Below are positions 1 to 64,000 of a stretch of DNA of 64,000 nt, piece by piece; within the stretch, counting starts at the first letter, position 1; the number at the start of each line of letters is the position of its first letter. Both the position numbers and the translations under genes were made by a program. The notes under the pieces are model-generated. The model saw only the letters and a program-made list of their open reading frames with translations, was not told where the DNA came from and made no database searches. The stretch lies in IMG/VR virus record IMGVR_UViG_3300027747_002638, one strand, 5' to 3'. The DNA is from a virus.

Positions 1-374
1 TCTTCAGAACGATCCTTTTCTTCTTTTAAAGAAATCTTTTGAAAATCATTTTGAAGTTCAAATATTTTTATATAGAGTTTTGTGTATTCTTCTTTATCAA
101 TTTCACTAAATACTCCACCATCATTAGTAAATCTCTTTGATAAAAGTGCTCTAGTTAATAATCCAGCTTTAATACCTTCAGATAATCTAACGCCATAAAA
201 TAATTCAGCTTCATCAAATAACAGTCTTGTTGGTTTTTTAATAACAATTTTTTGAGGTATTTGTTTTTTTACAGTTTTTGTAACTGATATTTCTTCACCA
301 CTTTCATTCTTTTCACTTATAGTTTCTTTAAGTTCTATTTCTTTATTTAATGTGAATTCGTATAATTTTTTCAT
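1..374 (-). CDS. Partial hypothetical protein, possible tail assembly chaperone (runs off the window)
   Basis: Read by hand: ATG at 374 overlaps the TGA of the upstream gene (ATGA). Open frame MKKLYEFTLNKEIELKETISEKNESGEEISVTK...KKPTRLLFDEAELFYG. Lies downstream of the tail tube gene. Confidence 0.6.
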   Translation of the reverse strand, partial: MKKLYEFTLNKEIELKETISEKNESGEEISVTKTVKKQIPQKIVIKKPTRLLFDEAELFYGVRLSEGIKAGLLTRALLSKRFTNDGGVFSEIDKEEYTKLYIKIFELQNDFQKISLKEEKDRSE

Positions 375-640
375 ATAGTTTCCTTATTTTCTATTTTTTC
401 TAAAAAACTTTTAATCTTTTTATAACTAGCAGGACCACCTATAGTTTTAATAAACTTGTTCTTTTTGTTTTCATCCCAGCATTGATAATTTTTAACAAAA
501 TTGGGATTTGAGAATATTTTTAATGTAGGATTTAAAATACCAAAATCATTTTTTAATGATCTTTGTATTGATTGAAGATTCAAATTACTTTCAATAATTT
601 GTTCTGCAGAGAAAACAAAGCTTAATTTTGTGGATTTCAT
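371..640 (-). CDS. Hypothetical protein
   Basis: 89-aa ORF with ATGA overlaps on both sides. Confidence 0.6.
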   Translation of the reverse strand: MKSTKLSFVFSAEQIIESNLNLQSIQRSLKNDFGILNPTLKIFSNPNFVKNYQCWDENKKNKFIKTIGGPASYKKIKSFLEKIENKETI

Positions 641-864
641 TTTAATGTAATATTTAATTTGCTGAAATTTTCTTCTAGTTCTCTTACTGCATCGTTAGCA
701 TTATCAAGCACTCTTTTTCTGATCTTTTGATAAGCTTCATCACTTATATTATATCCAGAATCCGATAAATCTTCAAGAATAAAAAAGAAATTCTTATATA
801 TACTTGTAATTTTCCTCTTTATCTGAAAAAGAGTCATGTCTTTAATAGCCTTATCTGAATCCAT
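637..864 (-). CDS. Hypothetical protein
   Basis: ORF track 637..882; start moved to the ATG at 864, which is preceded by AAAGGA; GTGTAA motif at 900-905. Confidence 0.6.
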   Translation of the reverse strand: MDSDKAIKDMTLFQIKRKITSIYKNFFFILEDLSDSGYNISDEAYQKIRKRVLDNANDAVRELEENFSKLNITLK

Positions 865-905
865 AAAATTCCTTTGTATCACCTTTTACCTACTAGCATT
901 TACAC

Positions 906-938
906 AAAAAAATAACCCCCGAGAACGGGGGTTATTTT
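906..938 (-). terminator. Rho-independent terminator after the tail tube gene
   Basis: Stem AAAATAACCCCCG / CGGGGGTTATTTT with a 4-nt loop, followed by a T-run on the minus strand. Confidence 0.85.
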
Positions 939-960
939 AATTTAATAATTTAATTATTTA

Positions 961-2076
961 TTAATATATGCCACTAATAAACAATCCATTAACTGTATCT
1001 TGTGGTCCACCAACTTGTGAACTAAAGTTCAATGTAACGGATTTGTTTGAGCCGATATCAGAACTAAATTCTTGACTATCTAATTTAGCTCTTCTTAAAT
1101 CAAATTGAGCGACTGTTACGGTTGAATCTAGTGGACTTTTGATAGTAATAATTGGATTATAGAATGTTGTACTATCATTTACTACTAGACTTTGTAATGT
1201 TCCAGTTGAGATATCTGTTACTTGTGCGTCTACGCTCAAATTAACAGTAAGTGGGAAGTCGATTTCACGAGCAAATGCGAATTTACTTCCTAATCTTTCA
1301 ATTGGAGTACGAGCCAAGTCAAAGTTTAATGTGTAGCTTTGAATGTTAAATGTTGAACTATCTGCTCCTGGAGTTGTTGGTAAGCTTAGAGTAATATCTC
1401 CTGGGCGAAGAGCACTAATTCCAGTTGCGTTTGCTGCAGTAGCGGTATTCTGAGTAGCAACATCTAGAGCATAAAACGTACCAGTAATAGCTGTTCCAAG
1501 ACTAGGATTGATAGCTGGAATATAATTTCCAGTTGTTCCTTGTTGGAAAGTCATATTTAAACCTTCAACATTAATTGTTGTGGTTGGGAAATTACCAACA
1601 CTAGCTTCGGTTGAGTAAGAAGTCATGAAGCCGTTTCCAATTCCAATTACTCCGATAGTTGAACCTGTAGCTGTATTTCCAACTGCATCTGTTCCTTCTG
1701 GAGTTGTTTTGATAAAATAATTTTTCTCGTCTTGAGTCTTATTTAAAATTCCAGATATAGCAGAAACTGCTGCTGTTGAACCAGTTGTTGATACGGTGAG
1801 TCCTAAATCGTTTTCATTAGATAAATTAGCTAGGATGTAACTAAAATCAAGAGCTACAGTTGGTGATGTTAAAATAACACGATCAATTGCTGCCAATTGA
1901 CCAAATTGATTAACATCTGTGCGGTCTACTGTAAAGCTATAATTAGCTGTTTGTACTCTTTGAAGTTGTTGAACTAGGTTATTTCCACTATTTCCTGAAC
2001 TAAAGTGGTTTCCTGTTGCTGGGGAAGGTCCAACGTAAAGAGCTTCTGATTGATAAATTATACGATTTCTTGCCAT
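961..2076 (-). CDS. Major tail (tube) protein
   Basis: 371 aa, Thr/Ser/Gly-rich and beta-rich. GGAG SD, own late promoter and terminator. Follows the tail-completion genes. Confidence 0.75.
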   Translation of the reverse strand: MARNRIIYQSEALYVGPSPATGNHFSSGNSGNNLVQQLQRVQTANYSFTVDRTDVNQFGQLAAIDRVILTSPTVALDFSYILANLSNENDLGLTVSTTGSTAAVSAISGILNKTQDEKNYFIKTTPEGTDAVGNTATGSTIGVIGIGNGFMTSYSTEASVGNFPTTTINVEGLNMTFQQGTTGNYIPAINPSLGTAITGTFYALDVATQNTATAANATGISALRPGDITLSLPTTPGADSSTFNIQSYTLNFDLARTPIERLGSKFAFAREIDFPLTVNLSVDAQVTDISTGTLQSLVVNDSTTFYNPIITIKSPLDSTVTVAQFDLRRAKLDSQEFSSDIGSNKSVTLNFSSQVGGPQDTVNGLFISGIY

Positions 2077-2133
2077 ATTATTGTTTCTCCATTTTCTGTT
2101 ATTACACCTATTTTTTAACTTTTTTTCTAATTT

Positions 2134-2997
2134 TTATTGATTTGGATATCTATTTTTACCTAGTTCAAAATCAACAAAAGCTGAATATACGTTACGATTT
2201 AGGCTGTTTGTAGCATTTAATAATTTAGTATCAGTTTTAGTAACATTAACTTCGTTAATATATACATATTCACTATCTACTACTTTATTTTTTATTAAAT
2301 TAATATAGTTAAATGAACTACCAGTTACAGACCCTAGGGAATTAAAGGGCATTTCATCTGGATATATTAATGGTATTAATTGACGACTTGTATCTCTCAT
2401 TATGCTTGTAACAGCGTCTAAAGCAAATACGCTATCTGCTAATATTACTGCTCTTACAAAACTAATAGTTTGATCAAAGCCACCGAAAGCTAAAGGTTTA
2501 TTTTTACCACCCTGATATTTTAAATATATAACAGGATAAGTTTCTGCTCCTATAGGTAAGCCTGTAGGATTTTGATATGTTTTAGGATTTATTTGATATT
2601 GTGTTTCAAATAATAAACTTTCTTCAGTTTTACTAGTTAAATACATATTAAAATCTTTAACAGCATAATTTCCACTTAAAGCTGTTGTAGGATTAGATAT
2701 TGGTGAAGTAAAATATAATTGACCATTTGCAGCATCAATTCCACTTAATGTTCCTTGGCCTGGAACAGTGAAAACCCCACTTACATAAACTCCACTTATA
2801 ATATTTGCGCCAGTTATTGAACTATCAATTACCATTTGTTTAAATGGTGCACCATAAGTATAATATCCATAATACATATTAGGAAGCGGATAAAATGTAC
2901 TTTGATAATTTGAATAAGCTTCACCTTTTGTCATTATTTTATTATCTAACCAAAGTAAGATGCTGGTCATTATAATATTATCAAATTGTGGTAACAT
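2134..2997 (-). CDS. Putative tail terminator/completion protein
   Basis: Synteny immediately before the tail tube gene; YPVIYL motif typical of terminator-like folds. Confidence 0.5.
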   Translation of the reverse strand: MLPQFDNIIMTSILLWLDNKIMTKGEAYSNYQSTFYPLPNMYYGYYTYGAPFKQMVIDSSITGANIISGVYVSGVFTVPGQGTLSGIDAANGQLYFTSPISNPTTALSGNYAVKDFNMYLTSKTEESLLFETQYQINPKTYQNPTGLPIGAETYPVIYLKYQGGKNKPLAFGGFDQTISFVRAVILADSVFALDAVTSIMRDTSRQLIPLIYPDEMPFNSLGSVTGSSFNYINLIKNKVVDSEYVYINEVNVTKTDTKLLNATNSLNRNVYSAFVDFELGKNRYPNQ

Positions 2998-2998
2998 A

Positions 2999-3589
2999 TT
3001 ATTTTAAACTCCTTATAAAATTTTGATATAATTCAGACATATATTTTACTGGTTTATAGGTTATACTTCTAACTTTATTTTTTGATTGAATACCTTTTCC
3101 AGACCTACTATTTGGAAATAATAATCCATAAACATAATATCCAAATCCAGGAATACCATCTTCTACTCCTTTAACCCAGCTTCTACCACCTTCAAAAGGT
3201 AGTGGAGTTTTAGTTTTAATTTCGTCTGGAGATGGAGTAAAAACATTAAATTTTAATTGAAGATTTTTAGTATCAAATGTTGATTTTTTATCTAAAAAAG
3301 TATTTTGTTTTACCAAATCTTTTAGATCATCTATAGGTTTAGATTCCGCTTCAAAACCAATGAATGCAAATAAATTCTCTACGCCATTTAAAGTGCGACT
3401 TAAATTTTCTCCTTCTGGACCTTGAGAAAGTTCTTGAGAAACTGGATGTTGATCGATTTGTTCAATATAATCATTAAGATTTTCATTTAAAATTTCTTTA
3501 GCTAAATTTGTAGCTTCTTTTTTAAGAGAAGATTGGTATGCTTCACTTAGTTCTGATTTAATTTGATTAAAATTAATTTTAGTTGCCAT
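2999..3589 (-). CDS. Putative neck/tail completion protein
   Basis: Synteny between head closure and terminator genes; basic C-terminus (SRSGKGIQ). Confidence 0.5.
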   Translation of the reverse strand: MATKINFNQIKSELSEAYQSSLKKEATNLAKEILNENLNDYIEQIDQHPVSQELSQGPEGENLSRTLNGVENLFAFIGFEAESKPIDDLKDLVKQNTFLDKKSTFDTKNLQLKFNVFTPSPDEIKTKTPLPFEGGRSWVKGVEDGIPGFGYYVYGLLFPNSRSGKGIQSKNKVRSITYKPVKYMSELYQNFIRSLK

Positions 3590-4029
3590 TATTTTGTTTG
3601 TTCTAATCCATAAACATAATACGAATTAGTTAAATACCTTTTAATTGTATCTTCTGTTATTACGTTCCATGTTTTTCCGTCAAATTCAAGTTTGATAGTT
3701 TTGCCGTTATTCATAAAATCTCTTGCATCTTGTCTAACTTTTAAAGTAACATCGCCACGAGCAAATACTAATTTTAAATCACTATTTACAGCATCAACAT
3801 CTCTTGAATTATTATAATATATTCTTCCATTAAAAATTCCAGTAACAGGTTGATATGTATAATTTATAGCATCTGAGGCTTGGCCGTATCCATACATTGG
3901 GGCGCTTTGTAGTTGTTGAATAATTTTTATTGGTTCTTTATGAACCACGAAAGGCCTTGAGAAATAAGTAAAAAAATTATCGTATTCTTGAGCAAACCCA
4001 GAAACTGTTGAAGAATCTATATAGCTCAT
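3589..4029 (-). CDS. Putative head closure (stopper) protein
   Basis: 146 aa; FDGKTWNV beta-barrel-like C-terminus; synteny. Confidence 0.55.
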   Translation of the reverse strand: MSYIDSSTVSGFAQEYDNFFTYFSRPFVVHKEPIKIIQQLQSAPMYGYGQASDAINYTYQPVTGIFNGRIYYNNSRDVDAVNSDLKLVFARGDVTLKVRQDARDFMNNGKTIKLEFDGKTWNVITEDTIKRYLTNSYYVYGLEQTK

Positions 4030-4034
4030 AATTA

Positions 4035-4544
4035 TTATCCATTGTAACTAGTTCTTATATTATATAATGCATCTCTATAGAAATAATCATAACTTCCAGG
4101 AATTGTATCGTCTCCAGCTACTTGTAATGGGGTAGCGCCATTGTTCTTATAATCTGTACTTAGTTGTTTTAATTCGGTATATTCTTGTTGTCTTATATTA
4201 TAAAAATTTCTTAAAACTTCGTTTTTATTTAATTTTTGAACACTAGCAATATCATCTTTGATTACAGTATAATCATTAATCGCTAAACTTCCAGTACTTT
4301 TAATTTTAAGATCAAAAAAGTATATAGAATACATTTTCTTAAAAATATACTTTTCAACATCAGAAAGATTAGGAGAAATTTCATATGTTTGGTCATTTAT
4401 AGAAAAAGATGTATTTAGCATATTATTCAAACCACCTATATTTCTTCTTACCCACGCAGCTATAACTGCTATGCTAAAATCAGAAGGTTCACCCATTTCT
4501 TCGTATATTTCCTGTGCAATAGATGTAACTGTATTTATTATCAT
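4035..4544 (-). CDS. Putative head-tail adaptor
   Basis: Helical ~170-aa protein directly upstream of the stopper; ATG at 4544 is 10 nt after a GTGTAA motif. Confidence 0.5.
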   Translation of the reverse strand: MIINTVTSIAQEIYEEMGEPSDFSIAVIAAWVRRNIGGLNNMLNTSFSINDQTYEISPNLSDVEKYIFKKMYSIYFFDLKIKSTGSLAINDYTVIKDDIASVQKLNKNEVLRNFYNIRQQEYTELKQLSTDYKNNGATPLQVAGDDTIPGSYDYFYRDALYNIRTSYNG

Positions 4545-4582
4545 ATAATACAAATTACACCTTAGAATATTTTTTTTATCTA

Positions 4583-7474
4583 TTAATAATATACTGGAAT
4601 AAATCCACCTGGAGTCCAGTTGTAACCATCTAATGGAGTATTTATATTTATATATCTCATTCTTTTGCTACTAACTACGGGTTCAAGACTTGGTATATTT
4701 TCTATTGTGACTTGAGGTAATGAATTAATTGATCTTAAGCTAGAAACTAAAGCTGGATTAGTATCGGTCCAATTTCCAGAACTATACCAATTAGCTAATG
4801 GAATTGTATCAGGAGCAATTGCTTGTCCTGAGTGATAGTTATTTAGTAGTAATATTTTATATTGACTTGGAAGTTGACCAACTGCTCCTGTATAGAGCGT
4901 CCAAATTCCTCTGTTATCATGAGTATTTTTTACTGCATTGTAAGATATAACAGAAAAATTATCGCCTTGATATCTTGCATAAAAATAATAATATGGACTA
5001 TTTTCAGTATTATTCTGAGAAATAGCAGATGCTCTAAAAAATTCAGCTTCTCCAGAACTACCATAAGCATAAGTTGGTAATGGAAGAGATGCTAATCTAT
5101 TCGTTGCTTTTTGAAATCCATAATCCATTCCAACATTTTGTAAAAGTCCAACGTATAAATCATATGTTCCAGTTACTATTGTTCTTCCATAAGCTCCTCT
5201 TCCAATTGTGTTAGGGACTTGAATTGTTGAAGGTATTTTAATTGGGCAATATAATTCTTCATTTTCAGTATTAGAAGTTATGACTTCTTTATTTAAAGAA
5301 TAAATAAGTTCTCCATTTAACCCAGTTCTTTCAAGTGTTGTTGTTGAAAAATGCCAAGATTGATTTGTAATATAGCCTAATGCTTTTTGATTATCTATAT
5401 TCGCTAAATTAAATGGTTCACTTGTTGATCCAGTAAATATAGTTGATCCACTTAAATATATACTGTTTGCTCTTAAACTTTTAGATCCTAAATTTAAACC
5501 ACTTGAATTAAACGTAAAATTATTTGATCCTAAATTAACTTTTAATGTATTTGATTCATTATTAAATATGTTTCCATTACCTAAAGCTACATTATTAGAG
5601 CTATTTGTAAATGTATTTGATAATCCTAAAGCAGAATTATTATTTGACAAACTTCCAGTTGATAAATTACTGTTTCCAACAATAACAGAACTATTAGTAT
5701 TAAAAAGTTTATTATTATTTCCTATAGAAATATTTGAAATATTATTTCCAGTTCCATAAATATTTGTAAAGTTTCCTAATACTAAATTATTTGAACCAGA
5801 TGAAAAATTAGTATCCCCAATTAAAATAGAATTTGCGCCAGTTGAATTTCGTGCTAGTACTGATGTACTATTATTTCCAACTAATATTGAACGATTAATA
5901 TAATTATAACTATTATTACCAACTAAAACATTTTGTTGTAAAATTGAGTTTGAATCTGGAATTATATTAGTTCCATCTAATGTATAATTACCATTTCCAA
6001 GAGTATTCGAATTTCCAACGAGTACAGAATTATTTGTATTAAAGAATGTATTTAAATTACCTAAAGAAATAGATGTATTTAAAGTTTTATTTATATTACT
6101 ATTTCCTACAATAGTAACCCCACTTATAGATCTGTTTGAAATATTATTTCCAAGTGAATTGACATTTGAAGAAACTGCCATTTCATTATCTTGTCCAATA
6201 TTATTGATTGATTTTAATCCGCTAGCAAAATAATTATTCGTACCAAAAGAATTGATATCAGCAATAGTATTTTTTGCATCTACTAATGCATTTGTATTTC
6301 CAGCAACATTTATATTGTTAAAATTATTAGAAAAAATTGTATTTCCTTTACCAATTAGATTAACATTAGAGCCAGTGCTATTCCTCATTAATTGTCCAAC
6401 TCTATCTTGATTTATACTGTTATCTCTACCTACTATCATACTAGTTTCTATAGATGTTACTCCAGTACTTACTGTATTAGTTGCTCCTAAATAAATTGAA
6501 GAGTTTGAGTTATTGAGAGTTGTAGCGTTTCCAATTACTATGTTGCCAGTAGATGAATTTATTATTGAATCTGATCCTACCAATAAAAGATCAGATCCAG
6601 TGCTTATTACTGAAGAATTGCCAAGTAGAACTATTTTATCACTATTAAAAATAGTATTTAAATTACCATTAACTATTGAATAAATTGATGGACTATTTAT
6701 ATTTCCACTGTTAAATAATGCATTACTTGCGCCAAAAACATAATTGTTTTGTTGATATAAACCACCTACTCCAGTATAATCAGAGTCTATATAATTAAAT
6801 TGTCCAATTGAAACATTTGGCCCTGCAAATGTACCATTTGCTATTGCTCCAGTAGGACTACTAGATCTAATTTCAATTCCAACAGGATAGAGTGCGTTTT
6901 CAATTTTAATGTAAGCTTCTTGATTGTCTGATCTAAATAATAAATTTCCATTGATATTTACTTTTTCCGCAGTTACTCCTTGATCTATTCTTCCAAAATT
7001 TATATAATCATCATAACCTACAGCAAATGTTCCACTATTATATAATTTATTTATTTTACCATTTAAATCTAACGGTAGAATTTGAGCTTTAAAAAAACAA
7101 GTACTAGGGAAAACTGCTCGATTTATACTCAACCCAGTAGAATTAACTTGAAGTCCTTCAAATCCAGTATATCTTGAAAATGATCCAGTTTGAGTTCTGC
7201 CAGTCATTAATAACCAGTATTGGTTTTGATAATGATACTTTAAATCGTTTATATTATTAAAGACTAGCCCTACATTAAGTCCAGTTCCATAAGCAACTCT
7301 TAAAGTGTCGCCACTTGGTATGAAAAAAATATCATCATATAGCCCAGTTCTTACAGAAGATGGAGTTACTATGCTTGAAGTATATAAATTTGGAACTATT
7401 CCTGTACCTTGAAAAATTTCAAAGACCCCCGAATTTAATCGTAAATTACCCTGTAAATTGCTAATAGTTGGCAT
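4583..7474 (-). CDS. Fibre/adhesin-like virion protein with YadA-head-like (IG..N) repeats
   Basis: 963 aa; many ~14-aa N/S-x-x-I/V-G-x-x-N repeats. Confidence 0.65.
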   Translation of the reverse strand: MPTISNLQGNLRLNSGVFEIFQGTGIVPNLYTSSIVTPSSVRTGLYDDIFFIPSGDTLRVAYGTGLNVGLVFNNINDLKYHYQNQYWLLMTGRTQTGSFSRYTGFEGLQVNSTGLSINRAVFPSTCFFKAQILPLDLNGKINKLYNSGTFAVGYDDYINFGRIDQGVTAEKVNINGNLLFRSDNQEAYIKIENALYPVGIEIRSSSPTGAIANGTFAGPNVSIGQFNYIDSDYTGVGGLYQQNNYVFGASNALFNSGNINSPSIYSIVNGNLNTIFNSDKIVLLGNSSVISTGSDLLLVGSDSIINSSTGNIVIGNATTLNNSNSSIYLGATNTVSTGVTSIETSMIVGRDNSINQDRVGQLMRNSTGSNVNLIGKGNTIFSNNFNNINVAGNTNALVDAKNTIADINSFGTNNYFASGLKSINNIGQDNEMAVSSNVNSLGNNISNRSISGVTIVGNSNINKTLNTSISLGNLNTFFNTNNSVLVGNSNTLGNGNYTLDGTNIIPDSNSILQQNVLVGNNSYNYINRSILVGNNSTSVLARNSTGANSILIGDTNFSSGSNNLVLGNFTNIYGTGNNISNISIGNNNKLFNTNSSVIVGNSNLSTGSLSNNNSALGLSNTFTNSSNNVALGNGNIFNNESNTLKVNLGSNNFTFNSSGLNLGSKSLRANSIYLSGSTIFTGSTSEPFNLANIDNQKALGYITNQSWHFSTTTLERTGLNGELIYSLNKEVITSNTENEELYCPIKIPSTIQVPNTIGRGAYGRTIVTGTYDLYVGLLQNVGMDYGFQKATNRLASLPLPTYAYGSSGEAEFFRASAISQNNTENSPYYYFYARYQGDNFSVISYNAVKNTHDNRGIWTLYTGAVGQLPSQYKILLLNNYHSGQAIAPDTIPLANWYSSGNWTDTNPALVSSLRSINSLPQVTIENIPSLEPVVSSKRMRYININTPLDGYNWTPGGFIPVYY

Positions 7475-7493
7475 ATATAATTATATACACAAA

Positions 7494-7722
7494 TTACACC
7501 AAATTTTTAATTAATAAATCTTTATTATAGATCTTGTTGATATCTATATCGCATTGATGAGGTAAACCTACGAATTCTTTCTCTATTTAAAAAAACTTCT
7601 GGATATGGACATATTACTATTAATTTTCTATCTGGATAATTTTTATTTATATTCTCTACTACAGCAGTAGCTGCGATATGCTTACCTATTCCACCCTGCA
7701 AGAAAAATATTACAGTTTTCAC
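7494..7722 (-). pseudogene. Internally deleted GT9-like (heptosyltransferase-fold) glycosyltransferase remnant
   Basis: N-terminus IFFLQGGIGKHIAATAVV...LIVICPYPEVFLN is fused out of frame to a C-terminal-like segment EKEFVGLPHQCDID...NLV*. Confidence 0.6.
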
Positions 7723-7777
7723 TTATGATATTATAAAGTTAATATAATTAAATTTCAAAATTAAATGAGTAGTTAAA

Positions 7778-8227
7778 TTACACTGGGATTTCTATCTCTT
7801 GATTTTTGTTGTAACTGCCTATTTTATTTAATTTTTTGATATCTAATTGAGAGGCTAGTTGCTGTAAATCTGGTATATTAATTGCATCTGTTATAAAATC
7901 ATAATCACTATATTTAACTTTTATATTAAATTTAGAAGCAAGTTCGTCTGCTTCAGCGTCTTGTCTCCATTTTCCAGTAACTCTTGAGCCAGTTGCTATT
8001 AGTTTAAAATTTTGATCTGGATTGAGTTTTTTAAGTTCTGAAGCTATTGTAAGATATATATTTTTAGTTTGGTCATCAAATTCTTCGAATTTTGTAATTT
8101 TAGGCTTATTATATTTTCTAGATTCTTTGATTGCTTCTAAAGAGTTAACGAAAGCTTGAACTTCTGGTGATTGATCTTTCATTTCAATCAATTCTTTTAA
8201 AGTATAATTTTTACCTATTTCTATCAT
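7778..8227 (-). CDS. Pol-beta-superfamily nucleotidyltransferase-like protein
   Basis: hhhGS (LIATGSRVTG) and D-x-D (SDYDF) motifs. Confidence 0.5.
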   Translation of the reverse strand: MIEIGKNYTLKELIEMKDQSPEVQAFVNSLEAIKESRKYNKPKITKFEEFDDQTKNIYLTIASELKKLNPDQNFKLIATGSRVTGKWRQDAEADELASKFNIKVKYSDYDFITDAINIPDLQQLASQLDIKKLNKIGSYNKNQEIEIPV

Positions 8228-8230
8228 AAA

Positions 8231-8836
8231 TTAACCCCATCCAATAAAACCACCGATTGAATCAAAATAAGATGTATAACCATTCCAAGATGGATTAATG
8301 AAATCAACCGTTTCTATCATACTAGGTGTTTGATCAGTAATATCGTATGGATAATTAATATAAAAAGTCCAAGGAATAGCTCTCTCTTCTACAGCATTTC
8401 CATCATACTCCATATATACATAACTATAAATTGTTAATATCATTTTTCTGCCAATTGAACTTTTTAAAACCACTCCCACTTGTCCTCCAGGATAAAATGT
8501 AAAATCATTGATTTTATAAATATTTTTAAGATAAGAATTAAGTTGATCTATACATCCAACTGGTCCAAATCCGTATCCATCATTTCTATAATAAGCATAC
8601 TGTAAAAAATCATCTTGAGTAAAAATATAATTATATTGATTATTTACAATAACTTTATTATCAACTTTTAAATAATATAAATATACATCTGAATAAAAAT
8701 AAGCAAGAGCTGGATCATCGCCATAAGAACCCATATTATATCCATAGTTAAAACTATAACCATATGAAGAACGAAATTTTTTTTCTATTCCGTAAGAAGA
8801 TCTTGTGCCAGCATTAACAGATGGCAGTACTATCAT
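8231..8836 (-). CDS. Hypothetical Tyr-rich protein
   Basis: 201-aa ORF with ATGA overlap. Confidence 0.6.
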   Translation of the reverse strand: MIVLPSVNAGTRSSYGIEKKFRSSYGYSFNYGYNMGSYGDDPALAYFYSDVYLYYLKVDNKVIVNNQYNYIFTQDDFLQYAYYRNDGYGFGPVGCIDQLNSYLKNIYKINDFTFYPGGQVGVVLKSSIGRKMILTIYSYVYMEYDGNAVEERAIPWTFYINYPYDITDQTPSMIETVDFINPSWNGYTSYFDSIGGFIGWG

Positions 8837-9291
8837 AATGTTGTATTTCCATACATTATATATCCATTACTTCCTGTATGTAATATTGAAGCTGTTGCAA
8901 ATTGACCCGCAGTTCTATATTGATTATTAAATGAATCAATTCTAATTCCAATTCCAGAACCTGTGATTTGAATTTGTCCTATGCCAACTTGCATTACCGT
9001 TATATTAAAACCAAGAGCATTACCGCTAACTATTCGTCCTATTACTTCAGTTGCTGAATTTACCATAATCATTCTACTGTTGTAATTCCCAGAGATATTA
9101 AAATTAGCTGAGAGATTAATTATCTGAGGAGTTGCGTTAATTAAATTAGAATTATTTAAATCTATTCCAGAGGTAAAAATTCCAGAATTGGCAAAAGTTT
9201 TAACTCCACTTATATTTTGATTATTTAGTGTGTTAACATATCTAATATCTGCATCAGTTTGATTGATGTAAATTGGATTGTTTAGTTGCAT
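8833..9291 (-). CDS. Fibre-module virion protein
   Basis: Contains the QNISGVKTF module shared with the fibre genes; GTGTAA 9 nt upstream. Confidence 0.55.
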   Translation of the reverse strand: MQLNNPIYINQTDADIRYVNTLNNQNISGVKTFANSGIFTSGIDLNNSNLINATPQIINLSANFNISGNYNSRMIMVNSATEVIGRIVSGNALGFNITVMQVGIGQIQITGSGIGIRIDSFNNQYRTAGQFATASILHTGSNGYIMYGNTTL

Positions 9292-9311
9292 ATAGGTATA
9301 TTACACTTTGT

Positions 9312-10166
9312 TTATGGTAGAGCTAAACCTTCGCCTACTGTTCTTTTTATTAAATTATTAAGATCTGTGTGCTCTCCATCAGATAAGGTTTTATAAAAAG
9401 CGCCAAAAAAGTGAAGTTTAGTATCACTTGGATAATACCATCCTCCTAATTTAAGTCTACTTGGTCCAGGGTAAGGTCCAGATGGAAGATAAACTGGAAG
9501 AGTCATAGCAGATGTTGCTGTTGTTGTTACTAGATTTCCATTTTTATAAACCTTAAGAAATCCATTAGTTGTTGCAGAGTCATAGTAAGCTGTATATGAT
9601 ACGCTGTTAAATCCCATACCAGCTTTAACTTGAGCATTCGTTGATGTGTCATATATATTTCCATAAGCAATTTCTGTGCTACTATACAATGCATCAACCC
9701 AAAGTCTCATTGCTCTCTGACCATCTTCTTCCGTACTTTGCGTAGCAAAATAAACTGCTTGATTTCTACCAATTCCTTTTCCAATAGCAAAATAAGATAT
9801 ATTCCCTGTATAAACTTGAAGAGGTGGACATACAACTGTTGAGGTATCACCATTTCCAAAAGTGTAAAAATTCATTCCATTTGTAGACCATTCAATATTA
9901 TTATATCCATTTGATGTTATAAGAAAGGTTCCATCATTGTTAGGTTTTAAACCATATACTGTTGTGCCAGCTCCTGCATTTTGATTGGAAGATAATAAAA
10001 ATATATTAGCGGCCAGATCCCAAAGCTTCATTTTCTTTAAACCAATAACAAATTGATTAACTTGTCTCATACCAACTGGAGTTAATCCTTGATTTCCACC
10101 AGCTATTATTCTTGCATTATAAGCAAGAACATCAGCATCAATTCCATATGTTCTATTAGTTATCAT
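9312..10166 (-). CDS. Tandem lectin-like paralogue 5 of 5
   Basis: Shared N-terminal domain (D.D...Y..RI...QF..GLK...QNAG.GT) and C-terminal GEGLALP. Confidence 0.65.
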   Translation of the reverse strand: MITNRTYGIDADVLAYNARIIAGGNQGLTPVGMRQVNQFVIGLKKMKLWDLAANIFLLSSNQNAGAGTTVYGLKPNNDGTFLITSNGYNNIEWSTNGMNFYTFGNGDTSTVVCPPLQVYTGNISYFAIGKGIGRNQAVYFATQSTEEDGQRAMRLWVDALYSSTEIAYGNIYDTSTNAQVKAGMGFNSVSYTAYYDSATTNGFLKVYKNGNLVTTTATSAMTLPVYLPSGPYPGPSRLKLGGWYYPSDTKLHFFGAFYKTLSDGEHTDLNNLIKRTVGEGLALP

Positions 10167-11023
10167 GGTAAAGCTAATCCTTTGGCTATGGTATCTTTTG
10201 CTATAGAATATGTACTGCTCCAGTCGCTATCTATATTTGGTGCAAATAAAAATATTGCAGAATAAGTTGTATTAATATTATTATTAGCTGAATAACTCGT
10301 TCCATCGAATCTTCCAGGTGCATACATTTTATTTTTAACAGCATATCTTGGTCCATAAGCAGATGGAGAAACAAGATTAGTTGAAATTATTCCATTACCT
10401 CTTCTGTATCTGCCAAAATTTTCTTCAAGACTCCAAGATACATTTATGCCTTGAAAAGTTTTACTATTTGTACCATAACTAAGATCCGCGCTTGTACCAA
10501 CTATATTATTCGCGTTAACAAAATAATTATAATTAGCCATATAAATTCTAATTGTAGTTGTTGTTCTATAAGTTATACAAACGCTATCATAGAAATAATT
10601 AGCATTATTTTGAAACATTAAAATTGGAAACCCTAAATTACTAGTAACATTTGATAATCCTGCTCCAATATATCCAAAACTAAAATTATCTAAAATAGCA
10701 GGAGTATCTAAACTCAAATAAGAAGAGCTCGCCGCAGATGGAATATCATAACCAGCATTAATACCATTTGAAGTTTGAACTGGACCATTTACAAGAGTAC
10801 AAAGATTATTACCATCTTTAAAAGGATATCTTATAGCTCCAGAACTTGCATTTTGATTATCTCTTAAAAACCAAATCTCTCGTAATCTTCCATATACTCC
10901 AATATCTTTTAAGCCTCTTATAAATTGATCAACAGAATAAATATCAGTTGGAGTTTTTACTCCATTGTAATTTAATCTTTTTACATATTTTTTTGTATCG
11001 TTGTCTAGTTGATAAGATTTCAT
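10163..11023 (-). CDS. Tandem lectin-like paralogue 4 of 5
   Basis: Same conserved termini (…AKGLALP), variable centre. Confidence 0.65.
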   Translation of the reverse strand: MKSYQLDNDTKKYVKRLNYNGVKTPTDIYSVDQFIRGLKDIGVYGRLREIWFLRDNQNASSGAIRYPFKDGNNLCTLVNGPVQTSNGINAGYDIPSAASSSYLSLDTPAILDNFSFGYIGAGLSNVTSNLGFPILMFQNNANYFYDSVCITYRTTTTIRIYMANYNYFVNANNIVGTSADLSYGTNSKTFQGINVSWSLEENFGRYRRGNGIISTNLVSPSAYGPRYAVKNKMYAPGRFDGTSYSANNNINTTYSAIFLFAPNIDSDWSSTYSIAKDTIAKGLALP

Positions 11024-11808
11024 GCTAGTCCGAGTCCTTTGCCAATTGTAGCTTTATATAGACTATAGTAATTCAAATATTTTGAAGTAATGCTTTCATT
11101 GAATATTATAATAGAAGATGTTGTTGGAATTGGATTAGATCCATCTCCAAATGCATATGAGTATGTAAAATCTTGAAGGGTAGTTCCATCTTTGTCCCAA
11201 TTAAAATTTGCATTTGTTGTTGCGGTTTTATATGTTGTGCCATAATAACCTTCTAAAGTATTTGATGATACTAAAGATAAAAGAGTGCTTTTAAAATCTC
11301 TAGAATTATTTTGACTTCCAAGATTAAGTTGTGCTCCATCGCTGTCTCTATATGCAAGAAATTCTCTATTTCCTCCTGGAGCATAAAAAAATCTATTATT
11401 TCCACCATAAGATATTTCGTTTCCAAAAGTAAATCCTGAACTAGAATAATTATTATTTTGAGTATTATCTATTAAATGGCAACTAAATGGACTAGTTTTA
11501 AATTTATATGCAGACATTGTTATTTTTGATCCATTAACTCCAAAAAATAAACCATTAAATGTCCAAACTGCACTGGTTATAACTGCATTATAAATATTAT
11601 TTTTAAAAGCATAAACTGTAGATCCAGTTCCAACGTTTTGGCTACTTCTTAATAACCACATTTCTTCAACAGAAGAATATAAGCTTAAATCTTTTAATCC
11701 AACAATAAAATCATTAACAGAATAAATATCTGATGGAGTTTTAATTCCGTTTATATTCATTCTTTTTAAATAGGCCTTTGTGTCTCTGTCTAGTTTATAA
11801 TATTTCAT
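11020..11808 (-). CDS. Tandem lectin-like paralogue 3 of 5
   Basis: Same conserved termini (…GKGLGLA). Confidence 0.65.
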   Translation of the reverse strand: MKYYKLDRDTKAYLKRMNINGIKTPSDIYSVNDFIVGLKDLSLYSSVEEMWLLRSSQNVGTGSTVYAFKNNIYNAVITSAVWTFNGLFFGVNGSKITMSAYKFKTSPFSCHLIDNTQNNNYSSSGFTFGNEISYGGNNRFFYAPGGNREFLAYRDSDGAQLNLGSQNNSRDFKSTLLSLVSSNTLEGYYGTTYKTATTNANFNWDKDGTTLQDFTYSYAFGDGSNPIPTTSSIIIFNESITSKYLNYYSLYKATIGKGLGLA

Positions 11809-12569
11809 GGTAAGTTTAATCCTTTGCCAAGAGTAGATTTATATAAAGAATAAACAGATGATGTATCTGAATCTGAAAGAGCTAAATTAAAAAGTATACT
11901 TGTAGATATTGTTCCTTTAAAAAAACGATTTGTTCCAGCTGAATTTGCGCCAATTGTAACATTAGCATTTCCTTGGGTTAAAATACCAGTAGTCCCTGGC
12001 GAGTTTGATTCATTATTTCTTGTAAATTTAAATATAGATGAACTTGCTCTTAAGCATAGCATTTTATAAGTAGTTGTAACTGCAGGACCAGTATAATTTC
12101 TAAGTGTTGGATTCCATACATACGCCTGATTATATCCACCTAGCTCTCCAAAAATATCCCATTCTCTATTTGATCCTTCGTCATCTTTTGCAAGCTCTAT
12201 CATAATATTACTAAAAATATCTTTTGCTGAGATTGAAAATGCTGAAAATTCAGAAAGTCCAGTCGTAAATCTAGTTGTAATATAGTCATCTATACCATCA
12301 AAATTAATACCATTTGCAGTCCAAATAGGTCCATTTGTTAGTATTCCATTATAAATTCCTAATCCACCAAAAGAATATGCTGTAGTTCCAGCTCCAGCGT
12401 TTTGATTTGATCTTAATGGCCAACAAATCATGTTTCCCCATAAATTTAAAATTTTTAATCCTTTTGCAAAATCACTAACGCTATTAATGTCAGTTGGACA
12501 TTTATATCCAGCGTCGATTATGCGTTTTGCATAATTTTTAACATCAATATCAAGATCGTAAAATCTCAT
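11805..12569 (-). CDS. Tandem lectin-like paralogue 2 of 5 (LamG/ConA-like)
   Basis: FDGIDDYI, TIGA…FFKGTI…FNLALSD LamG-type motifs. Confidence 0.7.
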   Translation of the reverse strand: MRFYDLDIDVKNYAKRIIDAGYKCPTDINSVSDFAKGLKILNLWGNMICWPLRSNQNAGAGTTAYSFGGLGIYNGILTNGPIWTANGINFDGIDDYITTRFTTGLSEFSAFSISAKDIFSNIMIELAKDDEGSNREWDIFGELGGYNQAYVWNPTLRNYTGPAVTTTYKMLCLRASSSIFKFTRNNESNSPGTTGILTQGNANVTIGANSAGTNRFFKGTISTSILFNLALSDSDTSSVYSLYKSTLGKGLNLP

Positions 12570-13342
12570 GGCAAATCTAAACCCCTTCCTATTGTATTTT
12601 TCATTATAGAATAAAAAGTATCAATCTGTGCTGATGAAAAAGCTCTATCTGAAATTAATCCAAAAGATGTCGTGCTTAATCCAACTGAAATTTGACTTGG
12701 ATCCCATCCACCAAAAAATATTAAAGATGAAGGCGCAAAACTCATTGATATATTTGATGTTGTTGCTGTTAAATTATTAGCTTTAAAAAGTAAAGTATTA
12801 GTATCATAACTTGCAGCAAGTTGATTAAAATTAGCTGTAATATTTGTACTTCCAAAACTATCATTTATTGATCCATTATAAGCGTCTAATCTAACTTTAT
12901 CTACTGCAACGTCAACTCTTAAAGCGAATCTTACTGCTGAAATAGTTCCATAAGATATAACTTCATGATTTGCCGAGGCTTTTTTTGAAACTCCAATTAT
13001 ACTTCTATTAACTCTTCCTCCTGTAGAAACTAGTGGAACAGAAAGATATTGTGTAGATACATTTTTTATAATTCCAGTATTATCCCAAACCATAGAAGCA
13101 GAAGACATTGTGGCGTTATATCTATCATTTTTAAGAGCATATACAGTTGTTCCAGTTCCAATATTATGGTCTTTTCTCATTAACCAAACATCTAAAATAT
13201 CAATCCAAAGATTATTAATCTTTAATTTTTTTATAAAATCACTAACACTACCTATATCAGACGGTATTCTTCCGCCAGCTTTTACGATTCTGTTTGCGTA
13301 AGCTTTTGCATCAACATCAATATCATAGTATCTTTTATACAT
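12566..13342 (-). CDS. Tandem lectin-like paralogue 1 of 5
   Basis: Start moved to the ATG at 13342 (TAATG overlap); same conserved termini (…GRGLDLP). Confidence 0.65.
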   Translation of the reverse strand: MYKRYYDIDVDAKAYANRIVKAGGRIPSDIGSVSDFIKKLKINNLWIDILDVWLMRKDHNIGTGTTVYALKNDRYNATMSSASMVWDNTGIIKNVSTQYLSVPLVSTGGRVNRSIIGVSKKASANHEVISYGTISAVRFALRVDVAVDKVRLDAYNGSINDSFGSTNITANFNQLAASYDTNTLLFKANNLTATTSNISMSFAPSSLIFFGGWDPSQISVGLSTTSFGLISDRAFSSAQIDTFYSIMKNTIGRGLDLP

Positions 13343-14205
13343 TAAACTAGTTCCCAAGAAATATATTTAATATTAACATTAGGATATTGAGCCACACTAA
13401 CTGGACCATTATACTTTGGGGTAAAATCAAGGAAGTTTCCGCCGTTATTATCAAATTCAGTATTTCCACCTTTTAATATAAGATTAAAACTACTACCAGT
13501 TATAACAGATCCAGTTACATTAAAACTAACGCCAGTTGTTACTGTTGCTCCTGCACCAAATTTAAGATAAATATTTCCTGTGCCATAGTTAGTAATGCCC
13601 CAAGCGAGTCTAGAGTTATTGCCACTTAGTATTGTACCAACTCCAGTTTGAATAGAATAATTACTAGCATAACCACCAACTGGAGGAAATGCTGTGACAC
13701 TATCAATATCTTTATCAAGATCTGCTTGAAGTGTTATTGCGCCACCACCTTGAGAATCAATATTTAATACTGCATTTGCATTTCTGCCGTATTGAGGAAA
13801 AAATCCAGAAGCAACATCAACTGCTCGTCCTCCAACTGCTCCAAATTCAACTGGAACTTGTGCTGAATATAGTCCAGTACTTGTGCCAGATCCAGTAATA
13901 TATCCAGTTAAATATCCAGAACAAAAATCATATTCTTCTGCTGGAACATCATAGAATATTTGTAGTTTGTCATTATTAGACATTGAGGTTGTATTATAAC
14001 CTAATAAAAATCCACTAGTTGAATTAACTGCTCCAGTAGCTGTTGAATCTGCGAAATTGTATATTATTTGTCCTCTTGTTACATTTGTAATTAATAATAA
14101 ACTCTCAAGATTTACTGGATTTTGAGGTCCATAAAGAGATGGTGGAAAATTAACAATTCTGCTACTAGCTAAAAATTGATATCCTGAAGGTATTAGTTTT
14201 TTCAT
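13342..14205 (-). CDS. Virion structural/fibre-associated protein
   Basis: LLLITNVTRGQIIYNFAD motif common in phage structural proteins. Confidence 0.55.
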   Translation of the reverse strand: MKKLIPSGYQFLASSRIVNFPPSLYGPQNPVNLESLLLITNVTRGQIIYNFADSTATGAVNSTSGFLLGYNTTSMSNNDKLQIFYDVPAEEYDFCSGYLTGYITGSGTSTGLYSAQVPVEFGAVGGRAVDVASGFFPQYGRNANAVLNIDSQGGGAITLQADLDKDIDSVTAFPPVGGYASNYSIQTGVGTILSGNNSRLAWGITNYGTGNIYLKFGAGATVTTGVSFNVTGSVITGSSFNLILKGGNTEFDNNGGNFLDFTPKYNGPVSVAQYPNVNIKYISWELV

Positions 14206-14234
14206 ATATATTTAAGTATATTACACCTTTTATA

Positions 14235-14744
14235 TTATAGTGCTATAGCATATGCTAATGCTAATTTTTTTGAGTTCTCTATTTGAGAGTAAAGATCATA
14301 ATTACCACTAATATTAATAGCTCCACTAACAAGTACATTTCCACTAACATATAATTTAGTAGTTCCAGTATTTGGTAACCCACCAAGACCAAGAGAATTT
14401 CCAGTTAATACAAAATCATTTCTATTAAAAGCGCCCATGATAACAGTATTGTCATCAAAAGCTTCTATGATTGGAAGCCCAGCTATATCATTAACGCTAA
14501 AAAGAGATCCAGAAAGATTATCTGTTACAGAAAACAATCTGCCATTAACTCCATCTACAGAGAATCGGTCTATACCAGAAACTCCAGTAGAATAATTAGC
14601 TATATTTAGACCTCCAAAATTATCATAGCCGAATCTTACAGCACTAGCGCCACCTGTGAAATTAGTATTAAAAGTATTTCCACCAGCTATTCCTGTTGAA
14701 AACTCCATTATTCCAGAGCTAGGATTAATAAATATGTTAGGCAT
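14235..14744 (-). CDS. Fibre-associated protein
   Basis: GRLFSVTDNLSGSLFSVNDIAGLP motif; C-terminal ALAYAIAL typical of trimeric fibres. Confidence 0.55.
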   Translation of the reverse strand: MPNIFINPSSGIMEFSTGIAGGNTFNTNFTGGASAVRFGYDNFGGLNIANYSTGVSGIDRFSVDGVNGRLFSVTDNLSGSLFSVNDIAGLPIIEAFDDNTVIMGAFNRNDFVLTGNSLGLGGLPNTGTTKLYVSGNVLVSGAINISGNYDLYSQIENSKKLALAYAIAL

Positions 14745-14759
14745 ATAGGTAAATTACAC

Positions 14760-15446
14760 TTATGTTAATAAGAACCTTCCTTTTAAAGATTTATAGTTCT
14801 GCAAGATTTCTGGTACTGATAATGCTCGGTTATATACGCAAAATCCATTTAACTTACCATAGAAATAACTACTCCCACCATCCCAATTACCACCACCAAT
14901 GACAGTACCTCCATCTCCAAGATTTACCAGATTTGCATCACTTACACTGTTGTTTAATATGCCATTTATAAACATATAAAAAACTCCACCTCTTCTGAAA
15001 ATGACCACATGATACCATGTATTAGGCACAAGCTCAAAGGTACTGGTAAAAGAGCTACCACCATTGTGTTCAAACCCTACTCTCTGATTATCTCCTGCAA
15101 CCATACATATTTTAAATGTATTTAAATACCATCCAGATGATGCTGAGAAAATGGCTGGATAATTTGCATATTGACCAAACGAATTGATCCAAAAAGAAAC
15201 TGAGAAATCACCTGTGCCAAAATTAAGAATGGGTTTAGATTGAAGATATGCATAATTACCGTTGAAGAAGAAGCTACCCATGTTCGAGCTATCAAATACA
15301 GGGCCATCTAATAGTGTAAAATTGTTTTTATTATTAGATGAATCATACCAAACATTTCCGCTTCTGGGATAACTCTTCTTACTAGCTGCATCAAGGCAAA
15401 GAATTAAGCCATCTTGAACTAAATCTGGTCCACCTGATGCGCTCAT
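14760..15446 (-). CDS. LamG/ConA-like lectin domain protein
   Basis: DGLILCLDAA…W.D; FSVSFW; WYHVV; YNRALS..EILQNY. Confidence 0.8.
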   Translation of the reverse strand: MSASGGPDLVQDGLILCLDAASKKSYPRSGNVWYDSSNNKNNFTLLDGPVFDSSNMGSFFFNGNYAYLQSKPILNFGTGDFSVSFWINSFGQYANYPAIFSASSGWYLNTFKICMVAGDNQRVGFEHNGGSSFTSTFELVPNTWYHVVIFRRGGVFYMFINGILNNSVSDANLVNLGDGGTVIGGGNWDGGSSYFYGKLNGFCVYNRALSVPEILQNYKSLKGRFLLT

Positions 15447-16141
15447 AATTTAAATCTTCCTTTTAAAGCATTATAATTTTGAAGAATTTCTGTTTGTAAT
15501 AAGGTTTTTCTATAAAAAGAAAAATTACTTATAGAACCTATCATGCCAGTAGCTGGATCATTTGGCCAACCTGATGCAGCACCTGCTCCTAATATTAAAT
15601 AGAAAGTACTTGAATAACTTGCTTGAGAACCAACAATAGTACTAACTAATATACCATCTATATAAACTCTACGGTTATTTGAACTATCAAAAGTGTGAAC
15701 TATATTATACCATTTGTTATAGATTACATCATTTGAACTTACATAACCTCCACCAGTACCAACACCCCAAAAACATGTAATTCTTAATTTATTGTTTGAG
15801 TCAATATATACTGCTGGTACCCAGCCACCATTTGTTCCATTATTAGGTGCTGTTGTTTGATGTAAAATAACTCCATTAGCTGTAGCTTTAAACCATAAAT
15901 TAATACTAAAAACACTATTATCTTGAGAGTATATATTTAAAGGAGTTGTTATATAATTATTACCTGTAAAATTAAAAACATTATCTGTAAAGCTTGGGCT
16001 ATTTACTAAGTTTCCATTATTGTCATTTCCGCTCAAATCACGCCAAGTATTTCCACTTCCAGAATAGCTTTTTTTATTAGCAGCATCCAAGCACAATACT
16101 AATCCATCAGTAACTATTTTAGGAGAATGATGAAAGCTCAT
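15443..16141 (-). CDS. LamG/ConA-like lectin domain protein
   Basis: DGLVLCLDAANKKSYSGSGNTWRDLSG; WYNIVHTFD; EILQNYNA. Confidence 0.8.
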   Translation of the reverse strand: MSFHHSPKIVTDGLVLCLDAANKKSYSGSGNTWRDLSGNDNNGNLVNSPSFTDNVFNFTGNNYITTPLNIYSQDNSVFSINLWFKATANGVILHQTTAPNNGTNGGWVPAVYIDSNNKLRITCFWGVGTGGGYVSSNDVIYNKWYNIVHTFDSSNNRRVYIDGILVSTIVGSQASYSSTFYLILGAGAASGWPNDPATGMIGSISNFSFYRKTLLQTEILQNYNALKGRFKL

Positions 16142-16974
16142 ATAGATAAAATTGTAACTATGGCTAATCCATCTCCATTTGTGCTTGTGCCATAGAATGT
16201 TGAAGTTGGGGTATTTATTCCTGCTTGAACACTTATGTTTGTTAATGCAGCATCAACATAGCTAGATCCACCTTGGGCTGGCTGGGCATCATCATCACAA
16301 GTAGATCCGCCACCATAATAGCCACCGCCACCGCCACCATTATCTGCACAATAGCCATCAACAGAACCATAGTATGCATCTTGACCTTGATATATAGCAC
16401 TACTAATACACGATCCTGGTATATTATTATTAGAGTATGCATTTCCTGCTGAATATGATCCAGTTTGATAGGAGTTACCACCTCCACCTCCTCCTCCTGC
16501 AACTGCTAATCTTGTATTGTATGAATTTGAATTATAAATTGGATCAACCACAGAGGTTCTAATATCTGTTGCTCCGCCTCCTCCACTGCTAGAACTTCCG
16601 CCAGCTCTGCCTCCTCCATTATATCCTCCGAGCCCAGTGGAACTTTGACCACAATTTGCATCAATATAGTTTGCCTCAGATCTACCTCCTCTGCCTCCAA
16701 CTATCAAATAAATATTTACATATGCTCGAGGATCAAAAGAAACTGATGTATAGCCGCCATAACCACCTAAAGCATTACTATATTGTTTATAACCTCCATT
16801 GGCGCCATAAAGTTCAGTTTTTACAGATTTAGAATTGTTGTATAAAAATTGTTGAATATTAGAGGTAAAAGAAAATAATATAATATCTCCACGAACAAAT
16901 TTAGTAGATGAATTTATATTTGAAGCTAAGAATATCTGTGAAGCTCTACTTCTGTAACCATATATCACAGCCAT
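16138..16974 (-). CDS. Glycine-rich domain virion protein
   Basis: GA.GG…GG.GG…GGGGATDIR…VAGGGGGG…GGGGGGYYGG signature. Confidence 0.75.
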   Translation of the reverse strand: MAVIYGYRSRASQIFLASNINSSTKFVRGDIILFSFTSNIQQFLYNNSKSVKTELYGANGGYKQYSNALGGYGGYTSVSFDPRAYVNIYLIVGGRGGRSEANYIDANCGQSSTGLGGYNGGGRAGGSSSSGGGGATDIRTSVVDPIYNSNSYNTRLAVAGGGGGGGNSYQTGSYSAGNAYSNNNIPGSCISSAIYQGQDAYYGSVDGYCADNGGGGGGYYGGGSTCDDDAQPAQGGSSYVDAALTNISVQAGINTPTSTFYGTSTNGDGLAIVTILSI

Positions 16975-16975
16975 A

Positions 16976-19900
16976 TTAAAACTCCACAGTTAATTTTGGA
17001 ATATCTTTTCGTTCTGCCGTGAAACTCCAATAAAATTCATATTCATTTTTATCAAACCAGCCGCGATTCATACCTACTGTGAAATTATTTTCATTAACAT
17101 CAACTTCTTTAACAAATAAAGCTTTATCATGATTAATGTTTGTGAGTTGTATGTTTACTTTATCTTCATTAACTAATGATGAGATATATTCTGGAAGATA
17201 TACTTTAACTACCTCGGCGCGGATTTTATTTTTATCTGTTAATCTAATTCCGTGATAAGGAGATTCCAAACTTCCATATTGAAGTTTTTTGCCAACTTGA
17301 GTTGGATGGTCTATCAAGAATGATTTAGAAGCCGCAGAAAGGTGACCAGTTATTGTTGTATTACCACTTACTGTAACATTGCCTTGTAATATGCTATTTC
17401 CACTAACATAAAATCTACTTGGCGCAGAAGATATACCACTACCAATACCAAAATTACCATTTGAATCTAATATAAGATTCTTATTATAAGATGATCCATT
17501 GTATCCTTGAAGTATAAAAGATTTTGTGCCACCTCCACCATAAGTAATAGTAAAATCATCATTATCTCTACTGCCAACATTAGAAGAATAAAGATAATTA
17601 GAAAATAAAGCTCCAGCACCTCCATTTTGTGTTGGATTAAAAAATACGCTATTATTACCATTTTGCTCTTTTAATATAAAGCTACTATTATTGGGTGGAT
17701 TTGGATTACTTATTATTACTGCACCAGATGGATTAATATTTATATTATTGCCAGTTAATGTGACATCTCTTAATATACCAGAAGTTGTTCTTTGAGAACC
17801 AATTACAAATTGATTGTTTCTCCATCCAATTAATCCAAATTCACCAGAATTAACTCCAGTTGCGTTATAAGAATAAAAATCACCAGAAGGTAACGTTAAA
17901 TTATTATTGATTGTTAAATTACCATCTATTAGTTCATCTGTTTTAAATATATGAATTGGAGTAGAGGTATTTGAAGAAACACCGATTACATATTTTGCAT
18001 TACTAGACATAGCGACTGTCCATACTCCTGAACTAGGAGTTATTAATTTCCATGTGTTTCCATAATCGCTAGAAAAATAAATTCCACCAGTGCTAACAAA
18101 GTATCCTCCAATTCCAGCAACCATATATTTTCCATTATCTGATATTGCAACGCTAAAATAAGTTGCAGCAGTTGATTTTGCAATAAATGTATTTCCGTAA
18201 TCATTAGAAATATAAACATTTGTTGCAGAGCTGTTTCTACAATATATCACATATTTTCCATCTGCAGATGTTGCAATAGAAGTATAAGAATTGTACGAGC
18301 CACTCTGAATGGTAACCCAAGTATTACCATAATCCGAAGATTTATATATATTACCATTACCGCCAAAATTTTCTGTTGCATATTGATATTTTCCATCACT
18401 ACTCATTGCAACTGAAGTGTAAATTGTAGTCGTACCTTTAGGTATCCAAGTATTGCCATAGTCACTCGAAATATATATTTGAAGACTTTGTGTTCCATAA
18501 GCTCCACCAGTAGCAGTTTGATATTTTCCATCGCTACTCATAGCAACTGCTGTCCAATATCTTACAGAATCTTTTGCTGTCCAAGTATTGCCATAATCAT
18601 TAGATATATAAATATAACCATTATGATGACATGCAGTTTGATATTTACCATCCGCAGATATTGCAACTCCTCGCCATAGTCTAGTAGCATCTGTTATTCT
18701 TGGTGTCCATGTATTACCATGATCATTAGATACATAAACATATCCATTGCTAGGACCATAATCTCCAACTGCAGTAATTTGATATCTTCCATCACTAGAA
18801 ACTGCTGCACTTCTAAAAATTTGATTAGGTGCAGTTGTGCTTTTTCTAACATAATTATTTCCAAAACTAGATTCAACTAATTGAACTGTATTTTGACTTA
18901 ATTTTGTTCTACCTAAGAAATATCCACCTTCGTAGTTTCCTGTATAATTTCCAGTAAATCCAAGACCAGTTATATATCCAGTTATATTTCCAGAGCATTG
19001 ACTTGTTTGTAATAAGTGATCATTTAAACTAGAAGTTCCATTTATATAAAGTCTTCCACTTCTAGGAGATAAAGCAATATTCTCACCAGTAATTATAACA
19101 TCTCGTAGTACGCCAGAATTTGAAGTTTGAGCTCCAATCAAAAGAGCATTTGATCCAGTAGATACTATTCCTAGATTAGGTTGCCAACCAATTAGTGCGA
19201 ATTCGCCGCTATTAGTTCCTGTGCTATTAAATATTCTTAAACTTTGAGGACTTGTACCACTATAAATATCTATACCAGATGTGAATGTTTTTAAACCATT
19301 TATTGTTTGATTGCTGGTTGTATTAACATATAAACTTGGAGTTACATTTACTCCACTAACTTGTAAAACCATTCCATTATTAACATCAACTTTATTATTA
19401 TCAATAACAACACCAACAAATGCATATGGAAATGCACCAATATTTCCACTTCTATATATATTTATTGTTTTATTTATAGAATACGAATTATTTATATCAA
19501 TATTACCAAAAACAGTATTTGTACCAGCATAATTTGGACTAGCTCCAGCGTAAATATTAATTCCACCAGCACTATTATTTGTGCCTGTACCTGCTGTTAG
19601 ATTTATATTTGATGTATTAGCACTAAAAAAAGCACTATTTCCAGCATTTATATTGATTGCTCCACCACCAACAGGAATCGTAGTTCCTCCATGACCAGCT
19701 TGTATATTAATTGCACGATTTAGTTGACTAACTACTTCTCCACTAAAACCAATAATATCTAAACTACTTCCTGATACTCCAGAAATATATTTTGTGCTTA
19801 ATCCAGTATTAAAAGTTTTAAGTCCAGAGATAGTTTGATTTCCTGTTGTAAAAACAATATTGCTGTTTGGAGAATTAATATAACCACTTAAATTATTAAT

Positions 19901-22900
19901 TTTAGTATCAAGAGTAGAGCCTGTGCTTGCAAGGTTAACTGTTGTTGCATACAAAGTTGAAGATCCAGTAAGCACTGGATTTCTATTAACAAAAAGTCCA
20001 CTAGTAAAATTACCACTTCCATAAACTGTAAAATTATTACCAGAAATAACTAGAAAATCACCTTGCGCCGAGTCGCCAAATGTTGTATCATTTATGAAAT
20101 TTTTGGTTCCAGATATTGTTTCATTTCCAGTTTTATGAACAACTTCGGAATTTAAGGCTATATAATCAGTTTTACCACTTGGAATATACAATCGAGTGCC
20201 GATTGGATCTTGAGATTGCACACTATTTAATGTATTTTCGCCTAATGGCCCAGCATTAAACCAAAATCCTACATTTCTAAAATCGCCGTCATAATTATTA
20301 TTAAAATATAATTCATTATCTCCCCATTGTAAAGCATTATTCGCACCATTTGCCGAATCATACATATAAATCTTACTTCCATCTAATTTTAAATCTCCAT
20401 TAACATGTAATTTTTCAGAGGGACTAGTTGTACCAATGCCAACATTTGTATCATACCAGTATAACATACTTTGGCTATTTGCATCAAGTAATTGTCTATT
20501 ATTCCATAAAACAGATTGAACTTGACTACCGTCAGTTAATGTATATTCTTCTGTGCTTAATATATCATTACCACCACCATCTTTTAGGAACACAAAACTT
20601 TCATCAGTACTAAGATAATGGTTTTTTCCTATTCTATTATTAATTCCTGTTAAATTTATATTATCAGTGAAATTTTTATTTCCAGCTATAGTTTGATTTC
20701 CAGTAGTAAAAACAATATTACTAGATGTGGAATTTATATAACCGCTAAGATTATCTATTTTTGTATTTAAAGTCGATCCAGTAGAAGCAAGATTGGTTAT
20801 TGTACCAAATTTAGCATCTGCAACTCCACTATAAGCTACAAGTTGTTGAACTGAAGCTATATCAGGCAAAGGCGAAAGATCGCTATTTCTTGTGCTAATT
20901 CCAAATTTAAATTTATTAGAATGATCAAAACCAATAATTGGACCAGTATCATTTACTCCAGTTAATCCACTTCCAGTAACAAAAAATATTCCACCATCAA
21001 CTGCTCCACCAGTAATATTTAACAATAAATAATTACTTGCAAGATTAACTTGAGAAGTATTAACAATTGTTTCTGTTCCAGTAACATAAAGATTATTAAT
21101 ATAAACATTATCTCTAAAAGTTTTAACTCCACCAATACTTTGATTTCCATAAAGTAATACTGAACTACCACTTAGTGAATCTATTTTATTACTTAAAGTA
21201 GATCCTGTAGTATTTAAATTAGTCGATAAAGTTGATCCAGTACTTGCAAGATTGGTTGCTAATGTACTTCCAGTAGACGCAAGATTAGCTGAAGTAGCAT
21301 AAAGAGCTGGAGTTACTTGTACGCCACTTACTTGTAGTCCCATTCCATTTTGAAAATTAACATTATTATTATCTATTGAAACAGCAAGTCTTTGAGATGG
21401 ACTGCCAAAAAAATCGCCTCTTCTGTATATGTTTATATTTTTTGATGATAACGCTGTTCCAGCATCTGATGTGCCATTAATATTTATATCACCAAACATA
21501 TTAATTTTACCGTTATAAGTTGTAGATACTCCTGCTTCAAGAACAATATTTCCAGCAGTCCCATTCTGATCAATTGAAGGTCTTATAGTTATATCTGCAG
21601 TAGATGGACTAGATATAGTAGTCTTTGCGCCGCCAATAGTAATACTTGCACCAGTTTTTAATATATTTGGTGCAACTCCACTCAAACTACCACCCATTAA
21701 AATGAGATCACTCGCATTAATGTTTGATCCGCCCACGCCTGAACCTGCTATAATATTTAAAGTTGAGCCAAAAATACCAGAAATATACGAAGTACTTAAT
21801 CCATTATTAAAAGTTTTAATTCCAGAAATATTCTGATTGCCAAATGTTAATACTGAAACGCCACTCAGATTATTTATTTTATTATCAAGAGTCGAACCAG
21901 TACTTGCAAGATTTATAATTGTAGCGTAAGTAGAACTAGCGGTAGAAGAAGTAAGATAAGAACTTAAATCTACTCCAGTAATTAATGGATTTCCGCTAAG
22001 TATTGGAGCAACAGCGAAAGTTTTAATTCCAGAAATAGTTTGATCACCTATACTATAAACTACTGGATCATATGAATTAATTAAATTTTTATTAACATTA
22101 TTTCCAATTTTTGATTCTGTGCTTCCGCCAGTTGCATCTATACTAAAATAAAGATTTTTATAAAAAAGATAAGAATAATCTACTCCATTTATAGCATAAC
22201 TATTAGCGTTTGCTGGAACAGAAATTGCTGAACCAACTACTACTGCTGTAGAAGATGGATCTTTTAAAAATATTCCAGTCGAAGGATTCGCTGTATTTGT
22301 TAGCACGCTATTTAATAAAGTTAATCTAGCAGCGTTTTCAACTTGAAAAGCTTTTGCTCCAGTTGTTTCTATTTGAGAGTTACTTATATTTAAAGTACTA
22401 TTATTTCTAACGTAAGCTAAAACACTTGCAGAACTACTAGTCTCAGCAAAAGAAATCGAAGATGTTCCACTTACTATATCAATTGCTGTTGTATTTACTC
22501 CTTCTGGACTAAGTTTTAATATATCTCCTTGCAATCTTGAAGTTGTATTTGTATTATTTGAATATAAACAAGTTCCATTATCTTTTGCTATCAACCAACA
22601 ATCTTGAATAAACAGTCTTTGAGGGTGATTTCCAGAAAATAATATACATTTATTATTTGAAGTGGCCGTTATTCCTAACCCAGCTATTGAAAAATTATTA
22701 TCTGTTGCGGTTCCACCTGTGGCTGCAAAAACTAATGAGCCAGTTATTCTAATTGGATCATTTTTATTTGTATTATTTCCTACTAAATTAATATATCCTT
22801 TATCTATAGTTAAATTTTCAGCTATTGGGCTAAGAAGCGTTATATAAGTTGGATTGTGAAAATATGCAATATTTTTTGCTGCATTGTAAGCGCCACTTAA

Positions 22901-23227
22901 AGTTTTATATGGATATAAAATATTTCCATTTTCAATATATGAATCTGTTCTAGTGGCATCAACATAGAAATATGAATTGGTTTGAACATATGGAATATCT
23001 CCACTTAATAAAACTCCAGTTCCATTTACTGTTGGTCGAGATGCAAAAGTTTTAACTCCACTAATAGTTTGATTGCCAGTATTATAAACCAAATTAGAAG
23101 CAACTACTGGAAAGTTACTATCTATATTAAGATTTCTTACAAATATACCAGAAACATCATCTTTAAGATAAAATCTTTGACCAGATGATATTCCTGTATT
23201 TGAGAAATGAAATATTTGATTGCTCAT
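16976..23227 (-). CDS. Giant tail/fibre protein with beta-helix, shaft repeats, Asp-box (BNR) propeller and C-terminal chaperone-like domain
   Basis: 2083 aa; six Y-x-S-x-D-(Y/H)-G-N-T-W/F Asp-boxes; repeated TGNQTISG.KTF and NLASTGSTL modules; C-terminal KSFLIDHP…L.YGSLESP. Confidence 0.8.
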   Translation of the reverse strand: MSNQIFHFSNTGISSGQRFYLKDDVSGIFVRNLNIDSNFPVVASNLVYNTGNQTISGVKTFASRPTVNGTGVLLSGDIPYVQTNSYFYVDATRTDSYIENGNILYPYKTLSGAYNAAKNIAYFHNPTYITLLSPIAENLTIDKGYINLVGNNTNKNDPIRITGSLVFAATGGTATDNNFSIAGLGITATSNNKCILFSGNHPQRLFIQDCWLIAKDNGTCLYSNNTNTTSRLQGDILKLSPEGVNTTAIDIVSGTSSISFAETSSSASVLAYVRNNSTLNISNSQIETTGAKAFQVENAARLTLLNSVLTNTANPSTGIFLKDPSSTAVVVGSAISVPANANSYAINGVDYSYLFYKNLYFSIDATGGSTESKIGNNVNKNLINSYDPVVYSIGDQTISGIKTFAVAPILSGNPLITGVDLSSYLTSSTASSTYATIINLASTGSTLDNKINNLSGVSVLTFGNQNISGIKTFNNGLSTSYISGIFGSTLNIIAGSGVGGSNINASDLILMGGSLSGVAPNILKTGASITIGGAKTTISSPSTADITIRPSIDQNGTAGNIVLEAGVSTTYNGKINMFGDININGTSDAGTALSSKNINIYRRGDFFGSPSQRLAVSIDNNNVNFQNGMGLQVSGVQVTPALYATSANLASTGSTLATNLASTGSTLSTNLNTTGSTLSNKIDSLSGSSVLLYGNQSIGGVKTFRDNVYINNLYVTGTETIVNTSQVNLASNYLLLNITGGAVDGGIFFVTGSGLTGVNDTGPIIGFDHSNKFKFGISTRNSDLSPLPDIASVQQLVAYSGVADAKFGTITNLASTGSTLNTKIDNLSGYINSTSSNIVFTTGNQTIAGNKNFTDNINLTGINNRIGKNHYLSTDESFVFLKDGGGNDILSTEEYTLTDGSQVQSVLWNNRQLLDANSQSMLYWYDTNVGIGTTSPSEKLHVNGDLKLDGSKIYMYDSANGANNALQWGDNELYFNNNYDGDFRNVGFWFNAGPLGENTLNSVQSQDPIGTRLYIPSGKTDYIALNSEVVHKTGNETISGTKNFINDTTFGDSAQGDFLVISGNNFTVYGSGNFTSGLFVNRNPVLTGSSTLYATTVNLASTGSTLDTKINNLSGYINSPNSNIVFTTGNQTISGLKTFNTGLSTKYISGVSGSSLDIIGFSGEVVSQLNRAINIQAGHGGTTIPVGGGAININAGNSAFFSANTSNINLTAGTGTNNSAGGINIYAGASPNYAGTNTVFGNIDINNSYSINKTINIYRSGNIGAFPYAFVGVVIDNNKVDVNNGMVLQVSGVNVTPSLYVNTTSNQTINGLKTFTSGIDIYSGTSPQSLRIFNSTGTNSGEFALIGWQPNLGIVSTGSNALLIGAQTSNSGVLRDVIITGENIALSPRSGRLYINGTSSLNDHLLQTSQCSGNITGYITGLGFTGNYTGNYEGGYFLGRTKLSQNTVQLVESSFGNNYVRKSTTAPNQIFRSAAVSSDGRYQITAVGDYGPSNGYVYVSNDHGNTWTPRITDATRLWRGVAISADGKYQTACHHNGYIYISNDYGNTWTAKDSVRYWTAVAMSSDGKYQTATGGAYGTQSLQIYISSDYGNTWIPKGTTTIYTSVAMSSDGKYQYATENFGGNGNIYKSSDYGNTWVTIQSGSYNSYTSIATSADGKYVIYCRNSSATNVYISNDYGNTFIAKSTAATYFSVAISDNGKYMVAGIGGYFVSTGGIYFSSDYGNTWKLITPSSGVWTVAMSSNAKYVIGVSSNTSTPIHIFKTDELIDGNLTINNNLTLPSGDFYSYNATGVNSGEFGLIGWRNNQFVIGSQRTTSGILRDVTLTGNNININPSGAVIISNPNPPNNSSFILKEQNGNNSVFFNPTQNGGAGALFSNYLYSSNVGSRDNDDFTITYGGGGTKSFILQGYNGSSYNKNLILDSNGNFGIGSGISSAPSRFYVSGNSILQGNVTVSGNTTITGHLSAASKSFLIDHPTQVGKKLQYGSLESPYHGIRLTDKNKIRAEVVKVYLPEYISSLVNEDKVNIQLTNINHDKALFVKEVDVNENNFTVGMNRGWFDKNEYEFYWSFTAERKDIPKLTVEF

Positions 23228-23228
23228 C

Positions 23229-23492
23229 TTAATATCTTATTTGTTTATGTTCTCCGCTTTTGTCTCTATAGTTTAAAATGCCATTAAGAGAAGTTAAATT
23301 ATAAACATCAAAGCTAATTAAAGTTTCATAATCTTTTAGGTTTGCTGTTATACTATTATAATGGTTTTCTAAAGTAGTTGATTCTTCAGCAGAGGGCTCA
23401 ATTTCTTCTCTTTTGGGTTTATTATCTTCGCCTTTAATAACAGTAATTTTCTTAAAGGGTTGATTTTTTTGTGTTTTTGTATATGTTATCAT
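23229..23492 (-). CDS. Hypothetical protein
   Basis: 87-aa ORF. Confidence 0.55.
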   Translation of the reverse strand: MITYTKTQKNQPFKKITVIKGEDNKPKREEIEPSAEESTTLENHYNSITANLKDYETLISFDVYNLTSLNGILNYRDKSGEHKQIRY

Positions 23493-23510
23493 ATGTTTTT
23501 CCTTTGTATA

Positions 23511-24887
23511 TTATAATCCAAATGATCCAATTCCTCCATTACAATTTGTAAAAGTCCCACTTGGTCTTCCGCGGACGATGATGCCTAAATAGTTAGGCAA
23601 ACCATCACCACCAAATGAACGACTTCCTGCAGTACAATCTTTAAAAGTTCCACTTGCAGTTCCACCACCCCCGCCAAATGAAGCTAATCCACCAGTGCAA
23701 TTTATAAAAGTCCCACTTGCAAGGCCAGGCCCATCGCCTTTTCCACCAAATGAATAGTCTCCACCAGTACAATCTTTAAAAGTTCCAGTTGCGGTTCCAT
23801 TATAACCACCAAATGAAGATGCTCCACCAGAGCAATTTGTGAAAGTTCCACTTGCACTTCCAGCATTTCCGCCAAATGAAACAATTCCACCAGTGCAATC
23901 TTTAAAAATTCCAGTTGTGGTTGAGTTAAGGCCAAATGAACCAAATCCACTAGAGCAATTTGTGAAAGTTCCACTTATCGTTCCATAAAAGACAAATGAA
24001 TAGTTTCCACCAATGCAATCTTTAAAAATTCCACTAGCAATTCCAATGTAACCACCAAATGAAAAATCTCCTGCAGTGCAATTTATAAAAGTTCCACTAT
24101 ATTCTATTCCTGATCTCATACTAAAAACCCAAATAAGATCGAAATCAGAATTAGAACTAAATAATACATTTTCTATATATGTTAAATTTAAATTAGAATC
24201 AGGAAAATAAGCTGATGGATTATCAATATTCGGTTCCTGCGCTGGATATGTTGTATTACTATTTTCTATTGTTAGATTATATAATTTAACATCATTTGCT
24301 GTTTGTTGCACTGTTCCTCTGTTTGCTTCACCAACATCACTTGTTATATAATGTTTGCTTCTATCTGAAGTGGAACCAATTATATCAATATATTCAGTAT
24401 CAAGAATTAAACTTTGTGTTCCAAGATCATATCTTGCTGGTGGTAAAATAACAGCTAATCTATTAGAAGTTGATAAAGCGGCGCCGTTAGGAGTTACAGT
24501 TTTTGCAAGATCATAAGCTGCTAAAAGATTATTACCATTAACTATAGCATTATCTGTTACTTTAACAGTAACATAATTGGCGCTATTTAACTTTGCAGCT
24601 TCACCACTTAAAAGAACGCCAGTACCATTTACAGTTGGTCGATTTGTTAAACCAACTTCACCGTTTATAATACTTATATCTACTCCAGAAATAGTTAGAG
24701 TATCAATATTATTTAAATCAAGAGCATTAAAAATTCCACTTCCAGAAACATTAATATTATCAACAAAAAATTTATTACCAGATATAATTTGGTCGCCAGT
24801 ATTATAAACTAAATTAGGCGCAGTAGCCTCATAAGAAAATCTTCCAGTACTGCTTACTAATGTTTTAGCTTTAAAAATCTGTGCCAT
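23511..24887 (-). CDS. Fibre protein with Cys-ladder 20-aa repeat solenoid
   Basis: About 9 repeats of ASGTF(T/K)(N/D)C(T/S)GG..SFGG; N-terminus shares RPTVNGTGVLLSG with the 2083-aa fibre. Confidence 0.7.
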   Translation of the reverse strand: MAQIFKAKTLVSSTGRFSYEATAPNLVYNTGDQIISGNKFFVDNINVSGSGIFNALDLNNIDTLTISGVDISIINGEVGLTNRPTVNGTGVLLSGEAAKLNSANYVTVKVTDNAIVNGNNLLAAYDLAKTVTPNGAALSTSNRLAVILPPARYDLGTQSLILDTEYIDIIGSTSDRSKHYITSDVGEANRGTVQQTANDVKLYNLTIENSNTTYPAQEPNIDNPSAYFPDSNLNLTYIENVLFSSNSDFDLIWVFSMRSGIEYSGTFINCTAGDFSFGGYIGIASGIFKDCIGGNYSFVFYGTISGTFTNCSSGFGSFGLNSTTTGIFKDCTGGIVSFGGNAGSASGTFTNCSGGASSFGGYNGTATGTFKDCTGGDYSFGGKGDGPGLASGTFINCTGGLASFGGGGGTASGTFKDCTAGSRSFGGDGLPNYLGIIVRGRPSGTFTNCNGGIGSFGL

Positions 24888-24986
24888 TTTCTTTTTATTC
24901 CTTTTGTTGGTTTTTAGGCCAATCTGTCGCTTTTTAAGGCGAACTAAAGAGTAAAAGAATTATTAATTCTATTATTCTAGTGAATA
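24888..24986 (-). promoter_or_regulatory. Structured 99-nt 5' leader with twin hairpins
   Basis: GTGTAA at 24987-92; hairpins TCGC-CTTAAAAA-GCGA and TTGG-CCTAAAAA-CCAA 20 nt apart; an outer stem can cover AAGGA. Confidence 0.45.
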
Positions 24987-25000
24987 TTACACTAGATAAC

Positions 25001-25813
25001 TTATTGTGTAGAAGCAAAAGTATGGATTTTTACATTACTTTCTAAAACATTGTCAGAAAGTAACCCTGTATATCCAGTGAAACCAACTGATCGTACAGAT
25101 AAATTATACATTACATCCCCAGAAACTTCAAGAGTTGCTTGTACTTTTGGTGGTGTTACACCGCCAAATGGTACTGGATAATTAATTGAATATGCATCTG
25201 CTCCAGGAGTTAAATTTGTTGTAAATACTTGATTACTTGTTTTTGCGACGAATGTTGCATTTGCGTAACCACTTAAAGTATTAATATTTGTTTGTAAAGT
25301 ACTTCCAGTAGAAGCTAGGTTAGTTGCTAGCGTACTTCCAGTACTAGCTAGATTTGTGGCTAATGTGCTACCAGTTGAAGCAAGATTGGTAGCTAGTGTG
25401 CTACCAGTAGAAGCTAGGTTCGTTGCTAATGTACTACCAGTTGAAGCAAGGTTTTGACTTAAAGTAGTTCCTGTTAAATTAAGGTTTGTAGTTAAAGTAT
25501 TAATTAAACCTTGAAAATATCCACTATTTCCTACTATTGTAATTTCGTTAGTTCCAGTATTTACTTGGATAGTAATTCCATCTGAACCAGTTATATTAAC
25601 ATTTCCTGATAAACCATTTATACTATTTACGTCTGCTGCTGCTGTATTAATTAAAGTTTGTAAATAACCGCTAATTCCAGTAAGTTCGCTGTAGTAAGCT
25701 AAACCACTATTTCCGAAGCCAAGTCTTAGTGAAGAACTGCCGTCCCAAACTGCACTTTGAACTGGAGTTAAATTATTTCCACTTAGTCTGATATGTTTAA
25801 ATGCGCTTATCAT
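25001..25813 (-). CDS. Fibre protein with 11-aa TNLASTGSTLA coiled-coil repeats
   Basis: Five tandem 33-bp/11-aa repeats at about 25295-25460. Confidence 0.7.
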   Translation of the reverse strand: MISAFKHIRLSGNNLTPVQSAVWDGSSSLRLGFGNSGLAYYSELTGISGYLQTLINTAAADVNSINGLSGNVNITGSDGITIQVNTGTNEITIVGNSGYFQGLINTLTTNLNLTGTTLSQNLASTGSTLATNLASTGSTLATNLASTGSTLATNLASTGSTLATNLASTGSTLQTNINTLSGYANATFVAKTSNQVFTTNLTPGADAYSINYPVPFGGVTPPKVQATLEVSGDVMYNLSVRSVGFTGYTGLLSDNVLESNVKIHTFASTQ

Positions 25814-25850
25814 AAATTAATATTTCCTTTCATACTATTACACAGATATT

Positions 25851-26402
25851 TTATTTTTTAACTTGAATATTTAAGTAATAACCATTATTTAATAGATTAT
25901 CACTAAAGTTTATATAAAAACCAGTAGAATTTATATTGCCCATGTTAAAATAGTAGGCCATATCATCTACTGTATTCTGAAAAGTACAAACTACGGATTT
26001 TGGAGTAGAAGGTAATACTTGAGGAAATTGAACATAATAACTATCAGATCCTTGAGGTGTTAAATTAGCTCTATATCCAATTACATTTTCTGCTTCAAAA
26101 TAACCACTTAATGGTGATGCATCAATTTTTATTGATTTATAAGGATTTAAATTTGGATTAGTTAATATTGAAATTCCTGTACCAGCAATAAATTGTAAAG
26201 TTTCTATACCAGTTGGAATTAAAGTTGGTTGTCCAGTTACGTTTATTATTTTAAAAAGATCAGCCGCGCCAGATGGTCCTGGAGGGCCTTGTGGACCATC
26301 GGCACCAGGAATAAACACATTAGCATTTTCAGGAAAACTTGGAGAAGTTACATCCGTTGTGATTGCGTTTGGCAAAATTACGTCTACGATTACATCTGCC
26401 AT
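25851..26402 (-). CDS. Short collagen-like fibre/connector protein
   Basis: GADGPQGPPGPSG; C-terminal domain resembles that of 25001..25813. Confidence 0.6.
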   Translation of the reverse strand: MADVIVDVILPNAITTDVTSPSFPENANVFIPGADGPQGPPGPSGAADLFKIINVTGQPTLIPTGIETLQFIAGTGISILTNPNLNPYKSIKIDASPLSGYFEAENVIGYRANLTPQGSDSYYVQFPQVLPSTPKSVVCTFQNTVDDMAYYFNMGNINSTGFYINFSDNLLNNGYYLNIQVKK

Positions 26403-26406
26403 AAAA

Positions 26407-26805
26407 TTAAAAAGATGTTACTTCTGGACTTACAATAAACTTGCCTCGAATTAATTTTATAGAATTACCAGTTGGTACTCCATAAGGAAATCTTTCTATA
26501 TCGTAAACAAATGTTCCAACTGGAACACTTGCCATAGTATATGAAGATACATCTACATTAATTAATCCAGAAGCATAAAGATTGCCACTAACTCCACTAT
26601 TAATTACTGGATTTAAATTCAATATATATCCAGATATATAATTCCCAGATGCATCTAATGCTGGTGATGCAAAATAAGCATATTTGACTACGCCTCTAAC
26701 ATCATATCCACTTAAATTTATTGGGGTATAATTTGGATCTTTTACAGCAAGAGTTAATTGTAAGTGATCACCTTGAATTGTATTTATATTATACGAAGTA
26801 GCCAT
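26407..26805 (-). CDS. BppU-like/Ig-like virion protein
   Basis: YNI…QGD…PINLSGY…YDIE…G.F.VSPEVT pattern; ATG at 26805 is 9 nt after GTGTAA. Confidence 0.55.
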   Translation of the reverse strand: MATSYNINTIQGDHLQLTLAVKDPNYTPINLSGYDVRGVVKYAYFASPALDASGNYISGYILNLNPVINSGVSGNLYASGLINVDVSSYTMASVPVGTFVYDIERFPYGVPTGNSIKLIRGKFIVSPEVTSF

Positions 26806-26842
26806 ATAATACAATTACACTTCAATTATAATTTATTATTAA

Positions 26843-27190
26843 TTATCTACCTTCAGACAGAATATCTTTTGTTTTTTTATCTATTTTAGCTTCAGATTTC
26901 TCTGTTTTTGGTATTCTGTATGTTGATACGTATTTCTTAAATTCTGATATTAATCTTTTTGTAAGCATTTCTCGATCATCAATTGGCACTAGATCTAACT
27001 TTGCTGCATGAGCTTGTAAATCAGTTTTATTTAATTCATATAAATAGCTAACGTACTCTTTCTCGTCTAAAGTCTTGTATCGAGCTAAACCGTTATCGCC
27101 CCATACTTGATCTAATGTTTTGTACTCAAAACCCTCTAATTTTCCATGGGTTTGAGATAAGTTTTGTAGTTTAGTTTTGCCTTTTTTCAT
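26843..27190 (-). CDS. Hypothetical protein
   Basis: 115-aa ORF with AAGGA SD. Confidence 0.6.
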   Translation of the reverse strand: MKKGKTKLQNLSQTHGKLEGFEYKTLDQVWGDNGLARYKTLDEKEYVSYLYELNKTDLQAHAAKLDLVPIDDREMLTKRLISEFKKYVSTYRIPKTEKSEAKIDKKTKDILSEGR

Positions 27191-27252
27191 ATTTATTCCT
27201 TACTATATTATACTGTATTAATAGGAAATTTCTAATTTAATATAAAATATAA

Positions 27253-27924
27253 TTATGGAAGGGAAACTTTGCCACCCTCCCCAAGTTTCTCAGTATATGG
27301 TTGTCGTAAATCTAAATCACCGAATTTCAAATGTCCATCTTGTATTAATTCTCCCTCAGCATCTGGCGCAAGAATTATTACTTGTTGTAGATTTACGATT
27401 TGATACTCAGCTTGTGGAAAAAAATTATATTGCATCCATTCTGTGAAAAGATTAAATTTTTGCTCAAAAATTTTGCCTTGAGCATTAAAAGCGCTTGGGA
27501 GTTTAGGAACTTCAAAAAGAAATGTTTTTAAATTAACAGACCACTCAACGGTATATGGTATTTGATTTAAAACTGCTACAACTGGATCATCTGTAAGTTG
27601 ATAATAAAAAGCTGGGTAATTTATTCTCTCAAGATGAACAGTTACTGATATTGTAGCGTTATCAGGAGTATTAGAATTAAAAGTGCCAGCAAAACAAGTA
27701 AATCCTCCACCTTGAGGAACATCTCCTTGTATTAAAGGAATACTAGACCAACTTTGGATATAAATTCGTCTAACTGGTTTAACTGGACCGCTCGGATGAT
27801 CTATATTCCACTGTTGATTTATTTTTGCAAGAAAAGCATATGCTTCGTATTCTCCTATGCTTTGGCCGTAATTTTCAGAAAGACCCCACTCAGCCAAATC
27901 CTGCATTTTTCCTTTTTCTGCCAT
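27253..27924 (-). CDS. Hypothetical protein, tandem paralogue B
   Basis: Highly similar to 27970..28638. Confidence 0.7.
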   Translation of the reverse strand: MAEKGKMQDLAEWGLSENYGQSIGEYEAYAFLAKINQQWNIDHPSGPVKPVRRIYIQSWSSIPLIQGDVPQGGGFTCFAGTFNSNTPDNATISVTVHLERINYPAFYYQLTDDPVVAVLNQIPYTVEWSVNLKTFLFEVPKLPSAFNAQGKIFEQKFNLFTEWMQYNFFPQAEYQIVNLQQVIILAPDAEGELIQDGHLKFGDLDLRQPYTEKLGEGGKVSLP

Positions 27925-27969
27925 ATAATCTCCTATTTTTTGCTATCAAACTAAGCAAATATTTTTAAA

Positions 27970-28638
27970 TTATGGCAATGAGGTTTTGCCGCCATCACCA
28001 AATTGCTCAGTAAACGGTTGTTCTAGGTGTATATCTCCAAAATTAAGAGTTCCATCTTCAATTAATTCTCCCTCAGCATTTGGTGCATTAATTATTACTT
28101 GTTGTATAAAAATAATTTGATTTTGGGATTGTGGAAGAAAAGTGTTTACCATCCATTGTGTAAAAAGATTAAATTTTTGCTCAAAAATTTTACCTTGAGC
28201 ATTAAAAGCACTTGGAAGTTTGGGTGCTTCTAAAAGAAATGTTCTTAAATTAACTGACCATTCTAAAGTATATGGTATTTGATTTAGAGTTGCTACAACT
28301 GGATTGTCTGTGAATTGATAGTAAAAGGCTGGATAATTTATTCTATCAATATGAAGAGTTACTGATATTGTGGCGTTACCAACGGTATTAGAATTAAAAG
28401 TCCCTGCCATGCACATATATCCTCCTCCAGCAGGAACTTCACCTTGGGTTACAGGTATGCTTGTGAAAGCGCTGATTGAAATTTGTCTAACTGGTCTACG
28501 AGGACCACTTGGATGACTTATGTTCCAAAGTCTATCTTGCTCCATCAAAATGGCTTCTGCTGCTGCTTTACCTCTCGCTCCTGGCCACGTTTTATCTCTA
28601 ACCTCATAAGTTCTAAAATCTACCCATCCGTCTGACAT
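27970..28638 (-). CDS. Hypothetical protein, tandem paralogue A
   Basis: Highly similar to 27253..27924. Confidence 0.7.
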   Translation of the reverse strand: MSDGWVDFRTYEVRDKTWPGARGKAAAEAILMEQDRLWNISHPSGPRRPVRQISISAFTSIPVTQGEVPAGGGYMCMAGTFNSNTVGNATISVTLHIDRINYPAFYYQFTDNPVVATLNQIPYTLEWSVNLRTFLLEAPKLPSAFNAQGKIFEQKFNLFTQWMVNTFLPQSQNQIIFIQQVIINAPNAEGELIEDGTLNFGDIHLEQPFTEQFGDGGKTSLP

Positions 28639-28654
28639 ATAATTCCCTATCTCC

Positions 28655-29314
28655 TTAGCACCAAACTAAGCAAGGGTTAAAAACTGGCCCAAGTGTTTGG
28701 GCGCTAAACTCTGTTGGTTTACTTGGCATTTGCCAGAGTAAATTTCCATTTATTTCAAATTTTCCATATCCACATGGATATCCATCTGCACCATAAGAAT
28801 CACTAGTTCCTTGTTGACATCCTTCAAAACTTCCTTCTGTGTAATATGTTACTGTTGCAGTTTTAGTCCAAACTGGTTTATTATACTTCTTGCCTTTTGG
28901 TAAATAAGCTCCTTTTTCTTTTAATCCAATAGCTGCTTCAATTAAATCTTGCCAATCACTATCTGAGCACTGAGATATTACTTTAGCCAATCCGTTATCT
29001 GTGCTAGCTCCATTCAACCATCCTTCTCCATGCTCTTGAATATATTCTTTAGCTTTACTTATAACTGCTCCAGGAATGGGTTGAGTTAGGGATATGGATG
29101 GACTTACATTTACGCTTTGTACTTTACAAGTTAATCCATTTATTTTTGCTTCAACTTTATAAGTAACATCTCCAACTATTATACTAGGAGATGAAGGAGG
29201 AGATCCTTTGATGTTTTCTACTTTTTCTTCTATTGATTGCTGATTTAAATCATCGTATGTTTGAAAATTATCGCAAGAATTAGGAGAACATACATAGTTT
29301 GAACACTTTGCCAT
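28655..29314 (-). CDS. Hypothetical Cys-containing protein
   Basis: 219-aa ORF; GTGTAA 9 nt upstream. Confidence 0.6.
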   Translation of the reverse strand: MAKCSNYVCSPNSCDNFQTYDDLNQQSIEEKVENIKGSPPSSPSIIVGDVTYKVEAKINGLTCKVQSVNVSPSISLTQPIPGAVISKAKEYIQEHGEGWLNGASTDNGLAKVISQCSDSDWQDLIEAAIGLKEKGAYLPKGKKYNKPVWTKTATVTYYTEGSFEGCQQGTSDSYGADGYPCGYGKFEINGNLLWQMPSKPTEFSAQTLGPVFNPCLVWC

Positions 29315-29370
29315 ATAATTATATTACACTTTTTTTAAAAAGAAATCTAAAATACTTTAAAGTCGTATAT

Positions 29371-29408
29371 AAAAAAAAGAATCTGGTAGGGATAAACCTA
29401 CCAGATTC
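29371..29408 (-). terminator. Rho-independent terminator after the major capsid gene
   Basis: Perfect 12-bp stem GAATCTGGTAGG/CCTACCAGATTC with a 6-nt loop, then a T-run on the minus strand. Confidence 0.9.
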
Positions 29409-29432
29409 CTTTATGCTAAACTTTTTTAAGAT

Positions 29433-30509
29433 TTAGACAAGAATTCCTGCAACTGCACGGCCGTCGATACAAACGCGACCCTCTTCGAGGAAACCGTAGA
29501 AACCAGTTTTCTCGTTGCGAGTTACGAATTGATCGTCAGGAAGAACTGTGAATGTTCCACCGCTTTCGGCTTGACGAGCAACAGGGCGGATGAATGATTC
29601 TTTTGTTAGATCAACTCCGACTAGAATTTGTTTGGCTGTATTAGCTACTCCGCCATTAGCTGTAACTAGAGAAGCAAATAGAGTGTTGTATTTTTGTCCA
29701 ACACCTAGTTCAACTAGTTGATGTAATGTTACGCCAAAGATTTCACCAGCACCAGCGTTACGGAAGATTTCTTCACGAACAGTGTTTGGTGCGGTTTCAT
29801 ATGCTTTTGTTCCAGCATTATTTGTTCCAATTGGATTAAATGCTAGTTCTCTAACTTGTCCCATGATCTCTGGACTTAAGAATAAATCTGTTAGTCCGTA
29901 GGTATCAGTGGTTGTGCCACCAGCATAAGAAGTATTAATTCTTTTTACTAATGTCATTAGATTGCTTAAATCAACCAATTGTAAAGTTCCAGCGGTACTC
30001 GAATTTACGATTTGAGCTGCGCCATTGGAACGAGCTTCAGCAAGAGCTTTTAGAACTACTGCCCAAGCATTGCGCTCTTGTTTAACAAGAACTTCATTGC
30101 TCATGCGCTCTACAGCTTTACTAACTACATCAAGACGGCCACGGCGAGCATAGCGTTTTAGGAAACTTACAGCGCTATCTAAACGATAGGTTGAAATTTT
30201 CATTTCGCTAAATCCTTCTACTGTGGAAGAAGGAAGTCCACCTGCGACGGTTTGACTCCAGGTAGTTACATAATCTTGACTTTGATTATAGTAAAGGTCT
30301 AGAGGTAGACTAGGATTATCATCTTCGTCATATGGTGCATCACTATAGATTGCACTGGCTGTTCCAGCTTGTAGCAAAACTTTGCTAACGACTGGGCCAA
30401 TGAAAGCTGCAAAAGCTTCAGTAGCTTCGCGAGCTACTGCAACATCTCTGCTGCCCATGGCTTTAACAAGTTCTACTTGTTCTGGTGTATTTTTTAATTT
30501 GATCTTCAT
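29433..30509 (-). CDS. Major capsid protein (HK97-fold, inferred)
   Basis: 358 aa; strong AAGGAG SD; biased codons; follows protease and decoration genes; own terminator. Confidence 0.8.
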   Translation of the reverse strand: MKIKLKNTPEQVELVKAMGSRDVAVAREATEAFAAFIGPVVSKVLLQAGTASAIYSDAPYDEDDNPSLPLDLYYNQSQDYVTTWSQTVAGGLPSSTVEGFSEMKISTYRLDSAVSFLKRYARRGRLDVVSKAVERMSNEVLVKQERNAWAVVLKALAEARSNGAAQIVNSSTAGTLQLVDLSNLMTLVKRINTSYAGGTTTDTYGLTDLFLSPEIMGQVRELAFNPIGTNNAGTKAYETAPNTVREEIFRNAGAGEIFGVTLHQLVELGVGQKYNTLFASLVTANGGVANTAKQILVGVDLTKESFIRPVARQAESGGTFTVLPDDQFVTRNEKTGFYGFLEEGRVCIDGRAVAGILV

Positions 30510-30530
30510 TTTAAATTTTCTCCTTTAAAA

Positions 30531-31112
30531 TTAGAAGTTAACGCGAATAATGGCTTGACCATTATAAGGTCTGCTTAGTAGAGTACCTACTCTACCAGCG
30601 CCGTTATCGGTGGTAGAAAGTTCACCAGCAACTGTGCCTAGGTAAACTCCTGCTCCTGGATTTACAGGGGAGATTTGGGTTCCACTGTAACTGATAACTC
30701 CGCGAGTTAGAACTGGTACTGATTGTCCACTAACAACAACGTTCATCTCTGCAGCCTTACGAGGATGGAAAACAAGTTTTTCGCCGTTTTCATCAAGTTC
30801 GCGTACATCGAGTAGAGTGATACCAATAGCATTTTCGCCAGAAACGGCGGCTGATACTTTGGATGTTACTCCCCAACGAGTTGAAACTGTATTTGCATAT
30901 GTGGCTCCAAGACCATCAACTAGATCAACTGGGTTTGTTCCGTTGAGTCCAGAATTTGGTACGGCAACTGGCATAAAGCCACTGCCTACGATTTTAACTA
31001 CTGTTCCTCTACTGGCGATAAGACCATTTGCGTCTTGATCTCCACTATAGGAAAATAGGTTGATTACATCATGTTCGCTGTAATCTCTAAATGGTTTTAA
31101 TGTATGTGCCAT
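30531..31112 (-). CDS. Capsid decoration/cement protein
   Basis: Between protease and MCP; V.VLTRG…G..VY…G.L..T…VG pattern. Confidence 0.65.
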   Translation of the reverse strand: MAHTLKPFRDYSEHDVINLFSYSGDQDANGLIASRGTVVKIVGSGFMPVAVPNSGLNGTNPVDLVDGLGATYANTVSTRWGVTSKVSAAVSGENAIGITLLDVRELDENGEKLVFHPRKAAEMNVVVSGQSVPVLTRGVISYSGTQISPVNPGAGVYLGTVAGELSTTDNGAGRVGTLLSRPYNGQAIIRVNF

Positions 31113-31128
31113 TTTATTATCTCCTTAT

Positions 31129-32670
31129 TTATTTAATATCAAAACCTTCTAAACCAAAAGCGTTACTAAATTTTTCTTTTAGTGTTAGCTCTGTGGCTGT
31201 TGAAGAATTTGGGATTGAAGTTTTCTCTACTTTACTTGTTTCGAGAGCTTCGTCTACAACTTCGGTTGCAGAAAGTGTTGAAGCTTTAATGATTTTACCA
31301 TTTTTGTCTTCTTTAGATTCATCGATACCTTTATCTTTGATATCTTCTTTGTCCATTTTTGCTTTTTTAGCAGCCTTATTTTTTTCTTTCATAAGAACTG
31401 CCATCTTATTTTTATAAGCAGCAAAAGTTTCGTCATTTAAATCTTTGATGTCTGTAGCGAGAATTTGACGATCCTCGTCAGATAGATCAAACTCTTCGTC
31501 TAATGATGCCATGCGAATATTAAAAGATTCCTCTTTCTCTTTGGCAAGTTTCTCTTCTTCGAGTTTTGCTAGAGAAGCCTTGAGTTTTTCAAGTTCTTCT
31601 TTTACTTTTTCGCTTTCAACTGAAAGTGATTCGTATTTTTCTTGGGCGGCTTTAATAGCGTTATCTTTTTCACTCTTTTCGGCTACAAAAGCTTCAGAAG
31701 CTTTTTTGAGCTCATCTTGAATGAAATCGGTTATGCTAGAAGCAGTTGCTTGCTTCAAAAGCTCGTCTGTTATTTGGTTGATATTTTCTATTTTCATAAT
31801 TATTCTATTTATAACTCCTTCTTCTTTTACATTATTTTCTTCGTTTTGTGAAATGTTATTTTCACTAGTTTGAATTGCTGACTCAGATTCTTGATCATTT
31901 TGAGATAATTCTACTTGTATAGAATCATCTTTTACAGCTACTCCTTCAACATCTGCGGCTGGATTATATGTTAAACCTACGCCTAATGGAATAACATTTC
32001 CTATTACCTGGCGATAAACATTAACGCTATTATTAATTTTACCATTTCCACCTAAAGATTTTAAGTTTTTACTTAATTTTTGAACCTCTTTATCATCTGT
32101 TACTATTTCTGCATCTTCTAAAGATTTAGAGTCATTTTTAAGAAGGGCGAGATTATAATCATTAAATCCTAATTCCCAGCTTGCACTTACTTTCATATAA
32201 TTTTCACTAGAAGGATCATTGCTTTCTTCTATTAAATTTGATAATTGAGGATTAATAACTTTCCAAATTACTCCACCTAAAGTAATATAAAATGGACCAT
32301 TTAAATCTTTTACTTCTGATTCATTAATAAGTTCATTTGTGCCAAATTTGCTAAAACTAGCTGTTAATATGCATCCTATTACTTTACTACGATCATGTTC
32401 AATATTAATTGGTTTATTAATGAAATTTTGTGCAATTTCTGATGCAGTAGCAGAGTCTATAACGTCGCCGTTTTTATTTATTCTATTTACAACACATGCA
32501 TCAAATGCTATTGGAAGAAGGTCTATATTCTTATCTGTATCAATATCTGGTACAAATTTTTTAAGATTAGATAAAGAGGCTAAAGCTAGATATTTATCTT
32601 TTTCTTCACTAACTAATGGTTTAATTTGCAAATTAGCAAATATTGTTGAATTTTTAAATTTATTTTTCAT
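31129..32670 (-). CDS. Prohead protease fused to coiled-coil scaffold
   Basis: N.NGD…KPINIEH, SWEL, G.GLT.NPA protease motifs; E/K-rich coiled-coil C-terminus. Confidence 0.8.
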   Translation of the reverse strand: MKNKFKNSTIFANLQIKPLVSEEKDKYLALASLSNLKKFVPDIDTDKNIDLLPIAFDACVVNRINKNGDVIDSATASEIAQNFINKPINIEHDRSKVIGCILTASFSKFGTNELINESEVKDLNGPFYITLGGVIWKVINPQLSNLIEESNDPSSENYMKVSASWELGFNDYNLALLKNDSKSLEDAEIVTDDKEVQKLSKNLKSLGGNGKINNSVNVYRQVIGNVIPLGVGLTYNPAADVEGVAVKDDSIQVELSQNDQESESAIQTSENNISQNEENNVKEEGVINRIIMKIENINQITDELLKQATASSITDFIQDELKKASEAFVAEKSEKDNAIKAAQEKYESLSVESEKVKEELEKLKASLAKLEEEKLAKEKEESFNIRMASLDEEFDLSDEDRQILATDIKDLNDETFAAYKNKMAVLMKEKNKAAKKAKMDKEDIKDKGIDESKEDKNGKIIKASTLSATEVVDEALETSKVEKTSIPNSSTATELTLKEKFSNAFGLEGFDIK

Positions 32671-32673
32671 ATA

Positions 32674-33180
32674 TTAAATGTCTAATCTATATGTTACACT
32701 ATCTTCTTCATCTTCTAGATAAAGATCATCTGCATTTTTAAAATCAAAATCATTGAGCCCAAAAGTTTTAATATCTTCTTGCGCTTTAACGATGTCTTGC
32801 TCTTTTGGGTTAAAGCTAGCAGATATAATATAATTATTATTGATTGCTTTTGATAAATTGTTATTTGATCCAATAAAAGATGAAATATCATTTACCATTC
32901 TTAAAAACATATTTACTCTTGCTAAAGCGAATTCATTAAAGTTCCCTTCGAGGGGTTCTGAATTTCTATAAACTTTTTTAAGTTGAGAAAAGGTAACTTT
33001 TTTTGAATTATTAGAATTATGATCTTTGCATTTAGCTTTAAGAATTTCTAGTATTTTCTTAGAAAATTCTATAGCTTTATCGTTTTTAATTAATTCAGTA
33101 TTATGATTTTTAGATCCTTTGAAATTTGGCTTGTAATTTTGTACTAATTCAAAGCCCAAATTATCTGAATTATAATTCAT
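32674..33180 (-). CDS. Hypothetical head-associated protein
   Basis: LKKVY…ALARVNMFL motif; adjacent to the protease gene. Confidence 0.55.
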   Translation of the reverse strand: MNYNSDNLGFELVQNYKPNFKGSKNHNTELIKNDKAIEFSKKILEILKAKCKDHNSNNSKKVTFSQLKKVYRNSEPLEGNFNEFALARVNMFLRMVNDISSFIGSNNNLSKAINNNYIISASFNPKEQDIVKAQEDIKTFGLNDFDFKNADDLYLEDEEDSVTYRLDI

Positions 33181-33280
33181 AAATATATATACACTTATAA
33201 CGTATTAAAATTAATTAAATATATAATATTTTTGCTTGTCATGTTGAATTATATTATTATAATGAAATTAAAATATATAT

Positions 33281-33430
33281 CTATTTTTTATATAATTCTT
33301 TTGTTACATCATCCGCAGAACCCATTGTTGGAGTTTCTGGATATTTAGTAGGCAATTCTCTACTATCTAAATTTGGTTCAGAACAAGATATTAATAAAAA
33401 TAGCGGCAATATTAATAATAGTTTTTTCAT
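33281..33430 (-). CDS. Small lipoprotein (49 aa), possible o-spanin; not in the ORF track
   Basis: MKKLLLILPLFLLISC lipobox; GTGTAA 8 nt upstream; directly downstream of the endolysin. Confidence 0.6.
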   Translation of the reverse strand: MKKLLLILPLFLLISCSEPNLDSRELPTKYPETPTMGSADDVTKELYKK

Positions 33431-33438
33431 AATAACTA

Positions 33439-34065
33439 TTACACTTTTAAGGATTCTTCAATTAATTTGGCTTCAGCATCTCGTCTACGACTCATACCTT
33501 TTTCTATGCTGCCACCAATCCATATTCTTTTCATATTTCTTATTTGATTGGCTATAAAGGTAAGTGCTTTTTGATCATAAACTGATACTAATTTCATGCC
33601 ATCTCTTATTAATTTCATTTCACGGCGACGATCACCTTCAAGAGCATTTCCTCTATTAAATACAAGACTAACCAACCCGCCTTTTGCATCTTCTGGAAGA
33701 TTATCAAAATTAGGAAAAGTTTGTTGTGTTAAATTATAGAACTTAGTTACTGTTTTATTATTAAAAACTTGCAATGATAATTCCCAAGGAATAGTTATAT
33801 CTTTTAATCCTCTTATAAGATTCTTAGCGTTGTATCCTTTGATACCAACAACTTTGTATAATCTATCAAAAATTTCTTTAGGAAGATCTTTCCAGTCTTC
33901 GCTAAATTCTGCTTTGTTTACATAACCTAAATCATAACCAACACCAATTGTGACTCCACTTTGTTCTCCTGGCCATGCTGGGTTTTTTAAAAATTTATTA
34001 TAATAGTTTTCGCCACCACCAACTTCAAATTCAAGAATAAGATCTAAGGATTTTTTGCTTAACAT
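33439..34065 (-). CDS. Endolysin, pesticin C-terminal-like muramidase
   Basis: FEVGG…WPG..SGVTIG.GYDLG, LVSLVFNRG, RRR.AEA.L. Confidence 0.85.
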   Translation of the reverse strand: MLSKKSLDLILEFEVGGGENYYNKFLKNPAWPGEQSGVTIGVGYDLGYVNKAEFSEDWKDLPKEIFDRLYKVVGIKGYNAKNLIRGLKDITIPWELSLQVFNNKTVTKFYNLTQQTFPNFDNLPEDAKGGLVSLVFNRGNALEGDRRREMKLIRDGMKLVSVYDQKALTFIANQIRNMKRIWIGGSIEKGMSRRRDAEAKLIEESLKV

Positions 34066-34068
34066 ATT

Positions 34069-35568
34069 TTAATATATATTGTATTTAGCATTCAAATATG
34101 CCTCAACTTGCTGGCGTTCTGATATTGTTAATGCTCTATTGTAAAATATAACTTCAGCAAGATCGCCCTTAAATCCTCCGTATTCTGCTGACCATGGAGT
34201 TGAATCGCTACCACCATTTCCGATTCCAATTGCTATGTTTAATTGATTTATAGCACTAACAGAAGCAGATTCAGATGCTAAAGATCCGTTGACAAAATAC
34301 TTTTGTGAATTGTTTGTTATGCTTTGTATGCCACATACAATAGACCAACTTGTACTTGCTGGTTCTTGATATAAAAAACTCCAGTTGTAATCACTCCCCA
34401 TAACTCCAAATGCAGATGTTGTTGGGTCTGATGAGATAAATCTTGGTGATATTGCAAATTGGCTTCCTTCCGCAGTTGCTAAGTCTCCTTTTGATATAAG
34501 TTCCGCCCAAGTATTGTTTGTATTGTCGTATTTGTGAACTGTAAAAATTGTAAATTCTCCATTATTACCAAATGTTGTTGGGGCTGTTCTTAAAATTGTA
34601 GGATTATTACTATTTCCAAAACGCAAAATTGGTTTACCATTTTTAACATTTGATACAAGAGTTGGATTTATGCCATTGGTTACATTCCCATTTGCGCTAA
34701 ATCCACTCTCACTCTGATCTGCCCAAGCTGTTACATCTGAACCAGAAAGCGTAACGCCAGCATCAGCCTTGAGCCAAAGACTTAACCCTTGTAAGGCGTT
34801 TGGTGCAAATGGTTTTTTATATAATGATATTTTTCCACCACCAAGATTTTGTTTTTTAATTGAAATTTTAGTATTTAAAAACTTTCCAGCTCCACTATTG
34901 TAAAGAGTAGTTATTTCCTCTTGAGTTAATGCTCTATCCCATACTCCTACTTCATCTATTTTTCCATCTAAAGCAAGAGGATTAAATTCATTATCATTAT
35001 AATTTATATCTGTATAATATCTACCAAAAAGAAATCTATCTATATCTGGAGCTAAAATTGATCCAGAGTATTCAGATGAACCAACAGATGTTCCATTAAC
35101 GTATAATATGCCGATACTTCCATCAAAAGTTAAAACCAAATGATACCAAACATCTGTATCTGGGATAATGCCACTATCAATTCCATTTGTCCAATATCCA
35201 TTTTCTGTAGTAAACCAAGATGTTATTTGGTTATTGGTTTCAATTATAAATGGATATGTTGATTGATAATCTTCTGTTCCACCTTGACCCCAAATAATCT
35301 GATACCCAATATCATTTGAATTAAAATATACCCAACAAGAATAAGTTCTTTTTCCAGAAAGTGGAGCAAGACCAGATGGAGTAATTAAATAATCATTACC
35401 AGAAAATCCGCTTGCAGAATTTCCTATCAATCCAGCAGGATTTGAAAGTGAGCCAACAAGTGTAAGATTTCTTCCGTTGCTACTTGAATCAGTCCAGCTG
35501 ATATCATCTAATTTCCAATATGCTAAAATTCCAGCAAATAACGAAGATGATGTGGATAAATAACCCAT
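34069..35568 (-). CDS. Two-domain LamG/ConA-like protein
   Basis: AYWKLD…GKIDEVGVWDRALT and LSLWLKAD…GDLAEVIFYNRAL..ERQQVEAYL. Confidence 0.8.
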   Translation of the reverse strand: MGYLSTSSSLFAGILAYWKLDDISWTDSSSNGRNLTLVGSLSNPAGLIGNSASGFSGNDYLITPSGLAPLSGKRTYSCWVYFNSNDIGYQIIWGQGGTEDYQSTYPFIIETNNQITSWFTTENGYWTNGIDSGIIPDTDVWYHLVLTFDGSIGILYVNGTSVGSSEYSGSILAPDIDRFLFGRYYTDINYNDNEFNPLALDGKIDEVGVWDRALTQEEITTLYNSGAGKFLNTKISIKKQNLGGGKISLYKKPFAPNALQGLSLWLKADAGVTLSGSDVTAWADQSESGFSANGNVTNGINPTLVSNVKNGKPILRFGNSNNPTILRTAPTTFGNNGEFTIFTVHKYDNTNNTWAELISKGDLATAEGSQFAISPRFISSDPTTSAFGVMGSDYNWSFLYQEPASTSWSIVCGIQSITNNSQKYFVNGSLASESASVSAINQLNIAIGIGNGGSDSTPWSAEYGGFKGDLAEVIFYNRALTISERQQVEAYLNAKYNIY

Positions 35569-35572
35569 TTTT

Positions 35573-35989
35573 TTAATTATTTATTTTATCTATGGTCTTG
35601 TCTATGATATTATCTGCTGGGACTTTTTCTTTTAACCAACTATTAAGAACTCCAAAATAAACAAGATGTTCACTATTAATTAAAAATAATTCATTACCAA
35701 AACTATCCTTATAAGGTTTAATTCCAGAATCTTCAACTAGATCAATTGCTTTTTCTTTTTTGAATTTGATTCTATACATTTTAATTAAATTATTATAACG
35801 TTCACGCGCTTGACAAGTAATAAGAGCATCATCACCAATAAAAGAAATTAATCCGCCGTTATCTTTTTGATATTGCTTTGGGGTGCTTGCATCGTATGAA
35901 GATTTGTCATCTTCTATTTTATTTGGTGTCACAGTAGCGCAACCAATTAGAAAAAAATTAAGAGCTAATACGCTTGCGAACTTCTTCAA
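35573..35989 (-). CDS. Lipoprotein, o-spanin-like
   Basis: MKKFASVLALNFFLIGC lipobox; overlaps the upstream gene. Confidence 0.55.
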   Translation of the reverse strand: MKKFASVLALNFFLIGCATVTPNKIEDDKSSYDASTPKQYQKDNGGLISFIGDDALITCQARERYNNLIKMYRIKFKKEKAIDLVEDSGIKPYKDSFGNELFLINSEHLVYFGVLNSWLKEKVPADNIIDKTIDKINN

Positions 35990-36158
35990 GATTTTTCTCC
36001 TGCACTTCTTTTTCTATTTCACTTTGATAGTGGACTTCTTTTTGAGCTTCTTGACGCTCTTTCATTTCTTTTGTATTCTTTGCGCCGAATACGTTATTAA
36101 TTGCTGAGAATATTCCAGATACTGCTGATAGTAAAGCTTGGAGTATTCCAGTTGGCAT
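35958..36158 (-). CDS. i-spanin-like small membrane protein
   Basis: N-terminal hydrophobic helix plus charged coiled coil; overlaps the lipoprotein gene. Confidence 0.45.
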   Translation of the reverse strand: MPTGILQALLSAVSGIFSAINNVFGAKNTKEMKERQEAQKEVHYQSEIEKEVQEKNLEEVRKRISS

Positions 36159-36160
36159 GA

Positions 36161-36610
36161 TTACTCTACGTAACTTGCTGTAGCATCTTTACATCCAGAT
36201 GCAATAGCGTTAAGTACCTTAATAGCCAATGCAGTATTTCCATCAATTCTAGCAAATTGTTGAGCGTAGATATCTTTAATAACACTAACGTAATTTACCC
36301 AATGAGTTTTTTCTTGTGGAAGATAATCATTAAGAGCTTTTTGTAATTCTAGTGGAGTTGGTGCTATTCCAGCTGTTAGCCCTTCAACAATCGCTGCTAC
36401 ATGATTAATCATTTTGGCTTTTTCAACTCTATCATCACCAGAAACCGCTTGATCAAGGACAACCGTACAAGCTAATACAACTGCTGGTTTAACATAAGGA
36501 AGAGCGTTGGTAACACTTGTTGCTGCATCAACTTGACCAGTTGGAGTTGTAGCACAAGCACCAAGAAATACGCTCAAAAGAGCAACTGCAATTAAATTTA
36601 ATTTATTCAT
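36161..36610 (-). CDS. Lipoprotein
   Basis: MNKLNLIAVALLSVFLGAC lipobox. Confidence 0.65.
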   Translation of the reverse strand: MNKLNLIAVALLSVFLGACATTPTGQVDAATSVTNALPYVKPAVVLACTVVLDQAVSGDDRVEKAKMINHVAAIVEGLTAGIAPTPLELQKALNDYLPQEKTHWVNYVSVIKDIYAQQFARIDGNTALAIKVLNAIASGCKDATASYVE

Positions 36611-36888
36611 ATGTTTTCTCCAGTTCTTTTTTCTGCTTCGTTTGTTTGAGCTACTGTTCCACCAGTAACTGCTGCATCTTTTACTGTTAATGCAAAAACT
36701 ATACCACTAACAACTGCTACTAATTTTGAAATTCCAAGAATATAAACTTCTGCATTATCTGGAAGAAAAGCTACTAATGAAGGATCCGAATGAATTGCTA
36801 TTGCTGTACAAACTGCTACAACTGTGGCTATTCCAGATGAGCTAGATCTCCAATTAGGGCCAAATATTTTAGATAACATAGTTTTCAT
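36607..36888 (-). CDS. Putative holin
   Basis: 93 aa, two TM segments, NW.SS..G motif, KD after TM2; first gene of the lysis cluster. Confidence 0.6.
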   Translation of the reverse strand: MKTMLSKIFGPNWRSSSSGIATVVAVCTAIAIHSDPSLVAFLPDNAEVYILGISKLVAVVSGIVFALTVKDAAVTGGTVAQTNEAEKRTGENI

Positions 36889-36920
36889 AATATATTACAC
36901 TATATTATATGTATTAAAAA

Positions 36921-38126
36921 TTAAAATATCAATACTTTCTTTCTATTATTCAAAACACCATATAACACATTTCCACTAGCGAATATTCCTCTATTTCCAA
37001 AAGTTGGATCCAGTTCAAAATTAAAATTTAATGATGCTGTTTTATTCTTACCTATAGAAGAGTCATAACTAATATTATCAAATTTACAACCACTAAAAAT
37101 TAATTTTGTTGGGTAAACGCCAGATTTGTTTGTATTAAAATCAACAACAACATTATAATCATCATCGCGATTTAAAGTGTCAAAAAATGAACCACTTAGA
37201 TTTTCTTCTACAATAAAGCTTGTGCTTAATTTTCCATTGACTGGAAATGATAATTTTCTTCCTAATGGAAATTTATAATTTAATGATCTTAAAGCATTTC
37301 TTTGAAAAGCTAATGAATATTCTAAACTTTGAATTGTATCTGTGTAAAATAAAACTCCAGTAGTATTATTTGTATAAAAAGTAACACTAGCATCTCCTGG
37401 TAGGAGAATATTTTGTCCACTTATTCCAGTTTGATAATAATTTAAAGCTTGCGGAATTATTATTTGATCAGTTTGAGGTTGATTTATTCCAGATTTTAAA
37501 TCTAGTGTTGTATAACGTATTCCACTGCCACTTATATAAAAATTAATATTATCAGAAACATAAGATTGAGTTACTATTGGTATTGAGTCAACCGATACCC
37601 TAAAATTATAATCTGTTAAGTAGCAATTTTGAAAATTTAAAACTGCATAATTATTTGAATTTGGATCAATAACATCATTAACCGTAGTTGGATTTATATC
37701 TAGATTTGTTAAAGTATAGTTACCATATAAATCATTTTCATTTTTATTTATCACAAGATAAAAATCTTTTTCGTCTGTAATTGAGTTATCTTGGCATAAT
37801 CCAGAAAACATTGGGGCATTAAATCCAGAAAAATGATTAACGTTAAAATTTAATCTATTTTCATTTGTAACTCCATCTGGAATATACGAAAAACTAAAAT
37901 TTACAGTTGGAGAATTTAAATCATTTCTAAATATACTTTTATTAACACCAAAACCTATAAGACCTATTCGAGATTGATCGATTGAATAATTGAAATTTTG
38001 TATTTTTTCTAATCTTTTGAGTATTTGATAACCATTTAAATAATAATCCGTAGATGCATTTTGTTCTCCAGAATAAGGAGCAAAATATAGTCCTTGTGTA
38101 TTATATATTATTCTATTCCTTGGCAT
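36921..38126 (-). CDS. Second tail-tube-like paralogue
   Basis: MPRNRIIY vs MARNRIIY; SSIGKNKTASLNF vs SSDIGSNKSVTLNF in 961..2076. Confidence 0.7.
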   Translation of the reverse strand: MPRNRIIYNTQGLYFAPYSGEQNASTDYYLNGYQILKRLEKIQNFNYSIDQSRIGLIGFGVNKSIFRNDLNSPTVNFSFSYIPDGVTNENRLNFNVNHFSGFNAPMFSGLCQDNSITDEKDFYLVINKNENDLYGNYTLTNLDINPTTVNDVIDPNSNNYAVLNFQNCYLTDYNFRVSVDSIPIVTQSYVSDNINFYISGSGIRYTTLDLKSGINQPQTDQIIIPQALNYYQTGISGQNILLPGDASVTFYTNNTTGVLFYTDTIQSLEYSLAFQRNALRSLNYKFPLGRKLSFPVNGKLSTSFIVEENLSGSFFDTLNRDDDYNVVVDFNTNKSGVYPTKLIFSGCKFDNISYDSSIGKNKTASLNFNFELDPTFGNRGIFASGNVLYGVLNNRKKVLIF

Positions 38127-38199
38127 ACCTTTTACCTTAATAAATTTACACTATAAATGAATTTATAGAATAAAAGTAATTTTCTCTGTATAATATATT

Positions 38200-38637
38200 A
38201 TGAAAAAATATTGCATAAATTGTGGTTCTGGAACCGAATTCTCTTCTGTTAAGCCTAAATTTTGTAGTGGGTGTGGGCATAACTTTGATACATCTTTTGC
38301 TGGGGTTAAACCACCAGTTAAGCAGACGATAGAAAGAAAAATAAAACCAAATATATCTTTAGATAATACTATTGAAATTGATAATGATGACGATTTTGAC
38401 CATGATGATGTTAATCATGTCCCTAATATAAATGAATTAAATGTAGATTGTGAAGTTCAAAAATACCAAGGCATTAAATTCAATAAAATGATGGATAGTC
38501 CAATTAATCCATCTTTTGGATCTATTAAAAAAGAAAAAATAAAAGGAAAGAAAGTGTCAAAAAAAGACGCTCAAGAGTTCTTTGATAATTTCTCAAAAGA
38601 AGCTGGAGCAATAAGACCTAAGAATAAAAGAAAATAA
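38200..38637 (+). CDS. Zinc-ribbon protein
   Basis: YCINCG…KPKFCSGCG. Confidence 0.7.
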   Translation: MKKYCINCGSGTEFSSVKPKFCSGCGHNFDTSFAGVKPPVKQTIERKIKPNISLDNTIEIDNDDDFDHDDVNHVPNINELNVDCEVQKYQGIKFNKMMDSPINPSFGSIKKEKIKGKKVSKKDAQEFFDNFSKEAGAIRPKNKRK

Positions 38638-38638
38638 A

Positions 38639-39325
38639 ATGCCAGCAAAGAAATCTAATTTTGAGTCAAAAATCGATGAGATTAATGCTGAGATTTTTAA
38701 AAGAAAACATAAATGGAGTTTGACTTCTTTATCGTGGCTTGACTTTAGTGATGTAGCTCAAATATTAAGAATACATATATATAAAAAGTGGCACTTATAC
38801 GATCAAGATAAAAAGCTTGCTCCTTGGGTAAATAGAATAATCAGTAATCAAATTAAAAATTTAATAAGAAATAATTATGGTAATTTTTCTAGACCTTGCT
38901 TGAAGTGTTCTGCTGCAGAGGGCGAAGATCTATGTAACATATATGGCAAACAATGTAATAACTGTCCACTTTACGCAAGATGGACAAAAAGTAAAAAAAA
39001 TGCATATGATACAAAGCTACCTGTTAGTCTTGAAAATCATACTCAAGAAGTTCATGATATGGTATATGATTCTATAGATATAGAAAAGAACGCAGAAGTT
39101 ATACATAAGAAAATGTTGAATACATTAAAACCTCTAGAAGCAAAATTTTATAAATTAGTTTACATTGAACATAAATCTGAAGAAGATGCTGCTAAACATA
39201 TGGGTTACAAAACTTCAGAAAAAAATAGAAAAATTGGATACAAGCAAGTTAAGAACTTAAAGAAATCCATAATGATAAAAGTTAAAAAACTTATATATAA
39301 TGGAGATATAGATTTAGATGTATGA
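38639..39325 (+). CDS. Phage RNA polymerase sigma factor (ECF-like) with Cys-rich insert
   Basis: Region-2-like DVAQ…I…YD…PWVNRIISNQIKNLIR; region-4 HTH LKPLE…KSEEDAAKHMG. Confidence 0.7.
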   Translation: MPAKKSNFESKIDEINAEIFKRKHKWSLTSLSWLDFSDVAQILRIHIYKKWHLYDQDKKLAPWVNRIISNQIKNLIRNNYGNFSRPCLKCSAAEGEDLCNIYGKQCNNCPLYARWTKSKKNAYDTKLPVSLENHTQEVHDMVYDSIDIEKNAEVIHKKMLNTLKPLEAKFYKLVYIEHKSEEDAAKHMGYKTSEKNRKIGYKQVKNLKKSIMIKVKKLIYNGDIDLDV

Positions 39326-40413
39326 ATGATGAATTGTCTTTAACTGAAGAGCAGCAATTAAAACTACTCGAAGAGTGGAATCGTAGACCAGATAATCCAC
39401 CAGCTTTAACTGAGTTAGTTAAATTAGCTTTTGATCGTGATGATTTAGACGGAAGAAGCAAAGAAGGAAAAGCTGTAAAAAGTTTTCTAGCTTCAAGACA
39501 AATTAAACCAAGGAAAAGTCACGAATACCAAGCTAAAGGTCTTATAGAATTAACAGAAGATCAAAAAGAATACATTAGTAATAATTGTGCAACTATGACT
39601 GGAATTGAAATAGCTAAAATTTTATTTAAAAATGAATCATTAACTAATCTTTCTCAAGAAACAAGAAGTATTCTTGATTATATGAAAACTATACCTAGTA
39701 ATATTAAATATCTTAATGATACAAATGAAAATATTGCTACAGAAACTTATAAAGCTCCACGAAGCGAAGAAAGAATGGTTGTTAAAATCAATAAATATAT
39801 ATTAGATGGAATAGATAAAGAAAAGATTACTCCAAGGCAAAAGAAAGAGGTGAACTCTTTAATTGGTTATATGAATACATATAGATTTACCCATCAAATT
39901 AATCTTTATGATGATGAGAATGATAGGGATCTTTTTGAAAGTAGTTTTGTAAGATATACTTACGATAAAAGTGATTTAACTCAAGAAGAAGTTGATCAAT
40001 ATATTGTTCTTGCAACAGAAGTAGTCATATCTTCAAGTATTCAACAAACAATTACAACTCTTCAAAATCAAATTGATCTTGCAACTCAAGAAGATGGTAA
40101 AATTCCAATGACTTTAGTAGAAGCTAGTAGTACAGCTAGAAAAGAATACAATGATTGTGTAAATCGCCAACAAAAATTATTACAAGATCTTAAAGTCAAA
40201 AGAAGCGAAAGACTTAGCAAACAAGTTAAGGAAAATGCAAGTATTCTAAATCTTGTAGAAATGTGGAAACAAGAAGAGTCTAGACAAAAATTATTAAAAA
40301 TAGCAGAGCTAAGAAAAAATAGTATTAAGAAAGAGATCGAAAGACTTGGAACTATGGATGAAATAAAAGCTAGGATACTTGGAATATCAGAAGATGATAT
40401 TTTAAATGGATAA
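39322..40413 (+). CDS. Hypothetical helical protein, possible terminase small subunit/DNA-binding protein
   Basis: HTH-like MTGIEIAKILF plus coiled-coil C-terminus; upstream of terL. Confidence 0.45.
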   Translation: MNDELSLTEEQQLKLLEEWNRRPDNPPALTELVKLAFDRDDLDGRSKEGKAVKSFLASRQIKPRKSHEYQAKGLIELTEDQKEYISNNCATMTGIEIAKILFKNESLTNLSQETRSILDYMKTIPSNIKYLNDTNENIATETYKAPRSEERMVVKINKYILDGIDKEKITPRQKKEVNSLIGYMNTYRFTHQINLYDDENDRDLFESSFVRYTYDKSDLTQEEVDQYIVLATEVVISSSIQQTITTLQNQIDLATQEDGKIPMTLVEASSTARKEYNDCVNRQQKLLQDLKVKRSERLSKQVKENASILNLVEMWKQEESRQKLLKIAELRKNSIKKEIERLGTMDEIKARILGISEDDILNG

Positions 40414-41353
40414 ATTTATGTCAGTTATATGTAAAGTAGATGGAAAAGAATTTGCAAGTGATAAAGCTTTACATATGTCACTTAAAGGTTATGGTTTGAA
40501 TAAAGTTAAATATTATCAAACATATTTTGAACGAAGAGATCTTCTAACTAACGAGCTTATTAATTTCAAAACTAAAGAGCAATATTTGAATAGTGATTTC
40601 AATGATAAAAATAATATGAAAAAATGGCTTAAGCAACAATCAGTTGAAAAAGCTCAAGAATATTGCAAGCAATTATTATCCAAAAGAAAACATGAGAAAA
40701 ATTTAACTTATAGTCCTTCACAAGTAGAATTAAGAACAATTATGGCCCCGTCGATTGTTTTTTATAATAAAATATTTAATGATTATTATGATGTTTGCTC
40801 AAGTCTCGGCTTAGAGAATAAATTTATTCACCCAAATAACATAACTGATCAATTTAAAAATAAATTAAATAAAAAATCAATTATCTATGTTGATACAAGA
40901 GAACAGAGTTGGTTAAAATTTGATACAAAGTTTGAAATTAAAACATTACCTTTCGGAGATTACTCTTGCAGTAATGATAATTGTAAATGTTTTATAGAAA
41001 GAAAAAGTTTAAGTGATTTTATCAGTACATTAAGCGTTAAAAACTTTGATAGATTTAAAAACGAAATAGATCGAGCAAAGAAAAGTGGAGCATATTTAAT
41101 TGTTGTAGTAGAAGAAAAGTTGGCTAACGCATTAAGCTTTCAGTACCTTCCGCATATTAGTAAAAAAATTAAAGCTACTCCAGAATATATATTTCATAAT
41201 GTTCGAGAGTTACTTCAGAACTATGATAATCTACAATTTCTTTTTGTAGATGGAAGAGGAGAGATGACAAGGGTAATTGAGTCTATTTTTACATCAAATT
41301 GTTTTTATAAACAAGTAGATCTTCAATTAGCTTATGACCTAAAACTATTATGA
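40406..41353 (+). CDS. ERCC4/XPF-family nuclease
   Basis: VDTREQ…GDY…IERKSLSD motif. Confidence 0.8.
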   Translation: MDKFMSVICKVDGKEFASDKALHMSLKGYGLNKVKYYQTYFERRDLLTNELINFKTKEQYLNSDFNDKNNMKKWLKQQSVEKAQEYCKQLLSKRKHEKNLTYSPSQVELRTIMAPSIVFYNKIFNDYYDVCSSLGLENKFIHPNNITDQFKNKLNKKSIIYVDTREQSWLKFDTKFEIKTLPFGDYSCSNDNCKCFIERKSLSDFISTLSVKNFDRFKNEIDRAKKSGAYLIVVVEEKLANALSFQYLPHISKKIKATPEYIFHNVRELLQNYDNLQFLFVDGRGEMTRVIESIFTSNCFYKQVDLQLAYDLKLL

Positions 41354-43194
41354 TATACTCTCCAGATAAATATAAAAAAGATTATCCAGATATTAATACA
41401 GAATTAATGAATCTTAAAGGCGTTCTTAACGATAAAGATGCAAAAATATCTCTTGCTAAATTTTTAAGAGCCAATTTAGGCTTTACTACTGAGCTTATAA
41501 GTGGTATCAAATTAGCTCCGTATCAAGAAATTCATCTTAAAGGTTTATTAAATAGAAACTTTAGTATGTGCGTATTTGGTCGAGGTTGTGGCAAGAGTTT
41601 TATCGCGAGCGTGTTTTGTTTTCTTCAATGCGTTTTTGAACCTAATACTAAAATTCTAATCGCAGGACCAACTTTCAGAACAGCTAGATTCATATTTAAT
41701 AATCTAGAAAAAATTGTAAATAGCAAAGGCGCAGAACTTCTTCAACAAGCTTTTGGTTCAAAAAGTAAAAGAAATGATCAATACGAATGGTCAATTAATG
41801 GTGGAAGTATCGTAGCTATTCCTTTAAGCGGAGAAAAGATTCGAGGATTTCGTGCTAATGTACTAGTTCTTGATGAGTTTCTTCTATTGTCGGAGGATAT
41901 TGTTAAAACTGTATTAATGCCATTCTTGGTTGCTCCACAAAACATGAAAGAACGAATGGAGATTAGAGAAATGGAAGATACTTTAATCCGAGAGGGAGCA
42001 ATAAAAGAGGAAGACAGAATGGTTTTTGAAAATAATAGTAAAATGATAGCTCTTTCTTCTGCAAGTTATACATTTGAGAATCTTTATAAAACGTACAATG
42101 AATGGATAGAGAAAATTTATTCAAAAGAAAACACAGAAGCATCTTATTTTGTATCTCAATTAAGCTATGAAGCTTTACCATTAGAGATGATAGATAAAAC
42201 AATTATTGAAGAAGCTCAGAATGGAGGCTCAAGTCATAGTAGTTTTTTAAGAGAATACTGCGCAAGATTTATTGATGGTAGTGATAGTTATTTTAGCGCA
42301 AAAAAGATGGAAGAATGCACTATTCCAAACGGTCAGTCTCCTCATACTTTAATGAAAGGTGTTTCTGGAAAGAAATATATTCTTGGTATTGATCCTAATA
42401 TGAGCGATAGTCCTAATGCAGATTATTTTGCTATGGCTGTAATGGAGATTGATGAAGAAACTAAAACTGGTACATTAGTTCATACATACGCTGGATTAGG
42501 AAATTTAAAAAATCATGTTAACTACTTATATTATATCATGACGAATTTTAATATTGTATTTATGATTTTGGATAATGCTGGAGCAGATGTATTTCTTTCT
42601 GCTTGCAATCAATCTGAGTTATTCAAGAGTAATAATTTAAATATAAATAGTTTTGAATTTAATTCTGATTTAGAAGGACAAGATTATGATCAAGAAGTCC
42701 GTAAGATTAGAAATAGTTATAATCTAGAATCAAAGAAAATAGCTTTTAATCAAGTCTTTACAAGTAACTTTATTCGTAAAGCTAATGAGCACTTACAGGC
42801 TTCGATTGATTATAAGAAAATATGGTTTGCTAGTAAAACTTGTGCTAATGATAGCTTCTTTGAATCTCAATTTAGCCAGAATATACCAATAGATCTAATG
42901 AAAACAGAAGAAAAAAAGGATTGGTCTACTCTTGATTTTATTGAAAATCAAGATGATTTTATATATCAAACTAAAAAACAATGTACTCTTGTAGAGCATT
43001 CATCTACAGCCAGAGGAACCCAATCATTTGACTTGCCTCAACATTTAAAAAGAAGTTCTTCTGCGAATAAAGCAAGAAAAGATAATTATTCTGCACTTTT
43101 ATTAGTAAATTGGGGTTTAAAGTGCTATTATGATATAATGAACGCTCCAACCGAGGATATATCAAGCACTTTTATGCCTATAATGATTAATTAA
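41350..43194 (+). CDS. terL: Terminase large subunit
   Basis: PYQ; Walker A GRGCGKS; Walker B VLVLDE; nuclease LGIDP; C-terminal KDNYSA. Confidence 0.9.
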   Translation: MIYSPDKYKKDYPDINTELMNLKGVLNDKDAKISLAKFLRANLGFTTELISGIKLAPYQEIHLKGLLNRNFSMCVFGRGCGKSFIASVFCFLQCVFEPNTKILIAGPTFRTARFIFNNLEKIVNSKGAELLQQAFGSKSKRNDQYEWSINGGSIVAIPLSGEKIRGFRANVLVLDEFLLLSEDIVKTVLMPFLVAPQNMKERMEIREMEDTLIREGAIKEEDRMVFENNSKMIALSSASYTFENLYKTYNEWIEKIYSKENTEASYFVSQLSYEALPLEMIDKTIIEEAQNGGSSHSSFLREYCARFIDGSDSYFSAKKMEECTIPNGQSPHTLMKGVSGKKYILGIDPNMSDSPNADYFAMAVMEIDEETKTGTLVHTYAGLGNLKNHVNYLYYIMTNFNIVFMILDNAGADVFLSACNQSELFKSNNLNINSFEFNSDLEGQDYDQEVRKIRNSYNLESKKIAFNQVFTSNFIRKANEHLQASIDYKKIWFASKTCANDSFFESQFSQNIPIDLMKTEEKKDWSTLDFIENQDDFIYQTKKQCTLVEHSSTARGTQSFDLPQHLKRSSSANKARKDNYSALLLVNWGLKCYYDIMNAPTEDISSTFMPIMIN

Positions 43195-43200
43195 GTGTAA
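43195..43200 (+). promoter_or_regulatory. GTGTAA late-type promoter motif (portal gene)
   Basis: Same hexamer lies upstream of about 20 late genes. Confidence 0.6.
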
Positions 43201-43212
43201 TATTTAAGTAAA

Positions 43213-45111
43213 ATGAAGAAAAATACCAAAAAAATACAAGAAATTAAAGCATCTACAGAAGAGCAAATATCACCATTAATGGTTTATGGTTCAGAAAGAA
43301 AATTAACAGCTTCAGAAGCAAGAGGAAGTTCACCAGTTAGAAGAAATGCTGCTAGTACGATTGAAAGAACTAATAGATTTACAAATATTGATACTGGAAT
43401 TATTCCATTTAGATATTCTAATTATATTAATAATTTATCTACCCTAGATGTAAGAGATGCTGTTATACTTTGTCAAAAAGCTTATTATAATGTTGCAATT
43501 TTCAGAAACACAATAGATTTAATGACAGAATTCTCTGCTAGTTCTATTTATTTAACTGGTGGAAGTCAAAAATCAAGAGAATTTTTCGATGCTTATTTTA
43601 AAAAAATTAATTTAACAAGTTTTCAAGATCAATTTTTTAGAGAATACTATAGAAGTGGCAATGTATTTACTTACAGATTTGATACTTCTTTGGATTCTGA
43701 GCAAGTATTAAAAATCACTCAAGTATTTGGTTCAAAAGCTTTAGCTAAAGACGGATCAATTAAAATTCCTGTAAGATATACTATAATTAATCCAGCAGAT
43801 GTTTATGTTGCTGGTGGAGTAAATTATTCTTATAATATATATTATAAACTATTAAGTAGTTACGAATTAGAAAAACTTAGAGATCCAAAAACTGACGAAG
43901 ATATAGAAGTTTACGAAGGACTACCAGCCGATATAAAAGAAAAGATAAAAAATAAAGGTAACTCTTATATTTTAGTTCCATTAGATCCTAAAAAGATGGC
44001 TGCAGTTTTTTATAAAAAACAAGATTACGAACCACTCTCAATTCCAATGGGTTTTCCAGTATTAGATGATATTAACTGGAAATTAGAAATGAAAAAAATG
44101 GATATGGCAGTTACAAGAACAACTCAACAGGCTATTCTTTTAGTTACTATGGGTAACGAGCCTGATAAAGGTGGAATCAATCAGAAAAATTTACAATCCA
44201 TGCAGCAATTATTTGAAAATCAAAGTGTTGGTAGAGTATTAATCGCAGATTATACAACCAAAGCTCAATTCGTAATTCCTGATATCGGAAGTTTAATCGG
44301 ACCAGAGAAATATGAAGTAGTTGATAGAGATATTCAAATTGGATTAAATAATATTCTTATTGGCAGTGAAAAATTTGCTAATACAAGTATTAAAGTGCAA
44401 GTGTTTATGGAAAGACTAAAGCAAGCAAGAGAAGTTTTCTTAAATGAATTTTTAATACCAGAAATAAGAAGAATTAGTAAAGATTTAGGATTTAAGAATT
44501 TTCCAGTTCCAGTATTTGAAGATATTAGTCTTAAAGATGATGTACAATATTCTAGAATATACAACAGATTGGTTGAGCTCGGCGTATTAACTGCTGACGA
44601 AGGAATTCAAGCTATAGAAACTGGAAGATTGCCTACTCCAGAAGAATCTGCACAATCTCAACAAAAATTTAGAGAATTAAAAGATCAAGGATTTTATCAA
44701 CCACTTATTGGTGGTGGTGCTCAAGCTGGAAGACCTATGGGTTCAACTGGTACTCCTCAGTCTACAAAAAATGTAAAACCAATTGGTAGTTCAAAAGCCT
44801 TTTCTGTTCTTAAGATAAGAGAAAATATTTTAGCTGTTCAAGATCTTGAAGAAGAAGTCAAAGGTTCTTTAAGAAAAAAATTTGAAATCAAGAAATTAAG
44901 TAATGCACAAAAAGACATGGCAGAAAAAATTACAGAATTAATTATAGCAAATGAAGATTCTAGTCAGTGGAAAGCAAAAATACAAGATTATATTGAAAAA
45001 CCATTTGATCAAAATTTAAATCAAGTAAATGAAATTCAATCAATTGCTTCCGAGCATCAAGTCGATAGTTATTTAGCTAGTTTATTGTATCACAGCAAAA
45101 AATCTGAATAA
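43213..45111 (+). CDS. Portal protein
   Basis: 632 aa directly after terL; FRNTIDL…EYYRSGNVF portal-like segment. Confidence 0.75.
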   Translation: MKKNTKKIQEIKASTEEQISPLMVYGSERKLTASEARGSSPVRRNAASTIERTNRFTNIDTGIIPFRYSNYINNLSTLDVRDAVILCQKAYYNVAIFRNTIDLMTEFSASSIYLTGGSQKSREFFDAYFKKINLTSFQDQFFREYYRSGNVFTYRFDTSLDSEQVLKITQVFGSKALAKDGSIKIPVRYTIINPADVYVAGGVNYSYNIYYKLLSSYELEKLRDPKTDEDIEVYEGLPADIKEKIKNKGNSYILVPLDPKKMAAVFYKKQDYEPLSIPMGFPVLDDINWKLEMKKMDMAVTRTTQQAILLVTMGNEPDKGGINQKNLQSMQQLFENQSVGRVLIADYTTKAQFVIPDIGSLIGPEKYEVVDRDIQIGLNNILIGSEKFANTSIKVQVFMERLKQAREVFLNEFLIPEIRRISKDLGFKNFPVPVFEDISLKDDVQYSRIYNRLVELGVLTADEGIQAIETGRLPTPEESAQSQQKFRELKDQGFYQPLIGGGAQAGRPMGSTGTPQSTKNVKPIGSSKAFSVLKIRENILAVQDLEEEVKGSLRKKFEIKKLSNAQKDMAEKITELIIANEDSSQWKAKIQDYIEKPFDQNLNQVNEIQSIASEHQVDSYLASLLYHSKKSE

Positions 45112-45130
45112 TATAATTTAATTAGTTGGA

Positions 45131-45850
45131 CTAATCAAGCTCTTCAAATTTTTCTATGATATAAGCTAATATATCATTTCTCATAATATCTTCGCGCCCA
45201 AATTTAAATGTGCATATACCCTTATCTTTACTTTTCTTGTCATCAAAAAGATTATATATCCTGTCAAACCCGCTATTCTTGATATCTGATTGACGAATAT
45301 CTCCAATTAAAATTAATTTACTAAACTTGCCCATTCTTGTAGTTATTAATAATAGATCATGTATGCTTAAATTTTGAGCTTCATCGCATATAATGTAACT
45401 AGCATTAATACTAAGTCCTCTTAAAAAGCCTACTGGTAATCCTTTTACTCTTTCTTGTTTTAATAGCATTTCTACTTGATTTTTTGGTAATAATTCATGA
45501 AGCTTGTCCATAAGTGGTTGAAGATAAGGATCTAATTTACTATGAAGATCACCTTTGAGGAATCCTAGATTATGAGTTGAACTTTCTACTGGATTACGTA
45601 CATAAAATATTTCACCAATTTTTTTCTGATTTATAGCATTTAGAGCTGCGTATACGCTAAGTAAACTTTTAGCTGTTCCTGCTGGGCCTTTGCAAAATAC
45701 CATTTTAGTATTCTTATCTTGAAGTAATTGAATAAATTTCTTTTGATTTTCGGTCCATTGTAATTCGCGAATATTTAGGAAACCTTCAATTTTATCTCTT
45801 TGAGGAACAGGAACCGACTTGTCTTCTTTTTGTTTATGCTTTTTAGACAT
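45131..45850 (-). CDS. phoH: PhoH-family ATPase
   Basis: GPAGTAKS, GFLKG, FLRG, DEAQN, TRMG, GD..QSD. Confidence 0.9.
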   Translation of the reverse strand: MSKKHKQKEDKSVPVPQRDKIEGFLNIRELQWTENQKKFIQLLQDKNTKMVFCKGPAGTAKSLLSVYAALNAINQKKIGEIFYVRNPVESSTHNLGFLKGDLHSKLDPYLQPLMDKLHELLPKNQVEMLLKQERVKGLPVGFLRGLSINASYIICDEAQNLSIHDLLLITTRMGKFSKLILIGDIRQSDIKNSGFDRIYNLFDDKKSKDKGICTFKFGREDIMRNDILAYIIEKFEELD

Positions 45851-45918
45851 TGAACTTACTACAAATAATTACACCCCAATTGTATTAATTTTTAAATTAA
45901 TTTTAATAAAGTTTAAAC

Positions 45919-46203
45919 TTAATTAATTAAAGAATAACCTTCTTTAAATTTTAAATCTAAAGAAAATGAATTAACAGCTTGGCCTTCGTCAAATCTTTTA
46001 ATAAAGTTTGCTCCAATTTTCGGCATAACTGCAGTATATTCTTTATTTTTAATTTTCATGTTAACATGAGAAGGTAGTACTGAAATGCTAGTAACTTTAC
46101 CTTTCATATTTTTTTTGATTGCTCTGGCGATTGCACAGTTTTGAGGATTAGATTTTTCTCCTTCAAAAATGTTTCTTTCTGTTATGTTTATTGTTTTATT
46201 CAC
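45919..46203 (-). CDS. Hypothetical protein
   Basis: 94-aa ORF overlapping the upstream gene. Confidence 0.6.
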   Translation of the reverse strand: MNKTINITERNIFEGEKSNPQNCAIARAIKKNMKGKVTSISVLPSHVNMKIKNKEYTAVMPKIGANFIKRFDEGQAVNSFSLDLKFKEGYSLIN

Positions 46204-46840
46204 TTTTTATTTCCTTTATGTTGTAGTTATAATTATTACTGTCTTCAGTAATCCATTTTGGACTATTTTCAGCAGTATAAATATGACTATTTATTTTTCT
46301 TTCCAAAACCAATTCGTTTGGTTTTGTAGCGAAACTTGGATCAAAGACTTTAATTCTGTTATTTGGTTGAATAGCAAAATTACCATTATCAAGTTTAATA
46401 ATATGACCAGCTTTGTGTTGATCTGGTTTTTGACTAAATCCAAAATTTAATTCGTTGTAATCGCTATGAGCCCAATCAAGAGTAAATAAATAAGTTCCCA
46501 TATATTCGTTGCCAGTTCTTCCTGTATATTTAAGTACTTTATTTTCTAGTAAATAAAAAGTTGTTACGGCTATATGGTAACTAAAACTATCCCAAAGCTC
46601 TAACTCTGTTAATTCCATAGTTGGAGCATTTTCTTTATGACAAAATGCACTAATAGGAGCATGCCACCAAATTCCACCATCTTCCATAAGAAAATTAAAA
46701 AGCGGAGCTTGGCTAGGAAGACTTGTAACACCAAAAATTAAACATTTATATTTTTTATCAAAACTATCTTCTTGATTTCTCATATAGTTTCCACGAACAT
46801 AACATTCTATCGGAGGAATATTTGCGTTCAAAAAAGACAT
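46196..46840 (-). CDS. Conserved phage hypothetical protein
   Basis: LNANIPP…YLFTLDW…QPNNRI. Confidence 0.65.
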   Translation of the reverse strand: MSFLNANIPPIECYVRGNYMRNQEDSFDKKYKCLIFGVTSLPSQAPLFNFLMEDGGIWWHAPISAFCHKENAPTMELTELELWDSFSYHIAVTTFYLLENKVLKYTGRTGNEYMGTYLFTLDWAHSDYNELNFGFSQKPDQHKAGHIIKLDNGNFAIQPNNRIKVFDPSFATKPNELVLERKINSHIYTAENSPKWITEDSNNYNYNIKEIKSE

Positions 46841-46849
46841 TTAATATTA

Positions 46850-47779
46850 TTACACTAATAGTCCTGTTATATTTAAAGCTATATTTTCTGTTCTTTCTAT
46901 AATAGATAAGTTATTAAGTAATATTCTTTCGCCAGTTATATATGCTCCACCTGGAATATATGTTGAACCAATATAAAATCCATCGCTTAAATTTAATCTA
47001 TTCGTACCTTTACCAATAAATACTCCATATCCTTGTAAACTGATATCATTATCTGAAATTAAAGATATAGAATTTCCGTCTTTGGCTGTTTCTAATGTTA
47101 TATCTTGATTTAAAATTAAAGATGCTGTACTGTATATGCCTGACTGATTGTAATTGTCACCTTGAACTCCTGCGTTTACTCCAGCCAATTTTATTCCATT
47201 TGATCCTAATGTTATATATGAGATAGAATCTGTTCTCTCTGCGCTGTAACCATCAGTTTTCAACCAATTATTAGTTTGTATCTTTATTGATGTTCCTGTA
47301 TATGGATAATAATTTTTTGCGCTAGGAATATTTTCATATTGAGGACCAGCTAGATATGATCCTATAACTAAATTAGGATAAGTATCAATTTTATTATAAA
47401 CTCCATAGTATCCAGTTGGAGTTGGTGGGCTAAATTTATTTTTTAAATATATTCCGTTTGCAAAATCTATAGTTAATGCGTTAGATTGATCCGCATAATG
47501 ATTTCTATTATCTCCATCAGCGATTAATGATGCACCATTTTGATTTTTAATAACACCATTTTGTCCTGCAATTATTGTGGATGAAATACTATTTATGATT
47601 TGATTATTGTATCCTCCAACTACAGTAGAATAACTTCCAGATACTGTATTATTTTCTCCTCCACCAATTGTTTGTGCTTGTCCTGCTCTTGAAGCTGTAT
47701 TTGAATTATTCTCTCGGAAACTACTTAAAGTTCCATCTGCATTATAAACTCCATATAAATTTTCGTTATTTGTTATCAT
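46850..47779 (-). CDS. Fibre-like protein
   Basis: IGGG..N / VVGG..N repeats. Confidence 0.6.
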   Translation of the reverse strand: MITNNENLYGVYNADGTLSSFRENNSNTASRAGQAQTIGGGENNTVSGSYSTVVGGYNNQIINSISSTIIAGQNGVIKNQNGASLIADGDNRNHYADQSNALTIDFANGIYLKNKFSPPTPTGYYGVYNKIDTYPNLVIGSYLAGPQYENIPSAKNYYPYTGTSIKIQTNNWLKTDGYSAERTDSISYITLGSNGIKLAGVNAGVQGDNYNQSGIYSTASLILNQDITLETAKDGNSISLISDNDISLQGYGVFIGKGTNRLNLSDGFYIGSTYIPGGAYITGERILLNNLSIIERTENIALNITGLLV

Positions 47780-47782
47780 ATA

Positions 47783-48817
47783 TTATGCAAATGGATATTT
47801 TCTAAAAGTGCCTCCATTATATAGAGCGGTAATTTCTGTTTGATTTAAAACGTATTCATACCAAAATCCTAAATTTCTAACAATTGCTTTATTATTTTCT
47901 GTTAAAGTATTAGGTTGAGCACCGTTTATATTTCCAAGAGGAGTTCCTCCAATTCCAAAACCTTGTGCTTGAGGAATTGTATTAAATGAAAATCCACCAT
48001 TATATAAAGATACTGTAGTATAATGATAATTTGCACTTCCTTGTAAAACTCCATTAACGTAAAATTTAGCAAGAGAATCATTTCTTGGATCAAACGTAGC
48101 TACAACTTGATAATAGCTACTATTATTAAATTGTGAAATAGATGGAATTTTATGCCATTGTCCAGTGACTGGATTACCACCACCAGCACTCTTTGGCATA
48201 TTAAAGACTAAATAATTTCCACTAAATTCGAAATGAAAATTAAGTTGACCATATTTTGAACCTAATAAAAATCCACTAGAATTAACTCTTTTTGTTTCGA
48301 AACTTGTAGAAAATCTATTAGGATAAAGACCTTCTGGTTGTCCATAGTACATCATGGCTTTTGACCAACCAGGAACAGCTAATGTTCTATAACAAAATAA
48401 TCCATTATTATTTGTTCCGCTAGTGTTTACTCCACTTGAGTTAAATGTAACATTTCCATTGCTACTAAAATAATCATTTCCAAATACTGGATCTGAATTT
48501 AATGTAAAATACCACCAATTATTTGGATTTGTAATACCAATTGGAGATACTGTAGAATCTACTGTCCATCCAGCTAATCTTGCTCTTGACCAATTATTAT
48601 CTGCGTAACAATAATAAACATAATTTTTATCAAATGTAATTGTTCCTTTTTGTCCTAATGAATCTGGTAAATTTGGAGGATTTACTAATGAAATATTTGC
48701 ATTTAAATTAGGATCTAGACTGAGTTGATAACCAGAAATAACAAATTGATTTGTATCATTATTTACATATAATTGTTTTCCAGAATTTAGATAATATATT
48801 GTATTTAATGTTGCCAT
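47783..48817 (-). CDS. Fibre/LamG-like protein
   Basis: G.KG.I.FD.NY.Y.C…W.R adaptor motif; KFYVNG…EITALYN. Confidence 0.65.
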   Translation of the reverse strand: MATLNTIYYLNSGKQLYVNNDTNQFVISGYQLSLDPNLNANISLVNPPNLPDSLGQKGTITFDKNYVYYCYADNNWSRARLAGWTVDSTVSPIGITNPNNWWYFTLNSDPVFGNDYFSSNGNVTFNSSGVNTSGTNNNGLFCYRTLAVPGWSKAMMYYGQPEGLYPNRFSTSFETKRVNSSGFLLGSKYGQLNFHFEFSGNYLVFNMPKSAGGGNPVTGQWHKIPSISQFNNSSYYQVVATFDPRNDSLAKFYVNGVLQGSANYHYTTVSLYNGGFSFNTIPQAQGFGIGGTPLGNINGAQPNTLTENNKAIVRNLGFWYEYVLNQTEITALYNGGTFRKYPFA

Positions 48818-48818
48818 A

Positions 48819-49256
48819 TTATGAAATTCCTGCTGTAGATTCCAAACATACCCATCCAGTATAATTATTATTAATTACACCAACCAAAGCAATTGAAGCT
48901 GGGGCAGGAAGTGCTAGAGTAGAATCTGAATTATCAAAAATTTGATTAGTATTGTATCCAGTAATAATTAATGGATTTGTAGATTTTAAATTTTTTATAA
49001 TAATTGTTTTTTTATCAGTTATATCTGGTAAGGACGCTGTATAAGAACCATTTGTTCCAGTGCAATAAAATATATTTATATAATTCGTTACATTAAAATT
49101 TGTGTCTGAATAGAAATTGTAATTAGATTGAATATTATCACCTAAGATTAAATTAGCGCCTTGATCATTTCCAGTTATACGAGGATACCTTAAATCTAAT
49201 TGACCAGTATTAGTCAGTTGCTGTGTAAAAATTTGTAATCCATTAAATGTACGCAT
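48819..49256 (-). CDS. Virion protein, MRTFNGLQIF family
   Basis: N-terminus nearly identical to that of 51340..51627. Confidence 0.6.
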   Translation of the reverse strand: MRTFNGLQIFTQQLTNTGQLDLRYPRITGNDQGANLILGDNIQSNYNFYSDTNFNVTNYINIFYCTGTNGSYTASLPDITDKKTIIIKNLKSTNPLIITGYNTNQIFDNSDSTLALPAPASIALVGVINNNYTGWVCLESTAGIS

Positions 49257-49265
49257 ACCATATAT

Positions 49266-49436
49266 TTACACCAATACACCAGTTATATTTAACGAAAAAT
49301 TAGAATTGCTTGGGTTAATGTAAATTCCGCTTTCAAAAACGGCTATTTTTTTATTATCAAAATTTAAGTTAGATTCTTCAACTTTTATAAGTTTACCATC
49401 CAAGTTTATGTATTTTAAATCTATTTTAGTGTTCAT
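49266..49436 (-). CDS. Small protein (56 aa)
   Basis: Start moved to the ATG at 49436; C-terminus LNITGVLV matches LNITGLLV of 46850..47779. Confidence 0.5.
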   Translation of the reverse strand: MNTKIDLKYINLDGKLIKVEESNLNFDNKKIAVFESGIYINPSNSNFSLNITGVLV

Positions 49437-49613
49437 AATTTTATAGTCCCTCTGGTAACGTGACCCCCTCTTTGTGTTCGCACACATCCAGAGTAATCAC
49501 ATGAAAAAAATGCGGTTTACTTTTTACGATAAACCCCAATATTCTCTTGACTTTCTTAAGGCCACCCGAGAGCGACCAACAAGTTGTCACGTTACTAGAG
49601 CTGTATAATTGAT
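49437..49613. ncRNA. Candidate structured RNA / cis-regulatory leader
   Basis: 15-bp terminal inverted repeat CTCTGGTAACGTGAC/GTCACGTTACTAGAG enclosing three hairpins; GC-richer than the flanks. Confidence 0.55.
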
Positions 49614-51338
49614 TTACCATTTTATTACACTTTGATTTGTTGGACTATTGAAATCTGGTCTAGATTTATATATGAATAATTCATTTTGTTCAAAACTATA
49701 ATCTTTTCCAGATAATACATAAAATGGATTTGAATCATATGCGCCGTTATCTCTTTCGTCATAAAATTCTATATTCTTACTATATCCACTATAAATTTTT
49801 TCTAATACTGGATAGAAATTTCTAATTACTAATTGCTCTTGAACGGTCCTAGTATCATTTTCATAGTTAAATTTCATATTAACTTTTTTACCTTGATGAA
49901 GGTTTGGAGATAATGGTCTTTTAAAATTAACTTTTTCTTTGATTATTAATTCGTTTGGCATTGTAGTAGAGTATGTATATGGAAAAACATCTAATCCTTG
50001 ATTATCAAATATAATATATGGATAGTATAATTTTATATTTGGATTAACTCCATTCGCAATTGGAGACCAATTATAACTATTTATTGTAAATTTAGAATAT
50101 TGATTAATTTTTGAAATTGGTAATGATGAAATTGAATTTTTACTAGTAATATATGCTCCAGTGGGTTTATTTGTGGTAGTATTAAAACCATTCCATGAGC
50201 TATTATTAGAATACAATAAGCCTATGGAAGAGTAATAAGGATATATAGAAGCATCTGTGCAACCTTGACTGACTCTTATAGAAGAATTGTCAGTCACTCC
50301 TGTCCAGTTAAAATAATTATATGCATAATAAGGATTTATGTCTTGACGTTTTGGATTTGCATAAATTTTATGAGTATATGCATATGATGTTACTGATGTT
50401 GTTTTGTATATACTATTAAAATTAATTGAATCTGGAGATATTGTATAACTAACTCCTGTATTTTTTGGTTGAGCTAAAACCCATCTATTGGTATTTCCAC
50501 TATTATATATTCTATAATTATTTTCATTAATATAATTATTGCTACTTTTATATACATACATTCCATTTGCTTCTGAATAGGAAGATCCGCTTACTATTAA
50601 TACATCTCCACTAGCAATTTGTTGAAATTGTCCTGCAAAAGATAAATTTTTTGTACTATTTCCATAATTTATATTTGCTCCACTTTTTATATTAAGTTTA
50701 ATAAATGTTTCTAAGTGGTGATTTTTTGGTTGTACAGTTATTGGTACACCACTCCATAAATTATATTCAGTATGGCCATTGCCAATGACTGGATGAAATC
50801 TTACTGACTGCAATGCTAAATTTTTGTATCTACTTTGAGGATTAAATACTACAAAATTATTATTTCCAGAAACTCCAGTGAAAAGATTTGATGGCGTTTT
50901 TTCGTAACTGTTTGGTCTATTTCCATCATTTTCAATAACCATATAAGGTTTTGCTCTCAGAGATGATATGTATCTTGCATTATTTGAATCTGTATTTAAT
51001 CCAGACTCCAAAAGACTACTTTTTGGTTCGATAGTGAAATAAACAAAATTTCCAGGTTCTAGCCCAGAAGGAATACCTTGTAAACCGGTATTTTCATTTA
51101 TATATCTTCTAAAAGAATTTCCTTCTAAACCAATACTTAACCATTTTTGTTTTCTATATTTATTTTTATCTGTAGAACCTGCTGGTACTGGTGGAAAAAA
51201 ACCAGTATAAACATTATCAATAAAAAATTGTTGACCGCTAGATATTGTAATTCCTTGATTAGCATTAATATAACTAAAGCCTACATTAGGAATTGATTGG
51301 AGACTTAAAACTTGATTGTATATATTATTTGTTGGCAT
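49614..51338 (-). CDS. Hypothetical Asn/Tyr-rich virion protein
   Basis: 574-aa ORF in the fibre cluster. Confidence 0.6.
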   Translation of the reverse strand: MPTNNIYNQVLSLQSIPNVGFSYINANQGITISSGQQFFIDNVYTGFFPPVPAGSTDKNKYRKQKWLSIGLEGNSFRRYINENTGLQGIPSGLEPGNFVYFTIEPKSSLLESGLNTDSNNARYISSLRAKPYMVIENDGNRPNSYEKTPSNLFTGVSGNNNFVVFNPQSRYKNLALQSVRFHPVIGNGHTEYNLWSGVPITVQPKNHHLETFIKLNIKSGANINYGNSTKNLSFAGQFQQIASGDVLIVSGSSYSEANGMYVYKSSNNYINENNYRIYNSGNTNRWVLAQPKNTGVSYTISPDSINFNSIYKTTSVTSYAYTHKIYANPKRQDINPYYAYNYFNWTGVTDNSSIRVSQGCTDASIYPYYSSIGLLYSNNSSWNGFNTTTNKPTGAYITSKNSISSLPISKINQYSKFTINSYNWSPIANGVNPNIKLYYPYIIFDNQGLDVFPYTYSTTMPNELIIKEKVNFKRPLSPNLHQGKKVNMKFNYENDTRTVQEQLVIRNFYPVLEKIYSGYSKNIEFYDERDNGAYDSNPFYVLSGKDYSFEQNELFIYKSRPDFNSPTNQSVIKW

Positions 51339-51339
51339 A

Positions 51340-51627
51340 TTAATTTAAAACCCAATTTGTTGCAATTGAAGTTGCTCTCCAATCTCCATTCATTCCATTT
51401 CCACTAACACAAATAAAAATATAATCTCTATTAAAAGCTATTTGTCCACTATATCCTGGAGAATTAGGCGTAGAAGGTACATAATTTGGATTAAAAATTA
51501 AATTATTTTTTAGAGTTTTTTGTCCAGTTATAGTTTGATCTGTATTTAAAGTTACATATCGAGAATCTAATTGACCAGAATTAGTCAGTTGCTGTGTAAA
51601 AATTTGTAATCCATTAAATGTACGCAT
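51340..51627 (-). CDS. Virion protein, MRTFNGLQIF family
   Basis: QTITGQKT and P…G..GQIAF…YIFIC…W.A adaptor motifs. Confidence 0.6.
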   Translation of the reverse strand: MRTFNGLQIFTQQLTNSGQLDSRYVTLNTDQTITGQKTLKNNLIFNPNYVPSTPNSPGYSGQIAFNRDYIFICVSGNGMNGDWRATSIATNWVLN

Positions 51628-51641
51628 TTTAAATGATTACA

Positions 51642-51695
51642 CTAATGATCCTTCAACTGATCAGTAAAAATTTGAAGTCCATTGAATGTGCGCAT
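51642..51695 (-). pseudogene. Truncated third MRTFNGLQIF paralogue (17 codons)
   Basis: ATG CGC ACA TTC AAT GGA CTT CAA ATT TTT ACT GAT CAG TTG AAG GAT CAT TAG, with its own GTGTAA 8 nt upstream. Confidence 0.65.
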
Positions 51696-51710
51696 ATAAT
51701 TAATTACACC

Positions 51711-52694
51711 CTAGCCTCTTCTGTTGCAATAATTAAAATTCTTATAAATTTTTTCTATTATATGCTCTTTAGATTCATCCTTTTCTTCTGTTTTTATCTC
51801 TTGACCTGCAGAAGTTTGTATATCTAAATTTTCTTTTTCTTGTATTTTTGGTTTTATTTCTATATCTTCTTTTTTATTAGATGTTATGTTATAAGCTAAT
51901 AAAAGTGAAACCGCTAATGGATCAAAAACACAAACAATTATAAGTATAAACCATTTAACTACTGTTTCTATTTTTACGTTAAAAGCTTCTGCTATAAATT
52001 TATAAGTTCCTATATCTGATTTTGTGATTTGTTGTTTTAAAGAAATAATAGAATTGTCAATACCATTAATTTCAGCTAATAAAGTATTATTAATATTATT
52101 AATTTTTTCTATATTAGATTCTAATGATGATATGCCAGTTTGCATACTATCTAAAGTTTTAGATTTTAATTCTACTGATTTTTTATCTACTATTTTTTCT
52201 TGAGTATCGCTACTAAATAAACCTCCAGATTTTGTAATTGTAGTTGTGGTAGATTGATCTAGAGCTTTTGTTAAATTTGATTCTTGGTTCTTTCTTGTGT
52301 CTGTTAAAGTCTTAATTCTTTCGTTATTTGAAACTATTTGAGTATTTAATGATTGTTTTTTATTCTCTAATAAAACTACTTGGGATTCTATACCATCTAT
52401 ATTGCTTTTAGTTGAGTAAAAGGCTTGACTTAAAAATCCAAATATACCTAAACTAGTAATTGCCATCAATACAATAATCGCCGCTAATAGATATGATCTA
52501 ATAATATTATTAATTTTTTGCCAATAACGATATAAAAAGCTAGTTGCCATTATTTTTCCAAACTCTAAGCTGCTTGCCATAATTATTGATGCTATAAAGC
52601 TACCAGAGAATAGTAAACCTATACCTTTCACAGAAAAGAAAGCCCCGCATCCTGCTAATAATAAAGCTGACAAGCCTAATAAGTATTTAAACAT
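51711..52694 (-). CDS. Membrane protein with periplasmic coiled coil
   Basis: Three N-terminal TM segments, coiled coil, fourth TM VFDPLAV. Confidence 0.7.
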   Translation of the reverse strand: MFKYLLGLSALLLAGCGAFFSVKGIGLLFSGSFIASIIMASSLEFGKIMATSFLYRYWQKINNIIRSYLLAAIIVLMAITSLGIFGFLSQAFYSTKSNIDGIESQVVLLENKKQSLNTQIVSNNERIKTLTDTRKNQESNLTKALDQSTTTTITKSGGLFSSDTQEKIVDKKSVELKSKTLDSMQTGISSLESNIEKINNINNTLLAEINGIDNSIISLKQQITKSDIGTYKFIAEAFNVKIETVVKWFILIIVCVFDPLAVSLLLAYNITSNKKEDIEIKPKIQEKENLDIQTSAGQEIKTEEKDESKEHIIEKIYKNFNYCNRRG

Positions 52695-52698
52695 AAGT

Positions 52699-52932
52699 TC
52701 AATTTTTTGATTTATAATTGCCACCTAATCCTAAAAAATTGGGCTCGCGCACAGAATATAAAGGTTTGGCCGTGGTAATTTTTGGTAAATTATTATCAAT
52801 GTATTGTATATTATTTTGGATTGGCTCATTTGGTTTGTTTTTGTTTGATTTTAAGATATTGGTCTGACTAATAAGGTAATATAAAGATCCTAATAATATT
52901 GTTAAAGCTAATAATTTGATATTGTGTTTCAT
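52699..52932 (-). CDS. Small membrane-anchored protein
   Basis: N-terminal TM; GTGTAA 10 nt upstream. Confidence 0.5.
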   Translation of the reverse strand: MKHNIKLLALTILLGSLYYLISQTNILKSNKNKPNEPIQNNIQYIDNNLPKITTAKPLYSVREPNFLGLGGNYKSKN

Positions 52933-52942
52933 ATAATGTAGA

Positions 52943-52965
52943 TTACACTAGTTAATATGGTGTAA
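52943..52965. promoter_or_regulatory. Divergent pair of GTGTAA late-type promoter motifs
   Basis: TTACAC at 52943-48 and GTGTAA at 52960-65, 10 and 9 nt from the two divergent ATGs. Confidence 0.65.
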
Positions 52966-52974
52966 TTTGCATAT

Positions 52975-53811
52975 ATGCCGTCTGGTAAAAAACATACATT
53001 TATTAACAGAACTGTGCAAGGTAGTCCTATATTTTATGAAGGATTAAAATCTATTATTTTTCAAGAAGCAAGCAATTACTCTATAAACTATGGATATTTT
53101 GATTATGCTACTTATGGTAATGCTGTTGCGTTTGTGCAAGAACCTTCTGTGAACGTTATTATAAATTATGTTATAAACCTTGGCGCTGGGAAAAGATCAT
53201 GGACATTCTCCCCAACAAATCCTGCTCTTCCAGTTTTAGAAATAATATTAGATTTTCCAGGCACGAATAATGAAAATGCTCCTCCTTATAAACCAATTTG
53301 GGGTTTAAGTTATTCATTAGGAGATTTTGGTGGAGGTCATCCACCTTTTAGTCCAAATGGAACAGAATATAATATAACTGTAAATCCTGCTCTTACTTGC
53401 TATAACTCAGAAGCAGAAGTTCTTATGGAAGGTTGGTACGCTGGTCCTAGAATCTTAACTCGTGATAACGAAAATCTTTATACTTATTATGTGGGTGGTA
53501 ATCCTGGAGATGAAACTTTAGATAGGACAAACTCTTCGAGTCTTTGGGTTTATAGAAATGTTGGAGATGCAATCGTAACATCTTTAACGGTTGCACCTTT
53601 TCCTTGGCAAGCTGAGTGGCCATCACCTTTTGTATCTACTAAACTTTTGCCATCTTGGAAGGGTGGAAATATTTATAATATTGGAGATATAGTAACTTTA
53701 GGTGGATTTAATTGGATATGTTTAGCTTATGCACCTGCAGGTTATGGACCATATGGTGGTTATTTAGATGGTACTGCAAATGGTACAATATATTGGCAGC
53801 TTCTCCCATAG
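52975..53811 (+). CDS. Protein with C-terminal CBM5/12-like carbohydrate-binding domain
   Basis: W..G.IYNIGDIVT.GG..W.CL…W. Confidence 0.6.
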   Translation: MPSGKKHTFINRTVQGSPIFYEGLKSIIFQEASNYSINYGYFDYATYGNAVAFVQEPSVNVIINYVINLGAGKRSWTFSPTNPALPVLEIILDFPGTNNENAPPYKPIWGLSYSLGDFGGGHPPFSPNGTEYNITVNPALTCYNSEAEVLMEGWYAGPRILTRDNENLYTYYVGGNPGDETLDRTNSSSLWVYRNVGDAIVTSLTVAPFPWQAEWPSPFVSTKLLPSWKGGNIYNIGDIVTLGGFNWICLAYAPAGYGPYGGYLDGTANGTIYWQLLP

Positions 53812-54186
53812 TTTGTTTTGGTTGTATATAAAAAACACTTTATAACAAAAATAGCCCCGCGGATTTTTTTACTTCTAAGTATATTCATTTGTATTGATTT
53901 TTTATAGATTTAGAAAAAGGGGTAGGGGTATATATAGGAGTATAAATAAAGATAAGATAAAGTATAAGCTATTTATTGTATTTAAATTAGGTATAAATAA
54001 GTAACATATTAAAATAATGTGGAGATTGAAGATAGCCCCCTCCTCTCTCTTTTGAGTTTTAGAGCGAAGTAATTTTTTCAAAAATGGGGTAGCCCATAGG
54101 CGAACTCAAACCTAGAAACACAGGCTAGGGATCTATATAAAAAATAAAAAACACAGAAAAAATGGGGTGGGGGTTTAGCGCTTTCT

Positions 54187-54213
54187 CTAAGTCGTTGACT
54201 ATCAATGAAATTT
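54187..54213. repeat. Single 27-bp palindrome (half element)
   Basis: CTAAGTCGTTGA-CTA-TCAATGAAATTT. Confidence 0.8.
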
Positions 54214-54228
54214 AACTGAAGAAATATC

Positions 54229-54256
54229 TTGTGATAATCCTATTCTGTGATAGATT
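54229..54256 (+). promoter_or_regulatory. Early sigma70-type promoter, leaderless
   Basis: TTGTGA-16-(TG.)TAGATT-6-ATG. Confidence 0.75.
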
Positions 54257-54262
54257 ACCTAT

Positions 54263-54412
54263 ATGAAGAAATTAAGCAAATATGAACAACTGATCGCAAA
54301 CCTCAACAAGGCTAGCCAAGACCTTAAGGATGCCTCTACCAAGGCTATCGCTACTCTTGACGCTCACGCCAACAAGGTGGAAGCTATCCATCAGGAAGCG
54401 ATGACCAAATGA
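54263..54412 (+). CDS. Small coiled-coil protein (49 aa), paralogue of 55616..55804
   Basis: MKKLSKYEQLIANLNKASQDLK vs MKRKTKLEILLGNLDKASADLK. Confidence 0.7.
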   Translation: MKKLSKYEQLIANLNKASQDLKDASTKAIATLDAHANKVEAIHQEAMTK

Positions 54413-54492
54413 ATCAAATAGAAATCATCCTCACCCTTACCATCGTAACCATTCTTATCGGAATCTACGCTATGGTAACAGCTAAAAAATAA
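54409..54492 (+). CDS. 27-aa membrane peptide
   Basis: MNQIEIILTLTIVTILIGIYAMVTAKK; ATGA overlap. Confidence 0.5.
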   Translation: MNQIEIILTLTIVTILIGIYAMVTAKK

Positions 54493-54531
54493 CCCTTGAC
54501 GAAACATAAACAGAAAGGCAATATACAACCT

Positions 54532-54951
54532 ATGAAACAAAACCTCAAAATCAGTTACCAAACCTTCGGCGAAAACAATGCTTACCTTCTCGAAGGAAGT
54601 ATCAAACAGATCAATCACTTCTTCAATTCAATATATAATTGGGAAGGAACTAACGGCAAGTTGCACGATATGGGCAACGGCAAAGCGTTTTACTTCTACG
54701 CTCATCCAGATGATGTGATGAAAGCTCTTACTAAAGTTGCGTTGCATAGCTTGGTCAATAAGATTAACGCTAAGGGACGCAAGGGTGGACTGCTTGACCT
54801 TGCCAAGGCCAAAGCACAGAGCATCGTGGATGCTATGGGTCAGACTTGTTTCCTATGGGGTGCAAGTAGCTCCGAGGGATACAGCCTTGGAACTATCAGT
54901 GCAGAGAAACCCTCTGACTACTGCGGTGCAGTCAGCAACGGAAGGGACTAA
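54532..54951 (+). CDS. Early hypothetical protein, paralogue of 61817..62203
   Basis: Shared YNW.GTNG.L and SLGTISAEK; start moved to the ATG at 54532, after TTGACG…CAATAT. Confidence 0.7.
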   Translation: MKQNLKISYQTFGENNAYLLEGSIKQINHFFNSIYNWEGTNGKLHDMGNGKAFYFYAHPDDVMKALTKVALHSLVNKINAKGRKGGLLDLAKAKAQSIVDAMGQTCFLWGASSSEGYSLGTISAEKPSDYCGAVSNGRD

Positions 54952-54955
54952 TCCT

Positions 54956-55333
54956 ATGACAGCAGAACTATTCATCGTAGCATTAACAATCCTTGGCGAA
55001 GCTAGGGGTGAAACCTTTGAGGGTATGGCTGGCGTTGCTAGTGTTATACAAACACGCACCATAGAGCGTAAGCAAACGCCTAGCCAAGTGTGCCTGTCAC
55101 CTAAACAATTCAGCTTCTGGAATGGTGGAGTAAGTGAAGCTACCAAGAAGAAGCTACTGGCAACAGCACAAGGTAAGAACGCTCTATACCTTGCTGATCT
55201 AGTCGTCCATAAACAGATGCCAGACATCGTGAGGGGTGCAAACCATTACCACGCCATCAGCGTCGCTCCTAGATGGGCTAGAGATGCAAGGCTAGTGGCT
55301 ACAATACGCAACCACAAGTTTTATAAGTTGTAA
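54956..55333 (+). CDS. SleB-like cell wall hydrolase (Hydrolase_2)
   Basis: ALTILGEARGE…VASVI..R…KQFSFWN…GANHYHA…P.WA…H.FY; start moved to 54956. Confidence 0.85.
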   Translation: MTAELFIVALTILGEARGETFEGMAGVASVIQTRTIERKQTPSQVCLSPKQFSFWNGGVSEATKKKLLATAQGKNALYLADLVVHKQMPDIVRGANHYHAISVAPRWARDARLVATIRNHKFYKL

Positions 55334-55404
55334 GTAGCTGAATACCAACGACTTGCGAGCGCAGGGACGCACCTTATGTAAGTCCTTTATAATCAGATAC
55401 TTGC
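55330..55404 (+). repeat. 75-bp bipartite palindromic element, copy 1
   Basis: GTAAGTAGCTGA-ATA-CCAACGACTTGC / gagcGCAGGGacgcaccttat / GTAAGTCCTTTA-TAA-TCAGATACTTGC. Confidence 0.9.
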
Positions 55405-55414
55405 AAAGATTCTC

Positions 55415-55492
55415 GATCTTCTGACAAAACCTGAATGAACGCAAAAGATCAGGCCTGATCTTGCAACAAAACCTGATGGAACGCTAAAAATC
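55415..55492. repeat. Two 36-bp direct repeats (42-bp period) around a perfect 18-bp palindrome
   Basis: GATCTT..ACAAAACCTGA..GAACGC.AAA.ATC twice; AAGATCAGGCCTGATCTT at 55445-62. Confidence 0.8.
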
Positions 55493-55566
55493 TAAACCCC
55501 TAACCATTAACGACTTACAAAAGCGACCTCCCTGCAGCTGTAACTCGTTGATGGTGAACGAGATTT
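55492..55566 (-). repeat. 75-bp element, copy 2 (inverted)
   Basis: Spacer reverse complement agctGCAGGGaggtcgctttt; 27+21+27 geometry. Confidence 0.9.
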
Positions 55567-55581
55567 AAATGAAAAAATATC

Positions 55582-55609
55582 TTGCAAAATTTCTAAAATG
55601 TGATAAATT
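55582..55609 (+). promoter_or_regulatory. Early promoter, leaderless
   Basis: TTGCAA-16-(TG.)TAAATT-6-ATG. Confidence 0.75.
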
Positions 55610-55615
55610 AAGAGT

Positions 55616-55804
55616 ATGAAAAGAAAAACAAAATTAGAAATCCTCCTCGGAAATTTAGACAAGGCTTCGGCTGACCTCAAAAAAGCCGTTGAAGAATCCC
55701 AAAAAAGACTCGATGAAAGTTTCGCAAAATACGAACATAAAGTTGAAGTCGCTCATCATAACTCGATGATGGTCAACGAAAAACAAATTGAAGAAATAAT
55801 TTGA
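55616..55804 (+). CDS. Small coiled-coil protein
   Basis: 62 aa; its 3' end contains a half element (55758-55784). Confidence 0.7.
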   Translation: MKRKTKLEILLGNLDKASADLKKAVEESQKRLDESFAKYEHKVEVAHHNSMMVNEKQIEEII

Positions 55805-55828
55805 CTTTTGCAGGAATTGTGGTAAACT
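55801..55828 (+). promoter_or_regulatory. Early promoter with A-rich leader
   Basis: TTGACT-16-(TG.)TAAACT. Confidence 0.75.
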
Positions 55829-55878
55829 ATATACATAAGATAAAAGATAACAAATAACAAAGAAAGAAAAAAAATAAA

Positions 55879-56154
55879 ATGACTCATAGAATGATAAACT
55901 GGAATTTTCAACGAAAACAAATGCGTGAAAATATGCGAAAAAATATGAATGCTTCTGAAGAAGTAATCATAACTAACTCTAACAATACACCAACTTACTT
56001 TGGTAAAATATACCTTTACGAAGGAACTCTAGTAAAAGTTTCTTATAAAACTTCTGCAAATACTGCGGTTGTAACCTTCCTAGAAGGTAAAGATAAAGAT
56101 AAGGTTGGAACTATCAACCTTAATAACGCTAAACTAATAAAGGAAAATAAATAA
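55879..56154 (+). CDS. Early SH3-like small protein, paralogue of 56707..56925
   Basis: LVKV…LEG.DK.K..TI.L shared. Confidence 0.65.
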   Translation: MTHRMINWNFQRKQMRENMRKNMNASEEVIITNSNNTPTYFGKIYLYEGTLVKVSYKTSANTAVVTFLEGKDKDKVGTINLNNAKLIKENK

Positions 56155-56328
56155 ATGAATAACGATAATAAAAAACAATTAACTTCCCAAGAATGGGAAA
56201 TTCAACGCAAAGAAAAAAATCAAGCTCTTTGGGCTAATCGTAAAAAGCGATGGTCTGAATGGAAAAAGAATAATCCTGAAAAGGCTAAAGCTCACGCCTT
56301 ACTAAAGGCAAAACTTAATGGAAAATAA
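56155..56328 (+). CDS. Small basic protein (57 aa)
   Basis: Read by hand: MNNDNKKQLTSQEWEIQRKEK…WKKNNPEK. Confidence 0.6.
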   Translation: MNNDNKKQLTSQEWEIQRKEKNQALWANRKKRWSEWKKNNPEKAKAHALLKAKLNGK

Positions 56329-56332
56329 ATAA

Positions 56333-56530
56333 ATGAACATTCAACAATTCGAAGAACTCTTAAAGAATCACGATTGGACTTACCAAATGAGTGAAGACTC
56401 ATACTACTATCGTAGGGGTCAAAAACAACTTAAAGAAATTGAAGAAGCTATCGCCCAAGCTGGTGAATCAGAATGGGGCGAAGAATATCAAAACCTATAT
56501 AATCAATATCGTAACAAGTTTGGAGTTTGA
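56333..56530 (+). CDS. Conserved phage hypothetical protein (HDW.Y..S.D motif)
   Basis: LLKNHDWTYQMSEDSYYYRRG. Confidence 0.7.
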   Translation: MNIQQFEELLKNHDWTYQMSEDSYYYRRGQKQLKEIEEAIAQAGESEWGEEYQNLYNQYRNKFGV

Positions 56531-56544
56531 CAAAATTAGTTGAT

Positions 56545-56619
56545 GTAAGTTGTTGGATACCAATGACTTACGACGGCAGGGACCCTTGCGTTGCAAGTCG
56601 TTAATGATCAATGAAATTT
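56545..56619 (+). repeat. 75-bp element, copy 3
   Basis: GTAAGTTGTTGG-ATA-CCAATGACTTAC / gacgGCAGGGacccttgcgtt / GCAAGTCGTTAA-TGA-TCAATGAAATTT. Confidence 0.9.
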
Positions 56620-56634
56620 AAATGAAGATTTTTG

Positions 56635-56662
56635 TTGCGTTTTCTCTGAAATATGCTAAACT
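56635..56662 (+). promoter_or_regulatory. Early promoter with A-rich leader
   Basis: TTGCGT-16-(TG.)TAAACT. Confidence 0.7.
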
Positions 56663-56706
56663 ATACTTATAACAAGATAAGAAATAACAAAGAAAGAAAA
56701 AATAAA

Positions 56707-56925
56707 ATGATAACAATAAATAAAGAACTAACTACAGATGAAAATACTTTTCGATATGGTCACGAAAGACTACTCGTAAAGGTTTTCCCTTCTACAATCG
56801 GTTGGAAAACTATGACTGCAACTGCTGAAATCCTCGAAGGTGAGGACAAAGGTAAATGGACAACCATTTATCTTCGTAGCGGATTGTATAATGTCGATAC
56901 AGATTCTCTTGTCTGGTATCGCTAA
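56707..56925 (+). CDS. Early small protein, paralogue of 55879..56154
   Basis: Start moved to the ATG at 56707; same AAATAACAAAGAAAGAAAAAATAAAATG leader. Confidence 0.65.
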   Translation: MITINKELTTDENTFRYGHERLLVKVFPSTIGWKTMTATAEILEGEDKGKWTTIYLRSGLYNVDTDSLVWYR

Positions 56926-56948
56926 ATCGTTAATAATCAAAGAGAAAA
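56922..56948. repeat. Half element overlapping a stop codon
   Basis: CTAAATCGTTAA-TAA-TCAAAGAGAAAA. Confidence 0.6.
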
Positions 56949-56953
56949 AAAGT

Positions 56954-56981
56954 TTGACAAAATAAGAAAGTGTGATAGATT
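56954..56981 (+). promoter_or_regulatory. Early promoter, leaderless
   Basis: TTGACA-16-(TG.)TAGATT-6-ATG. Confidence 0.8.
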
Positions 56982-56987
56982 AAAGGT

Positions 56988-57389
56988 ATGACATACGAAA
57001 AAAGAAAACAAAAAGAAATAGCAACTCAACAAGCCAACAGAGCTGAAAAAGCTAGGCTCACAGCAGAAAAGGCTGAACTTTTCAAAAGTCTCAACATCCA
57101 AATTGGTGACTTCATCGAAATAACAACCTCGAAAGGTAGTGAAGTTTTGTTCGTGGAAGATTCTGCGAATACTTACGACACTTTGCCTTTCCTCAAAAAC
57201 ATTCTTTTCCTCTCATTCAGAGGAATCAATGGTGCTGGCATCGTTGGGATGACTTGTCTCCTCGATGTTGTGGAAGTTAAAAAAGTAAAAGGAAGCATCG
57301 CACTTCTACAAGAAGTTGAACAAGCGATGAAAGTTTCAAACCGAATCTTTCAAAGCTATAACGAAGCTGGAAGTTATAAAGGAGACTAA
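56988..57389 (+). CDS. Early hypothetical protein
   Basis: 133-aa ORF. Confidence 0.7.
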   Translation: MTYEKRKQKEIATQQANRAEKARLTAEKAELFKSLNIQIGDFIEITTSKGSEVLFVEDSANTYDTLPFLKNILFLSFRGINGAGIVGMTCLLDVVEVKKVKGSIALLQEVEQAMKVSNRIFQSYNEAGSYKGD

Positions 57390-57526
57390 TGAAAAAAATA
57401 CTTTTCAAAATAAATAAAAAAACTTTTCGTCTTGCTGTAAAAAATGGTGAGAAGAAAAACTTTTTGCGTGAAAGATTTTTTTACTACATCTCTGCGAGTT
57501 GTTTGAATCTTAGAGACCTCTTGTAA
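57389..57526 (+). CDS. Small basic protein (45 aa)
   Basis: TAATG overlap; stop codon lies inside element copy 4. Confidence 0.5.
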   Translation: MKKILFKINKKTFRLAVKNGEKKNFLRERFFYYISASCLNLRDLL

Positions 57527-57597
57527 ATAACTCACTATCAACGAGTTACGAGCGCAGGGAGGCCCCGCGCGCAAACCCTTGACTATCAACGACTTAC
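57523..57597 (+). repeat. 75-bp element, copy 4
   Basis: GTAAATAACTCA-CTA-TCAACGAGTTAC / gagcGCAGGGaggccccgcgc / GCAAACCCTTGA-CTA-TCAACGACTTAC. Confidence 0.9.
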
Positions 57598-57701
57598 ATA
57601 AGGCTAAACAGGACACATCATTTTAATGTTATGATTTCCTATTAAAATATTTCGTATTTAGTATTAGGCATTCTTCTATTTGATTTTTTATAAAATAAAA
57701 C

Positions 57702-57729
57702 TTGTGCTAAAAATAATCTGTGATACATT
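57702..57729 (+). promoter_or_regulatory. Early promoter, leaderless
   Basis: TTGTGC-16-(TG.)TACATT-6-ATG. Confidence 0.7.
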
Positions 57730-57735
57730 TAATTT

Positions 57736-57900
57736 ATGACAAACGAAATCACATCCCTAGCGACGGAAACCTGCGAGGAAGCCTATGTGGACGCTAATGC
57801 GTTCTTTGACTACATCAATTCCAATGATGTGGTTAACTCGATGCTCGATGCGTTGAGTGGGGTTTACGATTCGGTCGAAACTATTGTGGAGGTCAAATAA
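57736..57900 (+). CDS. Small acidic protein (54 aa)
   Basis: Read by hand; 11 D/E vs 1 K. Confidence 0.65.
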   Translation: MTNEITSLATETCEEAYVDANAFFDYINSNDVVNSMLDALSGVYDSVETIVEVK

Positions 57901-57901
57901 T

Positions 57902-58165
57902 ATGGACTACAAAGCCTCTCTCAAGGAGTGGATGAGTCAGCACATGCTGTCTCCGTTGGATGTGCGCGACATCCTTAACCAGATGCGCGAGGATGACCGC
58001 GCTATCAAATCCGAAACATCAGACGAGCCAAACGATTCTATGGATGGCGACTTCGACTCTGCTATGGCTTCTGCTGGCCACGGCACTGATGAGGATTACA
58101 ATGGTGGATGTTACCAGATGGAAGACTTTGGTTGGGCTGGTGACGAAAACCTCTGTGGAGAATAA
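57902..58165 (+). CDS. Acidic protein (87 aa)
   Basis: Start moved to the ATG at 57902 (GGAGG SD); 22 D/E vs 6 K/R; SAG.GTDEDY motif. Confidence 0.7.
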   Translation: MDYKASLKEWMSQHMLSPLDVRDILNQMREDDRAIKSETSDEPNDSMDGDFDSAMASAGHGTDEDYNGGCYQMEDFGWAGDENLCGE

Positions 58166-58168
58166 TAT

Positions 58169-58306
58169 ATGATTGATATATTCGATGACGAAAAAACCCT
58201 AAAAATTTGGGCAAAAAAAATGTTAGATGATCAAGCTATGGAGCGAGCTTTAGAAACTCAAGCAGAACTTGATTCTGACCATATGCGTGATATGGGAGAG
58301 TCTTAA
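58169..58306 (+). CDS. Small acidic protein (45 aa)
   Basis: GGAG SD; stop codon abuts element copy 5. Confidence 0.6.
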   Translation: MIDIFDDEKTLKIWAKKMLDDQAMERALETQAELDSDHMRDMGES

Positions 58307-58380
58307 TAAGTTGCTAATAGTCAACGACTTACGGCCGCAGGGACGCCGCCGATGTAAATCCTTGATAATCAAAGACTTAC
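58306..58380 (+). repeat. 75-bp element, copy 5 (at the convergence point of the two early arrays)
   Basis: ATAAGTTGCTAA-TAG-TCAACGACTTAC / ggccGCAGGGacgccgccgat / GTAAATCCTTGA-TAA-TCAAAGACTTAC. Confidence 0.9.
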
Positions 58381-58392
58381 ACCAGCAATTTT

Positions 58393-58587
58393 TTACATAG
58401 AGGCTCGCCAACCTTCAAAAACTTCGTCAATCTCTCTCTGCTTTTGCACAAAACTTTTGTTTGTATCGAGTGGAGGATTTTCATTATCACCCCACGGATA
58501 AAAACTTTCTAAATTTTCGTTTAATAGTTTTTCTATATTCATTTTGACATTTTGAATGTTAGAGTTAATCCTAATATCACAAGACAT
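58393..58587 (-). CDS. Hypothetical protein
   Basis: ORF; true start may be at 58542. Confidence 0.45.
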   Translation of the reverse strand: MSCDIRINSNIQNVKMNIEKLLNENLESFYPWGDNENPPLDTNKSFVQKQREIDEVFEGWRASM

Positions 58588-58610
58588 AAAAATATTTCCA
58601 TTTAGACATC

Positions 58611-59246
58611 TTAATGCTTTTTATAATCTATTGCAAACTCATTCTTATCCCAACACTTGCGACAATCACCGCACTTGTTCCCTTGTTTAGAAGATGGGCA
58701 GTTAAAGTTTCCTAGCTTGCTCGCACCGCTAACGCACAAGCCAAGGCGTTGTGCAATTCCTACGGGTGCGGGGCCATCCATCATAAGAGCAGACAAACGG
58801 ATGGTAAGATTACTAGGCACTTCTCCACCTTGTTCGATATAGGTTGAGACAAAAGCATATTCACGAGTTGGAAGCCAAAAAGAAATGTGAGGAAGATTCT
58901 TTGCAATCTTCACAATCTTTTCAATATGCCAAACACCTTGCAAGTCTCCTGAATCGTGCCACCTGAAATGTGGATTCTTAACTTTACCAATCAAATAAGT
59001 CATAGCGTCCACCCACAAATCGTTAGTAAGAGAAGCGAAACGCTTTTCCATAGCTTTCTGAACATTGGGGAAAACATAACGCCCTTTAAGAGCATAGCAA
59101 AAAGCACAAATGCTTCCTACAACATTCCGCATTTTTTGCCCGATAAGACAACGTTTTGCGGGCGTTGAGTAAGCATATCCAGGCATCTTCGAGGGTTTTG
59201 AGAGTGTGCCAACAATCTCTTCGGCTTGTTTTTTGTTTTTGAACAT
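58611..59246 (-). CDS. GP88-like (radical-SAM-related) phage protein
   Basis: SKMPG…C…ICAFCYA, FRWHDSGD, FWLPTRE, NLTIRLS, CP…CGDCRKCW. Confidence 0.75.
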   Translation of the reverse strand: MFKNKKQAEEIVGTLSKPSKMPGYAYSTPAKRCLIGQKMRNVVGSICAFCYALKGRYVFPNVQKAMEKRFASLTNDLWVDAMTYLIGKVKNPHFRWHDSGDLQGVWHIEKIVKIAKNLPHISFWLPTREYAFVSTYIEQGGEVPSNLTIRLSALMMDGPAPVGIAQRLGLCVSGASKLGNFNCPSSKQGNKCGDCRKCWDKNEFAIDYKKH

Positions 59247-59252
59247 AGAATT

Positions 59253-59280
59253 AGATTAACACTTTTTTTTCTTGTGACAA
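59253..59280 (-). promoter_or_regulatory. Early promoter, leaderless
   Basis: TTGTCA-16-(TG.)TAATCT-6-ATG. Confidence 0.75.
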
Positions 59281-59295
59281 GTTTTTTTTACAATT

Positions 59296-59370
59296 AAATC
59301 TCGTTGACTATCAATGACTTACGACGGCAGGGACCCCGCTTGCGTAAGTAGTTAATACTTAAGCAGTTAC
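59296..59370 (+). repeat. 75-bp element, copy 6
   Basis: AAATCTCGTTGA-CTA-TCAATGACTTAC / gacgGCAGGGaccccgcttgc / GTAAGTAGTTAA-TAC-TTAAGCAGTTAC; overlaps the ardC stop. Confidence 0.9.
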
Positions 59371-60195
59371 AGCTTCTTCTTCTTGAATTTCTTCGCTTTC
59401 TTTTCTATCAACAAAAGCGTCAAATCTTTTTTGTGCTTTGCTAGAAGCTGAGATGATAAAGTTTGTATCTTTTTTTAATACTTCTAACCAATTGGAAAGA
59501 TAGCTGGCAGAATTGTTAAAACATTTTTCAGAATCAATTCCGCAGAAGTTAAGACAAAGACTAGCAAAAATCTCAGCGGTCAATTCTTCTTTGCTATAAT
59601 TCTGAGAACCAAAACCATTCTTAACATTATCGCCTGTGCTTTTATGCATAGCGTGGCCGATCTCATGAAATGCTGTGGAGTAATACTCCTCAACGCTGTT
59701 AAAGTTTTCTTTTGGGGGTAAATCAATCTTATGATCTTCTGGATAGTAACAGGCACGACTGCCACCATACTTAATCTGAATCACGCACTTGTTGATTAAC
59801 TTTTCTGCTTCTTCTACTGGTGAGAAATCCAACTTCTGGACTTCTGGCTGTTTCCACTTCATACCTTCAATATCACTCAAACCAAAAACCTTGTAGAATC
59901 TCATAAGAGGAAAGCCACCTGATTCATCATCTTTCTTTTTTAATAGTTTGTAATAAACTACCATGTGAGACTTAGCGCCTTTTTTGATTTTTCCACCTAG
60001 CTCTTTAATCTGATTAAATGTAAAAAAGAAATCATCAGAAGCTACCATGCGAAGTAAGAATTGATTAATGCCTCGATAACCTTTTTTGGAAACTCCGTTG
60101 CAAAGATCAAAAACTTTCCAAGGCTTCTGCCAAGGAATGACTCCTTTGTTGAGGGCTTCGATGAACTTTTCTGTGATAATTTCGTTTACTTTCAT
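59359..60195 (-). CDS. ardC: ArdC-family antirestriction protein (ssDNA-binding + zincin-like domain)
   Basis: PWQKPW, YRGIN, TFNQ…GG.IKKG, YYST.FHEIGH, YSKEELTAE, SASY..NWL.VL. Confidence 0.9.
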   Translation of the reverse strand: MKVNEIITEKFIEALNKGVIPWQKPWKVFDLCNGVSKKGYRGINQFLLRMVASDDFFFTFNQIKELGGKIKKGAKSHMVVYYKLLKKKDDESGGFPLMRFYKVFGLSDIEGMKWKQPEVQKLDFSPVEEAEKLINKCVIQIKYGGSRACYYPEDHKIDLPPKENFNSVEEYYSTAFHEIGHAMHKSTGDNVKNGFGSQNYSKEELTAEIFASLCLNFCGIDSEKCFNNSASYLSNWLEVLKKDTNFIISASSKAQKRFDAFVDRKESEEIQEEEAVTA

Positions 60196-60201
60196 AGCTT
60201 A

Positions 60202-60229
60202 AATATATCAGAAATTTGTTTTTTGTCTA
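60202..60229 (-). promoter_or_regulatory. Early promoter, leaderless
   Basis: TAGACA-16-(TG.)TATATT-6-ATG. Confidence 0.75.
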
Positions 60230-60234
60230 CATTT

Positions 60235-60309
60235 AAATTTCATTGAGTATCAACGACTTATAGCACAAGAGCCCCTGCTTATGCAAGTGTTTGACTATCA
60301 AAGAGATAA
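60235..60309 (-). repeat. 75-bp element, copy 7 (inverted)
   Basis: Spacer reverse complement ataaGCAGGGgctcttgtgct; 27+21+27 geometry. Confidence 0.9.
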
Positions 60310-60347
60310 AAATATTGATTTAAAACCAATATAGTGTAATATAAGTT

Positions 60348-60524
60348 ATGAAGGTTTCTGGTTTACTTGAATCGTCTGCTCTATATAAAAAGTTTGTTGA
60401 AGAGCGAAATGAAATCCTAAAGCACAAATGGCTCGAAAGCGAAAAAGCTGGCCACGATATTGGTTTTGAAAAAGCTCTGTTAGATTGGGTTTTCAATCAC
60501 AGAGAAAAATGGCGTAATAAATAA
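60348..60524 (+). CDS. DUF4032-like small protein (58 aa); not in the ORF track
   Basis: ERNEILKHKWLESEKAGHDIGFEKALLDW; GTGTAA 8 nt upstream. Confidence 0.75.
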   Translation: MKVSGLLESSALYKKFVEERNEILKHKWLESEKAGHDIGFEKALLDWVFNHREKWRNK

Positions 60525-60657
60525 TTCTTCGACCCTCTACGCTCATGATTTCGTAAAGGAATATCCTGCTCCTCTACCGCCTCTGACTCTGGGCGTTGGC
60601 AGGTTCATCCTCTTATGGGAGTTAGTCAGACTCGCCAAGAGAAGTATTGGCGTTCCG

Positions 60658-60858
60658 TTATATATAATCAATGTTGCCATTGAAAACTTTCCAGAACTGC
60701 AACCTTTCGGTCAACCTTCTCTGATATCGAAGAACTAAAACTATCTTAACATACTTTTGTTTATGTGCAATAAAAAAGGCGAGGTTTTTACGCCTCGCCC
60801 TTTCTATAATGTCTTTCTGTAGTTTAAACTGGCGAAAGACCACCAGCGATTCGATCAT
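60658..60858 (-). CDS. Small basic hypothetical protein
   Basis: 66-aa ORF overlapping the upstream gene. Confidence 0.4.
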   Translation of the reverse strand: MIESLVVFRQFKLQKDIIERARRKNLAFFIAHKQKYVKIVLVLRYQRRLTERLQFWKVFNGNIDYI

Positions 60859-61090
60859 AGCGGAATTGCTTCACGCCAGAATCCATACGACCAGAAAAGC
60901 AGAAGCTAGTGAATAGCTTGTTCCCTGCCTTGCTGATGGTATGAGAAGAAGGCTTGCTGATGATGTAAGTATAGACATCATTCTTGCCGTAGGGTTTGTA
61001 TTCGATTAAATACCTTTGCCCCAAGAGGAAAAGGACGAAGTGTTTCAGATATGAGGTTGCGTATATGATTGCGTTTTTGATTTTGTTCAT
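60824..61090 (-). CDS. Early hypothetical protein (WYL-like F..DRI ending)
   Basis: 88 aa; leaderless promoter TTGTGA-16-TATATT-6-ATG at 61097-61124. Confidence 0.65.
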   Translation of the reverse strand: MNKIKNAIIYATSYLKHFVLFLLGQRYLIEYKPYGKNDVYTYIISKPSSHTISKAGNKLFTSFCFSGRMDSGVKQFRYDRIAGGLSPV

Positions 61091-61139
61091 AGATTAAATA
61101 TACCATACCTTTGTTTTTTCACAAGAAAAATCTTAAATT

Positions 61140-61214
61140 AAATCTCGTTGATGGTCAACGACTTACGCGCGCAGGGACCCGCCTTTTGTAACTACTTAAT
61201 AATCAAATACTTAT
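61140..61214 (+). repeat. 75-bp element, copy 8
   Basis: AAATCTCGTTGA-TGG-TCAACGACTTAC / gcgcGCAGGGacccgcctttt / GTAACTACTTAA-TAA-TCAAATACTTAT. Confidence 0.9.
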
Positions 61215-61220
61215 AATAGT

Positions 61221-61382
61221 TTAATCTTCTTGTTCTTTCCAATTAGGATGAGCTTTAACCCATTTATGCCAAACGATTTCCAAGCCAGCAAGATGCTTTT
61301 CTATTTCAGCAATAAGCCTTGGATCTTCATCTCGAAGAACCCTCTTCTCAAGTATTTTGCTTATTCTATTTTCGTTTTTCAT
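61221..61382 (-). CDS. Small hypothetical protein (53 aa)
   Basis: Read by hand: MKNENRISKILEKRVLRDEDPRLIAEIEKHL…; stop is 6 nt from element copy 8. Confidence 0.5.
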   Translation of the reverse strand: MKNENRISKILEKRVLRDEDPRLIAEIEKHLAGLEIVWHKWVKAHPNWKEQED

Positions 61383-61655
61383 ATCAGTATATATTACAAT
61401 TATTTGTAAAATATTTCAACTATTTATTATATACTGTTAGATATTTAGGAAAATCTATTTTAGATGTGTAATTAGTATTTTGATTAACTCTTGTACTCCA
61501 CCCCAGCAAATCGTTAGCATTAAACATAAAATAAAAAACTCTACGCCAAATTTCTCAAAAACATTTCTCACATAAATAGAATACATTCTATTTTTTATTT
61601 AGAGAAAATATTTCGTAATGTCGCTCTCTTTAGTGCAAGTTTTCATAAAAATTCT

Positions 61656-61728
61656 CGCTCTCGGCAGGATTCAAACCTGCGATCTATTGATTAGAAATCA
61701 ATTGCATTATTCGCTATGCTACGAGAGC
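61656..61728 (-). tRNA. tRNA-Arg(UCU), no encoded CCA
   Basis: GCTCTCG/CGAGAGC acceptor; ATTGA-TTTCTAA-TCAAT; GCAGG-TTTGAAT-CCTGC. Confidence 0.85.
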
Positions 61729-61737
61729 GATAAAGTT

Positions 61738-61810
61738 TCGCCTAGGTCAGACTCGAACTGACACTTGAACGATTTTAAGTCGTTTGCCTCTGCCATTGGG
61801 CTACTAGGCG
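61738..61810 (-). tRNA. tRNA-Leu(UAA) with short variable loop
   Basis: CGCCTAG/CTAGGCG; AACGA-CTTAAAA-TCGTT; variable region CAAGT; GTCAG-TTCGAGT-CTGAC; A73. Confidence 0.9.
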
Positions 61811-61816
61811 GATTGT

Positions 61817-62203
61817 TTAGCTGTCAGTATCTAACTTTTCAGCAGAAATAGTGCCGAGAGAATAGATGTCCTCGACTTGTGCTGTGCGAACAAAATGTTC
61901 GTTTGGAATATTATCAATAGTGTTCTTCACTCGATTCATAGCAACTGCTTTTAATCCACCTTTAGCACCACGGAACTTCTTTCCAAGTTTATCGCTCAAA
62001 CTACTCATAATATACTTAAACATCACTCGCTCCAACTTTTCGAGAGTAATCCAAAAATAAGCAAAGTCATTACTCATCCATTGAAGCTCTCCGTTTGTTC
62101 CACCCCAATTATAGACTCGATTGTGGAACTGCTGAATCTCGTCCTTGTTACCTTTAATTCCAATAACCCAATGTGCTCCGAGGTTTTGTTTCATTAATTT
62201 CAT
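61817..62203 (-). CDS. Early hypothetical protein, paralogue of 54532..54951
   Basis: YNWGGTNGEL, SLGTISAEK; promoter TTGACA-16-TAAACT at 62211-62238. Confidence 0.7.
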   Translation of the reverse strand: MKLMKQNLGAHWVIGIKGNKDEIQQFHNRVYNWGGTNGELQWMSNDFAYFWITLEKLERVMFKYIMSSLSDKLGKKFRGAKGGLKAVAMNRVKNTIDNIPNEHFVRTAQVEDIYSLGTISAEKLDTDS

Positions 62204-62331
62204 AGTTTATAGTTTATCCTGTTCTTGTTTTTTGTCAATACTTTTATTGTTAAAATACCAATCTATATCTTCTTGAGTTGTTTCTGTATGCTTACTATAA
62301 GAGTTGAGCATCCAATCCGCACAAGGAGAAG

Positions 62332-62403
62332 TGGGCAAGGCTGGACTCGAACCAGCACTAGGAGAATTATGAGTTCTCTGTTTCACCTTTAAACTACTTG
62401 CCC
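62332..62403 (-). tRNA. tRNA with CAU anticodon (elongator Met or Ile2)
   Basis: GGGCAAG/CTTGCCC; GAGAA-CTCATAA-TTCTC; GCTGG-TTCGAGT-CCAGC. Confidence 0.9.
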
Positions 62404-62595
62404 CACTTTAGCAGGAAAGCTCGAAGGTTTTGGCACTTGAAAGAACTCTACTGCAAAAGCCTTGGCGTAATTTTCCAAGTCTTTCAGAGAGCAAGTCTCT
62501 TTCGGTGTGCACATGCGGATTGAGGTGTTTAGGATGATGGCTCGGTCTTTACCGAACACATTCACCACATAGAATGGAATTGTTTTGTTTGTCAT
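62389..62595 (-). CDS. Early hypothetical protein; 3' end overlaps the tRNA
   Basis: Start moved to 62595; promoter TTGACT-16-TATATT-6-ATG at 62602-62629. Confidence 0.6.
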   Translation of the reverse strand: MTNKTIPFYVVNVFGKDRAIILNTSIRMCTPKETCSLKDLENYAKAFAVEFFQVPKPSSFPAKVGQVV

Positions 62596-62662
62596 AGGTT
62601 TAATATACAACAATTAGAGAAATAGTCAATAAAAATAATTCGTTGAATGATAAGGCTTTACA

Positions 62663-62753
62663 TACTAGGGGAAGGATTCGAACCTTCATTACGCTCAAAT
62701 CTAGAGCTTCACGAGTATAAGTCGTGGGTCTTAACCAGTTAGACGACCCTAGC
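62663..62753 (-). tRNA. tRNA-Ile(UAU) with long variable arm
   Basis: GCTAGGG/CCCTAGT; CACGA-CTTATAC-TCGTG; 22-nt variable region with GCTC/GAGC stem; GAAGG-TTCGAAT-CCTTC. Confidence 0.85.
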
Positions 62754-62792
62754 AATCAACACCAAGCCGTAGCTCAATGTCAGCCTCCGAAG

Positions 62793-62951
62793 TTATCCAC
62801 CGATTTTCTTGATGGTAACTTTCGTTCCATCAGGCCAAGAGCGGATGACCTTACGCCAAAACTCCGCTTCTTGCTCGGCATCTTCCATCTTCGAGTGCAT
62901 ATCTTCACTCACACGGACTCCATCTCGCAAAACGATATACTTAAGATTCAT
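62793..62951 (-). CDS. Small hypothetical protein (52 aa)
   Basis: Read by hand: MNLKYIVLRDGVRVSED…AEFWRKVIRSWPDGTKV. Confidence 0.6.
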   Translation of the reverse strand: MNLKYIVLRDGVRVSEDMHSKMEDAEQEAEFWRKVIRSWPDGTKVTIKKIGG

Positions 62952-63177
62952 TTTCTACCTCCAATGCTACTGCGTTGTCAAACATTGAGCCACCATCTAC
63001 TGCATCACAAATAACGATGTCATTACTGCCATCATCACCAGCATATACAGCTCGTAGTTTTCTTGTTTGACTATGTTCTTTTTTTGTCCATTGACTCTCT
63101 GGAACGCCGAGGACTTGCAGAGCCTCAACTCTCTCTGGTGAAAGTGCTTCACCGCTTACTGCACATTTATATGTCAT
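62941..63177 (-). CDS. Hypothetical protein, degenerate TraR/DksA-finger-like N-terminus
   Basis: YKCAVSGEALSPERVEAL. Confidence 0.5.
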   Translation of the reverse strand: MTYKCAVSGEALSPERVEALQVLGVPESQWTKKEHSQTRKLRAVYAGDDGSNDIVICDAVDGGSMFDNAVALEVENES

Positions 63178-63184
63178 AATCGGA

Positions 63185-63598
63185 TTATACCGCTAATTGT
63201 TCTGGTGTCAAGTGAATTTCTGCTGGGGGTTCTGGAAGAACATTATTCTTCCGAGGACGGCCACGGCCACGCTTCTCACCATTAGGCATAGTTGCAGTTG
63301 CAACATAAGCTGATAGTTTTTCTTTTAGTTGGATGAATCGTTTGTCTGCATCTTCACGATCAATACAAGTGAATGCCCAATCGCCCCATTGACTATCGCT
63401 AGGATACATTTCAGCAGGAGGCATCTTCACACCTGCAATTTCATATCCATTGTGACGCTTAATAGCAATCACTTCATAGTTAAAAGCTTCGCTGTCATCT
63501 TCATCGAGTTTCTTTTTATAGATAGCAACATCTCCATCACGACCAACCATCGTGAACTTAAATCCTCGACTGGTAAATGTTTCTTCAAGAGTTTTCAA
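63185..63598 (-). CDS. AT-hook-containing protein
   Basis: KRGRGRPRK near the C-terminus. Confidence 0.65.
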   Translation of the reverse strand: MKTLEETFTSRGFKFTMVGRDGDVAIYKKKLDEDDSEAFNYEVIAIKRHNGYEIAGVKMPPAEMYPSDSQWGDWAFTCIDREDADKRFIQLKEKLSAYVATATMPNGEKRGRGRPRKNNVLPEPPAEIHLTPEQLAV

Positions 63599-63740
63599 TT
63601 TTTACTCCTTTAGGAAGCCACGCTTCCAAAGTCAGACCTTCTCCAATATATCCGACTTGAGTTTCAGTTTTAGTTTTAGGGTCAGTTGCGTATAGTGCGT
63701 AGCCACCCTCCTTTAGTTTTTTGGCTTTAGTGATTTCCAT
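63585..63740 (-). CDS. Small hypothetical protein (51 aa)
   Basis: Leaderless promoter TTGAAT-16-TAAGAT-6-ATG at 63747-63774. Confidence 0.55.
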   Translation of the reverse strand: MEITKAKKLKEGGYALYATDPKTKTETQVGYIGEGLTLEAWLPKGVKIENS

Positions 63741-63765
63741 TAGATAATCTTACTATACTTTTAGA

Positions 63766-64000
63766 TTAATTCAAGACAAAAATATCACGATTAATTACTC
63801 CAACCCATTTAGCTTTATATACAGGCTCTAGGGTATCAGAGTAAACAAAGCTATTAAACTTATAAGGATTATATGTTACTTTTCTTTCAGTTTGATCTAC
63901 TGGCCATCCATCGTCTGGTGTGCCACACACAAAAGCGTGAACATTCTTTCTTTGTTCTTTTAATACTCTGTTTCTACCAGCTTGACTCACTCTAAACTCA
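63766..64000 (-). CDS. Conserved phage hypothetical protein (5' partial)
   Basis: VSQAGRNRVLKEQRKNVHAFV.G…VTYNPYK. Confidence 0.65.
   Translation of the reverse strand, partial: EFRVSQAGRNRVLKEQRKNVHAFVCGTPDDGWPVDQTERKVTYNPYKFNSFVYSDTLEPVYKAKWVGVINRDIFVLN

What the first reader, a model, noticed from the sequence alone, without database searches (positions are those of the whole stretch)
49437..49613. Candidate ~175-nt structured RNA between fibre genes
Seen: a GC-richer intergenic island is closed by a 15-bp stem with one mismatch or wobble, extendable by TTATA/TATAA. On the minus strand it encloses three arms: CUCU..UGGC-CUUAAGAAA-GUCA-AGAG; GGUUUA-UCGUAAAAAG-UAAACC; and CUCU-GGA-UGUGU-GCGA-ACACA-A-AGAG, with a GNRA tetraloop. 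A GTGTAA late motif at 49625-30 would start transcription just upstream. The 3' stem strand carries GAGGG 11 nt before the ATG at 49436. An alternative rod-like fold with a central bubble is also possible. Inference: either a translation-controlling leader or a free sRNA. Its size and rod fold would suit a 6S-like decoy of host sigma70-RNAP in a phage that has its own sigma. The strand is not certain.
Basis: partly seen in the sequence, partly recalled or inferred. Interest (0 to 1): 0.7.

Follow-up and report, generated by a model that had tools for sequence, protein, structure and literature searches.

The report
Translated four-arm RNA between phage fibre genes
Between two tail-fibre gene modules of an uncultured lake phage lies a real, conserved, roughly 150-base four-armed RNA fold found in no RNA catalogue. 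A small reading frame is kept open right through it, so it most likely gates translation of the next fibre module rather than acting as a free 6S-like RNA.

Summary
On the window's minus strand, 49450-49602 folds into a four-way junction. P1 is a 15-17 bp closing stem that hardly varies, and it encloses three hairpins (P2, P3, P4).

Fifteen distinct copies exist in freshwater viral and metagenome contigs. Each lies between a large fibre gene and a small fibre-anchor gene. Covariation is strong: 24 of 50 pairs change on both sides, and the score is 0.436 against 0.168 in shuffles (0 of 500 reach it). G-U pairs place the RNA on the fibre-gene strand. Rfam 15 has no match, 6S included.

An ORF of 54-67 codons crosses the whole fold:
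- It starts within 7 nt of the fibre stop codon and ends near the next gene's ATG.
- It has no internal stop in any of the 15 copies, whereas the other five frames carry 0-7 stops each.
- Its peptide is not conserved, because the frame differs over the conserved nucleotide blocks.

The closing stems P0 and P1 enclose the downstream ribosome-binding site.

Best reading (about 45%): a ribosome-transit-dependent coupler or gate for the next receptor-binding module. The 6S-like decoy, own-promoter, MITE and inverton readings are not supported. It is a new RNA family with a narrow distribution, and its function is inferred, not shown.

The parts
49614..51338 (-). Upstream 574-aa fibre-module gene. 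Its stop codon is at 49614-49616.
   Evidence: ORF list. Seven IMG/VR relatives at 50-90% identity all carry the RNA just downstream. No Pfam, PHROG or PDB match. The fibre assignment rests on the neighbours, which include Laminin_G_3 proteins and anchor-domain genes.
49441..49620 (-). Leader ORF of 59 codons plus stop. It runs through the whole RNA fold. Its ATG (49618-49620) overlaps the end of the fibre gene, and its TAA (49441-49443) lies 4 nt before the next ATG.
   Evidence: It has no internal stop in any of the 15 copies, against 0-7 stops in each of the other five frames. The ATG-to-P1 distance is 14, 17 or 20 nt. The peptide is not conserved.
49604..49608 (-). P0, 5' strand (UUAUA). 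It lies in leader codons 5-6.
   Evidence: It pairs with 49441-49445. Relatives have a helix at the same place with a different sequence.
49586..49600 (-). P1, 5' strand. It is 15 nt and nearly invariant.
   Evidence: Eleven of 16 pairs never vary, and two show compensatory changes.
49555..49583 (-). P2 hairpin: an outer 4-bp helix, an inner 7-bp helix and a CUCG loop.
   Evidence: It folds as a hairpin in all 15 copies, with unrelated sequences. Helices 2 and 3 have 9 of 11 pairs with changes on both sides.
49495..49552 (-). P3 long arm. It consists of P3a (AGUC/GAUU, invariant, with a G-U pair), a conserved 4x4 internal loop, P3b (GAGAR/YUC) and the variable apical hairpin P3c.
   Evidence: One P3b pair switches G-C to A-U in 6 of 15 copies. 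All 6 P3c pairs covary.
49466..49493 (-). P4 hairpin: an outer CYCU/AGGG helix and an inner 5-bp helix with a GCGA loop.
   Evidence: All 4 pairs of helix 8 show changes on both sides, and 100% of its cells are paired.
49450..49464 (-). P1, 3' strand. Its last four bases (49450-49453) are the start of the Shine-Dalgarno sequence AGAGGGA (49447-49453).
49441..49445 (-). P0, 3' strand (UAUAA). It lies in the spacer between the Shine-Dalgarno sequence and the ATG.
49266..49436 (-). Downstream small ORF of 56 aa. In the window it is a chimera. The first 31 codons come from the conserved 63-85-aa anchor-type gene that always follows the RNA. They are fused to the last 25 codons of a fibre gene.
   Evidence: Relatives have a full-length 63-85-aa gene. 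The C-terminal motif of the 73-85-aa forms (tested with the L015 protein) matches the N-terminal anchors of annotated tail-fibre and tailspike genes.

Best explanation
The element is a cis-acting, translated, structured intercistronic RNA on the fibre-gene strand. It is a four-way junction whose closing stems P0 and P1 enclose the ribosome-binding site of the next gene, a small anchor protein that begins the next receptor-binding module.

**Proposed course (inferred)**
1. Ribosomes finishing the fibre gene restart at the leader ATG, which lies within 7 nt of the fibre stop and has no evident Shine-Dalgarno sequence of its own.
2. Translating the leader melts P0 and then the 5' strand of P1.
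3. In most lineages the freed inner half of the 3' strand can then pair with the invariant GUGAUU segment. This extends P4 and leaves the Shine-Dalgarno sequence and the ATG single-stranded.
4. The leader ribosome reads through the whole fold and stops at or near the downstream ATG, where it or a fresh 30S subunit initiates.

Expression of the next module is thereby tied to, and limited by, translation of the fibre gene. Whether a factor also binds the conserved P3 loop or the P1 core is unknown.

**Shown**
- The fold and the strand.
- The fixed position of the element.
- The open frame and its stop and start geometry.
- The overlap of P0 and P1 with the ribosome-binding site.

**Inferred**
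- Reinitiation at the leader ATG.
- Unmasking of the ribosome-binding site.
- The alternative hairpin.
For: **Fold**
- 15 distinct copies.
- 91.6% of cells are paired, 24 of 50 pairs change on both sides, and the covariation score is 0.436 against 0.168 in shuffles (0 of 500 reach it) and 0.07-0.15 when partners are slid.
- RNAalifold on the same model-fitted alignment returns the same eight helices.
- Ten of 15 copies give the full junction when folded alone.

**Strand**
- 69 G-U cells against 25 A-C cells, and one G-U pair is invariant.

**Translation**
- The leader frame has no internal stop in any of the 15 copies. The other five frames have 0-7 stops each.
- The chance of an open frame per copy in dinucleotide shuffles is 0.03-0.62. 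The product over nine lineages is 10^-8.7 if they are treated as independent.
- ATG-to-P1 spacing differs only by multiples of three.
- Third-codon-position changes are in excess in one lineage.

**Geometry**
- The leader ATG lies -7 to +5 nt from the end of the fibre stop.
- The leader stop lies -17 to +18 nt from the next ATG, and five copies have an ATGA overlap.
- Neighbouring genes in these modules are otherwise 1-9 nt apart.

**Masking of the ribosome-binding site**
- The P1 pair under the first Shine-Dalgarno bases covaries.
- P0 covers the spacer and covaries in sequence.
- With the 5' arm removed, 7 of 9 lineages fold the extended P4 hairpin.
- With the 5' arm blocked, modelled unpaired probability of spacer plus ATG rises from 0.48 to 0.70.

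**No separate transcript signals**
- No terminator follows the fold, and there is no conserved promoter.
Against: - There is no expression data of any kind.
- Modelled unmasking of the Shine-Dalgarno bases is weak and uneven: the mean goes from 0.37 to 0.48, and it falls in the window, L019, L017, L022 and L029.
- The window itself and L017 do not give the alternative hairpin as their best fold.
- Every column of that alternative helix is invariant, so covariation cannot test it.
- A simple hairpin would be enough for coupling. The model does not explain three maintained arms, an invariant 16-bp stem and a conserved internal loop.
- In L012, L019 and L022 the leader stops 15-18 nt before the ATG, inside the 3' arm.
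- The leader peptide is absent from a 5.8-billion protein collection, so gene callers never called it.
- The nine lineages are related, so the 10^-8.7 figure is too optimistic.
Confidence: 0.45

Rival explanations
1. It is a processed stand-alone RNA. The long P0-loop-P1 duplex is an RNase III-type processing site in the late polycistronic mRNA. Cleavage releases a stable four-armed RNA that acts in trans on an unknown partner, for example a protein that binds the conserved P3 loop. Cleavage also separates the two fibre messages.
For: - The near-perfect sequence conservation of the 16-bp P1 and of the P3 loop goes beyond what pairing alone needs.
- P0, an internal loop and P1 together give a duplex of about 25 bp, the general form of T7-type RNase III sites (and established knowledge of T7 processing signals).
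- The three maintained arms suggest a folded particle.
Against: - The open reading frame through the fold and its start and stop geometry have no role in this model.
- No RNase III or other RNA-processing gene was found among 57 ORFs of the window, although a host enzyme could serve.
- Hairpin loops vary freely, so no conserved loop is available for base-pairing in trans.
Confidence: 0.25
2. It is a new self-cleaving ribozyme built on a four-way junction. It would cut the late mRNA between the fibre modules.
For: - Small ribozymes are common in phage genomes (established knowledge).
- The element is a four-way junction with one conserved internal loop.
- The purine-rich conserved blocks recall the hairpin ribozyme, but that resemblance is from memory only.
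Against: - No Rfam ribozyme family matches at E <= 10 in three copies.
- Only one conserved internal loop is present, and the junction linkers vary in length and sequence.
- The invariant positions are mostly inside helices.
- The open frame argues for an intact, translated message.
Confidence: 0.07
3. It is mainly a small protein gene of 54-67 aa, and the RNA fold only tunes the gene's own translation or stability.
For: - The frame is open in all copies.
- Indels between the ATG and P1 are in frame.
- The L014, L020 and L029 trio shows a third-position excess: 17 of 25 and 13 of 19 substitutions.
Against: - The frame over the conserved nucleotide blocks differs between lineages, so beyond the first 12 residues or so the peptides are unrelated.
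- Close pairs differ mostly by non-synonymous changes that are compensatory in the stems.
- There are no homologues in the protein collection.
Confidence: 0.08
4. It is a DNA-level element: a MITE, an invertible switch bounded by the inverted repeats, or a recombination linker for swapping fibre modules.
For: - The arms are 15-17 bp inverted repeats that are almost identical in phages whose fibre proteins are only about 50% identical.
- Fibre modules in this clade are clearly shuffled.
Against: - There is one copy per contig, always at the same junction, with none elsewhere in 237 kb searched with the model and none in 185,579 genomes by the arm pattern.
- The interior has the same orientation relative to the flanks in all 15 copies.
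- No integrase, invertase or transposase family appeared among the Pfam hits for 57 ORFs of the window.
- The three inner hairpins covary, and G-U pairs favour one strand.
- The observed recombination junction lies about 90 nt downstream, inside the small gene.
Confidence: 0.03
5. It is a 6S-like decoy of host RNA polymerase.
For: - The size of about 150-180 nt fits.
- The phage encodes a protein with a sigma-70 region 2 domain.
Against: - No 6S match in Rfam.
- The conserved fold is branched, with no central bubble.
- There is no conserved promoter and no terminator.
- A frame is kept open through it.
Confidence: 0.02

Closest known systems
Long-range translational coupling: the Min Jou interaction between the MS2 coat and replicase genes, and the E. 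coli rpmI-rplT pair
   Same: The downstream start site is held in base pairs with a sequence that lies inside an upstream translated frame, so ribosomes reading that frame open it.
   Different: - Here the upstream frame is a dedicated leader with no conserved peptide.
- The leader lies between two genes and crosses an ornate four-way junction.
- Neither the pairing partners nor the family is related.
- The effect on expression is not shown.
Leader-peptide translational attenuators (ermC and cat type)
   Same: - There is a short leader ORF.
- There are four interacting segments.
- A ribosome on segment 1 would free a partner so that the downstream Shine-Dalgarno sequence is exposed.
- The invariant segments have two possible partners.
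   Different: - The erm and cat leaders are 8-19 codons and stop well before the regulated site. They depend on drug-induced stalling at a conserved peptide.
- Here the leader is 54-67 codons, reads through everything and ends at the next start codon.
- No stalling motif is known here.
Phage T7-type RNase III processing signals
   Same: It is an intercistronic long duplex interrupted by an internal loop, in a late polycistronic message.
   Different: - T7 sites are simple stem-loop-stem hairpins of about 60 nt with no branched interior.
- They are not translated through.
- Cleavage was not tested here.
6S RNA (Rfam RF00013 and relatives)
   Same: The length is similar, and the 5' and 3' ends pair.
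   Different: The fold is branched rather than a rod with a bubble. There is no sequence or structure match and no sign of a separate transcript.
Unnamed candidate structured RNAs from IMG/VR (DNAVirus_n set, PMC10690425)
   Same: That catalogue mined the intergenic regions of IMG/VR 3.0, an earlier release of the collection that holds most copies found here. Its motifs reach 151 nt.
   Different: I could not check whether this motif is listed, because the supplements are not held. If it is listed, it would be as an uncharacterised alignment, with no mention of the through-reading frame as far as the main text shows.

Membership tests
6S RNA | Matches the Rfam 6S covariance models | tested here: not met
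   No 6S hit at E <= 10 over 49000-50000 on both strands, or in L022 and L029.
6S RNA | Rod-like fold with a large central bubble that mimics an open promoter | tested here: not met
   The conserved fold is a four-way junction with eight helices.
6S RNA | Binds the sigma-70 holoenzyme and templates product RNA | not testable with these tools
   This needs biochemistry.
Any Rfam 15 family (riboswitches, ribozymes, sRNAs, leaders) | Covariance-model match at or near the gathering score | tested here: not met
   The window has only tRNAs above threshold, and nothing overlaps the element at E <= 10.
MITE or other mobile palindromic element | Several copies at different sites, target-site duplication, empty sites in relatives | tested here: not met
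   There is a single copy per contig at one conserved junction. The flanks are inverted, not direct, repeats. No relative has the fibre gene without the element.
Invertible promoter (inverton) | Both orientations of the segment between the inverted repeats, with a recombinase nearby | tested here: not met
   All 15 copies have the same orientation relative to the flanking genes. No recombinase family appeared among the Pfam hits for 57 ORFs of the window. Read-level data were not available.
Leader-peptide or long-range translational coupling device | An upstream translated frame that overlaps the strand pairing with the downstream ribosome-binding site | tested here: met
   The leader frame is open in 15 of 15 copies and covers the 5' strands of P0 and P1. 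The 3' strands carry the Shine-Dalgarno sequence and the spacer.
Leader-peptide or long-range translational coupling device | Downstream expression depends on translation of the leader | not testable with these tools
   Only thermodynamic modelling was possible, and it gives a modest and uneven effect.
RNase III processing site | A duplex of about two helical turns that RNase III cleaves | tested here: inconclusive
   The duplex length is met: P0 of 5-7 bp, an internal loop, then P1 of 15-17 bp. Cleavage cannot be tested here.
Independent sRNA gene | Its own conserved promoter and an intrinsic terminator | tested here: not met
   GTGTAA is not conserved in relatives. No terminator-like site follows the fold, and promoter-like sites are no more frequent than in shuffles.

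The most novel reading that the evidence does not exclude
The invariant core, made up of the P1 duplex, the P3a/P3b internal loop and P4a, is a docking site for a phage or host factor or a small ligand. Binding would decide whether ribosomes leaving one fibre gene can read on into the next receptor-binding module. That would make it a sensor embedded in an open reading frame and read out by ribosome transit, controlling which fibre set the virion carries. Alternatively, the same core is a trans-acting particle released from the message.
Probability: 0.15. Interest if true: 0.8.

Novelty: new variant of a known kind. Interest (0 to 1): 0.6.

Why it matters
Phage host range is set by receptor-binding modules, and little is known about how phages with several fibre sets balance their expression. 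This is a well-supported RNA fold at a module boundary. It is absent from Rfam 15 and has an unusual property: selection keeps a frame open through an ornate fold while ignoring the peptide. If the coupling model holds, it adds a distinct design to the small set of ribosome-operated RNA switches. It also gives a compact test system of about 190 nt. If the model fails, a conserved four-armed phage RNA of unknown role remains to be explained.

Tried and rejected
**Searches that found nothing**
- DNA similarity to 50,697 phage records, both near the element and over 1.1 kb, gave no match.
- No whole genome is held for this window.
- The arm pattern gave 0 hits in 185,579 genomes. The small protein gave none there either, so the host is unknown.
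- An interior-motif pattern found no members with divergent arms.
- The leader peptide found no homologue in the large protein collection.
- The supplements of PMC10690425 are not held.
- PDB sequence searches with the fibre protein and the small protein gave nothing.

**Chance hits discarded**
- L013 and L040 are chance pattern hits inside coding regions.
- L031 is an unrelated long palindrome.

**Methods that fell short**
- The plain MAFFT alignment misaligned the variable hairpins. RNAalifold on it found only parts of the fold, so covariance-model alignments were used instead.

**Ideas considered and dropped**
- Stop-codon readthrough or frameshift from the fibre gene into the leader. The frame relation between the two differs among lineages.
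- Translational bypass, a DGR template, a retron, a tRNA-like or tmRNA gene, and a group I intron (too small, and no Rfam match).

Full report
**What is in the window.** Genes around the finding run on the minus strand. A 574-aa gene ends at 49614, and the next ATG is at 49436. The 177-nt gap is richer in G+C than its flanks. On the minus strand it folds to -57.7 kcal/mol with z = -4.7. The plus strand folds less well, at -44.2 kcal/mol. The inverted repeat that closes it is the second longest of the short-range inverted repeats in the 64-kb window, and its 9-nt core occurs nowhere else there. Rfam 15 gives no match to the element at E <= 10. In the whole window only four tRNAs pass the gathering threshold.

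**Relatives.** No cultured phage matches the DNA. A protein search with the 574-aa gene found seven IMG/VR contigs at 50-90% identity, and each carries the element directly after the gene. Pattern scans with the two arms raised this to 15 distinct copies in viral and freshwater metagenome contigs, and found none in 185,579 prokaryote genomes.

Every copy has the same neighbours. Upstream is a large gene that mostly ends in the same few residues (...KW). Downstream is a small gene of 63-85 aa. The C-terminal motif of the 73-85-aa forms of that small protein (tested with the L015 protein) matches the N-terminal anchor region of annotated tail-fibre and tailspike genes in Klebsiella and Synechococcus phages. 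The RNA therefore sits between two receptor-binding modules.

In the window the small gene is a 56-aa chimera. Its first 31 codons are fused to the last 25 codons of a fibre gene. Contigs L008 and L009 share the downstream module but not the 574-aa gene within the stretch fetched, and they lack the element.

**The fold.**
- Folded alone, 10 of 15 copies give the same four-way junction, and all 15 form P1.
- Cut at the conserved blocks, the P2 and P4 segments fold as hairpins in all 15 copies, and the P3 segment in 12. The stem sequences are unrelated between lineages.
- A covariance model built on two copies, and then rebuilt on 13, aligns all 15 at 96-148 bits. The opposite strand reaches at most 65 bits, and no second copy turns up in 237 kb.
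- On that alignment 91.6% of cells pair, 24 of 50 pairs change on both sides (115 cells), and the covariation score is 0.436. Shuffles give 0.168, with 0 of 500 reaching the observed value. Slid partners give 0.07-0.15.
- RNAalifold on the same alignment returns the same eight helices.
- The alignment is fitted to the model, which favours pairing. The independent single-sequence folds argue that the result is not an artefact of this.

P1, P3a, the P3 internal loop with P3b, and P4a are conserved in sequence. P2, P3c and P4b are conserved only as helices.

**Strand.** Wobble pairs number 69. There are 25 A-C cells, which would be wobble pairs on the other strand. One G-U pair in P3a is invariant. 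The RNA is therefore on the fibre-gene strand, the window's minus strand.

**A frame kept open.** An ATG lies between 7 nt before and 5 nt after the end of the fibre stop codon. It opens a frame that crosses the entire fold in all 15 copies, for 54-67 codons.

- This frame has no internal stop in any copy. In three copies its own terminating TAG lies inside the 3' arm. Each of the other five frames has 0-7 stops.
- Dinucleotide shuffles of the interior leave the frame open with probability 0.03-0.62 per copy. The product over nine lineage representatives is 10^-8.7, an overstatement because the lineages are related.
- The ATG-to-P1 distance is 14, 17 or 20 nt.
- The frame over the later conserved blocks differs between lineages, so the peptides are unrelated after about 12 residues.
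- Close pairs differ mostly by non-synonymous changes that are compensatory in the stems.
- Only the L014, L020 and L029 trio shows an excess of third-position changes.
- The leader stops 17 nt past to 18 nt before the next ATG, with an ATGA overlap in five copies.
- Other genes in these modules are 1-9 nt apart. The leader thus looks like a bridge that preserves translational continuity across the RNA.

**The ribosome-binding site is inside the closing stems.**
- The last four bases of the P1 3' strand begin the Shine-Dalgarno sequence, and that pair covaries (U-A to C-G in L010 and L011).
- Beyond a small internal loop that holds the rest of the Shine-Dalgarno sequence, a 5-7 bp A-U helix, P0, pairs the first leader codons (3-6) with the spacer before the ATG. 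Its sequence differs between lineages while its position is kept.
- With the 5' arm removed, 7 of 9 lineages fold an extended P4 hairpin. In it the invariant GUGAUU pairs with the inner half of the P1 3' strand.
- With the 5' arm blocked, modelled unpaired probability of spacer plus ATG rises from 0.48 to 0.70. For the Shine-Dalgarno bases it rises only from 0.37 to 0.48, and it falls in five copies, the window's included.
- Segments with two alternative partners would explain why they cannot vary. For the same reason, covariation cannot test the alternative helix.

**What it is not.**
- GTGTAA at 49625-49630 lies in the last fibre codons and is replaced in most lineages of relatives. Elsewhere in the window the hexamer typically lies 9 nt before start codons, but here it lies 4 nt from the leader ATG.
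- No terminator follows the fold.
- Pfam hits among 57 ORFs of the window include a sigma-70 region 2 protein, PhoH, ArdC and a terminase. They include no reverse transcriptase, recombinase or RNA-processing enzyme.
- The MITE, inverton, DGR, retron, tmRNA and 6S readings each fail a defining test (see the membership table).

**Verdict.** The structure, its strand, its fixed position and the open frame are shown by computation. The function is inferred. I put about 45% on a ribosome-operated coupler or gate for the next fibre module, 25% on a processed trans-acting RNA, and smaller shares on a ribozyme, a bona fide small protein, a DNA-level element or a 6S-like RNA. The family is absent from Rfam 15 and is known only from one clade of uncultured freshwater phages. 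It may be among the unnamed IMG/VR motifs of PMC10690425, which I could not check.

Noticed in passing
window 49338-49345, and the same point in L012-L026: The homology blocks shared between phages break inside the small anchor gene, at the conserved LYFDNKK stretch (about codon 31), not at gene borders. The fibre gene, the RNA and the first 31 codons travel as one unit. The anchor C-terminus travels with the next fibre. For example, L015 and L017 share the C-terminal part, while L017 and L022 share the N-terminal part. The window's 56-aa ORF is a deletion chimera at this same point.
   Followed up: partly
window 51553-51643, 49186-49271, 45007-45099: About 90 nt at the start of each small gene of a fibre module, including 15 nt upstream, is repeated at 77-92% identity, both within the window and across relatives. 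These repeats look like linkers for cassette exchange of receptor-binding modules.
   Followed up: partly
window 49266-49271, 51637-51642, 46850-46855 (minus strand): GTGTAA lies exactly 9 nt before the ATG of three fibre-module genes. The hexamer occurs 41 times in the window, against 31 +/- 5 expected by chance. This agrees with earlier notes of a late-gene signal. Whether it is a promoter or an initiation signal is open.
   Followed up: partly
window 49327-49342 (minus strand): The only terminator-like hairpin within 1.4 kb lies inside the chimeric 56-aa ORF, at the recombination junction.
   Followed up: no
window 62662-62754 (minus strand): The tRNA-Ile with anticodon UAU is 93 nt long, which is unusually long. 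It may carry an intron or a long extra arm.
   Followed up: no
window 17694-17845 and 60319-60470: Two more 18-nt inverted repeats (89% complementary) each have 116 nt between the arms. This is close to the spacing in the element studied here (121 nt between the 15-nt P1 arms). The first lies inside the 2083-aa ORF.
   Followed up: no
L031 2300-2600 (Ga0209781_1000877): An unrelated, nearly perfect palindrome of about 250 bp shares the 14-nt string GGTAACGTGACCCC with the window's 3' arm. It was picked up only because of the search pattern.
   Followed up: no
L014, L020, L029: In this sub-lineage the fibre-RNA-small gene unit lies directly upstream of the terminase and portal block and points the same way. 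In the window the two blocks are divergent. The small protein there lacks the C-terminal anchor motif.
   Followed up: no

Follow-up and report, generated by a model that had tools for sequence, protein, structure and literature searches.

The early, anti-defence region of an uncultured freshwater phage, an island of small genes, is punctuated by an element of two palindromes whose sequence drifts among copies while its dimensions stay rigid (loop 3, spacing 48, spacer 21). The best explanation, which we hold at a probability of roughly 0.5, is that the palindromes would be duplex docking sites for a host bending protein of the IHF/HU type, paired as a nucleoprotein boundary near early promoters.

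Architecture and fixed geometry

In the window (the whole 64-kb stretch of DNA analysed) there are eight elements of 75 bp (27+21+27) and four single palindromes, all within 54.2-62.7 kb. Each element has the anatomy 12+3+12 / 21 / 12+3+12, with GCAGGG (the G-box) at spacer positions 5-10 in 8/8 copies. The initial annotation had described this geometry for copies at 55330, 55492, 56545, 57523, 58306, 59296, 60235 and 61140, and we find all eight at those starts; its single palindromes at 54187, 55758, 56922 and 62635 are likewise real, and a promoter follows each. Its division into six forward and two reverse copies holds in that 55492 and 60235 score as reverse, but is partly a scoring matter because three spacers (56545, 57523, 60235) are quasi-symmetric. 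The features, with predicted promoters, are as follows.

54187..54213, + strand: single palindrome, left edge of the array; promoter after a 15-bp gap (-35 54229-54234, -10 54251-54256, leaderless ATG 54263)
54956-55333: SleB-like hydrolase gene, stop codon within the first arm of element 55330
55330..55404, + strand: 75-bp element; G-box adjoins left palindrome; no promoter on its flanks
55405..55491, + strand: 87-bp module of two ~36-nt direct repeats, inverted ends containing GATC; enclosed by the inverted element pair 55330/55492
55492..55566, - strand: 75-bp element; G-box adjoins right, promoter-proximal palindrome; promoter after a 15-bp gap (-35 55582-55587, -10 55604-55609, ATG 55616)
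55758..55784, + strand: single palindrome within the 3' end of ORF 55616-55804; promoter after a 16-bp gap (55801-55828), serving the gene at 55879
56545..56619, + strand: 75-bp element; quasi-symmetric spacer, G-box on both strands; right palindrome promoter-proximal; promoter after a 15-bp gap (-35 56635-56640, -10 56657-56662); true start of the downstream gene probably 56707
56922..56948, + strand: single palindrome; 5-bp gap, promoter 56954-56981, leaderless ATG 56988
57523..57597, + strand: 75-bp element; quasi-symmetric spacer, G-box on both strands; first arm holds the stop codon of ORF 57389-57526
58306..58380, + strand: 75-bp element between convergent 3' ends (58169-58306, + strand; 58393-58587, - strand); promoter on neither side
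59296..59370, + strand: 75-bp element; left palindrome and G-box serve a leftward promoter (-35 59280-59275, -10 59258-59253, ATG 59246) of a gp88-family gene
59359-60195: ArdC/zincin gene, stop codon overlapped by the right arm of element 59296
60235..60309, - strand: 75-bp element, quasi-symmetric spacer, G-box on both strands; between divergent promoters, each at a 5-bp gap (leftward 60229-60202, ATG 60195; rightward -35 60315-60320, -10 60337-60342, ATG 60348)
61140..61214, + strand: 75-bp element; left palindrome and G-box serve leftward promoter 61124-61097, ATG 61090; right palindrome just downstream of the 3' end of ORF 61221-61382 (- strand)
62635..62661, - strand: degenerate single palindrome; 5-bp gap, leftward promoter 62629-62602, leaderless ATG 62595

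A weight matrix built from the eight copies gave no further match of 15 bits or more in the whole 64 kb, in keeping with the earlier view that the element is confined to the early region and missing from the late genes. The half-site TCAACGACTTAC, with up to two mismatches, occurs 24 times in the window (19 within 54187-62646 and five outside), compared with 3.6 on average and at most 8 in shuffled sequence. The array had been described correctly as far as the window reaches, but it runs past the window end, as seen in the close relative G001 (124.7-136.4 kb).

The constancy of length first noted within the window extends to relatives. Across 17 loci, and with the geometry not assumed, the loop was 3 nt in 186 palindrome matches (0-12 for each other loop length), neighbouring palindromes lay 48 bp apart in 86/88 close pairs, and the inner-arm spacer was 21 bp in 58/59. 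An identical layout, free of indels, is seen in 62 distinct copies drawn from over 20 viral contigs of relatives, and their MAFFT alignment contains zero gaps. The right half of the spacer is unconserved among copies. A sister clade, B (G006), whose terminase is 40% identical and whose island likewise lies before phoH and terminase, keeps 27+21+27 with a different spacer.

Sites on duplex DNA

The palindromes show no selection for a hairpin, and so are most likely protein sites on duplex DNA. Arm cells pair in 71.6% of cases among the 62 distinct copies, versus 70.8% in shuffles; pairs changed on both sides number 11, versus 11.7 in shuffles; and Watson-Crick counts match what independence predicts, for each of the four possible arm pairings and for the spacer. 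This lack of compensatory variation, with the rigid length and the helical phasing to promoters (below), supports the double-stranded protein-binding architecture that the initial annotation had proposed.

We think a hairpin role for the palindromes, in RNA or in single-stranded DNA, very unlikely, be it as factor-independent terminator, stabiliser of mRNA 3' ends, REP/BIME-type RNase III site or N4-type hairpin promoter. Such roles would suit the placement of palindromes directly after stop codons, often with the TAA inside the first arm, and the finding that no window element has a canonical terminator beside it, the sole one (60778-60799) lying between convergent genes where an element is missing. 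Some copies do out-fold their shuffles (z down to -5.7), but others do not (z up to +0.5). Only 8.4-8.8 of 12 pairs form on average, 45/62 copies have a mismatch at one central pair (columns 56/68) of the second palindrome, and the U-run is missing. In clade B the element is not itself the terminator, since a separate canonical one precedes each copy. Searches found no Rfam match and no Y1 transposase; one for a T7-type RNA polymerase was without match, its control likewise giving no signal, and the 2083-aa ORF codes for a fibre-like protein rather than a virion polymerase.

Promoter register

The palindromes sit 5, 15 or 26 bp from the -35 of sigma-70-type promoters with an extended -10, which are predicted to give leaderless mRNAs. 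The gap is 15 bp in 28 cases, 5 bp in nine and 26 bp in two, with 5 of 44 off-phase, a regularity that could partly be due to common descent of promoter cassettes. The clade B gap, at 88-90 bp, falls in the same 10.5-bp series. Of the 30 elements with a detected flanking promoter, 28 have the G-box beside the promoter-proximal palindrome, so that element direction reports the promoter side. Among the three functions originally suggested, the cooperative operator fits best, in the form of a promoter-linked operator or architectural site. Since elements 58306 and 55330 have no promoter on either flank, promoter activation cannot be the whole function.

Candidate binder

The half-site, TCAA-N4-TTA, fits the published IHF consensus core, WATCAA-N4-TTR (PMC1874591). 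Invariant columns A18 A19 / T24 T25 and the mirror partners A3 and T10 are consensus positions of WATCAANNNNTTR (T9 and A4, at mirror positions, are conserved in part only), and 9 bp separate the T9-T10 step from the A18-A19 step, the same distance as between IHF's two proline kinks. The island contains seven strict consensus matches, every one inside a palindrome, and an A/T tract resembling the 5' half of a canonical IHF site takes the place of the promoter-side arm. The initial annotation had not recognised the element, a statement refined by this match of the half-site to the IHF consensus. Against IHF, the strict consensus is found in only 7 of the ~20 window palindromes, and four bases that are free in it are conserved here (Y-G-A-S), even across unrelated phages; near-perfect palindromes suit a sequence-specific homodimer better than IHF's typically asymmetric, degenerate sites. 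We know of no precedent for IHF pairs at a 48-bp spacing (4.6 turns).

Pfam searches of G001 (100% complete) and the other complete or near-complete relatives found no HU/IHF, HTH_3 (Cro-type HTH), tyrosine or serine recombinase, or Y1 transposase; such searches would miss a small or novel phage-encoded binder. The earlier statement that the window encodes no recombinase or cognate regulator thus extends to relatives' whole genomes, and these absences make a host architectural protein of the IHF/HU type the leading, if unproven, candidate. DNA-binding families among the ~24 island ORFs tested came to one weak AT-hook motif. The closest ligase relatives give no more than a hint of an alphaproteobacterial host.

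We judge it unlikely that the palindromes instead serve as operators for a dimeric regulator, encoded by the phage and belonging to an unrecognised family. Such a protein would shut off or time early promoters and stop read-through from unit to unit, in the manner of the stoperators of cluster A mycobacteriophages. The near-perfect 12-3-12 symmetry, with 10/12 half-site positions conserved including bases that IHF ignores, would suit such a protein, as would the placement of sites upstream of promoters as well as at the 3' ends of genes, the clade-specific spacer motif (as if co-evolving with a phage factor), and the lack of known function for most island genes. However, searches of four relatives' genomes found no member of the HTH_3 or HU families, and for sigma region 4 no match exceeded the Pfam cut-off (one sub-threshold hit, in G004). 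Clades A and B have just one island gene family in common (L5 gp82-like). A 274-kb phage with no detectable homologue of this terminase bears the same palindrome 28 times at other spacings (25, 38 bp), yet none of the 10 Pfam-checked ORFs among the 11 in common with G001 is a recognised regulator that binds DNA sequence-specifically. For a site in helical phase, a centre near -53 or -63 is the usual geometry of an activator, not a repressor, and early promoters fire before phage proteins exist.

Cassette boundaries

Where relatives differ by the gain or loss of a cassette, elements form its bounds. The initial annotation had suggested looking for breakpoints there: homology ends fall in elements in 22% of cases versus 9.9% at random (~2-fold enriched) and peak at the spacer centre, element positions 36-40, in counts from non-independent pairwise comparisons. 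In 14 loci, inverted element pairs enclose the same direct-repeat module, 84-87 bp long. Several relatives have two inverted elements and this module at the position of 57523. Single elements resemble one element's left half fused, at the spacer centre, to the right half of a second; 57523, set against the inverted pair in locus L037, is an example.

These boundaries, the break peak, the seemingly fused halves and the constant insert would suit a site-specific recombination or mobile-cassette site, with the GC core as crossover and the palindromes as sites for a recombinase or accessory protein, moving early cassettes in an integron-like manner or by nested insertion. IHF sites around a core also recall lambda attP, in which IHF sites flank a core. 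We nevertheless regard this as highly improbable. The breakpoints speak for that part of the earlier proposal, but complete and near-complete relatives lack tyrosine and serine recombinases and Y1 transposase. The 21-bp spacer far exceeds known crossover regions, its right half is unconserved, and it differs wholly between clades; promoter phasing and the G-box rule would be left unexplained; and a phage RecA-like gene with short repeats would suffice for the indels seen.

The direct-repeat modules bear on a further reading, in which the array serves DNA entry, replication or packaging, either as loading sites on first-injected DNA or as an origin formed by the direct-repeat/GATC module with flanking bend sites. 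In both clades the island adjoins the phoH-terminase block, a place that could be a packaged end, and the repeats between bend-site pairs are iteron-like with GATC. This is extremely improbable given at least 10 dispersed copies tied to individual promoters, records without terminal repeats, and a direct-repeat module at only one or two elements.

Comparison with known systems

The closest known analogue is the PeSL (promoter-early stem-loop) cassette of T4-type phages, a G/C-rich terminator stem-loop with a sigma-70-type early promoter (PMC2839356, PMC4122927). The analogy, drawn in the initial annotation, is apt: both are short conserved intergenic units with a palindrome just before a sigma-70-type early promoter and start codon, both recur through a hyperplastic region of small accessory genes, and both occur at the borders of insertions, deletions and replacements that distinguish close relatives. 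Here, however, the palindrome is a sequence-conserved 27-bp site for which pairing is unsupported, with helical phasing to the -35, a rigid pair 48 bp apart, an oriented G-box and predicted leaderless mRNAs. The phage is not recognisably T4-like, its terminase being only ~25% identical to those of Bacillus and Clostridium phages.

Two further families, the BIME/RIP elements of enterobacteria, in which REP palindromes come with an IHF-binding linker, and the Correia elements of Neisseria, lie on chromosomes and form hairpins. IHF is found in their linker, and REP is mobilised by a Y1 transposase. Like them, our element is composite and extragenic, with two imperfect palindromes and a defined linker, putatively IHF-associated, intergenic and able to carry promoter parts. 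In contrast, its IHF-like motifs are the palindromes themselves, pairing signal and Y1 transposase are absent, and no host-genome copies were found except on one 1.3-kb contig in a MAG, probably mis-binned phage DNA.

IHF sites at phage early promoters share the WATCAA-N4-TTR core and two AA/TT steps 9 bp apart. Lambda PL, which IHF stimulates together with a UP element lying at a distance (Giladi et al. 1998, as cited in PMC1784095), is one such case. Also in common are an A/T tract in the other half-site and a position, on one face of the helix, upstream of a sigma-70 promoter. The present putative sites differ as symmetric double-consensus palindromes with extra conserved bases, in fixed 48-bp pairs about every kilobase and also at gene 3' ends. 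Stoperators, 13-bp asymmetric sites oriented with transcription genome-wide, bind a known monomeric immunity repressor and are proposed to act at promoters and as blocks between genes (PMC9283540, PMC6550527). They too repeat one protein site many times within short stretches between genes, whereas ours are palindromic, paired and confined to one island, and a repressor was not found.

Proposed model

We propose that each 27-bp palindrome would dock a dimeric DNA-binding protein on duplex DNA, likeliest a host IHF/HU-type bender already present at DNA entry. With the GCAGGG box 4 bp beyond it, the palindrome would form the upstream part of a strong sigma-70-type early promoter, in the order G-box, palindrome, A/T-rich tract, -35, 16-bp spacer ending TGn, -10, 6 nt and leaderless ATG, with palindrome and polymerase on one helix face. 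The 75-bp element, as two bend sites exactly 48 bp apart, may set a rigid nucleoprotein boundary where one small transcription unit meets the next; the adjacent promoter would be shaped or activated by it, and insulated from its neighbour. As the same ~75 bp returns about every kilobase, the repeats may also serve as short homologies for the loss, gain and swap of cassettes, like PeSLs in T4-type phages.

The early element and its geometry

The early, anti-defence island at 54.2-62.7 kb of the window carries eight copies of a 75-bp element and four single palindromes. The coordinates and anatomy that the initial annotation gave for the eight copies were confirmed by direct reading of 54-64 kb, by a repeat finder and by a weight matrix. 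Each element consists of two 12+3+12 palindromes separated by a 21-bp G+C-rich spacer, in which GCAGGG (the G-box) occupies positions 5-10.

Repeat features of the island (for elements and palindromes, start positions)
54187, single palindrome
55330, forward, 75-bp element
55405-55491, insert between an inverted element pair: two ~36-nt direct repeats, 42 bp apart, with GATC-bearing inverted ends (GATCTT/AAGATC)
55492, reverse, 75-bp element
55758, single palindrome
56545, forward, 75-bp element
56922, single palindrome
57523, forward, 75-bp element
58306, forward, 75-bp element
59296, forward, 75-bp element
60235, reverse, 75-bp element
60778-60799, intrinsic terminator, the only good one in the island, outside any element
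61140, forward, 75-bp element
62635, single palindrome

Confinement of the element to the early region also held: the weight matrix built from the eight copies found no further match in the 64 kb, and, allowing at most two mismatches, the half-site TCAACGACTTAC is present 19 times in 54187-62646 and five times in the rest of the window, where 3.6 occurrences overall are expected. The first 54 kb encodes terminase, virion and fibre proteins. G+C passes from ~0.30 to ~0.38 at 54 kb, and the island beyond holds small ORFs, a SleB-like hydrolase, an L5 gp88-family protein, an ArdC/zincin anti-restriction-type protein and four tRNAs. In window 54000-64000 GATC is about 2-fold depleted, with 17 sites against 35 expected; the late region, with 166 against 152 expected, shows no depletion.

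In IMG/VR, a pattern scan located the element on more than 20 viral contigs. These supplied 86 distinct 75-mers, 62 of which differ from one another at more than eight positions. The close relative G001, a 171,916-bp record judged complete, has elements only at 124.7-136.4 kb; its aligned blocks of at least 400 bp are 76-96% identical to the window. Relative to G001, the terminase/portal block at window 38689-44729 is inverted with respect to both flanks, and smaller inversions lie at 45137-46860.

The fixed geometry claimed for the window copies was re-tested without presupposing the layout, and it extended to the whole set: the loop is 3 nt in 186 palindrome hits, the palindrome-to-palindrome distance is 48 bp in 86 of 88 close pairs, and the inner arms lie 21 bp apart in 58 of 59. 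A MAFFT alignment of the 62 copies is gapless, with invariant columns A3, T10, A18, A19, T24, T25, G35, A51, A52, T58, A66 and T73. Next to element 57523, on its right (window 57598-57660), stands another conserved non-coding stretch, ~20 nt around CATTTTAATGTTATG; it is found beside elements also in the inner segments of two related viral loci, L035 and L043.

The palindromes are symmetric by consensus only

Palindromic arms could act as hairpins, in RNA or in single-stranded DNA. On the 62-copy alignment a two-hairpin structure pairs in 71.6% of cells, against 70.8% with shuffled partners, and both partners have changed in 11 pairs (11.7 in shuffles), so compensatory variation is absent. Watson-Crick counts equal the independence expectation for each palindrome, for the inner-arm and outer-arm pairings and for the spacer, whose self-complementarity is not above expectation. 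Strong coupling is seen only between neighbouring columns, where it distinguishes two variants of the arm. Folding energies vary between copies (z from -5.7 to +0.5), and no known RNA family in Rfam matched the element. Since pairing is at chance level, the palindromes are symmetric by consensus only, which favours recognition as duplex DNA and argues against terminators, RNase III sites, REP-like hairpins, attC-like sites and N4-type hairpin promoters.

Several of these readings can be judged on other grounds as well. A terminator scan weakly calls one arm-loop-arm, at element 61140, as an intrinsic terminator; the G+C-rich stem with U-run that defines such terminators was not found, and no U-run follows the palindromes. 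The terminator at 60778-60799 separates convergent genes without a 75-bp element, unlike the convergent pair at 58306. For hairpin promoters of the N4 or crAss type, used by a virion polymerase, the pairing signal is absent; a 2083-aa ORF has BppL_N repeats and weak, sub-threshold BNR and beta-propeller matches, which mark it as a fibre or baseplate protein, not a virion polymerase. Membership of the REP/BIME repeats is opposed by the lack of a pairing signal, of a Y1 (RAYT) transposase (PF01797) in the relatives searched, and of spread in host chromosomes, with no true copies in 185,579 species genomes except on one contig that is probably mis-binned phage DNA. A coding role is hinted at by the length, 25 codons with one frame often open, but that frame contains TAG in many copies, and the conservation pattern is simply that of a mirrored half-site.

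Elements and single palindromes adjoin early promoters

Many palindromes are followed by a promoter of constant form: a TTGnnA -35, a 16-bp spacer ending in TGn, a -10 of TAnAtT, 6 nt and then ATG. An A/T-rich tract links arms reading ...GAAATTT or ...GAGATTT to the -35. A consensus scan also calls several of these sites. Palindrome-linked promoters number 10 in the window (six flanking elements, four behind single palindromes) and 44 across loci. With ATG 6 nt past the -10, the mRNAs would be leaderless or nearly so. Starts 5-7 nt beyond the -10 and without a Shine-Dalgarno sequence are found at 54263, 55616, 56988, 59246(-), 60195(-), 60348, 61090(-) and 62595(-), while the genes at 55879 and 56707 have A-rich leaders of ~45 nt, likewise without a Shine-Dalgarno.

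The gap from palindrome edge to -35, over 17 loci, is 5 bp in nine cases, 15 bp in 28 and 26 bp in two, with five off-phase; at the gaps of 5, 15 and 26 bp the centre of the palindrome falls near -53, -63 or -74 and keeps to the same helical face. The G-box, either GCAGGG or GCAAGGG, stands 4 bp from a palindrome. It had been proposed to give the element a direction, and it does adjoin the promoter-proximal palindrome in 28 of the 30 elements with a detected flanking promoter; some spacers are nonetheless symmetric (nnnn-GCAGGG-n-CCCTGC-nnnn), namely those of elements with promoters on both sides and some others. Promoter-free elements also exist, for example 58306 between convergent genes, so promoter support is not the sole role of the element.

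Arm 2 followed by GGGAG resembles a T7 promoter. The spacing differs by 3 nt, and PF00940 had no match in G001 or in two other relatives (G002 and G003), but control genomes were also unmatched, so this negative carries little weight.

Cassette content changes at elements

When each locus is coded as a string of gene families and elements, order is conserved and whole cassettes between elements are present or absent. The ArdC cassette, between elements 59296 and 60235 of the window, is absent from the related locus L002, where one element joins the neighbours. The single element 57523 corresponds to two inverted elements with an 84-bp insert in L037, L034, L045 and L002; in the reverse case, the window pair 55330/55492 corresponds to a single element in L037. 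The single elements in these cases resemble the left half of one copy and the right half of the other, joined near the spacer centre. The initial annotation had suggested checking whether breakpoints fall in the 21-bp core of the element. When relatives are compared by BLAST, 22% of homology ends fall within elements, where random placement gives 9.9% (at most 13.5%), and they are most frequent at element positions 36-40, although these counts are not of independent events.

Such a pattern could come from a site-specific recombination site or an integron attC. Tyrosine and serine recombinases (PF00589 and PF00239) are absent from G001-G003, and where such sites have a short crossover core between inverted binding sites the spacer here is 21 bp, half of it unconserved. 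G001 encodes a RecA-like protein. Recombination between short repeats has been proposed for the promoter-early stem-loop (PeSL) cassettes of T4-type phages (PMC2839356, PMC4122927), and since a site-specific recombinase was not found, recombination between short repeats is the economical reading here.

The analogy to PeSLs drawn in the initial annotation stands in function and fails at the stem-loop and terminator. As in a PeSL, the repeated unit carries a sigma-70-like early promoter, and cassette content differs at element boundaries, as at the indel and replacement boundaries of hyperplastic regions. The stem-loop that terminates the upstream unit has no counterpart: there is no compensatory variation and no U-run, and the sister clade B has a separate terminator.

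Inverted element pairs lie 159-162 bp apart, start to start, and the direct-repeat insert between them recurs in 14 loci; it looks iteron-like.

The layout outlasts the genes around it

A deeper search, in which only the best-conserved bases (those resembling an IHF site, see below) and the geometry were fixed, returned further contigs. The clade B genome G006 (120 kb, 93% complete) shares 49 ORFs with G001, and its terminase and that of the window are 40% identical. Its terminase homologue lies in a 1481-aa open frame (G006:C1:44027-48421) and is matched in two pieces, which suggests an intein-like insertion. The island has the same position, directly ahead of the phoH and terminase block, and G006 has 14 palindrome pairs at exactly 48 bp, with a different spacer motif. 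Island genes are essentially not shared with clade A, except for one L5 gp82-family gene, whose family has no assigned function. Along transcription, each G006 unit runs gene, canonical terminator, element, conserved 88-90-bp stretch, promoter and near-leaderless ATG. With a separate canonical terminator in every unit, the element is clearly not the terminator there, and 89 bp fits the helical series of 5, 15 and 26. The 27+21+27 layout is also retained, with A/T-rich spacers, in other AT-rich contigs; the length of the spacer is thus more important than its sequence.

The same palindrome occurs in G004, a complete 274-kb phage with no detectable homologue of the window terminase and only 11 ORFs in common with G001. 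Of the ten checked in Pfam, one is an ORF of unknown function and the rest are repair, ligase, phoH and similar genes; no recognised regulator is among them. G004 has 28 copies between 22 and 112 kb, in tandem at 25 or 38 bp, not 48, with no adjacent sigma-70-type promoters by the criteria applied. Use of the palindrome by unrelated phages suggests either a host factor that they share or a small regulator of high mobility.

Neither the island nor one element matched GenBank phages. A host repeat was sought in 185,579 species genomes, which gave five chance hits and one true element, on a 1.3-kb contig in a Verrucomicrobia MAG that is probably mis-binned phage DNA.

A candidate binder

The half-site is TCAA-N4-TTA, often preceded by WA, and corresponds to the IHF consensus WATCAANNNNTTR. 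Against the WATCAA-N4-TTR core, the 62 copies show little or no variation in the TCAA and TT columns, and the WA positions agree in only part of them. The best-conserved columns of the element are the IHF consensus positions, and all seven strict consensus matches in the island lie within palindromes. IHF has two proline intercalation sites 9 bp apart, and its consensus begins near the site centre (PMC1874591). The palindrome shares both features: its T9-T10 step lies 9 bp from its A18-A19 step (T10, A18 and A19 invariant, T9 being T in 44 of 62), and the consensus begins near its centre. Promoter-proximal arms are replaced by AAATTT or AAATCT with an A/T-rich flank, which may correspond to the optional 5' A-tract element of IHF sites, and the other arms carry a second consensus instead. 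Two caveats apply to the IHF reading: the palindromes conserve the four bases that are free in the consensus (Y-G-A-S), and they are unusually symmetric. IHF acting with upstream DNA at lambda PL offers a precedent (Giladi et al. 1998, as cited in PMC1784095).

The lack of an encoded cognate regulator, first remarked for the window, extends to G001 and other relatives: six-frame family searches there were negative for HU/IHF, HTH_3, tyrosine and serine recombinases and Y1 transposase. Sigma-70 region 4 had no match above the Pfam cut-off in the relatives and one sub-threshold hit in G004. The island proteins tested matched no DNA-binding family except for one weak AT-hook motif. A protein encoded beside the island (51711-52724, minus strand) recurs in G001, the unrelated G004 and the related locus L065; considered as a candidate cognate binder, it is a membrane/coiled-coil protein with no sign of DNA binding. 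The stoperators of mycobacteriophages, which pair an immunity repressor with a 13-bp asymmetric site oriented with transcription, differ in that the sites here are symmetric and an HTH_3 repressor was not found. With phage-encoded candidates not found, a host protein present at injection is the simplest candidate. The host may be alphaproteobacterial, although the closeness of the G001 ligase to those of phages of Alphaproteobacteria is only a hint.

Discussion

That the element is a protein site in duplex DNA, coupled to promoters, we regard as well founded and quite probable. That the binder is IHF-like is a more tentative proposal, to which we give slightly less than an even chance. Taken as a whole (probability about 0.5), our reading is that the element is a rigid pair of duplex-DNA sites, probably bound by an IHF/HU-type host protein, which would serve as the upstream architecture of early sigma-70 promoters and as the boundary between small transcription units, and would double as a recombination hot spot.

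A bolder reading, which we think unlikely, is that the twin-palindrome unit acts as a nucleoprotein insulator of a kind not described before. The element would take the form of a fixed Z-shaped joint, made by two protein-induced U-turns exactly 48 bp apart, and would split the first-expressed phage DNA into independent promoter, topological and recombination domains; the unit has been conserved since the split of clades with 40%-identical terminases, its palindrome being used also by unrelated freshwater phages. Alternatively, and within the same low estimate, the binder could be a new phage or host family, with the palindrome as the mark of its regulon.

It is unusual for non-coding architecture to be retained over greater distances than the neighbouring genes. 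In this case the 27+21+27 layout outlasts near-total replacement of the island genes, with only one gene family common to the clades. The rigid site pair at early promoters offers one compact, testable model that would cover three matters: a lytic phage building very strong, independent early promoters from host parts, its keeping neighbouring units from interfering, and the ease with which the same boundaries let the anti-defence gene region be reshuffled. In practice, the palindrome can serve as a search key for the early and anti-defence islands of uncultured phages and, if the binder is IHF, would help to narrow the host range of a large set of freshwater phages without a cultured member.
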